38,615 nt of DNA from an uncultured Prevotellaceae bacterium (GTDB lineage Bacteria; Bacteroidota; Bacteroidia; Bacteroidales; Bacteroidaceae): positions 1 to 38,615 of the forward strand of contig CAMYYX010000001.1 of NCBI GenBank assembly GCA_947303695.1, given 5' to 3'. How positions within the stretch are numbered: position 1 is the first letter of the stretch; each line of letters opens with the position of its first letter. Below, piece by piece: positions 1-38,615 of this stretch. The notes under the pieces were generated by a model. The model was given only the letters and a program-made list of their open reading frames with translations, had not been told where the DNA came from and did no database searches. A program made the translations under genes and the position numbers.

Positions 1-865
1 AGAGCGAGAAACTGATACCTTTCGAGAGCATCTCGTCCATCCCGTCCACCATATCCTTAGCTGGACGGGTCTCATGACGTGCTCCCCACTTGTCGAACCA
101 ACCGCTCCAGAACTCTGAACACATCTTTGGTGCATCGGGACGAAGTTCGCCCAAACGGCGGAACTGGTCGTTGATGTTGGCTCCCGTTCCGAAATTCATC
201 GTCCATACGAGGTCGTCCAAACCATTCTGCTCGAAGTTACTGCTCCAGTCGCACTGGAAGAGTGCCATCTGGTTTCCATAGATGGAGCGGATTTCTGAGA
301 CGTAAGGCTTGTCTGTTCCATAAGAGCCATATTCGTTCTCCACCTGAATCATGATGATAGGACCTCCGTTCTGGATGGTGAGCGGCTTCAATTGTTCACC
401 CACTTTCTGTTCGAATATCTTCACGCGTTCCATGAAGTAAGGATCCCGTTCGCGCAACTTGATGTCCTTCTTCTTTAGCAGCCACCAGGGCAGACCGCCC
501 ATTTCCCACTCGGCACAGACATAGGGACCTGGACGTACGATGACGTAGAGGCCATTCTTCTGAGCCAATCGGCAGAACTCGGCTACATCGCTGTTGCCTG
601 TAAAGTCGAACTGTCCTTCCTGCTGTTCGTGGATGTTCCAGAAGATGTAGATACATACGGCATTCATGCCAAGTGCTTTACACATCTGGATGCGGTGCTC
701 CCAATAGGGACGTGGTATGCGCGGATAATGTACTTCAGCAGCCTTCACGATGAATGGCTTCCCATTTAGTAAGAACGTTCCCTTACCAGCTTCGAATGTC
801 CCTTTTTGTGCCCAAACCACACAAGTGGCGAGAGCTAAAACAAATGTCAATAGTAGTTTTTTCAT
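1..865 (-). CDS. GH35 family beta-galactosidase, N-terminal part (3' end lies outside the window)
   Basis: Absent from the ORF track because it is truncated by the window edge. My reverse-strand translation from the ATG at 865-863 gives MKKLLLTFVLALATCVVWAQ (signal peptide), then GKPFIVKAAEVHYPRIPRPYWEHRIQMCKALGMN. Further on it gives NGGPIIMIQVENEYGSYGTDKPY, which is the GH35 GGPIIxxQVENEYG acid/base-Glu signature. Confidence 0.85.
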   Translation of the reverse strand, partial: MKKLLLTFVLALATCVVWAQKGTFEAGKGTFLLNGKPFIVKAAEVHYPRIPRPYWEHRIQMCKALGMNAVCIYIFWNIHEQQEGQFDFTGNSDVAEFCRLAQKNGLYVIVRPGPYVCAEWEMGGLPWWLLKKKDIKLRERDPYFMERVKIFEQKVGEQLKPLTIQNGGPIIMIQVENEYGSYGTDKPYVSEIRSIYGNQMALFQCDWSSNFEQNGLDDLVWTMNFGTGANINDQFRRLGELRPDAPKMCSEFWSGWFDKWGARHETRPAKDMVDGMDEMLSKGISFSL

Positions 866-890
866 GTAGTTATGCTTATTCTCGTTATTT

Positions 891-2219
891 TTACAAATAT
901 AGCATTGCTATGTAATGAATGATAAACAGTACGGCTAACACACAGATTGTGATATTAAGTTTCTTGAATTTACCTGCGATCAGATTGACGAATACATAGA
1001 AAATCAATCCTATCATGATACCATCACTGATGCTATAAGCAAGTGGCATAAGCAGCATGGTGAAGAACGCGGGAATCGCCTCAGTGTACTCTTTCCAATT
1101 TATTTCAGTTATTGGTGAGCACATCATCACTCCTACAATTGCCAATACAGGGCCCGTAGCTTCTGATGGAACAGCAAGGAAGATTGGCGAGAAGAACAAA
1201 GCCAGCACGAAGCAAATTGCTATCGTGAACGAGGTGAGGCCTGTACGTCCGCCTTCTGCTACACCAGCTGAACTTTCCAAATAGGTTGTTGTTGTATTGG
1301 TTCCGAAGCATGCACCTGCTGTTGTGGCAATCGCGTCTGCCATGAATATCTTCGACAGGCCGTCTACCTTTCCTTCCTTGTCAATCATACCTGCTTTTAC
1401 ACTTACTCCCACAACGGTTCCCATCGTGTCGAATAAATCCATGAAAAGGAAGGTAAACACTACGATGAGCATATCAAAACTGAATACATCTTGCCAGTTG
1501 AACTGGCAGCAAATGGGTTCGATTGAAGGAGGAAGGTCAGCAAATCCGTCTATGTGAGTGATTCCCATAGGGATACCGAGAAGGGTTGTAATCAGAATGC
1601 CGAACAACATTCCGCCTTTCACCTTTTTCACAACGAAAGTACATGTGATGAATAATCCGATGATGGCCAAAATCACGTTGGGATTATTGAATTTACCCAA
1701 CGTAACTAATGTGGTCGCGTCACGAACCACGATGCCAGAGTTCTGCAAACCTATGAATGCGATGTAAAGTCCGATGCCGACCCCAATAGCCTGTTTCAAC
1801 CCCAACGGGAAAGCGTTAACGATGTATTCGCGCACATTCGTAGCAGAGATAATGATGAAGATGATGCCCTCAATCAGAATAGCTGTGAGTGCGAATTGCC
1901 ACGAATAGCCCATTCCGATACATACGCCGTAAACAAAGAAGACGTTCAGTCCCATACCGGGAGCCAATCCGAACGGTTTCTTGGCATAAATAGCCATCAT
2001 CAGGGTACCCACGATAGCAGCTAGAGCAGTCGCCGTGAACACTGCATCTACTGGCATTCCATATTCTTCTCCGAGTATATGGCCAATTTCGGCAAACATG
2101 GAGGGGTTGACTATCAAGATATATGCCATGGTCAGGAATGTCGTGATACCTGCTATGATTTCAGTCTTTACGCTATGCTTAGAAACATCAAAGCCAAATA
2201 AAGTTTTCAGTAGACTCAT
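891..2219 (-). CDS. NCS2 family nucleobase permease (AzgA/PbuG-like adenine/guanine/hypoxanthine transporter)
   Basis: Track ORF 891..2246 is a polytopic membrane protein of about 440 aa with the AzgA-type layout (MSLLKTLFGFD..., ...TTTTYLESSAGVAEGGRTGLTS...). I start it at the internal ATG at 2219 (MSLLKT...), which removes the overlap with the upstream gene. Confidence 0.85.
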   Translation of the reverse strand: MSLLKTLFGFDVSKHSVKTEIIAGITTFLTMAYILIVNPSMFAEIGHILGEEYGMPVDAVFTATALAAIVGTLMMAIYAKKPFGLAPGMGLNVFFVYGVCIGMGYSWQFALTAILIEGIIFIIISATNVREYIVNAFPLGLKQAIGVGIGLYIAFIGLQNSGIVVRDATTLVTLGKFNNPNVILAIIGLFITCTFVVKKVKGGMLFGILITTLLGIPMGITHIDGFADLPPSIEPICCQFNWQDVFSFDMLIVVFTFLFMDLFDTMGTVVGVSVKAGMIDKEGKVDGLSKIFMADAIATTAGACFGTNTTTTYLESSAGVAEGGRTGLTSFTIAICFVLALFFSPIFLAVPSEATGPVLAIVGVMMCSPITEINWKEYTEAIPAFFTMLLMPLAYSISDGIMIGLIFYVFVNLIAGKFKKLNITICVLAVLFIIHYIAMLYL

Positions 2220-2233
2220 CTTTCTATTTCGTT

Positions 2234-2965
2234 TTAAAAGTTCCACTTAATACCCAGGCAAGGATTGCACTTGAATCCATCGTAAGTGCCGAAGTCATTC
2301 GAAAACTCTACCTCACCACCGATGTTCAGATTCTCACAGCCGAAGTGACGACCTACGTTATACCAGATTTGAGGCTCAGTGATAAAGGTGGTCGACTTGG
2401 AAACCCATGCACCGTTATCTGTGCGTGCAGCATGGTCTTCCCACCAGAAATCGGCAAAGCCGGAGAAACTGAGTCCCTCAACACCAAACAGGTCGTTCAT
2501 GCCCCATACCACAGTGAACTGCATTGGGAGGTCGCTTTTCCCATGAGCGATGTTCTTGTTCAGTACTTCCAGTGTGAGTGTGTTCTTGAAGTCTGGACTG
2601 TGCATGAAGTAATTCACACCAAACAGCCATGCATTCTTAATCGAATAGCCGTTATAGACACCACCGTTGTACTCAACATGAAGGCTTAGTGGCGCGAATT
2701 TAGTGTTCTGCCAGAAGTTGAGTCCACGTGCAATCTCGAGATACGTACCGCAGGGCGCATCGTCTGCGCCGTCTTTCGTGCGGGTTTTGAAATCATGGTC
2801 GATAAAGAAGAACGTGTCACCCCATTTGTCCTGCTTGAACATCTCGAATGTGGTTGTAATCTGCTTACGATCTTTCCCAAAATCGTAGAATACTTGCAGA
2901 TTAGTTTGTGCCATTGCTCCCAAGGTCATCAAAGATGCAATAGCAAATGTTAAAACTTTTTTCAT
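2234..2965 (-). CDS. Secreted outer-membrane beta-barrel-like protein (Tsx-like / DUF5020-type), unknown substrate
   Basis: Started at MKKVLTFAIASLMTLGAMAQ (signal peptide; ATG at 2965). The protein is rich in aromatic/Gly alternating strands and ends in ...GIKWNF, a C-terminal Phe typical of OM barrels. It lies 14 nt upstream of the NCS2 permease on the same strand. The family name is from memory and was not searched. Confidence 0.6.
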   Translation of the reverse strand: MKKVLTFAIASLMTLGAMAQTNLQVFYDFGKDRKQITTTFEMFKQDKWGDTFFFIDHDFKTRTKDGADDAPCGTYLEIARGLNFWQNTKFAPLSLHVEYNGGVYNGYSIKNAWLFGVNYFMHSPDFKNTLTLEVLNKNIAHGKSDLPMQFTVVWGMNDLFGVEGLSFSGFADFWWEDHAARTDNGAWVSKSTTFITEPQIWYNVGRHFGCENLNIGGEVEFSNDFGTYDGFKCNPCLGIKWNF

Positions 2966-3013
2966 TTGGTAGTTGTTTAATAAGATGAATCGGACATTAT
3001 TAATTTCTACTTG

Positions 3014-3021
3014 CAAAAATA
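3014..3021 (-). promoter_or_regulatory. Candidate Bacteroidota -7 box (TATTTTTG on the minus strand) for the barrel/permease operon
   Basis: The + strand reads caaaaata, so the minus strand reads TATTTTTG and matches TAnnTTTG. It sits about 49 nt upstream of the ATG at 2965. Confidence 0.35.
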
Positions 3022-3116
3022 AGAATTATTTTGCTAACTTGTATCTTTTCGTTTAGATTTTTTTACAAAAAGGAAGAATTTTTTGTGTTTTGCTGTGAAA
3101 TATGAAAATAATATAG

Positions 3117-3124
3117 TATATTTG
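3117..3124 (+). promoter_or_regulatory. Candidate Bacteroidota -7 box TATATTTG for the uracil permease gene
   Basis: TATATTTG matches TAnnTTTG and lies about 25 nt upstream of the ATG at 3149, in the divergent intergenic region. Confidence 0.45.
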
Positions 3125-3148
3125 CATCCCGAATACATATCACAAATT

Positions 3149-4444
3149 ATGAGTAACGAACAATATTACCCAGCTATTCGGGATGCAAGTCAATTAGGCT
3201 ATCCTAAAACCTTTCTTCTCGGTGTCCAGCACTTGTTTGCCATGTTTGGCTCAACCGTCTTAGTTCCTGTCCTCACAGGCCTTTCGGTTTCTACCACACT
3301 GTTGTTTGCTGGTATCGGAACCCTGATATTCCATTTCATCACCAAACTGAAAGTACCGGCATTCCTCGGTTCGTCGTTTGCATTCATCGGCGGCTATCTG
3401 TCTGTGAAGGCTGCAGGAGCCGAATTGGGAATGACCGATGAAATGGCACTCGATTATGCCTCTATCGGTGTCTTCTTTGCCGGTCTCTTATATTTTGTGA
3501 TAGCAATGGTTGTCAAGATGTTTGGCGTGAACAAGATATTGCAGTTTTTCCCTCCAATCGTTACAGGTCCTATTGTGATTGCCATCGGATTGGTCCTCTC
3601 GGGTAAAGCCATTGAGAGCTGCAACGAGAACTGGTGGGTAGCGATGACAGCGTTGACCACTGTGCTCATTGCCAATATCTGGGGAAAAGGATTCCTGAAG
3701 ATTATTCCAATTATTTTGGGCGTGATAGGTTCATACGTGATGGCTGTATGTCTAGGCGATGTCGACTTCTCCTCTTTAGAGGAGGTTCCTTGGGTAGGAT
3801 TGCCGCTCAGTTACGAATCAACCGTCTTCTCCATTTTTGAGAATCCTGACTATACATTTATGGCGTCAACAATACTCGCAATTATGCCTATTGCAGTGGC
3901 CACAATTGTAGAACATGTTGGTGATATGTGTGCAATTTCTTCAACAACAAGAAGAGACTGCCTGAAAGAGCCAGGACTTCATCGCACCTTGACAGGTAAT
4001 GGTATTGCTACTGCTGTCGCAGCACTCTTTGGTGCACCAGCCAACACCACTTACGGTGAGAATACAGGAGTGTTGAATCTTACACGTGTGTACGACCCGA
4101 TGGTTATCCGTATCGCAGCCATCCTCGCCATCGTCATATCGTTCTGCCCTAAGTTCACCGAACTCATCCATCTCATGCCCGTAGCTACCGTTGGTGGAGT
4201 TTCACTCATCCTTTACGGAATGATTTCATCAGTAGGTGTACGTAATCTTGTTGAAGCAAAGGCCGACCTTTCACTCTCACGCAACTTCATTGTGGTTGCA
4301 AGCATCCTTGTATTAGCTATAGGCATTAAATACGGCCTCAACGACCAAGTTGATGTCTTTGGCATCAAGCTCTCCGGACTTGCTGTAGCCGCCATCGTAG
4401 GTGTCTTCTTGAATGCTATCTTTCCAAAGGAAAAGAAAGAATAA
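3149..4444 (+). CDS. uraA: Uracil/xanthine permease (NCS2/SLC23 family, UraA-like)
   Basis: Track ORF 3083..4444. I start it at MSNEQYYPAIRD (ATG 3149). It contains ...GVQHLFAMFGSTVLVP... and ...FGAPANTTYGENTGVLNLTRVYDP..., which closely resembles the UraA NTTYGENxGV block. Confidence 0.85.
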   Translation: MSNEQYYPAIRDASQLGYPKTFLLGVQHLFAMFGSTVLVPVLTGLSVSTTLLFAGIGTLIFHFITKLKVPAFLGSSFAFIGGYLSVKAAGAELGMTDEMALDYASIGVFFAGLLYFVIAMVVKMFGVNKILQFFPPIVTGPIVIAIGLVLSGKAIESCNENWWVAMTALTTVLIANIWGKGFLKIIPIILGVIGSYVMAVCLGDVDFSSLEEVPWVGLPLSYESTVFSIFENPDYTFMASTILAIMPIAVATIVEHVGDMCAISSTTRRDCLKEPGLHRTLTGNGIATAVAALFGAPANTTYGENTGVLNLTRVYDPMVIRIAAILAIVISFCPKFTELIHLMPVATVGGVSLILYGMISSVGVRNLVEAKADLSLSRNFIVVASILVLAIGIKYGLNDQVDVFGIKLSGLAVAAIVGVFLNAIFPKEKKE

Positions 4445-4484
4445 AAGGAGTAGGTAACTCCCATGTAGCTCCGAGGTGGCTCCC

Positions 4485-4533
4485 ACTGAGTTTCGGTAGA
4501 GTTTCGGTGTGCGAACTACTGAGTTTCGGTGTG
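4485..4533. repeat. Three imperfect direct copies of gagtttcggt(gtg) inside a 287-nt untranslated spacer
   Basis: The copies are actgagtttcggt (4485-4497), gagtttcggtgtg (4499-4511) and actgagtttcggtgtg (4518-4533). They are followed by the hairpin tatgtag-caa-ctacata (4539-4555). Confidence 0.8.
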
Positions 4534-4731
4534 GCGAGTATGTAGCAACTACATAGGGCCTATATGGTAAGATGCTGGGAAAAAGATATGAAACGAAGTA
4601 AATACCTTATTATAATATTATCAGTAAGGCAGAGTGTTAGCACTGATAATGGCTGCACGAAGGATGAGGCACAGAAAGGCTACACCATTATCTATAGGGA
4701 GGGGGAGAACTAAACAAAATATATTATCGCA

Positions 4732-5922
4732 ATGAAAAAGATGAAGAACTGGGTGATTGCTGCCACCCTTATCATTTGCAGCGCAAGCGTGATAACATCG
4801 TGTTCGAACGATGATTCTCCTGTGGTACCAACAGACGAGGTGGAGGCACAATTGCAGCAGATGACGCTGCGCGAAAAAGTGGGACAACTGTTCTATGTGC
4901 GTCCTGAGTGTCTTGATACCACCATTCATTTCAACCTGATCAGCACTATAGACAGCAGTGCAGACGACATCAAGAAAATTAAGTTGCAGGCTGTGAATGC
5001 CACGATGCTGGCAGTGAATGAGCAATATCCCGTAGGTGGCATTATTCTCTATGCCCACAACATTGAGGACGAGGCGCAGTTGGCGACCTTTATACCGCAA
5101 ATACGTGCCCTGAAAGGTTCTCCACTGCTTTGTATAGACGAAGAGGGCGGACGTGTAGCACGTATTGCTAACAACGAGAACTTCCATCAGAAGAAGTACG
5201 AGTCAATGGGCGCCATCGGTGCAACAGGCGACCCAACTAACGCTTACGAGTGTGGAAACACTATCGGTACCTATCTGAAGAACTATGGTTTCGATATTGA
5301 TTTTGCTCCAGTAGCCGACGTGAATACCAACCCGGAAAATATCGTCATCGGAGCCCGTGCTTTCAGTGACGATCCTGCGGTTGCAGCATCTATGGTGACT
5401 AACTATTTGCAAGGACTGAAGGATGCGGGCATTGTCGGTTGTATCAAGCATTTCCCAGGTCATGGAGACACCAAGGCCGATACCCATTACGGTTACGCCT
5501 CAACCCAGAAGACGTGGGCAGAGATGCTCAACTGTGAGATGTTAACATTCCGTGCAGGCATCAATTGGGGCTGCCAACTGATTATGACGGCTCATATCGC
5601 TGCACCCAATGTTACAGGTTCTGACATTCCTTCTACGATGTCATCCATCATCCTACAGGACAAGTTGCGTGGCGAACTTGGCTACCAGAACATCATCATC
5701 ACCGATGCTATGGAGATGGGGGCCATCACCAAGCAATACAACAATGCTGAAGCCGCTGTCGGTACATTCTTGGCTGGTGCAGACATCATTTTAGGTCCGC
5801 AGAATTTCGTTGAGGCCTTTGATGCTGTCGTTGCTGCTGTTGAGAACGGCACCATCAGCGAGGAACGCCTTGACCAGAGTGTGCGCCGTATATTGACTTT
5901 AAAAAGACAAAAGCGATTTTAA
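4732..5922 (+). CDS. GH3 family glycoside hydrolase, NagZ-like beta-N-acetylhexosaminidase; lipoprotein
   Basis: The signal MKKMKNWVIAATLIICSASVITSC has a lipobox Cys. GH3 N-terminal domain blocks are present: ...LLCIDEEGGRVARI..., ...FAPVADV..., ...IKHFPGHGDTKADTH..., ...IITDAMEMGAI... Confidence 0.85.
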   Translation: MKKMKNWVIAATLIICSASVITSCSNDDSPVVPTDEVEAQLQQMTLREKVGQLFYVRPECLDTTIHFNLISTIDSSADDIKKIKLQAVNATMLAVNEQYPVGGIILYAHNIEDEAQLATFIPQIRALKGSPLLCIDEEGGRVARIANNENFHQKKYESMGAIGATGDPTNAYECGNTIGTYLKNYGFDIDFAPVADVNTNPENIVIGARAFSDDPAVAASMVTNYLQGLKDAGIVGCIKHFPGHGDTKADTHYGYASTQKTWAEMLNCEMLTFRAGINWGCQLIMTAHIAAPNVTGSDIPSTMSSIILQDKLRGELGYQNIIITDAMEMGAITKQYNNAEAAVGTFLAGADIILGPQNFVEAFDAVVAAVENGTISEERLDQSVRRILTLKRQKRF

Positions 5923-5973
5923 TCTGGACACAATAGCATAATCCCAATTACATATGATGAATGTAAAATTTGA

Positions 5974-7197
5974 ATGCCGAAATTTAGTAACTTTACCAAG
6001 AAGTCTTGGTTGAGTGAACTGGGAATGGTGTTTATGAGTACGACTATCTCTATTGTGCTTACGTTTGGAACTGCTCATGTCATCGAACAATACGAGAAGA
6101 AGAAGGCAGGCCGTCAGATGGCCATTATGGTGATTCACGACATGGACAACACGGTGCAGGCATTCAGAAGGTATGCTCAGCAGGAGGAGTCGAATTATAA
6201 GATGGTACAGGATGTGATGATGCATATGGATTCTCTTTCTGCCATCAGCGAAGACACTCTGATGATGATGTTGCGTTTTTTGACGGTGTATAAAGATGAG
6301 ATATACATATTGGATGATTCGAGCGAGAAGATTTTCCTGAACAATCAGAATGCGTGGAGCAATATCAATAATGCTCAGTTCCTGGATGTGGTACAGTCTT
6401 TCTTCAGGGAACGACATGACCTGTATAAGACCATCAACAATGGAGCGCAATGGGTTCGACCTGTGCCATTGGATGATTTCGTCAAGAAACAGATGGAGAA
6501 TGAAGATTATAACCTCAACTCTTTGGATTATCTGAAGGAGTTGCTCTCAAGGGACAATGTGCGTTATTATCTGGCGATGTCATCCGGACGTCAGCTGGAG
6601 TTTAATGATATTGCAGACAAATGGCAATGTTGCAGCGATCAGTGTAAGTTCATGATGGACATAACGGACAAGGAACTGAAGGAATATGCTGAGAAAACCC
6701 TGCGGACAGGTAAGCCATTGAAAGAGCACAACCTTATTGGCGCATGGACTGGAACATCGAATTCGAACATACAAGAAACTATCGAGTTCAAGGATGACCA
6801 TACGCTTCATTATCTGTGTGTTGAACAGATGACATCACATTGTTTTTTTGGTCTTCTTCAACTTAAATATTCATACAATGGAGTGTGGACACTGAAGGGT
6901 GATTCTCTGATTATGAAATATGATCCGGGGATGGAATATGACGTTGATACAACAGGGATTAGCTACAAGCCCGATATGAAGGAGTCTTTGTCTAATGTGC
7001 TGGATGAAGTTGAGGAGGCGTTTAAACAAATGAAGAAAAAGAAGGCTGCAGAAGGTGTCCATACAGACGCCTATGCAGTGTCAATTGATACTTCGCTTGA
7101 CAAGATAGAAATGCGTAGTGAGGAAAAAGACGATGAAGGTATGATGCAGACGGTGTTCAAGTATCTGTTGAGAAAAAATGAAGAATCAGAAAAATAA
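5974..7197 (+). CDS. Hypothetical membrane-anchored protein (407 aa), no recognisable family
   Basis: A long ORF with one N-terminal TM helix (LGMVFMSTTISIVLTFGTAHVI) and a Lys/Glu-rich C-terminal tail. Its composition matches the neighbouring genes. I recognise no catalytic motif. Confidence 0.6.
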   Translation: MPKFSNFTKKSWLSELGMVFMSTTISIVLTFGTAHVIEQYEKKKAGRQMAIMVIHDMDNTVQAFRRYAQQEESNYKMVQDVMMHMDSLSAISEDTLMMMLRFLTVYKDEIYILDDSSEKIFLNNQNAWSNINNAQFLDVVQSFFRERHDLYKTINNGAQWVRPVPLDDFVKKQMENEDYNLNSLDYLKELLSRDNVRYYLAMSSGRQLEFNDIADKWQCCSDQCKFMMDITDKELKEYAEKTLRTGKPLKEHNLIGAWTGTSNSNIQETIEFKDDHTLHYLCVEQMTSHCFFGLLQLKYSYNGVWTLKGDSLIMKYDPGMEYDVDTTGISYKPDMKESLSNVLDEVEEAFKQMKKKKAAEGVHTDAYAVSIDTSLDKIEMRSEEKDDEGMMQTVFKYLLRKNEESEK

Positions 7198-7455
7198 TTA
7201 GGTGTTTGCAAAATAAAAGTGAATGTTTTGCGTTATATAGGTAAAAGCATATCTCACGAATTCACAATTCATCATTCATATTGAACATTGCTGCCTATGA
7301 GAGATTTTACACAAGACACTGATTTTGATTCTTTACAACTTGACGGAATGGCACCCATGCATGCCAGCGAGGAAACTCTCAGTTTCATTCGTATGTTTGC
7401 TCAATCTTATCAAGCTCATATTTATTAGGGAGATAATAGGGAGATATTAAGTCAG

Positions 7456-10400
7456 TTGGAACGTACACAATTACTGAAATCGTTAGCGTCGAATCCCGAT
7501 GTGCGGCGATTGGCGGAGGCGATAGCAAAACGGAAATCTAATGTAGTAGTAGATGGACTTCAGGGTTCATCTGCTGCTTTGTATTTTGCTGCTTTGCTCA
7601 ATCGTGGATTGGTACGTGAAGATGGTGGTGGGCAACCTTATCTGTTTGTGATGGACGACCAGGAGGATGCGGGCTATTTCTATCACGACCTGACCCAAAT
7701 GCATGGCGACAAGGACATCGCGTTTTTCCCGTCATCCTATCGTAGAGCCATCAAATATAATCAGAAGGATGATGCAAATGAACTGTTAAGGACGAATACA
7801 CTGACTTCTGTCCTCAACAGACCATCCTCTCTCAACGCTCAACTTGTGATCGTCACATATCCAGATGCGTTAGCAGAAAGGGTCGTGTCGCGTCAGAATG
7901 TGGAACAGCACTCAATCATATTGTCGAAAGGTAGCACAGTTGATGTGATGGAGTTGGAATCCCAATTGTTTGACTTGGGATTCACGCGTACCGATTATGT
8001 ATATGAACCTGGTCAATTTGCCATACGAGGCAGTATTGTCGATGTGTTCTCTTTCAGTAATGAGGATCCATATCGTGTGGATTTCTTTGGTGACGAAGTG
8101 GATAGCATCCGCACGTTCGACATCATCAGTCAGCTATCTGGAGAAAAACAGGAATCGATTACCATCGTGCCAGATCTTTTGGAGACTCAGTGCCAGTATA
8201 TCTCTTTGCTCTCGTTCTTGCCAGAGAATACACTGGTTGTGACACGTAGCTTGCAATATGTGGCTGATAAGATCGATGAAATCTGCAAAGCAGGGCGTTC
8301 AAGGCAGGCTGAGATAGAAGCAGATGCAACCACAAAAGAAATGATTGTGCCTGATGGCCTTTTGTCGTCAAAGGCGGAATTCGAAAAAGATGTGGCTCAA
8401 CTGCGAAAGGTGATGATTGGCAGTAGTATTGTAAAGGAGACACAAGATAGTAAGAGCCTCCATGTGAGTTTTAACACAAGTACCCAGCCATTGTTCCATA
8501 AGAACTTCGAGCTGGTGACGAACGAGTTTGAACGATTGATCAGTGAAGGCTATTCCATCAATATATTTGCAGATAACGATAAACAGATCCGACGTCTGGA
8601 GGATATCTTCGATGCAAACCGTAAGGGCAGCATGCTGATAACGTTTACACCAGTACCTACGGCCATCCATGAAGGTTTCATTGACCATACGGTAAAGCAA
8701 TGCTACTTTACCGATCATCAGTTGTTCGATCGCTATCATAAATATAGCCTGAAGAGCGATAAAGCCCGTCGGGGAAAGGTGGCTCTCACCTTGAAGGAAA
8801 TACAGCAGTTCGGAATCGGTGATTATGTGGTGCATATAGATCATGGTGTGGGTAAGTTCGGTGGTTTGGTGCGTGTGCCGACGAATGGGCAGATGCAGGA
8901 GATGATCAAGATTATCTATCAGAACGACGATATTGTCTATGTGTCGATTCATGCCCTCAATAAAGTATCGAAATACAAGGGTAGGGAAGGTGAGGCCCCA
9001 CGACTGAACCGCCTGGGTACAGGTGCATGGGAGCGTATGAAAGAGCGGGTGAAGAAGAAGGTGAAGGACATCGCTCGTGACTTGATTCGTCTTTATTCGC
9101 AACGTATGCAGGAGGCAGGCTTTGCCTACAGTGCTGACAGCTATATGCAGCATGAGTTGGAGGCAAGTTTCATCTATGAAGATACCCCCGACCAGTTCAA
9201 GGCAACGCAGGATGTGAAAACCGATATGGAAAAGCCGCAGCCGATGGATCGTCTGGTGTGTGGAGATGTAGGATTCGGTAAGACCGAGGTGGCCATCCGT
9301 GCTGCTTTCAAGGCGGCTGCCGATAGTAAACAGGTTGCTGTGCTTGTTCCTACTACCATTCTGGCCTATCAGCATTATCAGACCTTCAGCGAACGTCTCA
9401 AGGATTTTCCTGTAAGAGTGGAATATATCAGCAGGGCACGAAGTGCAAAACAAATCAAAGAGGTGCTTGCCGATTTGGAGGTAGGAAAGGTGGATATCAT
9501 TATTGGTACACACAAACTGATAGGAAAGGATGTGAAATTCAAAGATCTGGGTTTGTTGGTGATAGATGAGGAGCAGAAGTTCGGTGTGTCCGTGAAAGAG
9601 AAGTTGCGTCAGATGAAAATCAATGTAGATACCCTTACGATGACAGCAACACCTATCCCACGAACCTTACAGTTCTCGTTGATGGGCGCGCGCGATTTGA
9701 GTATCATACAAACTCCGCCGCCGAACCGCTATCCTATACAAACAGAGATACATACGTTCTCGCCAGAGATTATTGCAGAAGCTATCAACTTTGAGATGAG
9801 CCGTAACGGACAAGTGTTCTTTGTCAATAACAAGATTAGCAATCTGGAGGAATTGAAGTCGCTGATTGTGAAAAATGTTCCCGATGCCCGTGTGTGTATC
9901 GGACATGGTCGTATGAATCCACAGGAACTCGAAGAGGTGGTGTTTGACTTTATGAACTATGACTACGACGTGATGCTGTCGACGACGATTGTGGAGAACG
10001 GTATTGATATTCCGAATGCAAACACCATTATTATAAATGGGGCACAGAATTACGGACTGAGTGACTTGCATCAGATGCGAGGCAGGGTGGGACGTAGTAA
10101 CAAGAAAGCGTTCTGCTACCTTCTGGCACCTCCTTTGGCTGCACTCAATGATGATTCCAGACGACGTCTCCAAGCGTTGGAAAACTTCTCGGGATTGGGC
10201 TCGGGCATGCAGATTGCCTTGCAGGATCTTGATATCCGTGGAGCAGGAAATCTGTTGGGGGCCGAGCAGAGTGGTTTTATTGCAGATTTGGGCTATGAAG
10301 CATACCAGAAAGTGCTGGCAGAAGCGATGGAGGAACTGAAGCATGAGATGTATCAGCAACCGACTTCCGGTGATCAGGGAGATGCGGAGAAGGTTTACAT

Positions 10401-10872
10401 CAACGTACCATTTGTTTCGGAGGCATCGGTGGAGTCCGATCTTGTAGCCCACTTCCCTGAGTCGTTTGTACCAAGTAGCGGAGAACGTATCACATTGTAT
10501 CGTGAACTCGATTCCATCACTTCTTACGAGCAACTTGATGCCTACAAGCAACGTCTCATCGACCGATTCGGACAAATCCCAGAGGAGGGTGAGGAATTGC
10601 TGAAGGTGATGCCGCTCAAGTGGCTTGCTGCTGCGGTGGGTGTTGAGAAAGTCACCTTGAAGAGTGGTAATATGATACTTTATCTGGTGGCAGATTTTGA
10701 TAGCCGTTATTATGAGAGTGAAGCGTTCGATAAGATTATCGACTATGCTTCATTCCATCCAAGAAACACCAAGATACGTGAACATGACGGGCGACGCTCA
10801 CTTTGGATTAAAGGTGTTAATTCTGTAAGTCAGGCTGTCACAATTCTTCAAGAAATCAATAAAAAGAGTTAG
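7456..10872 (+). CDS. mfd: Transcription-repair coupling factor Mfd
   Basis: 1138 aa. It has Walker A GDVGFGKTEVA, the DEEQKFG box, TATPIPRTL and HQMRGRVGRS, plus the CarD-like segment GDYVVHIDHGVGKFGGL. The start is a TTG at 7456 and there is no nearby in-frame ATG, so the start is less certain than the gene call. Confidence 0.95.
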   Translation: MERTQLLKSLASNPDVRRLAEAIAKRKSNVVVDGLQGSSAALYFAALLNRGLVREDGGGQPYLFVMDDQEDAGYFYHDLTQMHGDKDIAFFPSSYRRAIKYNQKDDANELLRTNTLTSVLNRPSSLNAQLVIVTYPDALAERVVSRQNVEQHSIILSKGSTVDVMELESQLFDLGFTRTDYVYEPGQFAIRGSIVDVFSFSNEDPYRVDFFGDEVDSIRTFDIISQLSGEKQESITIVPDLLETQCQYISLLSFLPENTLVVTRSLQYVADKIDEICKAGRSRQAEIEADATTKEMIVPDGLLSSKAEFEKDVAQLRKVMIGSSIVKETQDSKSLHVSFNTSTQPLFHKNFELVTNEFERLISEGYSINIFADNDKQIRRLEDIFDANRKGSMLITFTPVPTAIHEGFIDHTVKQCYFTDHQLFDRYHKYSLKSDKARRGKVALTLKEIQQFGIGDYVVHIDHGVGKFGGLVRVPTNGQMQEMIKIIYQNDDIVYVSIHALNKVSKYKGREGEAPRLNRLGTGAWERMKERVKKKVKDIARDLIRLYSQRMQEAGFAYSADSYMQHELEASFIYEDTPDQFKATQDVKTDMEKPQPMDRLVCGDVGFGKTEVAIRAAFKAAADSKQVAVLVPTTILAYQHYQTFSERLKDFPVRVEYISRARSAKQIKEVLADLEVGKVDIIIGTHKLIGKDVKFKDLGLLVIDEEQKFGVSVKEKLRQMKINVDTLTMTATPIPRTLQFSLMGARDLSIIQTPPPNRYPIQTEIHTFSPEIIAEAINFEMSRNGQVFFVNNKISNLEELKSLIVKNVPDARVCIGHGRMNPQELEEVVFDFMNYDYDVMLSTTIVENGIDIPNANTIIINGAQNYGLSDLHQMRGRVGRSNKKAFCYLLAPPLAALNDDSRRRLQALENFSGLGSGMQIALQDLDIRGAGNLLGAEQSGFIADLGYEAYQKVLAEAMEELKHEMYQQPTSGDQGDAEKVYINVPFVSEASVESDLVAHFPESFVPSSGERITLYRELDSITSYEQLDAYKQRLIDRFGQIPEEGEELLKVMPLKWLAAAVGVEKVTLKSGNMILYLVADFDSRYYESEAFDKIIDYASFHPRNTKIREHDGRRSLWIKGVNSVSQAVTILQEINKKS

Positions 10873-10931
10873 GAAATCAAAACTTTTATAAAATAAATCG
10901 ATTTTTGTTTTGTAATTTGCTTCCTTTGTGC

Positions 10932-10939
10932 TATCTTTG
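10932..10939 (+). promoter_or_regulatory. Candidate -7 box TATCTTTG
   Basis: TATCTTTG matches TAnnTTTG and lies about 30 nt upstream of the ATG at 10969. Confidence 0.45.
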
Positions 10940-10968
10940 CAGTTCATAGAATTAATATCTGGTTGAAT

Positions 10969-11718
10969 ATGAACGCAAGCGATAGCATAGTAATCATACC
11001 AACGTATAACGAAAAAGAGAATATCGAGAAGATTATCCGTGCCATTTTTGCATTGGAGAAATGCTTCCATGTTCTGGTTATCGACGATGGTTCTCCTGAC
11101 GGGACAGCAGGTATCGTCAAGCAGCTGATGAACAACGAGTTTGGTGATAGACTGTTTATTGTTGAACGTTCGGGTAAATTAGGTCTCGGTACGGCTTATA
11201 TTACTGGCTTTAAGTGGAGTATAGAACACAAGTATGATTACATCTTTGAGATGGATGCTGACTTCTCGCATGCACCAACCGACCTGCCACGTCTTTATTC
11301 TGCATGTGCTGATGATGGGTATGACCTTGCTATCGGTTCACGCTATATTTCTGGTGTGAATGTTGTGAATTGGCCGATGGGACGTGTGTTGATGTCGTAT
11401 TTTGCTTCGATGTATGTACGGTTCGTCACAGGTTTTCAGATTCACGATACAACAGCAGGTTTTAAGTGCTACAAACGTCGTGTACTTGAGACAATTGATC
11501 TTGATGCCATCCGATTTAAAGGCTATGCATTCCAGATAGAAATGAAGTTTACCGCCTATAAGTGTGGTTTTAAGATAAAAGAAGTTCCTGTGATTTTCGT
11601 GAATCGTGTAGAAGGAACATCAAAGATGAGTGGAGGTATTTTCAGTGAGGCGTTACTTGGTGTCATCCGTCTGCGTTTCGACGGTTGGTTCAAGAAGTAC
11701 CCACAACCAAAAGACTAG
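10969..11718 (+). CDS. GT2 polyprenol-phosphate glycosyltransferase (Dpm1-like polyprenol monophosphomannose synthase)
   Basis: Motifs IIPTYNEKENI, VIDDGSPDGT and EMDADFSH (the DxD-type motif). The size of about 250 aa is typical of Dpm1-like enzymes. I use the ATG at 10969 rather than the TTG at 10963. Confidence 0.85.
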   Translation: MNASDSIVIIPTYNEKENIEKIIRAIFALEKCFHVLVIDDGSPDGTAGIVKQLMNNEFGDRLFIVERSGKLGLGTAYITGFKWSIEHKYDYIFEMDADFSHAPTDLPRLYSACADDGYDLAIGSRYISGVNVVNWPMGRVLMSYFASMYVRFVTGFQIHDTTAGFKCYKRRVLETIDLDAIRFKGYAFQIEMKFTAYKCGFKIKEVPVIFVNRVEGTSKMSGGIFSEALLGVIRLRFDGWFKKYPQPKD

Positions 11719-11721
11719 AGC

Positions 11722-13062
11722 ATGCGAACAATTATAAGTGGAGCTACAATCGTTAATGAAGAACGTCGTTTCATCGGATCGGTCATCATAGAAGATGAAC
11801 GGATTGCGGATATTCAGGAAGGTGAGATACTACCTTCGGAAGATCATGTCAATTTCATTGATGCCAAAGGATTGTTTCTGTTTCCTGGAGTCATTGATGA
11901 CCATGTCCATTTCCGCGAACCTGGTTTTGAGTATAAAGCAGACATCGCTTCAGAAAGCCGTACAGCGGCTGCAGGAGGTGTCACTTCCTATATGGAGATG
12001 CCGAATACCAACCCTCCGACCACGACATTGGAACTCCTTGAACAGAAATTTGAGATAGCGAAGCGCCAGAGTCGTGTGAATTATTCGTTCTTCTTTGGTG
12101 CGACAAACGAAAATATCGATGAACTGACACTGCTCAATCCACATCGTGTGCCAGGTGTAAAAGTTTTTATGGGATCCAGTACAGGTGACCTGCTTGTTGA
12201 CGATGATGACTCTATGCGAGATATTTTCGAACAGTCACCGTTGCGTATCGTAGCCCATTGTGAAGACAATGCCATCATTGAGAAGAACATTAAGGCATTC
12301 AAGAAACGATATAAAGGTCAGAATGATTTTCCTGTCCGTTATCATTCCCGCATTCGTAGTGTTGAGGCTTGCTATGCTGCATCTTCGAGAGCTGTAGCAC
12401 TTGCAAAGGAGACAGGAGCACGTCTGCATATCGCTCATGTGTCATCAGAACGTGAGTTGTCGTTGTTTGAATCTAAACCTCTTGAGGAGAAACAGATTAC
12501 TGCAGAGGTGTGTCTTGCACATCTGATGTTTACGACAGAAGACTAGGACTTGCTGGGAACTAAAATCAAATGTAATCCGTCCGTCAAGACTCCTGAAGAT
12601 CAGGCAGCCCTATATGAAGCGATGAACGATGGACGAATTGATGTTGTCGCTACCGACCACGCTCCCCATTTGCTCAATGAGAAAGTGGGAGGCGCGTTGA
12701 AAGCGATGTCGGGAATGCCGCTTATTCAATTCTCTCTTGTCAGTATGCTCGAGTTATCGGACAAAGGTATCATACCTCTGGAGCATATTCCACAACTGAT
12801 GAGTCATAATCCAGCTCGCCTATATAGAATCCGTGAAAGAGGTTTTATCCGTAAGGGTTATTACGCTGATTTGGTGTTGGTTGATCCCAATGCCAACTGG
12901 CAAGTGGGTGAGGGACGTTACTATACGAAGTGTGGATGGACACCGATGGATGAACGCACATTTAAGTGGAAGGTTGTACGTACTTTAGTGAATGGAGTAA
13001 CAGCATACTCGGATGGTATCGTTATCGACGGCATCCGTGGAATGGAATTGGTATATGATTAG
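11722..13062 (+). pseudogene. pyrC: Dihydroorotase-like amidohydrolase interrupted by a single in-frame TAG (12544-12546)
   Basis: Track ORFs 11722..12546 and 12550..13062 are in the same frame and are separated only by TAG-GAC. Joined, they give about 447 codons with the full metal-site set: DDHVHFREPG, VKVFMGSS, IVAHCE, HIAHVSS in the first half and VATDHAPH in the second. Confidence 0.8.
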
Positions 13063-13795
13063 CCGTTACACGATTGACGAACTGACCGACCTCATTAGTT
13101 GGGAGCATTTCTTCTATACTTGGAATGTGAAGTCGGGTTCAGACGAAGCCGCTCAATTGAAACACGAGGCCTTACAACGTCTGGATTCGTTGAAAGAGCA
13201 TCTACAAGTCCATTATCTCTATCAGATGTTTGAAGCCCAATCTGTTGATGATGATGTTGTTGTGCTTAACAAGTATCGCATTCCTTTTCTGCGCCAACAG
13301 ATTCCCAATTCAGAAGGTTATTGTCTGTGTGTGAGTGACTTTGTGCGTCCGCAACATGACCGTGTGGGAATCTTCGCAACGTCTGTAGGTCAGTTAGCTG
13401 ATACATCCAGCGATGACCCGTATGCCAGCTTATTGCTGCAAACCCTTTCCGACCGTTTGGCTGAGGCTGCTGCTGAACGACTTCAACAGCAGGTTGCAGA
13501 GGCGGAAGGGTGGAACGCTCAACAGATCATTCGTCCGGCAGTTGGCTATCCAATGATTCCAGATATGTCCATCAATTTCATGCTCGACGAACTCTGTGAC
13601 TTGGGTCAGATAGGTATCCAGCTGACAGAAAACGGTATGATGCATCCACATGCTTCAGTAAGCGGATTTATGATGGTCAATCCTCATGCATGCTATTTTG
13701 CTGTCGGGCCTATTAGCGAAGAGCAATTGATTGACTATGCTCAGCGTAGGGGGTATACGATTGAACGGATGAGAAAATTTATAAAAGGGGTATAG
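13055..13795 (+). CDS. Standalone vitamin-B12-dependent methionine synthase activation (AdoMet-binding) domain protein
   Basis: ...IRPAVGYPMIPDMSINFMLDELCDLGQIGIQLTENGMMHPHASVSGFMMVNPHACYFAVGPI... parallels the MetH C-terminal block RPAPGYPACPEH...SVSGWYFSHPDSKYF. I start it at MISRYTIDE (ATG 13055), which overlaps the upstream stop codon (ATGATTAG). Confidence 0.8.
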   Translation: MISRYTIDELTDLISWEHFFYTWNVKSGSDEAAQLKHEALQRLDSLKEHLQVHYLYQMFEAQSVDDDVVVLNKYRIPFLRQQIPNSEGYCLCVSDFVRPQHDRVGIFATSVGQLADTSSDDPYASLLLQTLSDRLAEAAAERLQQQVAEAEGWNAQQIIRPAVGYPMIPDMSINFMLDELCDLGQIGIQLTENGMMHPHASVSGFMMVNPHACYFAVGPISEEQLIDYAQRRGYTIERMRKFIKGV

Positions 13796-13803
13796 TTGAC
13801 TAT

Positions 13804-14712
13804 ATGAAAATTTTAAAGAAAATGCTCATTATCATAGGCATCATCATCCTACTCATACTTATTTTGGTTGGAGTCGGCTATTTCTATGGTAGTCGTCATT
13901 TTGTGGTTCGTGAAGAAACGATTGAGTTTCAGGATCTTCCTGACGAATTCGACGGTTACCGCATTTGCCAATTCTCAGACTTCCATGCGATGGCGTTCCA
14001 TCGTGGTCACGAGGAGGATGTACAGAAAGTGGTCGATCTCATCAATGCACAGCATTGTGACTTGATTGTGTTTACAGGTGACCTCGTAACCATACAAGCC
14101 AATGAGCTCGATGGTTTCATGGACCAACTCTCCCAGCTTTCTGCTCCTGATGGTGTCATGTCCATCATGGGTAACCATGATTATGGCATGTATCAACGCA
14201 GGTTTACGAAGGCACAGAGGCGTAATGACATCAAAGACTTATATAGACGTCAGCATGATATGGGTTGGCAACTCTTGCTCAATGAGCATACATCCATTCA
14301 TCGTGGTGACGATTCGCTTGTGATTGTCGGCGTTGAGAACGATGGGACACCGCCTCATTTCCCTCGATTCGCAGATTTGAAGAAAGCAATGCACGGAATT
14401 GACGAGGGGGCGTTTCAGATTATGCTCAGTCACGATCCCACCCATTGGCGTCGTAGTATCATTCCAGAAACAGATGTGCAACTGACCCTCTCAGGTCATA
14501 CCCATGCAGGCCAATTTAAGATCTTCGGATGGTCACCTGTCACGATGGTTTATAAAGAATGGACAGGACTCTATTCTAATCAGAAGAACGCTGCAGACGG
14601 ACAGCCTCTCACCCAGTATCTCCACATCAGCGAAGGGGTAGGGTGTGTACCCGTACCTTTCCGTATTGGAGCATGGCCAGAAATATGTGTTCTTACACTC
14701 AAAAAACAATAG
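13804..14712 (+). CDS. Membrane-anchored metallophosphoesterase (calcineurin-like)
   Basis: An N-terminal TM helix is followed by the canonical motif series SDFH, TGDLV, GNHDY, SHDP and GHTHAGQ. Confidence 0.85.
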   Translation: MKILKKMLIIIGIIILLILILVGVGYFYGSRHFVVREETIEFQDLPDEFDGYRICQFSDFHAMAFHRGHEEDVQKVVDLINAQHCDLIVFTGDLVTIQANELDGFMDQLSQLSAPDGVMSIMGNHDYGMYQRRFTKAQRRNDIKDLYRRQHDMGWQLLLNEHTSIHRGDDSLVIVGVENDGTPPHFPRFADLKKAMHGIDEGAFQIMLSHDPTHWRRSIIPETDVQLTLSGHTHAGQFKIFGWSPVTMVYKEWTGLYSNQKNAADGQPLTQYLHISEGVGCVPVPFRIGAWPEICVLTLKKQ

Positions 14713-14716
14713 TTCA

Positions 14717-15421
14717 ATGTACACACTCTATTCCTTCCTCATCGCCACCCCTCTCTTCCTCATCGCCACCATCATCATTGGTCTGTTGGTGTCCATCACT
14801 GCCTTGTTTGGACTGAAAACACTCCCACATCGCATCCTTCCCATGTGTTGGGGACGCATCTGTTGCTGGCTCTATCTGCTTCCTGTCCATGTGGAAGGGC
14901 GTGAGCAGCTCGATACGAAGCAGTCATATATCTTTGTAGCCAACCACCAAGGCTATCTCGACATCCTGCTGATGTACGGTTATCTTGGTCATAGCTTTAA
15001 GTGGATGATGAAAGAATACCTCAAAAAAATGCCTATTGTCGGTCAAGCATGTATGATTAGTCGTCAGATATTCGTGGGAGATAGCTTGGCATCCATTCAG
15101 CAAGCAGTGAAGAATGCACGTAAAACGCTACAGGGTGGAATGTCTATGTCCATCTTTCCAGAAGGAACACGTAGTTATGATGGTACGATGGGAACTTTCA
15201 AACGCGGAGCTTTCATGTTGGCCAATGAGATTGGACTGCCCATCGTGCCCATCACCATCAATGGTTCGTTCCGAGCCTTTAGCCGTAAGGATAAGAGTGT
15301 GACGCGTGAAACACTTTCGCTTATCATTCATGAGCCCATTACTCCCGACTATTACCAGCATAAACCGACCAAGGTGTTCATGCAGGAAGTGCATGATATC
15401 ATCAATTCGAGTCTCGATTAA
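14717..15421 (+). CDS. plsC: 1-acyl-sn-glycerol-3-phosphate acyltransferase (PlsC family)
   Basis: It has the HX4D motif NHQGYLD and the FPEGTRS motif, with an N-terminal TM helix. I start it at MYTLYSF (ATG 14717), 4 nt after the upstream stop. Confidence 0.85.
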   Translation: MYTLYSFLIATPLFLIATIIIGLLVSITALFGLKTLPHRILPMCWGRICCWLYLLPVHVEGREQLDTKQSYIFVANHQGYLDILLMYGYLGHSFKWMMKEYLKKMPIVGQACMISRQIFVGDSLASIQQAVKNARKTLQGGMSMSIFPEGTRSYDGTMGTFKRGAFMLANEIGLPIVPITINGSFRAFSRKDKSVTRETLSLIIHEPITPDYYQHKPTKVFMQEVHDIINSSLD

Positions 15422-15505
15422 TGCAAAAATGGAAATAAAATAAGAAAAAAAACTGATTTTTTTCATTTTTTTTTACTTTTGTATTTTTTATTCCTTAAAA
15501 ATTCT

Positions 15506-15513
15506 TAACTTTG
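15506..15513 (+). promoter_or_regulatory. Candidate -7 box TAACTTTG
   Basis: TAACTTTG matches TAnnTTTG in a very AT-rich spacer, about 52 nt upstream of the ATG at 15565. Confidence 0.45.
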
Positions 15514-15564
15514 CGATGTGTTAGTAAACCTAATTACAAATTAAAACTTAATTATTAAAAGCGT

Positions 15565-16005
15565 ATGAAGAAACTTTTTTTAGCAAGTATCGTTGCACTC
15601 GCAATGGGTTTTGCATTCGTTTCATGTAATCAGAAAAGTGATGCTCCAGTAGACATCAAGACTGATGGAACTGCAGTAGAAGTATTGACAGACATCGTTA
15701 CAAAGGCTAAGGCTGATGGTGCTAACTGGACTGTTGACCAGTGGAAGTATGTCTACAAGCAGGTTGGTATTGCAATGAAGCCAATGATGCTTGAAATTGC
15801 ATCTATTACAGAAAACATTACTGAGGAAAATGCAGAAGAGATGATGGCAAAGTATGAGACTCTTGGAAAAGAGTATGAGCCAGTTGAGAAACTCGTTGAC
15901 GAGCTTTCAGAGATTGCTAAGGCTTCACCAAATGGCAAGATTGTTGAGGAAGACAAGGAATTCCAGAAACAATTAGAGCAAGAACTGGGTTTGCCAGATC
16001 TTTAA
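15565..16005 (+). CDS. Small acidic lipoprotein, unknown function (146 aa)
   Basis: MKKLFLASIVALAMGFAFVSC has a lipobox. The rest is predicted to be helical and Glu/Lys-rich. The gene is monocistronic, bracketed by a promoter box and a strong terminator. Confidence 0.7.
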   Translation: MKKLFLASIVALAMGFAFVSCNQKSDAPVDIKTDGTAVEVLTDIVTKAKADGANWTVDQWKYVYKQVGIAMKPMMLEIASITENITEENAEEMMAKYETLGKEYEPVEKLVDELSEIAKASPNGKIVEEDKEFQKQLEQELGLPDL

Positions 16006-16026
16006 TCGGTCATTGATTTCAGAACA

Positions 16027-16055
16027 AACGCTTCACATTAGTGAGGCGTTTTTTA
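16027..16055 (+). terminator. Rho-independent terminator
   Basis: The stem aacgcttcac / gtgaggcgtt is 10 bp with one G-U pair. The loop is atta, and a T-run follows. Confidence 0.7.
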
Positions 16056-16160
16056 TTGAAAGGATATAGATAGATGCCTATTTTGACTCCATCAAAGACA
16101 AAAAAGCATCTCAGAACAGAAAAATAAAGGATTATATTTTGTCGTTTGCTTGGTTGTTGC

Positions 16161-16168
16161 TATCTTTG
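16161..16168 (+). promoter_or_regulatory. Candidate -7 box TATCTTTG
   Basis: TATCTTTG lies about 40 nt upstream of the ATG at 16208. Confidence 0.45.
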
Positions 16169-16207
16169 CAGCATCATTCGGACTTTGAATAAAACAATGT
16201 TATAAAG

Positions 16208-16540
16208 ATGGGTAATAGTAGTTCCAAGTATTATTTAAAAGTTTTATTAAAGATTTTAAAGGGTGTTGCTATCTTATTTGTGATAACAATGGTTGGATGT
16301 TTGATTGCGGATAAGATATGTTTTATCAGGTCTGACATCCGATACGAATGGTATTCCGGCATTTGGCACGGATTATTCATGGTCCCTCATTGGATTATGG
16401 CGAATGTGTTTGACAAGAACGTATATTGTCAAGCACCTAATCATACTTCAGGATATGTCTTTTATTGGTGGTTGATGCTCGTGTTTCATACTTTTGTGGC
16501 CTTCTGTGCCATCGGACCTGGGACGAGCATAAAGAAGTAA
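16208..16540 (+). CDS. Small hypothetical membrane protein (110 aa)
   Basis: The ORF has two or three hydrophobic segments (VAILFVITMVGCLI, WWLMLVFHTFVAFCAI) and follows a promoter box. No family is recognised. Confidence 0.5.
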   Translation: MGNSSSKYYLKVLLKILKGVAILFVITMVGCLIADKICFIRSDIRYEWYSGIWHGLFMVPHWIMANVFDKNVYCQAPNHTSGYVFYWWLMLVFHTFVAFCAIGPGTSIKK

Positions 16541-16544
16541 ACTG

Positions 16545-17372
16545 TTATTCGATTTGCTCGGGTGAAATGAGTGTTGGATCGAACATCACTTTTGAGTGAT
16601 TGTCCCAACTCAACTCCCGGCTGACCACTTCTCCTGTTGTGGGATTGAGGGTTTCCCTGTATATTTTGGAAATGCGGTAATATGTACCATCAGCTTCTTG
16701 ATGGAAATGATGCCCTTCTTCTGTTAGACGATACGCATAGAGGAAAGGGTGCTCGCTTCGTAGTTCGGCCATCAACTCGTCACCTTCACACCACGTGCAG
16801 AGTTGTACCGTTTGGTCTGTGTCGTTACGAAAGCGGTAGTCAACGAAATTGTAGTTGACAGATGTCCCTGCACTGTAGGGATGATGTTGACCGTGGGGAT
16901 CTGGTGCAAGGGCATCGGAGTGGTGGTGTAGTTCGGTGATTGTCATTGGACTATGGAGTATGAGCAGGTTGATGGTGTTGGCTAGGTTGCACAATCCTCC
17001 GCCCACTCCTGCTGTGAGATGTCCGTTGATTAGTACGCGCCCATCTTTGAATCCATTTTGTCTTGATGTCTTCCCAACGACTTTCCAGAATGAGAATGTT
17101 TCGCCAGGATGGATGAGTAGTCCGTCAATTTTGCTACATGCCAACCGTATGTTGTCGGCTTTGTTTTGTTGGTGTAGGGGATTGATGCCTGGTCCGTGTT
17201 TGATCATGTTGTTGTGTTGTATGTTGACAACCTGAGGCAATCGGATGTCTTGATGGCATACAGCATACGTCTCATGAGAGAACATGTCTTTAATGCTCCG
17301 TTTCCATCGCTCTTTCTGTAGCGAAAGTGCATAAGTAAATGGACATATTTCACAAAATAGTTTCCTTTTCAC
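16545..17372 (-). CDS. VanW family protein
   Basis: 275 aa, with the VanW-domain core ...GETFSFWKVVG...GGGLCNLANTINLL... . Confidence 0.8.
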   Translation of the reverse strand: MKRKLFCEICPFTYALSLQKERWKRSIKDMFSHETYAVCHQDIRLPQVVNIQHNNMIKHGPGINPLHQQNKADNIRLACSKIDGLLIHPGETFSFWKVVGKTSRQNGFKDGRVLINGHLTAGVGGGLCNLANTINLLILHSPMTITELHHHSDALAPDPHGQHHPYSAGTSVNYNFVDYRFRNDTDQTVQLCTWCEGDELMAELRSEHPFLYAYRLTEEGHHFHQEADGTYYRISKIYRETLNPTTGEVVSRELSWDNHSKVMFDPTLISPEQIE

Positions 17373-17423
17373 GTTTGACTGTTTTTGACTGTTTTTTGTC
17401 TATTCCTTTTTCTTGTCAGTTGC

Positions 17424-17431
17424 AAAGATAC
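17424..17431 (-). promoter_or_regulatory. Candidate -7 box TATCTTTG (minus strand) for the VanW gene
   Basis: The + strand reads caaagata, so the minus strand reads TATCTTTG. It lies about 52 nt upstream of the ATG at 17372. Confidence 0.4.
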
Positions 17432-17504
17432 AAAAAAACTCTATATGAATGGCAAGAATAAAAGAAATAAGGTTGAATTGCTTTGTGGATTGGGAAAAAA
17501 ATCG

Positions 17505-17512
17505 TAAATTTG
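17505..17512 (+). promoter_or_regulatory. Candidate -7 box TAAATTTG for the alkaline phosphatase gene
   Basis: TAAATTTG matches TAnnTTTG and lies upstream of both candidate starts (17541 and 17580). Confidence 0.4.
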
Positions 17513-17579
17513 CACCTGTTTTTGTAAAGATTCATTATAAATGAAAATATTCTTATCCATAACTAAACAACTATTGATC

Positions 17580-19427
17580 ATGAAAAAGGTTTATTTACAA
17601 ATCCTATTGATTCAGTGCCTACTAATGATGGGTGCTGGAATGTCTTTTGCACAACAAGTAAAGAATATCATTGTGATGATTCCAGACGGTTGCTCTCTTG
17701 CTACCATCAGTACAGCCCGATGGTATCAGTGGATGACTGATCCTGAGAAGGAGAATCTTGCTATTGACCCTTATATCTGTGGTACGGTAAGGACGACTTG
17801 TTCGAACGCACCTATCGGTGACTCTGCCCCTACAACATCATGTTATATGACAGGCTACAACAGTCTTAAGGGCTGGGTAAGTACTTATCCAACACCAGAC
17901 CCTGATAACGACATCTATCCTGTAAATCCCAAACGTGCTTATCAACCTTTGACGACTGTATTAGAGGCATCAAAGATGTTGGGTAAGTCAACGGGATTAG
18001 TTTGTACATGTTACTTCCCTCATGCTACTCCTGCCGATTGTTCGGCTCACCACTATAATCGTGATAAGTATGACGAGATAGCTAGCCAGCAGGCACACAA
18101 CCGCATCAACGTGGTTATCGGTGGTGGTGTGAGCCGTATTACCGTAGAGGGTGAGGCCTATCTGAAGAATGCAGGTTGGGACATTATCAAGGATGACTTG
18201 AATGCAATGCGCAGTTGTGAGAATAATAACATGTGGGCACTCTTCGGTCAGAACGATATGCCATACGAACTGGATCGTGACGCAAACCGTTACCCATCGT
18301 TGGCAGAGATGACAAGTACGGCCATCAAGAAATTGTCAGCTAACCCAAAGGGTTTCTTCCTGATGGTTGAAGGCAGTAAAGTTGATGGTGCCGCTCACAA
18401 CAATGATCTCCCTGGTATGATACATGATTATCTGGCATTTGATGAAGCTTGTCGTGAAGCGATTGAGTTTGCTAAGAAGAATGGAGAGACAGCTGTACTT
18501 GTACTTTCTGATCATGGTAACAGCGGATTGAGCATTGGCCGCCGAGATAACGGTAATTATGCAGCTACTCCTGCGAACCGCTTGTTTGGTGCTATGAAAA
18601 ATTTCAAGGCAACAGCAGAAGAAGTGGCAAACAAATTGAATAACGCTCCATTTGAACAGGCACAGAGCATCTTTAAGGAGTGGTGTGGTTTCGAACTGAC
18701 GAATGAAGAATTAGAGTTCTTAAAGAACTGCGACGAATATAAGAGTAGTCCGATTGAGAAGGAACAGCGCAAGCAGGAATCACGTAAGTACTATCGTACA
18801 GGACTGACTCGTACGGTGGCTCAGTTTATGACCGACCGTACTGGAATGTCATTCACTACGAATGGTCATACCGGTGAAGATGTGATTCTTGCAGGTTTCC
18901 ATCCCGACCCACAGTGGCGTCCGGTAGGTGAGTGGTCGAATGTGAAGTTCAACGGTTATATCTGCTCTTTGATCGGTATCACCCGTGAAACCCTTGATGA
19001 ATTGACGAATCAGTTCTTCGCTCCTCATAAGGAGGTGCTGGACGGTGTGGCAGGTGTTACCTATAAGATGGAAAAGATTAAACTGAATGCTCCTACTCAG
19101 GGTGGACAGAACCGAGGTGGCGGCGGCTTTGGCGGCGGCTTCCCAGGTGGTGGATTCCCCGGCGGTGGTTTTGGTGGCGGCTTCGGTGGTTTCGGTGGTG
19201 GCTTTGCTCGCCCTGTTATTCCAGAGGTTATGCAGTTGACGATTACCACCAAGACAGGTAACATCGTTTTGAAGTCAACATCAAATGTAGCTGAGGTGAA
19301 CGTGAAGAAAGGTAAGATGACCAACACTCAGATGGTTGACCTCAAGACAGTCGTTCTTTACGTGGATAAGAATGATACATTCTACATTCCACGCAACATC
19401 TTGTCTCTGGTGCAGCAACAGCAGTAA
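17580..19427 (+). CDS. Secreted alkaline phosphatase (PhoA family) with a Gly/Phe-rich linker and an extra C-terminal domain of about 75 aa
   Basis: The signal peptide MKKVYLQILLIQCLLMMGAGMSFAQQ begins at ATG 17580 (an alternative ATG is at 17541). It contains MIPDGCS, the nucleophile block GDSAPTTSC (the DSA Ser), MVEGSKVDGAAHNND and SDHGN. Confidence 0.85.
   Translation: MKKVYLQILLIQCLLMMGAGMSFAQQVKNIIVMIPDGCSLATISTARWYQWMTDPEKENLAIDPYICGTVRTTCSNAPIGDSAPTTSCYMTGYNSLKGWVSTYPTPDPDNDIYPVNPKRAYQPLTTVLEASKMLGKSTGLVCTCYFPHATPADCSAHHYNRDKYDEIASQQAHNRINVVIGGGVSRITVEGEAYLKNAGWDIIKDDLNAMRSCENNNMWALFGQNDMPYELDRDANRYPSLAEMTSTAIKKLSANPKGFFLMVEGSKVDGAAHNNDLPGMIHDYLAFDEACREAIEFAKKNGETAVLVLSDHGNSGLSIGRRDNGNYAATPANRLFGAMKNFKATAEEVANKLNNAPFEQAQSIFKEWCGFELTNEELEFLKNCDEYKSSPIEKEQRKQESRKYYRTGLTRTVAQFMTDRTGMSFTTNGHTGEDVILAGFHPDPQWRPVGEWSNVKFNGYICSLIGITRETLDELTNQFFAPHKEVLDGVAGVTYKMEKIKLNAPTQGGQNRGGGGFGGGFPGGGFPGGGFGGGFGGFGGGFARPVIPEVMQLTITTKTGNIVLKSTSNVAEVNVKKGKMTNTQMVDLKTVVLYVDKNDTFYIPRNILSLVQQQQ
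19101..19206 (+). repeat. GC-rich coding microrepeat that encodes a GGF low-complexity linker
   Basis: It translates to GGQNRGGGGFGGGFPGGGFPGGGFGGGFGGFGGGFA. The DNA is iterated ggtggc/ggcggc/ttc units. Confidence 0.85.
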
Positions 19428-19479
19428 GAGTCCGTGTAGAGGATATGTAATTTTTTTAACACAATAGATTTTAACGAAA

Positions 19480-20763
19480 ATGATGGAAAGAGACAAAGAA
19501 ATCTTCTCTTTGATTGAACGCGAACATCAGCGTCAACAGAAAGGTATTGAGCTGATTGCGTCAGAAAATTTTGTAAGTGATCAAGTCATGCAGGCAATGG
19601 GTTCTTGCCTTACGAACAAGTATGCAGAAGGTTATCCTGGCAAACGCTATTATGGCGGTTGCGAGGTCGTGGACGAGGTAGAACAGTTAGCGATTGATCG
19701 TATCTGCAAACTTTTTGGTGCCGAATATGCAAATGTTCAGCCACACTCAGGAGCTCAGGCAAATGCAGCTGTGTTGCTTACGGTGTTGAAACCGGGTGAT
19801 ACATTTATGGGACTGAATCTCGATCATGGTGGTCATCTTTCGCATGGAAGTCATGTAAATACAAGTGGTATCCTCTACAATCCAATTGGTTATAACTTGA
19901 ATCCAGACACATGTCGTGTAGATTATGATGAGATGGAGCGTCTGGCTCTTGAACACAAGCCAAAGCTCATTATTGGTGGTGGTTCTGCATATAGCCGTGA
20001 ATGGGATTATGCTCGTATGCGTAAGATTGCGGACGAGGTGGGTGCTCTTTTAATGATTGACATGGCTCACCCTGCAGGTTTGATCGCTGCCGGATTGCTT
20101 GACAACCCATTGAAATATGCACATATTGTGACTTCAACCACTCACAAGACGCTTCGTGGTCCTCGCGGTGGTATCATCTTGCTGGGTAAGGACTTCGATA
20201 ACCCATGGGGCTTGACTACTCCGAAGGGAGAGGTGAAGAAGATGTCGCAGCTGATTAACTCTGCCGTATTCCCCGGACAGCAAGGTGGTCCGCTGGAGCA
20301 TGTCATCGCTGCTAAGGCAGTTGCTTTCGGTGAGGCTTTGACTCCAGAGTTCAAGGTATATCAGACCCAGGTCAAGAAGAATGCTGCTGTATTAGCTCAG
20401 GCGCTGATGGACAAGGGCTTCTATATCTGTTCCGGTGGTACTGATAACCATAGTATGTTGGTTGACCTTCGTACCAAATATCCTGACTTGACAGGTAAGG
20501 TGGCAGAAAAAGCATTGGTTGCTGCCGATATTACAGCCAATAAAAACATGGTTCCGTTCGATAGCCGCAGTGCGTTCCAGACTTCAGGTATTCGTCTTGG
20601 TACTCCAGCCATCACCACTCGTGGTGCGAAGGAAGACTTGATGTATGAAATTGCAGACATGATCGAGACGGTACTTAATGCACCAGAGGACGAAAAGGTG
20701 ATTGCATCGGTTCGTGCTCACGTGAACGACATCATGAAGGACTATCCAATGTTTGCTTGGTAA
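19480..20763 (+). CDS. glyA: Serine hydroxymethyltransferase
   Basis: 427 aa, with ...ELIASENF..., the PLP-Lys block [15 protein letters not shown], and ...[14 protein letters not shown]... Confidence 0.95.
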
Positions 20764-20769
20764 TAGCTG

Positions 20770-21798
20770 ATGGATGCCCGTTTGAACATATTAGGAATGA
20801 ATACTACTGAGCTTCAAGCGATTGTCTTGGAGCTCGGTATGCCTAAGTTTACAGCCAAACAGATTGCTCAGTGGGTGTATCAGAGGCAGGCAACGTCGTT
20901 TGATGAGATGACAAACATCTCAAAGCGACATCGTGACTTGTTGGCTGAACGTTTTGTTGTGGGACGTAAGCCTGCGACTGAGGTGCAGACATCGAAAGAT
21001 GGAACTGTAAAGTACCTGTTTCCTACTGAAGATGGCAAATCAGTTGAGACTGTCTATATTCCTGAAAAAGATCGGGCTACTTTATGTGTATCGTCGCAGG
21101 TAGGCTGCAAGATGAATTGTTTGTTTTGCCAGACTGGCAAACAAGGTTTTCAAGGTAATCTGACGACGGCAGATATTCTGAACCAGATATTTTCAATAGA
21201 ACGGCCAGAATCTCTGACAAATATCGTGTTTATGGGTCAGGGTGAACCACTTGATAATTATGATGCGTTGCTGAAAGCAATCAGCTTGTTGACATCAGCA
21301 GAAGGGTGGGGATGGAGTCCGAAACGTATTACAGTATCGACAGTAGGACTGAAGAAAAACCTGAAACGTTTTATTGAAGAAAGCGAGTGCCATTTGGCCG
21401 TGAGTATGCATTTCCCATTCCATGAGACGCGACTGCAATATATGCCTGCAGAACGTCAGTATGGGATTGAGGAAATCGTAGAACTGCTGAGCCAGTATGA
21501 CTGGAGTCATCAGCGACGCCTTTCATTTGAATACACAATGTTTGATGGTGTCAACGACTCTATGGTGTTTGCCAAGGAAATCGTACGACTGCTTAAGAAT
21601 ATTGATTGTAGGGTGAACTTGATACGTTATCATCGTATTCCAGACATAGAACTCGAAGATACTCCGATGCCAAAGATGGTGGCCTTTCGCGATTATCTTA
21701 CCAAACATGGTGTATATACTACGATCCGTACTTCACGTGGTCAGGATATTGAAGCAGCGTGTGGAATGCTGATAAGTAAAGATAATAGGAAGATATGA
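20770..21798 (+). CDS. rlmN: 23S rRNA/tRNA (adenine-C2)-methyltransferase RlmN (radical SAM)
   Basis: It has the radical-SAM cluster CKMNCLFCQTG, FMGQGEPLDN, and the C-terminal ...DIEAACGML with the catalytic Cys. Confidence 0.9.
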   Translation: MDARLNILGMNTTELQAIVLELGMPKFTAKQIAQWVYQRQATSFDEMTNISKRHRDLLAERFVVGRKPATEVQTSKDGTVKYLFPTEDGKSVETVYIPEKDRATLCVSSQVGCKMNCLFCQTGKQGFQGNLTTADILNQIFSIERPESLTNIVFMGQGEPLDNYDALLKAISLLTSAEGWGWSPKRITVSTVGLKKNLKRFIEESECHLAVSMHFPFHETRLQYMPAERQYGIEEIVELLSQYDWSHQRRLSFEYTMFDGVNDSMVFAKEIVRLLKNIDCRVNLIRYHRIPDIELEDTPMPKMVAFRDYLTKHGVYTTIRTSRGQDIEAACGMLISKDNRKI

Positions 21799-22841
21799 AA
21801 CGATTTGGAAATATATTGATGATGGTGATGGTGGCAGTGATACTTGCCTCCTGTTCCGCTAATTCGGATGTACCGAAGCGCAAGCATGCACGACGTCCAT
21901 TGCTGGTTCCTGCTTCAAGTGGAAACCCTTATGAGGTGATGGTGGTTGCAGAAGACTCCCTATGGAACGGATTTGCAGGGAAGGCTCTTTGGACGGTTTT
22001 AAACAAGGATGTTCCGATGTTGCCTCAACGTGAACCGATGTTTCATGTGAGCCATATTGTGCCTTCACAGTTTAACAGGATTACCAATATTTTTCGTAAC
22101 ATCATCATCTTGAAGACCAATGAATACACCACAAAACCAAAAATCAGTTACGAACGCGATGTGCATTCGATGCCTCAGTTAGTGATGACCATTCAAGGCC
22201 CAACAGCAAATGGAATATCTACCTATATCACCGAACAGACAAAAGCCATTATCCAAAATCTGACAGCCGAGGAAATCAATCGTAATGCCATGCTTTTGGA
22301 GGATGAATTTAACATCGCCTTTTATAGAAAATGTAAGGAAATGTTTGATTGTGAACTGTTTATTCCTCAGGACCTGTTGAAAATGAAAGAGGGTAAGGAC
22401 TTCTTATGGGCTTCTAATGATGGTGTATCGACCATTCAAAGTATCTGTGTTTACAGTTATCCATATGTGTCTGAGAAGGTCTTTACTCATGACAACTATA
22501 TCAAATTACGTGATAAGTTCATGCAGGAAAATATTCCTGGAGAGAAACCGAATCAGTACATGACAACCAATCATGATTATGTGTTGACTCGTCCGATTTC
22601 GGTTATGGGGCGTTATGTGTTGGAGGCTCGCGGTTTTTGGAACGTTAAGAATGATATGATGGGAGGACCGTTCGTTTCACATTCGTCTGTTGATACAATA
22701 AATAATCGTGTTATTGTTGTTGAAGGTTTCGTCTATGCGCCTGAAAAGATGAAACGAACCATGATTCGTCGACTTGAGTCCGCATTATATACGTTAAGAT
22801 TGCCAAGCGCGAAAAACGAAAGTTTGAAAAAAGAAGATTGA
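21795..22841 (+). CDS. Lipoprotein of unknown function (DUF4837-like)
   Basis: MKRFGNILMMVMVAVILASC has a lipobox. It overlaps the rlmN stop codon (ATGA). The family name is from memory of Bacteroidales synteny upstream of pdxA. Confidence 0.6.
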   Translation: MKRFGNILMMVMVAVILASCSANSDVPKRKHARRPLLVPASSGNPYEVMVVAEDSLWNGFAGKALWTVLNKDVPMLPQREPMFHVSHIVPSQFNRITNIFRNIIILKTNEYTTKPKISYERDVHSMPQLVMTIQGPTANGISTYITEQTKAIIQNLTAEEINRNAMLLEDEFNIAFYRKCKEMFDCELFIPQDLLKMKEGKDFLWASNDGVSTIQSICVYSYPYVSEKVFTHDNYIKLRDKFMQENIPGEKPNQYMTTNHDYVLTRPISVMGRYVLEARGFWNVKNDMMGGPFVSHSSVDTINNRVIVVEGFVYAPEKMKRTMIRRLESALYTLRLPSAKNESLKKED

Positions 22842-22847
22842 AATAAT

Positions 22848-23960
22848 ATGAGAAAAATAAAAGTAGGAATCACACATGGTGATGTAAATGGGGTTGGATA
22901 TGAGATTATTCTCAAAACGTTTGAGAATCCAGAGATGCTTGAATTGTGCACACCAATCGTCTATGGTTCTCCGAAGACTGCAACCTATCACCGTAAAGCA
23001 TTTGAGTGCTCAACGAATTTTGTTGTAAAGAATAATGCCCGGGATGCTGATGATAATATGTTGAATGTCATTAATTGTTTCGGTGAAGAAGAGATAAAGA
23101 TTGACTTTGGACAGTCTACACCAGAAGCAGGAAAGGCAGCATATGTATCGTTGGAAAGAGCTTTGGACGATTATCGTAAAGGTAATATTGATGTGTTGGT
23201 AACTGCACCTATCAATAAGCATAACATTCAACGTGATGGTTTCCATTTCCCAGGACATACCGAATATATTGAAGAGAAAGTGGGAGATGGTCATAAAGCA
23301 CTGATGATTTTGATGAATGACTCCTTGCGTGTGGCTCTTGCAACGACCCATCTGCCAATCAGCAAAGTGGCAGGTGCCATCACCAAAGAATTAATTGAAG
23401 AGAAGATCCGCATATTGAACCAATCACTTAAACGTGATTTCCTGATTGACAATCCACGAATTGCTGTACTTGCTTTGAATCCACATTGTGGCGATGGTGG
23501 CCTGATTGGTTCGGAAGAAAAGGATATCATCGTTCCGACGATCGAACACTTATTTGAAGAAGGTGTCAGGTGTTTTGGCCCATATCCAGCAGACGGCTTT
23601 TTCGGCTCTGGCAATTATGTTCATTTTGATGCTATTCTTGCCATGTATCACGATCAGGGATTAGCTCCTTTTAAGTCTTTAGCTATGGAGAACGGTGTGA
23701 ATTTTACAGCAGGACTCCCAATTGTACGAACTTCCCCGGATCATGGTACCGCTTATGATATTGCGGGTAAAGGAATTGCTAAGGAGGATTCGTTCCGTGC
23801 AGCTATCTATACAGCACTTGATGTTGTCCGTAATCGTAGGATTTACGATGAGGCACATGCACATCCTTTGAAGAAACAGTATTATGAGAAGAAGGATGAT
23901 AGTGACAAGCTGAAACTTGATCAGGTCACAGATGAGAATGACATGGGATTGGAATTGTAA
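22848..23960 (+). CDS. pdxA: 4-hydroxythreonine-4-phosphate dehydrogenase
   Basis: Motifs ITHGDVNGVGYEI, FPGHTEY, YHDQGLAPFK and RTSPDHGTAYDIAGKG. Confidence 0.9.
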   Translation: MRKIKVGITHGDVNGVGYEIILKTFENPEMLELCTPIVYGSPKTATYHRKAFECSTNFVVKNNARDADDNMLNVINCFGEEEIKIDFGQSTPEAGKAAYVSLERALDDYRKGNIDVLVTAPINKHNIQRDGFHFPGHTEYIEEKVGDGHKALMILMNDSLRVALATTHLPISKVAGAITKELIEEKIRILNQSLKRDFLIDNPRIAVLALNPHCGDGGLIGSEEKDIIVPTIEHLFEEGVRCFGPYPADGFFGSGNYVHFDAILAMYHDQGLAPFKSLAMENGVNFTAGLPIVRTSPDHGTAYDIAGKGIAKEDSFRAAIYTALDVVRNRRIYDEAHAHPLKKQYYEKKDDSDKLKLDQVTDENDMGLEL

Positions 23961-23965
23961 ATAAA

Positions 23966-25063
23966 GTGAAGAATAAGACTCGAAACATATTTTTTCTCTT
24001 TGGAATTGTAGCCATCATCATCATGATTCTGACGTTCAAAGTCAGTTTCGTGGAAATGTGGAACCATATCAGACATGCTGGCTATTGGATATTTGCAGTG
24101 TTGGGCATGTGGATTGTGTTGTACTTCATGAATGCTTGTACATGGCGAATCATCATCAAAGGAAGCGGCGATTGTCCCGTTCCCTTCTGGAAACTATATA
24201 AGATTACCATCACAGGCTTTGCATTGAACTATGCTACTCCAGCGGGATTGATGGGTGGCGAACCCTACAAGATTATGGAACTGACTCCATATGTAGGTCG
24301 CGAACGTGCTACATCTTCTGTGTTGTTGTTTGCCATGACGCATATCTTTGCTCATTTCTGGTATTGGCTCACAGCTGTTGTTCTCTATGTGCTTTTCGTT
24401 CCGATTGATACCCGTATGGCCATCATCCTGTCTCTCATTGCACTATTTGCATTGGGTGGTATTTATCTCTTTGTGCGAGGATATAAACGAGGAATGGTCG
24501 TGGGGCTGGTGAAGGTAGTAAGCAAGATACCTGGTTGCAAAAACCGGGGCAGACGCTTTTTAGAGACACATGCGGAGGAATTGCGTAATATCGATCGTCA
24601 GATAGCACAGTTGCAAGGACAGAATAAACATAGTTTCTATGGCTCTTTCTGTTTGGAATATGTGGGTAGAGTGCTACAGTCGTTCGAAATCTTCTTTATG
24701 TTACGTTTGGTGGATGTACAGGGAACGATGCCACAGTTGTTTATGTATTCGTTTATCATCCTTGCGTTTACCTCTTTGTTCGCCAATCTGCTGTTCTTTA
24801 TGCCTTTACAGCTGGGCGGACGTGAGGGAGGTTTTGCAATGTCGACTGTTCAGATGAAGATGACTGGTGCTGCAGGAGTATTATTGACGTTGAAGGAAGC
24901 GATGACGATAGCCGTATTCATCTCTATCATTTGCAGATTGCGAGAGTTGGTATGGACATGTATCGGAATGCTGTTGATGAAGGTGGGAACGAAAGTGAAA
25001 AGTAGTGACAGTAGTGAGAAAGTAGTGACAGGAGCGTCATACGATACGAAGCATTTAAGCTAA
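23966..25063 (+). CDS. Polytopic membrane protein, lysylphosphatidylglycerol-synthase-TM / flippase-like family (UPF0104)
   Basis: It has about 8 hydrophobic helices and the family-typical ...TPAGLMGGEPYKI... loop. The start is a GTG at 23966, 5 nt after pdxA, and is uncertain. Confidence 0.7.
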   Translation: MKNKTRNIFFLFGIVAIIIMILTFKVSFVEMWNHIRHAGYWIFAVLGMWIVLYFMNACTWRIIIKGSGDCPVPFWKLYKITITGFALNYATPAGLMGGEPYKIMELTPYVGRERATSSVLLFAMTHIFAHFWYWLTAVVLYVLFVPIDTRMAIILSLIALFALGGIYLFVRGYKRGMVVGLVKVVSKIPGCKNRGRRFLETHAEELRNIDRQIAQLQGQNKHSFYGSFCLEYVGRVLQSFEIFFMLRLVDVQGTMPQLFMYSFIILAFTSLFANLLFFMPLQLGGREGGFAMSTVQMKMTGAAGVLLTLKEAMTIAVFISIICRLRELVWTCIGMLLMKVGTKVKSSDSSEKVVTGASYDTKHLS

Positions 25064-25068
25064 ATAAA

Positions 25069-25764
25069 ATGAAATACGGGATATTGGCAGCAGGTGAGGG
25101 GTCACGATTGGCTCAAGAGGGAATAGCGGTTCCCAAGCCTTTGGTGACATTAAATGGTGAAGTGATGATTGACCGTCTGATACGTATATTCCATGAGAAT
25201 GATGCAGATGAGATAGTCATTATCACTAACGACCTGACTCAGCAGACTCAACAACATATCCGACAGTTGCAACAAACGGATTCGCGAATCAGACTTATCG
25301 TTAAAACCACACCCAGTTCCATGCATAGTTTCTACGAACTGCATGCTGCGCTGGGAACAGGTAAGTTCTGTCTGACAACCGTCGATACGATATTCCGCGA
25401 AGATGAGTTCAAGGAGTACATACGCGAGTTCAAGGAAATGGAGGGAGACGGTCTGTTAGCTGTGACAGATTTTGTGGACGATGAAAAACCTTTGTATATC
25501 GCTGCTGATGAGCAGATGCGGATTACAGGGTTTTATGATGAACGACGTGAAGACACGAACTATATCTCCGGCGGGATTTATGGTTTGACAGATACTGCGT
25601 TTCCTACCCTCGAACGATGTATCGATGAGGGGATGTCGAGAATGCGCAATTTCCAACGTCAGATGGTCGCTGACGGGTTAAGGCTACAAGCCTATCGGTT
25701 TACGAAGATTCTCGATGTGGACCATGCGGCCGATATCAACAAGGCGGAGGACTTTCTCAGATGA
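25069..25764 (+). CDS. Small-molecule-phosphate nucleotidyl(cytidylyl)transferase, LicC/IPCT-like
   Basis: The N-terminal signature MKYGILAAGEGSRL...PKPLV is the (L)AAGxGxRL NTP-transferase loop. The size of 231 aa and the layout resemble LicC and inositol-1-phosphate cytidylyltransferase rather than long sugar-1-P enzymes. Confidence 0.75.
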   Translation: MKYGILAAGEGSRLAQEGIAVPKPLVTLNGEVMIDRLIRIFHENDADEIVIITNDLTQQTQQHIRQLQQTDSRIRLIVKTTPSSMHSFYELHAALGTGKFCLTTVDTIFREDEFKEYIREFKEMEGDGLLAVTDFVDDEKPLYIAADEQMRITGFYDERREDTNYISGGIYGLTDTAFPTLERCIDEGMSRMRNFQRQMVADGLRLQAYRFTKILDVDHAADINKAEDFLR

Positions 25765-26591
25765 ATATCGTTGGAGTCTATAGGGCCAGTCAGTTTTCTC
25801 CTAATATGGAGGGACGCGATGCAGCTATCCTGAATGCTGTAGCTGACCGATTGCGGCAGTCGGTACATGTGATGACATGTGTGCATGAAGAGCAGCTTGC
25901 CAAGACCGATGTGGAAGCTGCTGATATAGTTCTCTCTATGGGACGGTTCGCGAGTACGTTAGATCTCTTGCAAGAGATTGAAGCTGAAGGGGTAAAGGTC
26001 ATCAATTCCTCCATTGCAATTCGTCATTGCGAACGGAAGCGATTCACACAGATACTGATGGACGAAGATGTGCCATTTGCTCAGAGTCATGTGTTTCAAT
26101 CGTCCGACAACATTACATGGGACCTGTTCCCGTGTTGGTTGAAAAAAGGGGAGGGGTATGCCGAAGTGGCCGAAGATGTAGTCTTTGTACGGAATGCAGA
26201 GGAATTGGCTGCTCAGGTCGATCGTATGCGCCAACGAGGCATCGCTACGTTAGTGGTGTCGCAACACTTGGAAGGTGACCTCATAAAGTTCTATGGCGTT
26301 AGAGGGGCAGGGTTCTTCTCTTGGAGTTATGCATCCGATAGACCGAGCAAGTTTGGTAATGAAACCATCAACGGTCAGGCACATGGGTACCGTTTCTCTG
26401 AGAAAGAGTTGCGTGAAATCTGCACTCACGCAGCTACCGTGATAGGTTTGGATGTGTATGGAGGCGATTGTGTAGTCAGCGAAAATGGAACGATTCAATT
26501 GATAGATATAAATGATTGGCCAAGTTTCTCTCAATGCAGGGAACAGGCGGCCGAAATGATAAAAAATATAACGATACATAATGACAAATAA
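25761..26591 (+). CDS. ATP-grasp fold protein, substrate unknown (possibly an ITPK-like inositol-phosphate kinase)
   Basis: It overlaps the upstream stop codon (ATGA). The C-terminal block GLDVYGGDCVVSENGTIQLIDINDWPSF has the ATP-grasp Mg/ATP-site layout (D-x-N followed by aromatic-Pro). Confidence 0.55.
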   Translation: MNIVGVYRASQFSPNMEGRDAAILNAVADRLRQSVHVMTCVHEEQLAKTDVEAADIVLSMGRFASTLDLLQEIEAEGVKVINSSIAIRHCERKRFTQILMDEDVPFAQSHVFQSSDNITWDLFPCWLKKGEGYAEVAEDVVFVRNAEELAAQVDRMRQRGIATLVVSQHLEGDLIKFYGVRGAGFFSWSYASDRPSKFGNETINGQAHGYRFSEKELREICTHAATVIGLDVYGGDCVVSENGTIQLIDINDWPSFSQCREQAAEMIKNITIHNDK

Positions 26592-27534
26592 AGAAAAACT
26601 GCAATCCACCCTCAAGTCAAACGATATTGAGGAGTGGCTTGACTTAAAGATTGTACGCCCGATAGGCTATTGGTGGACGTTACTGTTTCTTAAACTGAAT
26701 GTACATCCTAATACGGTCACGGTGTTGTCCATGATTATCGGAGGTGCAGCGGGTTTCTTCTTGGTGAAGCGAGCCGACACAACAGAAGGTCTTATCTACA
26801 ACATTATAGGTATCCTGTTGGTGATGTGGGCCAATATCTACGATAGCACCGATGGACAGTTGGCACGACTCACGGGCAAGAAGAGCCGTCTGGGACGTAT
26901 CCTCGATGGAGCAGCCGGCGATATATGGTTCCTCTCTATCTATTTCGGATTGGCCATTCGTCTCTGCGACCAGACCATCCCATTCACCAACATGAAGTGG
27001 GGATGGATATCGTTTGCCCTTATGGCAACATCCGGATTCCTCTGTCATGCACGTCAGTGCAATCTTGCTGACTACTACCGTCAGGCACACCTCTTCTTCC
27101 AGAAGGGAGCAGCCAACAGCGAGTTAGACAACTACAAGCAGCAGAAAGCCCTGTACGATGAAGCGAAATGGAGCGACGACTTCATTTGGAAGTTCTTCCT
27201 GCTCACATACGTACGTTACACCAAGATACAGGAAGCACAGACTCCTGAATTCCAGAAACTGATGGCAGCAGTGAAACAAGCCTATCCAAACGATTTGCCA
27301 CAATCACTTCGCGATGATTTCCGTGCTCATAGCCTACCTCTTATCAAGTATGTCAACATGTTGTCGTTCAACACACGTGCTATTGTGCTTTATGTCACTT
27401 GTCTCATCGACATGCCATACCTCTATCCTCTGTTCGAGATATTTGTATTGATGAGCATGTTTTTCTATATGCGCTCATCCCACGAAAAGTTCTGTAAGCA
27501 ATTAAGACAAAATGTTGAAGCAGGAAAGTATTAA
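26581..27534 (+). CDS. CDP-alcohol phosphatidyltransferase family membrane protein
   Basis: The signature YDSTDGQLARLTGKKSRLGRILDGAAGD corresponds to DGx2ARx8Gx3D followed by a displaced final Asp. The protein has multiple TM helices and overlaps the upstream gene by 11 nt. Confidence 0.8.
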   Translation: MTNKEKLQSTLKSNDIEEWLDLKIVRPIGYWWTLLFLKLNVHPNTVTVLSMIIGGAAGFFLVKRADTTEGLIYNIIGILLVMWANIYDSTDGQLARLTGKKSRLGRILDGAAGDIWFLSIYFGLAIRLCDQTIPFTNMKWGWISFALMATSGFLCHARQCNLADYYRQAHLFFQKGAANSELDNYKQQKALYDEAKWSDDFIWKFFLLTYVRYTKIQEAQTPEFQKLMAAVKQAYPNDLPQSLRDDFRAHSLPLIKYVNMLSFNTRAIVLYVTCLIDMPYLYPLFEIFVLMSMFFYMRSSHEKFCKQLRQNVEAGKY

Positions 27535-28237
27535 AGGAATCATTTTCGACTATGGCGGTACACTTGATACGAATGGTGTACATTGGTCAGAGGTTCTTTG
27601 GGAAAAATATCAGCAGGAGCAGATTGCTGTTACCAAGGATCAGTTCCGCGAGAGCTATGTGTATGCAGAGCGTGAACTGGCAAAGAATCCCTACATCAAA
27701 CCAGAACATACATTTATGGATGTTCTTCGTATCAAGACTGATATTGAGACTCGTTATTTAGTTGATAATGGAATGTGGACTGTCAATGAGTTGACTCGTC
27801 GTGCCTCCTACGAACATGTTACCTTAAGATGCTATCAGCATGTGATGGATGTGTTGCAAGCGAGCCGCAAGGTTCTCCATACATTGGCGGAGCATTATCC
27901 AATGGTGTTAGTGAGTAATTTCTATGGTAATATTCACACCGTTCTGCAGGACTTCCAGCTAACGTATTTTAAGGATGTCATTGAATCGTCGGTTGTAGGC
28001 GTTCGTAAACCCGATCCTCAGATTTTTATGATGGGAGTTGAAGCACTAGGCTTAAAGCCGGAAGAGACGGTTGTGATAGGAGACTCATTCTCTAAAGATA
28101 TTTTGCCAACTCGCCAAATCGGATGCCAGACCATTTGGCTGAAAGGACAAGGGTGGGGGAGTGAAGAAGTTGATGAATCGTTGCCGTCACTCATCCTGAC
28201 AGACATCTCGAAACTGCCTGAATACGTACTTAAATAG
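27512..28237 (+). CDS. HAD superfamily (subfamily IA-like) hydrolase
   Basis: Motif I is GIIFDYGGTLD, motif II is VLVSN, motif III is VGVRKPDP and motif IV is VVIGDSFSKDI. It overlaps the upstream gene by 23 nt. Confidence 0.8.
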   Translation: MLKQESIKGIIFDYGGTLDTNGVHWSEVLWEKYQQEQIAVTKDQFRESYVYAERELAKNPYIKPEHTFMDVLRIKTDIETRYLVDNGMWTVNELTRRASYEHVTLRCYQHVMDVLQASRKVLHTLAEHYPMVLVSNFYGNIHTVLQDFQLTYFKDVIESSVVGVRKPDPQIFMMGVEALGLKPEETVVIGDSFSKDILPTRQIGCQTIWLKGQGWGSEEVDESLPSLILTDISKLPEYVLK

Positions 28238-28310
28238 TATGAAAGTCATTAAGAAAGGTCAAAAGGATGAATAATTGGACTGTATTTTTGATACTCAGTA
28301 ATAAAATGAT

Positions 28311-28318
28311 TATCTTTG
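28311..28318 (+). promoter_or_regulatory. Candidate -7 box TATCTTTG for the inositol-phosphate synthase gene
   Basis: TATCTTTG lies about 37 nt upstream of the ATG at 28355. A second TAnnTTTG match (TATTTTTG) is at 28283-28290. Confidence 0.45.
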
Positions 28319-28354
28319 CAAGAAATTTCTAATAAAGGAATATATAAATAAAAA

Positions 28355-29662
28355 ATGGCAAATCAGATAGTAAAACCAGCAGATGGAAGACTTGGCATTA
28401 TGGTCGTTGGACTTGGTGCTGTGGCATCTACGTTGATGACGGGTGTGTTCATGGCGCGTAAGGGTTTGGCAAAACCTGTGGGTTCGTTGATTGAGTATGA
28501 CAAGATTCGAGTGGGAAAAGGGAAAGAAAAGCAATATCTTTCATACAGAGAGATTGTGCCAATTGCTGAATTGAACGATATTGTGTTTGGCGCTTGGGAT
28601 ATTTATCCTGTGGATGCTTATCGTAGTGCCATGTATGCAGAAGTACTGAAGGAGAAAGATATAGAACCCGTAAAAGACGAATTGGAGAAGATTGTCCCGA
28701 TGAAAGCGGCCTTCGACAGGAATTATGCAAAACGATTGGATGGCGACAATGTGATGGAAGCGAAGACCCGTTGGGAGATGGTAGAACAATTGCGTGAGGA
28801 TATTCGTACTTTCAAGCAGAAGAATTGTTGTGCACGTATTGTTGTAGCATGGGCTGCATCTACGGAAATATATGTTCCGTATAATGAATCCGTTCATGGA
28901 TCATTGGCTGCATTGGAAGCTGCCATGAAAGCAGACGACAAAGAGCATGTCGCTCCGTCTATGTGTTATGCCTATGCAGCATTGACCGAAGGTGCTCCGT
29001 TTATCATGGGTGCTCCGAATACGACCGTCGATATTCCTGCTATGTGGGAATTGGCAGAGAAGACCAAGATGCCTATCGCCGGTAAGGATTTCAAGACAGG
29101 TCAGACATTGGTGAAGAGCGGCTTTGCCCCCATTATCGGTACACGTTGTCTGGGACTGAGCGGATGGTTCTCTACGAATATTCTTGGCAATCGTGATGGT
29201 TTGGTATTGGATGAACCGGAAAACTTCCATACGAAGGAAGTCAGCAAGTTGTCTACACTTGAGTCTATCCTCGTTCCTGAGAAACAACCAGACCTCTATA
29301 CCGACTACTATCACAAGGTGCGCATCAACTACTATCCTCCACGTAATGACAATAAGGAGGGGTGGGACAATATTGACATCTTCGGCTGGATGGGTTATCC
29401 GATGCAGATAAAGATTGATTTTCTGTGTCGTGATTCCATTCTCGCAGCACCATTATTATTAGACCTATGTCTGTTTAGCGACCTTGCTGCACGTGCTGGT
29501 CGATATGGCATACAGCGGTTCCTCAGTTTCTATCTCAAAAGTCCGATGCACGACTACACAAAGGGTGAGGTGCCCGTGAATCATCTGTTCCAGCAGTACG
29601 TGATGTTGAAGAATGCGATACGTGAGATGGGTGGATATGAGGCAGATGAGGAGATAGACTAA
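28355..29662 (+). CDS. ino1: myo-inositol-1-phosphate synthase (MIPS)
   Basis: 435 aa, with the Rossmann start GIMVVGLGAVAST, plus ...FKTGQTLVKS..., ...STNILGNRDG... and ...LCRDSILAAPLLLDL..., which are characteristic MIPS blocks. Confidence 0.92.
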   Translation: MANQIVKPADGRLGIMVVGLGAVASTLMTGVFMARKGLAKPVGSLIEYDKIRVGKGKEKQYLSYREIVPIAELNDIVFGAWDIYPVDAYRSAMYAEVLKEKDIEPVKDELEKIVPMKAAFDRNYAKRLDGDNVMEAKTRWEMVEQLREDIRTFKQKNCCARIVVAWAASTEIYVPYNESVHGSLAALEAAMKADDKEHVAPSMCYAYAALTEGAPFIMGAPNTTVDIPAMWELAEKTKMPIAGKDFKTGQTLVKSGFAPIIGTRCLGLSGWFSTNILGNRDGLVLDEPENFHTKEVSKLSTLESILVPEKQPDLYTDYYHKVRINYYPPRNDNKEGWDNIDIFGWMGYPMQIKIDFLCRDSILAAPLLLDLCLFSDLAARAGRYGIQRFLSFYLKSPMHDYTKGEVPVNHLFQQYVMLKNAIREMGGYEADEEID

Positions 29663-29671
29663 AGCCCTCGT

Positions 29672-29710
29672 TAAACGCTAAAATCTAAACGCTAAAATCT
29701 AAACGCTCAA
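29672..29710. repeat. Tandem repeat: 14-bp unit taaacgctaaaatc x2 plus a degenerate third copy (7-bp sub-period taaaNNc)
   Basis: Read directly: taaacgctaaaatc (29672-29685), taaacgctaaaatc (29686-29699), taaacgctcaa (29700-29710). It lies between the MIPS stop and the next start. Confidence 0.9.
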
Positions 29711-29723
29711 CGGAATCAAAGGA

Positions 29724-32321
29724 TTGAAGAGGTCTCTGTTACATATCATCGTTATGCTATTCCTGTCGCTTGGTGCATGTGCCCAGGTGACAGGTGTGGT
29801 TATTGATTCCAAGACCCGCCAACCGATAGATTTTGCGAATGTGTATTATGACGGAACGACAACCGGAGTAACGACAGATGCGAAAGGACGCTTTTCCATT
29901 AAGGAACGTGATGATTGGAAAGTGTTGACCGTATCAGGATTGGGATATGTGACACAAAAAGTCCGTTTGATTGCTGGAAAGAATAAGAATCTGAAGATAT
30001 TGCTTGTAAGTGCTCCTCGTCAGATAGAAGAGGTAACGATTCAGGGACGCCGTACTCGTTATAGTAGGAGAGACAATCCTGCGGTTGAATTGATGAGAAA
30101 GGTAATCGACCATAAGAAATCGTACGATCTTCATCAAAAGGACTTCTTCAATTACACGAAATACGAGAAGATGGTTTTCTCGCTCAACGAGTTCACGGAG
30201 AAAGTGTTTGAGGAGAACGAGATGAAACGCTTTGCTTTCCTCAAAGATCATGTAGAGCGTTGTCCGGAGACCGGTAAACTGATTCTTCCCCTTACAGTCG
30301 ATGAATCTATCTCAGAGCTGTTTTACCGTAAGAGTCCCCACACAGAGAAGTGCATGATAAAGGCACAGAGCAATAAAGGCGTTAACGAATTGGTGAACAC
30401 CGGGGATATCTTAACGAGCGTGTTGAAAGATGTATTTACGGATGTGGATATCTATGAAAACGAATGCCGTTTGTTACAGCATCCATTCAAAAGCCCAATA
30501 GCCAATAGTGCTATCTCGTTTTACAGATATTATATCGAAGATACGTTGATGATTGATGACGATGAGGTCATACAGGTAGAGTTCGGACCGAACAATCCAC
30601 AGGACTTTGGCTTTTCCGGTACGCTTTTTATCTTGGCTGACTCAAGTTATCAAGTGAGGAAGGTTGAACTTCATATTCCGTCTCGTAGTGATGTGAATTT
30701 TGTGGAGAACATGGTTATTTCACAGGATTTCGCAGAATTGCCCACAGGTGAACGTGTTGTTGTGAGTAATGACATGTTGGTCGAATTGAAGCTCGCATCA
30801 TTTTTGAAGAAGTTACAGGTCCAGCGTGTCATCCGGAACAAGAATTATTCATTTGATGAGATTTCCGAAAAGGTCTTTAAGCGGATCAAAGGTTCGGTTT
30901 ACAAAGAACCTGATGCAGAAATGCAAACCGATGATTATTGGAATGAGTATCGTGAGGTGGAACTGACGCGTAGTGAGAGCCAGATGGATACTTTCCTTGA
31001 TCGTTTGCAGAAGGTGAAGGGATTCAAATACTTGATTTTTGGATTCAAGGCGCTTGTTGAAAACTTTGTTGAGACAGGCGATTCCACTCATAACTATGTC
31101 GATATCGGTCCGGTCAACACCATCATTACGAATAACCATTATGACAAGTGGCGTTTTCGTGTGTCTGCGTTGACCAATGCAAATCTCAGTCCGCATCTCT
31201 TTGCAAGTGGTTATGTGGCGTATGGAACCAAGACGCATCATGTGTATGGAAAAGCACAACTCACATATTCGTTCAATAAGAAGGCGTATCTGCCTCGTGA
31301 GTTCCCCATGAACAATCTTTCCATCACGTATCTGAACGATGTGGTGAGTCCGTTTGACAAGTTCATCCCGACCGATAAGGATAACATGTTCTTAGCCCTC
31401 AAGGCAGTAAGTGTGGATCAGTTCAACCATACGAATGAAGTGAAGATAGCATACGACCGCGAGTATCTCAATGGTTTGAAGTTCAATGCTTCGTTCACAC
31501 ACACGAGGAACAGACCTGTCGATGCGCTGTTCTATCAGCCGCTCGATGATGCAGGCGCTCCGGTCAACGACCCTGCAAAGTGGAAGCATAGCATGACTAC
31601 AGCAGAGGCAAAGGCTGCTATTTCTTTCGAACCTGGTGCCGCCTACATCAATACCAAACAGCGTCGAATCAAACTCAATAAAGAGGCTCCGATTATTACT
31701 GTGAGTCACACAATGGGTTTCAACAAGTTGTTGGGTGGTGAGTACGAATACAATGTGACAGAAGGGACAATCTACAAGCGCGTATGGATTCCCAACAGCT
31801 TTGGCAAGATGGACTTTTTGCTGCAAGGAGGTATTCAGTGGAACAAAGTACCGTTCCCATTGCTGATCCATCCTGCTGCCAATCAGTCTTACATCCTCGA
31901 AGACAATACCTTTTCGTTGATTGGTAATCTTGAGTTCCTCAACGACCGCTATCTGTCTTTGATGTATAGTTGGGACCTGAGCGGAAAGCTGTTCAATCGT
32001 ATTCCATTGTTGAGGAAGTTGAAGTGGAGAGAAATGGTTGGTTTGAACGTGCTTTGGGGTACTTTGACCGATAAGAATAATCCAATGAAGACAAACGATA
32101 AGAGTGGGTTGTTCTATTTCCCGGGTCATTTCCAGCCAGATGGTTCGTATGAATGTAATACCGTTGTTATGGACCCTAAGACGCCTTATGTAGAATTACG
32201 TTTGGCAATACACAATATATTGAAAATCGTTCATGTCGAGTATGTTCGACGTTTGACCTATCTTTCTAACCCCAACATCCGAAAATGGGGTATTCGATTA
32301 AAAGTACGTATGAGCTTTTAG
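29724..32321 (+). CDS. Large secreted envelope protein with an N-terminal carboxypeptidase-regulatory-like domain (DUF5686-type, putative OM protein)
   Basis: The signal is MKRSLLHIIVMLFLSLGACAQ (TTG start at 29724). It is followed by VTGVVIDSKTRQPIDFANVYYDGTTTGVTTDAKGRFSI, a CarboxypepD_reg-like fold motif. The C-terminus ...RLKVRMSF ends in Phe. The family name is from memory. Confidence 0.65.
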   Translation: MKRSLLHIIVMLFLSLGACAQVTGVVIDSKTRQPIDFANVYYDGTTTGVTTDAKGRFSIKERDDWKVLTVSGLGYVTQKVRLIAGKNKNLKILLVSAPRQIEEVTIQGRRTRYSRRDNPAVELMRKVIDHKKSYDLHQKDFFNYTKYEKMVFSLNEFTEKVFEENEMKRFAFLKDHVERCPETGKLILPLTVDESISELFYRKSPHTEKCMIKAQSNKGVNELVNTGDILTSVLKDVFTDVDIYENECRLLQHPFKSPIANSAISFYRYYIEDTLMIDDDEVIQVEFGPNNPQDFGFSGTLFILADSSYQVRKVELHIPSRSDVNFVENMVISQDFAELPTGERVVVSNDMLVELKLASFLKKLQVQRVIRNKNYSFDEISEKVFKRIKGSVYKEPDAEMQTDDYWNEYREVELTRSESQMDTFLDRLQKVKGFKYLIFGFKALVENFVETGDSTHNYVDIGPVNTIITNNHYDKWRFRVSALTNANLSPHLFASGYVAYGTKTHHVYGKAQLTYSFNKKAYLPREFPMNNLSITYLNDVVSPFDKFIPTDKDNMFLALKAVSVDQFNHTNEVKIAYDREYLNGLKFNASFTHTRNRPVDALFYQPLDDAGAPVNDPAKWKHSMTTAEAKAAISFEPGAAYINTKQRRIKLNKEAPIITVSHTMGFNKLLGGEYEYNVTEGTIYKRVWIPNSFGKMDFLLQGGIQWNKVPFPLLIHPAANQSYILEDNTFSLIGNLEFLNDRYLSLMYSWDLSGKLFNRIPLLRKLKWREMVGLNVLWGTLTDKNNPMKTNDKSGLFYFPGHFQPDGSYECNTVVMDPKTPYVELRLAIHNILKIVHVEYVRRLTYLSNPNIRKWGIRLKVRMSF

Positions 32322-32351
32322 GATAATGGAAATAACTATAAAATAAATAAA

Positions 32352-33584
32352 ATGCAAAAAATGAAACACATATTGGTACTTCTCTTGTTGACTTCTTCAG
32401 CATTGACTGTGGGAGCCCAAGAGCCGTTTAACCCCAAGAAAACTATCAAGGAGGTGAAGGCTCAGCTTAAAGCAGAGAAATACCAGCAGGCTGATGATAT
32501 ACTCAGTAAAGCCATGAATGCCAACAAGGAGGCAAAGGACAACGCTGAGTTTCATTATCTGCGTTTGCAATCATTACAGGGACTGGCTACTGCTGAAAAC
32601 CGTAACATGTTCTTGAATACACGTCCCGATACCGCTAAATATTTCACTTATATCAGTCGCATATACGAGTATGGCTTCTCGTGCGATAGTCTTGATCGGA
32701 TTCCTGATGAGAAAGGGAGGGTGCGTCCGGCCTATACATCACACATTGTCAATCTATTGTATGCCTATCGTAATAACATCAAGAGTGCAGGAAAGTACTA
32801 TTATAAGAAAAACAAATTCGATGATGCTTATCGTTTCTTTGATCTCTATTTAACTACGCTTCATCATCCGTTGATTACCGCTGCAAAAGACTACAAAGTC
32901 GACGAAGACACCTTGTCACTTGCCAATCTTGCCGTTTTTGCAGCCTACAATGCGGCTCAATACAAGAATGTCATGAAATACCTACCGATGGCGATGAAAG
33001 ACAGCACGGATTATGCCTTACTCTGCCAGATAGGCAGTAAGTCCAGTATGGAACTCGTTGACACACTTGGAGCAGTCCGTTATCTGCGAGAGGGTTGGAA
33101 GACCGATCCCAAACAGGAGTTTTTCTATATCAACCTGATTGACTACCATGTAGAACGTCAGGAGTATGTTGATGCGATTCGGATTATTGACCAACAGTTG
33201 GAGGTAGAACCGCAGAAACGACTCTTGTGGTATCTGAAAGGAAAGTGTGAACAATGTATTGATAGTGTGGATACAGCTATCGACTGCTTTAACAAGGCCG
33301 TTGAGATTCAGCCCGATGATGCTTTGTCATATAGTAGTTTGGGAGGAATTTATATTGATAAAGCACGACAGGTGTACGATGTCAACAACAATCGTCCTGG
33401 AACCCAGGCTTATACACGTGCGAAGAACAAGCAGAACAAAATCTACAAGCAAGCGCAGGAAGTCTATGAGAATGCACGCAAATATGCACCCGACAACAAG
33501 GCCTTATGGCACGATGGGTTGATGGAAGTCTATTTCAAACTGAACCTTGGTAAAGAACTGAAAGAATTGGAAAATGAACAATAA
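32352..33584 (+). CDS. Secreted TPR-like repeat protein
   Basis: The signal peptide is MQKMKHILVLLLLTSSALTVGAQ. The protein is helical-repeat-like, with TPR-type segments (e.g. LWYLKGKCEQCIDSVDTAIDCFNKAVEIQPDDALSYSSLGGIY). Confidence 0.6.
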   Translation: MQKMKHILVLLLLTSSALTVGAQEPFNPKKTIKEVKAQLKAEKYQQADDILSKAMNANKEAKDNAEFHYLRLQSLQGLATAENRNMFLNTRPDTAKYFTYISRIYEYGFSCDSLDRIPDEKGRVRPAYTSHIVNLLYAYRNNIKSAGKYYYKKNKFDDAYRFFDLYLTTLHHPLITAAKDYKVDEDTLSLANLAVFAAYNAAQYKNVMKYLPMAMKDSTDYALLCQIGSKSSMELVDTLGAVRYLREGWKTDPKQEFFYINLIDYHVERQEYVDAIRIIDQQLEVEPQKRLLWYLKGKCEQCIDSVDTAIDCFNKAVEIQPDDALSYSSLGGIYIDKARQVYDVNNNRPGTQAYTRAKNKQNKIYKQAQEVYENARKYAPDNKALWHDGLMEVYFKLNLGKELKELENEQ

Positions 33585-34788
33585 AATGCGCAATAATTAT
33601 CTTGCTCTCCTTTTGGTGCTGCTGACATGTTCGATGTCAGGAATGGCACAAGAGGAACAGCCTGCCCCACAGCAACAGCTCGATTCGATAGAGGTGTCGT
33701 TGCTCACCTGCACACCAGGCCCTGTGGCATATTCCATGTATGGTCACTCCGCACTTCGTGTGCATAATTTCACGGAGAAGTTGGACCTCGTGTTCAATTA
33801 TGGAGTCTTCGATTATAATGAAGACAATTTCGTCTTCAAGTTCGTCAAAGGCGAAACAGATTATATCTTAGGTGCAGAATATACTGTTGGTTTCTTCGGA
33901 CGTTATGCAGACGAGGAAGCTGGTGTCTTGGAACAGGTGTTGAATCTGACCAATGAGGAAACGAATGCCATCAATGATATTTTGATGGAAAACCTTCAAC
34001 CAGCCAATCGTATGTATCGCTATAATTGGTTATATGATAATTGTACTACACGTGCACGCGATGCACTGGAGAAGGCTGTCCAAGGTGAGATCAGGTACAT
34101 GGCAGCAGACAAGCATCTAACGGCACGGCAGATTCTTAGTCAGTTCAATGCTGTGGATCGTTGGATAGAGTTTGGAGAGAATTTCATCCTTGGATACGAA
34201 CTGGATAATCCGTTAACCAAACGTCAGCAGATGTTTATTCCTTCCTATTACGCTGCAGATGTTGATAGCGCCATCATTCGTCGCAACGATGGTAGGGTAG
34301 TCCCGCTTGTGAAAGAAACGAGGCATCCTCTCCAACAGACGTTAGTTACGAATCCTTCACAGGTCGATTGGCCGATGTGGACCTTTGTCATCCTGTTTGT
34401 CATCATTGCAGTTGTTGGTTTCTTCGAACTGCGACGTGTGAAGACGTTCAAATGGTTGGATGTCGCCTTGTCCTTTATGACAGGATTGGCAGGCATCTTG
34501 GTGGCATTTTTGCACTTTTTCTCTGAGCATGCAGGCGTGAATACCAATATCTTGGTCATTCTCTTCAATCCGTTAGCATTTGCTATCATTCCTTTCGTGA
34601 TTCGACGTAAGACTCAAATCCTGAGTTATGCTATATTGGCAGTATTTGTTGTGTTCTTTATTACTTATTTTGTCGTTCGACAGTACCTTGATCCGGCAAT
34701 TTGGCCTTTGGCATTAACTTTGTTGTTAAGAGTTGTTGTAAATATTTCTGTAAATCACAAAAAAACACTATCTTTGCAAACGAAATAA
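33574..34788 (+). CDS. DUF4105 (Lnb N-terminal domain) protein with a C-terminal multi-TM region
   Basis: A signal peptide is followed by SLLTCTPGPVAYSMYGHSALRV, the DUF4105-type GH..LR block as I recall it. There are 4-5 C-terminal TM helices. It overlaps the TPR gene by 11 nt. Confidence 0.65.
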   Translation: MNNKMRNNYLALLLVLLTCSMSGMAQEEQPAPQQQLDSIEVSLLTCTPGPVAYSMYGHSALRVHNFTEKLDLVFNYGVFDYNEDNFVFKFVKGETDYILGAEYTVGFFGRYADEEAGVLEQVLNLTNEETNAINDILMENLQPANRMYRYNWLYDNCTTRARDALEKAVQGEIRYMAADKHLTARQILSQFNAVDRWIEFGENFILGYELDNPLTKRQQMFIPSYYAADVDSAIIRRNDGRVVPLVKETRHPLQQTLVTNPSQVDWPMWTFVILFVIIAVVGFFELRRVKTFKWLDVALSFMTGLAGILVAFLHFFSEHAGVNTNILVILFNPLAFAIIPFVIRRKTQILSYAILAVFVVFFITYFVVRQYLDPAIWPLALTLLLRVVVNISVNHKKTLSLQTK

Positions 34789-34808
34789 GAAAAAGTAAAT
34801 GAGAAGAG

Positions 34809-34858
34809 GAGTTAACGGAGTTAACGAAGTTAGCGGCCTTACGGCCTCGAAGTTAACG
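34809..34858. repeat. Tandem 9-mers (g/a)agtta(a/g)cg x3, a GGCC hairpin and a fourth copy; multiple GTTAAC palindromes
   Basis: The copies are gagttaacg (34809-17), gagttaacg (34818-26) and aagttagcg (34827-35). Then comes ggccttacggcc, then aagttaacg (34850-58). A further GTTAAC is at 34875-80. Confidence 0.85.
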
Positions 34859-34975
34859 ACGATAGTTCGCAGGTGTTAACATCAGCAGTCATTCGTCGAG
34901 CGACGCAATAACTTCGATAACTTCAAAGAATTAGAATTATAGTAAATAGTAACTCGTCAAATAGTAAATAATATA

Positions 34976-37900
34976 ATGGGATTTAATGACATCATGACTA
35001 AACTCTTTGGCAATAAAGCGCAAAGAGATATCAAGGCAATTCGTCCGTTTGTGGAGAAAATCAATAAGATCTATCCAGAGATGGCTGCCCTTTCAAACGA
35101 TGAATTACGTGCGAAGACACAGGAGTTGAAGCAGGAAATACAAGATTCTGCAGCCGATCTTCGAAAGGAAATAGATGAAATCAAGGCTCAGATAGAGCAG
35201 ACGGAAATTCAGGACCGTGCACCTCTCTTTGAAAAAGTCGATAAGTTGGAAGCACAGATTCTGGAGGTCTACGACCATAAGTTGGACGAAATCATGCCTA
35301 CCGTCTATGCCATTGTGAAAGATACCTGTCGTCGTTTCCGTGAGGCCAAGACCATTGAGGACTTGGCACTTACTCCTACCGACTTCGACCGCGAGGCAGT
35401 GCTCCGTTATCCTGGAGTAGTGGAGATTGTCGATGATAAGGTGTTGATTCATGAAGTTTACGACGGTGCTCCTAACATTTGGATACCATACGATTGTCAG
35501 TTGTTTGGTGGTGTCGTACTTCATCAAGGTAAGATTGCCGAGATGATGACGGGTGAAGGTAAGACCCTGACATCAATCTTGCCGGTATTCCTCAATGCCC
35601 TTACAGGCAATGGTGTTCATGTTGTGACGGTCAATGACTATCTGGCAAAACGTGACTCCGAGTGGAACTCACCGGTATTCCTTTTCCACCAGATGAATGT
35701 CGACTGTATCGATAAGCATCAACCTAACTCTGCAGCTCGTCGTAAGGCTTATCAAGCCGATGTCACCTATGGAACCAATAACGAGTTCGGTTTCGACTAC
35801 TTGCGTGACAATATGGCGATGCGTCCAGAGGATCTCGTTCAGCGCTCACACAATTATGCTATTGTCGATGAGGTCGACTCTGTGCTCATCGATGATGCCC
35901 GTACACCGTTGATCATTTCAGGTCCTGTTCCAAAGGGTGATGATCAGATGTTCGATGAGTTCTGCCCATACATCGAAAAGCTGGTTGAGGTGCAGCGTAA
36001 GCAGTCCAATCAATACCTCGCTGAGGCGAAGAAACTCATTGACAGTGATGACCAGAAAGATATTGAGGCAGGATTCCTTTCACTTTTCCGTGCTTATAAG
36101 TCACTCCCAAAGAATAAGGCTCTTATCAAATATCTGTCCGAACCAGGTATCAAGACAGGACTTCTCAGAACAGAAGAAATCTATATGGAGAACAACAACC
36201 GTCGTATGCCGGAAGCTGTCGAACCCCTCTATTTCGTCTGTGATGAAAAGCAGAAGTCTGTTGAGATGACAGATAAGGGTAATCAGTTGATTGCCGACAT
36301 TGTCAAGGACGATACATTCTTCGTACTTCCCGACATTACCTCTCTGCTGTCCGACCTCGAAGCACAGCACTTGCCCGAGGAAGAGTACATCGCTAAGAAA
36401 GATGAGCTCATGCAGGATTATGCAGTGAAGAGCGAACGTGTTCACACCATGCAGCAGTTGCTCAAGGCATACACCATGTTCGAGATCGATGATGATTACG
36501 TTGTGATGGACGGTGAGGTGAAGATTGTCGACGAGCAGACAGGTCGTATCATGGAAGGACGTCGTTGGTCCGATGGACTCCATCAGGCAGTCGAAGCAAA
36601 GGAACATGTGAAGGTGGAGGCTGCAACGCAGACCTATGCAACCATCACGCTTCAGAACTACTTCCGTATGTACCACAAGTTGGCAGGTATGACCGGTACG
36701 GCCATCACTGAGGCAGGTGAGTTCTGGGATATCTATAAACTCGATGTAGTTGAGATTCCTACCAACGTGCCTGTCATTCGTGACGACCAGAACGACCGTG
36801 TCTATAAGACCAATCGTGAGAAGTACAGAGCAGTCATCGAAGAGATTGAGAAGCTTGTAGCAGCTGGACGTCCTGTCCTAGTGGGTACTACCTCTGTCGA
36901 GATTTCAGAAATGTTGAGCAAGATGCTGAACATGCGAAAGATAGAACACAATGTGTTGAATGCGAAGTTGCATGCACGCGAAGCCGACATCGTGAAGGAT
37001 GCAGGTCAGACCAGTCGTGTCACCATCGCAACCAACATGGCAGGTCGTGGTACCGATATCAAGCTCTCGGCAGCAGTTCGTGAGGCAGGTGGTTTGGCCA
37101 TCATCGGTACGGAGCGTCACGAGAGCCGTCGTGTCGACCGTCAGTTGCGTGGACGTGCCGGACGTCAGGGTGACCCGGGTTCATCTGTATTCTTCGTCAG
37201 TCTTGAGGATAAGTTGATGCGTCTGTTTGCATCCGACCGCATTTCCAAGATCATGGACCGCATGGGCTTCGAAGATGGAGAGATGATCGAGCATCCGATG
37301 ATCAACAAGTCTATCGAACGTGCACAGAAGAAAGTCGAGGAGAACAACTTCGGTATCCGTAAACGTCTGCTCGAATACGATGATGTGATGAACAAGCAGC
37401 GTAAGGTGATTTACGAGCGTCGTCGTCATGCTTTGATGGGTGAACGTATCGGTATGGATATCTCTAACATCATCTGGGATCGTGTCAATAAAGTGATTCT
37501 GGAGAACGACTACGATGGTTGCAAGGAGAACTTCTTCCGTCTGTTTGCGATGGACTTCCCGTTCACTGCCGAGCAGTACGAAGACAACCGCGAGCGTTGT
37601 GTCGATGAAGCTTATGATATTGTGCTGGAGAACTTCAAGAGACGTTCCGAACGTCTGGCGAATACAGCATGGCCGGTCATCAAGAAAGTGTATGAGGAGA
37701 AGGGTAGTATGTACGAGAATATCCTCATTCCACTGACTGATGGACACCGTGGCTATCAGATATCAGTGCCATTGAAGGAAGCATACGATCAGGAGGCGAA
37801 GAATATCTTCGTGGTGTTCGAGAAACTGGTGCTGCTTCATACCATTGATGAAGCATGGCAGGAGAACCTTCGTTTGCTCGATGAGCTGAAGCATTCGGTA

Positions 37901-38290
37901 CAGAATGCCAGCTATGAGCAGAAAGACCCGTTGCTCATCTTCAAGTTGGAGTCTGTGAATCTCTTTGACAATATGATTAATGAGATCAATGATGGAACCA
38001 TCTCAGTTCTGATGCGTTGCAGTCTGCCGGTAGCAGACCCTCAGGAGGTGCAGCAGGCACCAGCACAGCAGATGCGTCAGCCACAACGTCGTTATGTGGA
38101 GTCGAAGCAGGATCTGAGTGAGCCATCGGAGACACAGCGTGGTATGCAGCAAGCGGCTGCTGGGGATACACGTTCACGTCAGCAGGTGGTGCAGACGGTA
38201 AGGAATGAAGGACCTAAGATTGGACGTAACGACCCATGTCCTTGTGGTTCAGGAAAGAAGTTCAAGAACTGTCACGGTCGCGGATTGTAA
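34976..38290 (+). CDS. secA: Preprotein translocase ATPase SecA
   Basis: 1104 aa, with Walker [40 protein letters not shown] and [11 protein letters not shown]. The C-terminal zinc motif is [14 protein letters not shown]. Confidence 0.97.
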
Positions 38291-38309
38291 GGCCGTACAC
38301 ACATAAAAA

Positions 38310-38341
38310 AATCCGTCACCCCTTCGGGTGGCGGATTTTTG
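38310..38341 (+). terminator. Strong rho-independent (potentially bidirectional) terminator after secA
   Basis: The 12-bp stem aatccgtcaccc / gggtggcggatt has one G-U pair and the loop cttc. An A-run precedes it and a T-run follows. Confidence 0.85.
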
Positions 38342-38411
38342 TTTGCTGCGCAAGCCGCCAAGGCGGCGGGGTGTGCCCCCATGGGCACGTCGCATGCGAC
38401 ATTGGGGATAT

Positions 38412-38471
38412 TAAACCATTAAACTCTTGAACTCTTAAACTCTTAAACTTTTTAAACTTTTGAAACCTTTT
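38412..38471. repeat. Seven tandem 8-9 bp units t(a/g)aac(t/c)yt(t)
   Basis: Read directly: taaaccat taaactct tgaactct taaactct taaactttt taaactttt gaaacctttt. Confidence 0.85.
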
Positions 38472-38615
38472 CATCATTTTGATTATCAATATAAACGCGT
38501 GGATTAGGTTGTCTAATCTGCGTGTTAGGTATTTCTAGGGCTGTTTTGTTTTTTGTTATTCTACAAATCTGATTGATGGTGTAAAAAGCGATGTAAACAT
38601 ATTATTAATAAGGTA

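Follow-up and report, generated by a model that had tools for sequence, protein, structure and literature searches.

A Bacteroidales copy of the putative alternative inositol lipid cluster, with an ATP-grasp enzyme as the constant partner of a divergent CDP-alcohol phosphotransferase

The locus

The window (the whole stretch of DNA that was analysed, 38,615 nucleotides) contains six ORFs of the + strand that appear in its ORF list exactly where the preliminary description had placed them. They are given here with their spacer and the gene that follows:

23966-25063, +, LPG_synthase_TM protein (365 aa, GTG start; Pfam PF03706)
25069-25764, +, nucleotidylyltransferase acting on a sugar or alcohol phosphate (231 aa; Pfam NTP_transferase)
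25761-26591, +, ATP-grasp enzyme (276 aa; fold match, without Pfam family)
26581-27534, +, divergent CDP-alcohol phosphotransferase (317 aa; Pfam PF01066)
27512-28237, +, HAD-IA hydrolase (241 aa; Pfam Hydrolase, HAD_2, Hydrolase_like)
28238-28354, +, AT-rich spacer of 117 nt with two TAnnTTTG matches
28355-29662, +, MIPS, myo-inositol-1-phosphate synthase (435 aa; Pfam NAD_binding_5, Inos-1-P_synth)
29724-32321, +, CarboxypepD_reg and DUF5686 protein (865 aa, signal-peptide-like N-terminus)

Between the first and second genes lie 5 nt; the next three junctions are overlaps of 4 (ATGA), 11 and 23 nt, and 117 nt separate the HAD gene from MIPS. On re-check the gap, the three overlaps and the spacer matched the earlier account exactly. 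The gene family calls were borne out by Pfam and NCBIfam profile searches (bit scores of 73 for LPG_synthase_TM, 52 for NTP_transferase, 35 for CDP-OH_P_transf, 54 for the HAD and 334 for MIPS) and, for the ATP-grasp enzyme, by fold. Co-directional packing already takes in, 5' of position 23966, rlmN (20770-21798), a DUF4837 gene (21795-22841) and pdxA (22848-23960); the first two overlap by 4 nt, followed by gaps of 6 nt (to pdxA) and 5 nt (to the LPG-synthase-TM gene), while the DUF5686 gene starts 61 nt past MIPS. Tight packing by itself is insufficient to delimit the unit. The cluster is delimited by synteny, its order being kept in 80 species-level genomes, far above chance.

Correspondence to a published cluster

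The region is the orthologue, in a gut or rumen Bacteroidales, of the “putative alternative inositol lipid cluster” (Heaver et al., 2022; PMC9246714), as the gene families and the flanks agree. There an NTP-transferase, a CDP-alcohol transferase and a HAD adjoin MIPS, and LPG-synthase-TM and CarboxypepD_reg/DUF5686 proteins lie beside both cluster types; the ATP-grasp gene goes unmentioned (PMC9246714). The preliminary description was correct in stating that a Prevotella-type cluster had been proposed from genomics only (PMC9246714). Papers after 2022 still term it unvalidated, and our literature search found neither a functional study of it after that year nor a published assay of any of its enzymes. 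The earlier billing as a candidate new system has to be given up, because the cluster, the CDP-inositol logic and the LPG-synthase and CarboxypepD_reg neighbours are all already published. The cluster is real and partly known. The PgpA-type phosphatase, reported as missing, is indeed absent from the window, as is any other B. thetaiotaomicron-type gene. Phocaeicola coprophilus DSM 18228 (L017) shows the order NTP-Grasp-CDPOH-LPGtm-HAD, consistent with the tag spacing in B. vulgatus (RS13095/13105/13115).

Conserved gene order, fusions and hybrid loci

The synteny and co-occurrence check suggested at the outset was run on 80 species-level loci from related genomes. The ATP-grasp gene lies 5' of the CDP-alcohol transferase gene, on the same strand, in 80/80 of them (at most 50 nt apart in 59), and this pair is accompanied by the HAD in 76, by the NTP-transferase, directly 5' of the ATP-grasp gene, in 71 and by a MIPS copy within 8 kb in 50, so that the linkage to MIPS holds across genomes. 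The ATP-grasp enzyme is thus the most constant component of the cluster and not an odd passenger; the preliminary description had its family right and overlooked that no other gene accompanies the transferase so regularly. The 9/80 loci in which no NTP-transferase adjoins the ATP-grasp gene are counted against the reading we favour; one (L072) has the gene ca. 2 kb downstream, another (L054) ends at a contig edge and the remainder includes four of the five hybrids described below. The pair stands alone in 3/80 loci.

Gene fusions join the same partners. NTP::Grasp fusions were found in L025, L066, L076 and L079, and among the top 150 ATP-grasp representatives all six of the ca. 500-550-aa proteins that were scanned have an N-terminal NTP_transferase domain, with three more matching by length. 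One representative (P0349) is a Grasp::CDPOH fusion, and L076 and L079, like P. veroralis (PMC9246714), have the transferase fused to the HAD (CDPOH::HAD). Kept gene order and fusions show, at the level of sequence comparison, that these four enzymes form one functional unit, and the catalytic residues are kept in all five enzymes.

Five of the 80 loci are hybrids, in which an intact PgpA-GtrA-PIPS-PI-DHC synthase cassette sits between intact ATP-grasp and transferase genes. The PI-DHC synthase of the hybrids is bona fide (482.7 bits against the NF052609 cut-off of 480). Because one cluster is nested in the other, the B. thetaiotaomicron-type and alternative clusters are not mutually exclusive. 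The hybrids suggest that the module does more than duplicate the B. thetaiotaomicron route, a point that counts against the reading we favour.

Other neighbours are less regular. The LPG_synthase_TM protein (PF03706 3e-20, residues 13-317), a homologue of the BT_1521 type, resembles the flippase domain of MprF and lacks the synthase domain; a copy is present in 20/80 loci, placed 5' of the NTP-transferase in Prevotella-like loci and between the CDP-OH transferase and the HAD in Phocaeicola-like ones. The DUF5686 protein (DUF5686 2e-56, CarbopepD_reg_2 4e-17), a homologue of the BT_1527 type, is an accessory neighbour, its gene adjoining the cluster in just 6-7 of the 80 loci. A GlsA/OlsF-like acyltransferase recurs in 12/80 loci. 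In some loci of the Phocaeicola type there are also genes for a PfkB kinase and an MFS transporter, which could already cover inositol salvage; this, too, counts against the reading we favour.

Properties of the encoded enzymes

The ATP-grasp protein (25761-26591) gave no family match in the Pfam search. Its AlphaFold model (pLDDT 92.5) superposes on Ddl, ArgX/LysX and RimK (best Foldseek matches, E ca. 1e-14, TM ca. 0.7), which makes it a true ATP-grasp enzyme, and K128, K176, D236, D249 and N251, which correspond to the residues of RimK that bind ATP and Mg, do not vary within its family. A search of 50%-identity representatives yielded 547 relatives at E<=1e-30, and public records annotate the family as hypothetical protein; it is an undescribed family and a core partner of the transferase. 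ITPK1 and PPIP5K are inositol-phosphate kinases with an ATP-grasp fold. It is from this precedent and an insignificant similarity to ITPK1 that we propose that the enzyme may be a kinase acting on an inositol phosphate. Significant membership of the Ins134_P3_kin/ITPK1 family, raised earlier, was not found: there is no Pfam match, and the profile aligns to PDB entries at E 0.01-0.08 over partial stretches only. Against a kinase, its nearest folds and weak Pfam matches are ligases (Ddl, RimK, LysX, TTL, ATPgrasp_ST).

The nucleotidyltransferase (NTP_transferase 1.2e-13; invariant G9-x-G11-S-R13, K23 and D106) is a putative CTP:inositol-phosphate cytidylyltransferase. Among its NCBIfam matches the IPCT half of IPCT/DIPPS ranks second (5.6e-13, far under the cut-off), and its family profile aligns over the full length with the T. 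maritima Ins-1-P cytidylyltransferase 4JD0 (5e-8) and also matches A. fulgidus IPCT 2XME (1.7e-5) and LicC (1e-5). HddC and RmlA-type sugar-1-P enzymes outscore the IPCTs in the same profile, which speaks against the CDP-inositol reading.

The transferase (PF01066 1.9e-8, with a long C-terminal extension) carries the signature D88-x2-D91-G-x2-A-R96-x8-G105-x3-D109-x4-D114, that is, Dx4D/E where the canonical motif is Dx3D: the final acidic residue is at +5 in 107/108 family members, whereas it is at +4 in the B. thetaiotaomicron-type PIPS. Against the PDB the profile finds AF2299 (4.9e-10), CPT1/CEPT1 (2e-5) and IPCT-DIPPS (1e-3), followed by PIPS (1.6e-3), MtPgsA1 (4e-3), then PssA and PgsA. 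By profile score, users of soluble CDP-alcohols (AF2299, CPT1/CEPT1, DIPPS) therefore stand over users of CDP-DAG, and this ranking, with the full-length alignment to 4JD0, fits the CDP-inositol idea of the preliminary description. The model (pLDDT 91.5) has AF2299 as its top fold match (TM 0.47). The NCBIfam models that the protein matches best are for archaetidylinositol-phosphate and PIP synthases; it falls far short of the cut-off in each case, both PIP-synthase equivalog models included.

In the HAD protein, motif I reads F-D13-Y-G15-G-T17-x-D19, i.e., DxGxT and not DxDxT, the glycine at Asp+2 being invariant in 26 aligned members and at least 98% conserved across 75; motifs II-IV are found (S135/N136, K166, D191, D196). 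The protein scores 21.9 bits against PGP_phosphatase (the Gep4 family; cut-off 20.4).

MIPS (NAD_binding_5 1.2e-99, Inos-1-P_synth 8.4e-30) shares 79-91% identity with most Bacteroidales copies and 56-64% with those of some lineages. The spacer before it has TAnnTTTG matches at 28283-28290 and 28311-28318, the latter (TATCTTTG) 36 nt 5' of the ATG. The box attributed to MIPS is thus present, but alone proves nothing, because its frequency in the window is within chance expectation (27 observed, 24 +/- 4.6 expected). Relatives likewise have a long stretch between HAD and MIPS (median 242 nt), and the spacer here may hold an internal MIPS promoter.

Proposed route and its alternatives

With moderate confidence we favour a Kennedy-like CDP-inositol route to inositol-phosphoceramide (PI-DHC), possibly with DAG bearing the head group, with extra ATP-dependent and phosphatase steps. 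MIPS would, by homology, convert glucose-6-phosphate to inositol-3-phosphate, and the ATP-grasp enzyme would use ATP to act on the precursor of the head group, perhaps, as a tentative guess, D-1 phosphorylation to Ins(1,3)P2. The nucleotidyltransferase would give a CDP-activated inositol(-phosphate), and the transferase, which we propose to be a CDP-inositol(-phosphate):ceramide/DAG inositolphosphotransferase, would pass phosphoinositol(-phosphate) to membrane ceramide or DAG. The HAD would serve as a phosphatase that strips the lipid product of its leftover phosphate, or else supply the acceptor; the stripping step is suggested because the HAD is fused to the transferase and because, as a rule, CDP-alcohol transferase products that keep a phosphomonoester then meet a phosphatase. 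The LPG-synthase-TM protein may translocate the inositol lipid, and it and the DUF5686 protein might, speculatively, serve its outward movement.

B. vulgatus and P. veroralis, which are without BT_1522/23/25 homologues and have the alternative cluster, both make PI-DHC (PMC9246714), and so does P. copri, another carrier (PMC10865984). In B. vulgatus Cer-PI is present and diacyl-PI undetectable (PMC10056535), which is compatible with direct ceramide transfer. On the other side, a plain CDP-inositol route has no need of the ATP-grasp enzyme or the phosphatase, and these two are kept in more loci than the nucleotidyltransferase.

It is also conceivable, though unlikely, that the transferase makes PIP from CDP-diacylglycerol and inositol-3-phosphate and that the HAD is the PIP phosphatase (a functional counterpart of PgpA/BT_1525 or yeast Gep4), in which case the nucleotidyltransferase and ATP-grasp enzyme would act in some other step, e.g., towards a ceramide-linked product. 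The CDPOH::HAD fusions and the 76/80 co-occurrence resemble synthase-phosphatase pairs, the PGP_phosphatase score and the best NCBIfam matches of the transferase point the same way, and several loci keep the module without a nearby nucleotidyltransferase. However, the CDP-DAG-using synthases fall below AF2299, CPT1 and DIPPS in the transferase profile, no diacyl-PI is detectable in B. vulgatus, and the nucleotidyltransferase and ATP-grasp enzyme, despite their strong linkage and their fusions, would be left without a role. Moreover, the AUR1/PAP2-type PI-DHC synthase is absent from the window and from alternative-only loci, whose organisms still make PI-DHC.

The coexistence of the ATP-grasp/transferase/HAD trio with a complete B. 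thetaiotaomicron-type pathway would be explained if the trio extended the head group of an inositol lipid, or another envelope molecule, by a further element (a second phospho-alcohol, for example, or a substituent ligated by the ATP-grasp enzyme) and did not make basic PI or PI-DHC. The hybrid loci, the recurrent acyltransferase and the ligase kinship of the ATP-grasp enzyme, including weak matches to the sugar-transfer-associated ATPgrasp_ST, are in line with such a role. We nevertheless consider it unlikely: alternative-only species without any B. thetaiotaomicron-type gene make plain PI-DHC, for which some gene set is needed and the alternative cluster is the sole MIPS-linked candidate, and our literature search found no modified inositol lipid reported from these species.

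A soluble phosphodiester such as the di-myo-inositol phosphate (DIP) of hyperthermophiles, entertained in the preliminary description, or a glycerophospho-inositol-type solute would suit the solved proteins nearest to the transferase (AF2299, IPCT-DIPPS), the IPCT-like nucleotidyltransferase and the phosphatase that the DIP pathway requires. It is nonetheless very hard to credit: the hosts are mesophilic gut and rumen Bacteroidales, the cluster is accompanied by lipid-related genes (LPG-synthase-TM, acyltransferase, B. thetaiotaomicron-type lipid cassette), organisms with the alternative cluster alone make inositol-phosphoceramide, and nothing in DIP synthesis corresponds to the ATP-grasp enzyme.

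Comparison with known systems

Relative to the 2022 paper, what is novel is the constancy of the ATP-grasp enzyme, the fusions, the transferase signature, motif I of the HAD and the hybrid loci. The CDP-inositol route that we favour would differ from that of B. thetaiotaomicron in doing without its PIP synthase/PgpA pair and its AUR1-like synthase. A precedent for the activation step is CpgD of Caulobacter, a cytidylyltransferase of the same fold that gives a CDP-activated sphingolipid head group.

Organization of the cluster and its surroundings

The genes of the cluster and the one that follows them are all on the same strand.

Genes of the cluster and its downstream neighbour (window coordinates, strand, product)
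23966-25063, +, LPG_synthase_TM membrane protein, 365 aa (PF03706, 3e-20)
25069-25764, +, NTP-transferase (Pfam, 1e-13)
25761-26591, +, ATP-grasp protein, without Pfam family (recognized by model and Foldseek)
26581-27534, +, CDP-alcohol transferase, CDP-OH_P_transf (PF01066, 2e-8)
27512-28237, +, HAD protein (Pfam, 3e-14)
28355-29662, +, myo-inositol-1-phosphate synthase, MIPS (Pfam, 1e-99)
29724-32321, +, protein with CarboxypepD_reg (PF13715) and DUF5686 domains

The six forward-strand ORFs of the preliminary description were all found where it had placed them, and so were the 5-nt gap, the three overlaps (4, 11 and 23 nt) and the spacer of 117 nt that separates MIPS from the rest. The packing is real, but the gene string is longer than had been claimed, with rlmN, DUF4837 and pdxA entering from upstream. 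The MIPS protein scored above threshold with both NAD_binding_5 (334 bits) and Inos-1-P_synth (104 bits). The first protein, described as MprF-like, does have the flippase-type transmembrane region (PF03706), but the C-terminal aminoacyl-PG synthase domain is absent from its 365 aa. The TAnnTTTG box reported before MIPS also exists (28311-28318), but with 27 occurrences in the window, where 24 +/- 4.6 are expected, the motif is so near chance that the box alone is uninformative. A scan for sigma-70 promoters and terminators, with models that exclude Bacteroidetes promoters, gave counts at or below the shuffled expectation.

The nearest relative of the window was an uncultured “Bacteroidaceae bacterium” MAG (GCA_017529865.1), reached via a database transferase (P0121, 94% identical), with 74-94% amino-acid identity and an identical order of genes (rlmN-DUF4837-pdxA-LPGtm-NTP-Grasp-CDPOH-HAD-MIPS-DUF5686-TPR). 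An exact-sequence look-up of the window ATP-grasp protein returned no record. Downstream of the cluster, the window continues with the DUF5686/CarboxypepD_reg gene, a TPR gene, an Lnb-like gene and secA. The Lnb-like protein (Lnb_N plus 5TMH_Lnb, 33574-34788), two genes downstream of the cluster and between the TPR gene and secA, resembles Lnb, the lipoprotein N-acyltransferase family of Bacteroides. On the other side, rlmN and DUF4837 precede pdxA in the window (20770-23960), in its nearest relative and in one surveyed locus (L017). Farther upstream, a dihydroorotase-like amidohydrolase (11722-13062) is interrupted by an in-frame TAG at 12544-12546 (...MFTTED*DLLGTKIKCNP...), a pseudogene or nonsense mutation unless the stop is a sequencing error. 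A stand-alone Met_synt_B12 protein (13013-13795) and a PlsC-type acyltransferase (14645-15421) are also found upstream, and in the other loci neither gene was linked to the cluster.

Relationship to the published alternate cluster

Among Bacteroides and Prevotella species, those possessing a MIPS homologue have either of two clusters (Heaver et al., 2022, Nat Microbiol, PMC9246714). The B. thetaiotaomicron cluster includes a phosphoinositol dihydroceramide (PI-DHC) synthase (BT_1522), a PIP synthase (BT_1523) and a PgpA-type phosphatase (BT_1525). The other, the “alternate cluster”, combines a HAD hydrolase with an NTP-transferase and a CDP-alcohol phosphatidyltransferase; LPG-synthase-like and CarboxypepD_reg-like genes are located near both types (PMC9246714). 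These authors proposed for the alternate cluster a Kennedy-like CDP-inositol route that they declared unconfirmed, assigned the HAD enzyme as PI-DHC synthase, treated the two clusters as alternatives and reported a CDP-OH::HAD fusion in P. veroralis (PMC9246714). Papers from 2023 and 2025 still refer to it as “a variant form” or as predicted in silico, and no functional follow-up was found in our literature searches. PI-DHC is made by B. vulgatus and P. veroralis, both with the alternative cluster only (PMC9246714), and by P. copri, another carrier of it (PMC10865984). Cer-PI without detectable diacyl-PI was found in B. vulgatus, and both lipids in B. thetaiotaomicron and B. ovatus (PMC10056535). 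The inositol sphingolipids of gut Bacteroidales influence capsule expression, resistance to antimicrobial peptides and bacterial fitness within the host (PMC9246714).

In the window, which comes from the same host group, the NTP-transferase, CDP-alcohol transferase and HAD genes likewise adjoin MIPS, and the LPG-synthase-like (BT_1521-type) and CarboxypepD_reg-like (BT_1527-type) neighbours are present. The order NTP-Grasp-CDPOH-HAD-MIPS is common to the window and, with the counts given below, to the 80 Bacteroidales loci surveyed, including that of Phocaeicola coprophilus DSM 18228. Homologues of BT_1522, BT_1523 and BT_1525 are absent. A tblastn search of the whole window with the PgpA, GtrA, PIP synthase and PAP2 proteins of the hybrid loci described below gave no match better than E 0.17, bearing out the earlier statement that a PgpA-type PIP phosphatase is missing. 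Judged by its gene content, the window cluster is one of those described by Heaver et al., with nothing essential differing. What the preliminary description took for a candidate new system had therefore been published already, together with the CDP-inositol route (PMC9246714); its interpretation was sensible but rediscovers a pathway that is still unproven. There are nevertheless differences from the published account. The ATP-grasp gene, unmentioned in that paper (0 occurrences), here accompanies the transferase invariably, the HAD enzyme has the look of a phosphatase, and some loci are hybrids of the two clusters.

The ATP-grasp gene and a survey of 80 loci

The AlphaFold model of the ATP-grasp protein (pLDDT 92.5) matched D-Ala-D-Ala ligases, LysX/ArgX and RimK (Foldseek E ~1e-14, TM ~0.7), and residues K128, K176, D236, D249 and N251, invariant in the family, are aligned with the ATP/Mg ligands of RimK. 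On the predicted structure this is a genuine ATP-grasp enzyme, and the conserved residues suggest that it is probably active. The family comprises more than 2000 database proteins; where a source name is given it is “hypothetical”, and Pfam domains are almost entirely lacking. Among 50%-identity representatives, 547 members were retrieved at E<=1e-30. The Ins134_P3_kin affiliation considered previously did not hold, as neither PF05770 nor any other Pfam family matched in any of 27 members. We also rejected membership in ITPK1, which appeared in the PDB profile search at E 0.014-0.086 over stretches of only 45-50 residues and was not among the top 50 Foldseek matches; it is kept as a functional analogy only.

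Using this family as bait we scanned one genome per species and obtained 594 confirmed hits, of which the best 80 loci were fetched and read 8 kb to either side, genes being counted by tblastn with the window proteins. All of these loci are labelled as Bacteroidales or unclassified, the labels including Bacteroidaceae, Prevotellaceae, Muribaculaceae, Tannerellaceae, Dysgonomonadaceae and Phocaeicola.

Genes accompanying the ATP-grasp gene in the best 80 loci
Transferase family, downstream of the ATP-grasp gene on the same strand: 80/80
HAD, near the ATP-grasp gene: 76/80
NTP-transferase, immediately upstream of the ATP-grasp gene: 71/80
pdxA, upstream: 57/80
MIPS, within 8 kb: 50/80
LPG-synthase-TM, position variable: 20/80
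DUF5686: 6-7/80

Median intergenic gaps within the core were between -4 and 21 nt over the 80 loci, and three loci retained the ATP-grasp/transferase pair only, flanked by unrelated genes on the opposite strand. The expected linkage of the cluster to MIPS across genomes was confirmed by the copies within 8 kb. As pdxA is directly upstream in so many loci, from several Bacteroidales families, the cluster occupies a conserved chromosomal position; a functional link of this neighbourhood to vitamin B6 synthesis was not evident. The order in P. coprophilus DSM 18228 (NTP-Grasp-CDPOH-LPGtm-HAD) fits the B. vulgatus tags RS13095, RS13105 and RS13115, so that the tag missing from this series, RS13100, presumably belongs to the ATP-grasp gene. 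Compared with the two nearest species-representative loci (L001 and L002), the ATP-grasp gene is the most diverged of the cluster, with 45-49% identity against 57-90% for its neighbours; against the closest relative (L082) the identities were 80% for the ATP-grasp protein, 94% for the transferase and 74% for the HAD protein.

Several of these genes are fused. Single ORFs of 517-540 aa joining NTP-transferase and ATP-grasp were found in four loci (L025, L066, L076, L079), and among the top 150 representatives all six scanned proteins of ~500-550 aa had an N-terminal NTP_transferase domain, with three more of matching length. One representative of 574 aa (P0349) is an ATP-grasp::CDP-OH fusion, and in L076 and L079 the CDP-OH transferase is joined to HAD (533-586 aa). 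The entire core of L076 consists of two polypeptides (6111-7733 and 7730-9490). The fusion chain runs in gene order, and nothing else in the data argues as strongly for joint action of the four enzymes, probably at the membrane. Together with conserved synteny, the fusions delimit a single MIPS-linked unit.

Predicted activities of the core enzymes

The transferase scored 35.3 bits with PF01066 (threshold 22) and keeps D88-x2-D91-G-x2-A-R96-x8-G105-x3-D109, with the final acidic residue at +5, one later than canonical. The canonical motif D(x)2DG(x)2AR(x)8G(x)3D(x)3D is thus not found, the final spacing being Dx4D in 101 and Dx4E in 6 of 108 members; the B. thetaiotaomicron-type PIP synthase of the hybrid locus L045 has the canonical Dx3D. 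In the fold search AF2299 was best at TM 0.47, and all matches (TM <0.5) were too weak to discriminate the donor, so that we relied on a search of the family profile against all PDB sequences. The ranking was AF2299 (4.9e-10), CPT1 and CEPT1 (2e-5), IPCT-DIPPS (1e-3), PIP synthases (1.6e-3 to 1.8e-2), PssA (0.07) and PgsA (0.8). Enzymes using a soluble CDP-alcohol donor come first, although with such weak E-values throughout the evidence on the donor is modest.

The nucleotidyltransferase has an invariant GxGxR...K signature (G9-x-G11-x-R13, K23) and catalytic Asp (D106). Its family profile aligned full-length (E 5e-8) with 4JD0, the inositol-1-phosphate cytidylyltransferase (IPCT) of T. maritima (PMC12275187), and other IPCTs matched at ~1e-5. 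The IPCT-like character noted before is supported in fold, signature and this alignment, but HddC and RmlA-type structures outrank 4JD0, 2XME and 4MND, the score with the IPCT/DIPPS model NF041135 was 48.7 bits against a cut-off of 580, and the sequence by itself does not single out a substrate.

Motif I of the HAD enzyme is DYGGTxD, with nucleophile D13 and Gly in place of the general-acid Asp+2 (at least 98% in 75 aligned members), and motifs II-IV are present. Active phosphatases with this glycine variant are known, among them YihX of E. coli. The Gep4-type PGP-phosphatase Pfam gave 21.9 bits (threshold 20.4). HAD enzymes move phosphoryl groups via an aspartyl-phosphate intermediate, and not phosphodiester-linked head groups; for this reason we consider a phosphatase much more likely than the PI-DHC synthase suggested in 2022.

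Hybrid loci and recurrent neighbours

In five loci (L015, L045, L046, L067, L071) a B. thetaiotaomicron-type cassette lies between the ATP-grasp and the alternative transferase genes. It consists of PgpA (missing in L071), GtrA, a BT_1523-like PIP synthase and a PAP2 enzyme (8870-12412 in L045), and in three of the five also a GlsA/OlsF-like acyltransferase. The genes of the hybrids are all intact and share one strand; in L045 the PAP2 protein scored 482.7 bits with the NCBIfam “phosphoinositol dihydroceramide synthase” (curated cut-off 480). An NTP-transferase is lacking within 8 kb in four of the five. Hybrids are scattered among non-hybrid Muribaculaceae-type loci (65-77% identity), and their existence means that one gene set does not exclude the other.

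Other neighbours recur as well. A GlsA-like acyltransferase was found in 12 of the 80 loci. Six Phocaeicola-type loci (L017, at 11538-13828, L009, L016, L018, L041 and L077) have a FucP-like MFS transporter (TIGR00885, 289 bits), accompanied in five of them by a PfkB-family sugar kinase, located next to the cluster or in the interval from HAD to MIPS; we speculate that the two form an uptake or salvage route feeding the pathway. In L043, a CTP synthase (pyrG) gene or fragment (11224-12351) is located ~700 nt downstream of HAD in a locus with no nearby NTP-transferase, a placement that may be coincidental.

A possible pathway and its alternatives

Given the conserved catalytic residues, the enzymes look competent. 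On balance we lean towards a scheme in which the nucleotidyltransferase would activate the head group as a CDP-alcohol and the Dx4D transferase would then pass it to ceramide, or perhaps to DAG.

The roles of the other two enzymes are more conjectural. A phosphatase follows those CDP-alcohol transferases whose product retains a phosphomonoester (PgsA/Pgp, PIPS, DIPPS, Pgs1/Gep4), and two ATP-grasp families, ITPK1 and PPIP5K, are inositol-phosphate kinases. From this rule and this precedent we propose that the ATP-grasp enzyme would add a second phosphate to the MIPS product, that the CDP-activated species would be CDP-inositol-phosphate and that the HAD enzyme would strip the spare phosphate from the lipid. 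Such a sequence would account for the fusion order and yield the usual D-1 linkage. However, it is a guess by analogy and a doubtful one, as the ATP-grasp enzyme is most closely related to ligases and the loci without a nucleotidyltransferase fit poorly. The complete version, an undescribed pathway of head-group activation in which ATP-grasp and HAD enzymes would both be obligatory and Ins-3-P from MIPS would be phosphorylated a second time, cytidylylated, passed directly to ceramide by the Dx4D transferase and dephosphorylated, we put forward only tentatively. If true, it would be the equivalent of the PIP route for sphingolipids and would determine how the linkage is oriented stereochemically; as it would not duplicate the B. 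thetaiotaomicron type, it would explain the hybrid clusters.

We regard as improbable that the transferase carries out a CDP-DAG-dependent reaction like that of PIP synthases, with the HAD enzyme as the PIP phosphatase. PIP synthases do appear in the profile ranking, below the soluble-donor enzymes, but the transferase failed both NCBIfam PIP-synthase equivalogs (NF052561, 29.3 bits against 350; NF045883, 28.9 against 170), with which the PIP synthase of a hybrid locus scored 255 and 121 bits, respectively. Rather improbable is also a modifier module with a non-redundant function. The hybrids are either long-lived intermediates of cassette replacement at one site or a sign that the module does something beyond the B. 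thetaiotaomicron pathway; against a modifier, PI-DHC is made by species with the alternative cluster only. A DIP-like solute, in line with the IPCT-like fold of the nucleotidyltransferase and set against a likely membrane-lipid acceptor, is very improbable indeed. It is also unlikely that the donor is CDP-ceramide and the ATP-grasp enzyme a ceramide kinase; we know of no ATP-grasp enzyme acting as a lipid kinase. A role of the ATP-grasp/transferase pair in making a serine-glycine lipodipeptide or Lipid 1256-type lipids was set aside in view of the tight MIPS linkage and of the presence of such lipids in B. thetaiotaomicron and B. fragilis, both described without the alternative cluster.

Significance and comparison with known systems

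In Prevotella the alternative cluster is the commoner form, and its hosts are an abundant group of gut bacteria. What our analysis adds is the constant presence of the ATP-grasp partner, the chain of fusions, the Dx4D signature of the transferase, the DxGxT motif of the HAD enzyme and the hybrid clusters, in which the module is able to coexist with the B. thetaiotaomicron-type pathway. Should its chemistry be unlike every known route to PI or IPC, it would be a new way of attaching a polyol phosphate to ceramide, and the module might offer a selective target in Prevotella-rich microbiomes.

With the PI pathway of B. thetaiotaomicron (BT_1522-BT_1526) and mycobacteria, which runs over a PIP synthase, a PIP phosphatase and an AUR1-like PI-DHC synthase, the cluster shares MIPS as its start and, in the hosts, PI-DHC as end product; the types of flanking genes are those of B. 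thetaiotaomicron, and in the hybrids both gene sets share one chromosomal string. However, the window has neither PgpA nor a PAP2 synthase, adds a nucleotidyltransferase and an ATP-grasp enzyme, and its transferase differs in the Dx4D signature and in failing the PIP-synthase models.

A bacterial sphingolipid head group coming from a CDP-activated donor is also found in Caulobacter, where CpgD, with a fold like that of IMPCT (4JD0), is the phosphoglycerate cytidylyltransferase for ceramide diphosphoglycerate (PMC12275187). Head group, transferase and phylum are different, and ATP-grasp, HAD and CDP-alcohol transferase partners are not described there (PMC12275187).

The IPCT/DIPPS system of hyperthermophiles, with AF2299, leads through CDP-inositol to di-myo-inositol phosphate (DIP). 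There too, a cytidylyltransferase-fold enzyme is genetically coupled to a CDP-alcohol transferase and a phosphatase ends the pathway, and AF2299 is the best match of the window transferase in sequence and fold. The genes of the window are however separate and not fused in that order, score far under the cut-off of the family (48.7 and 19.2 bits against 580), and belong to mesophilic hosts, with an extra ATP-grasp enzyme and, likely, a membrane-lipid acceptor.

The eukaryotic Kennedy pathway and the CDP-ethanolamine:ceramide phosphotransferase of insects share the logic proposed here, in which the CDP-alcohol form of the head group serves as donor for its transfer to DAG or ceramide, and CPT1/CEPT1 are the second-best structural relatives of the transferase. 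The putative kinase here has an ATP-grasp instead of a choline-kinase fold, and the putative cytidylyltransferase the fold of sugar-1-phosphate nucleotidyltransferases. If the ATP-grasp enzyme is a kinase, the sequence kinase, cytidylyltransferase and transferase would be paralleled by the ATP-grasp, NTP-transferase and CDP-alcohol transferase enzymes of the cluster.
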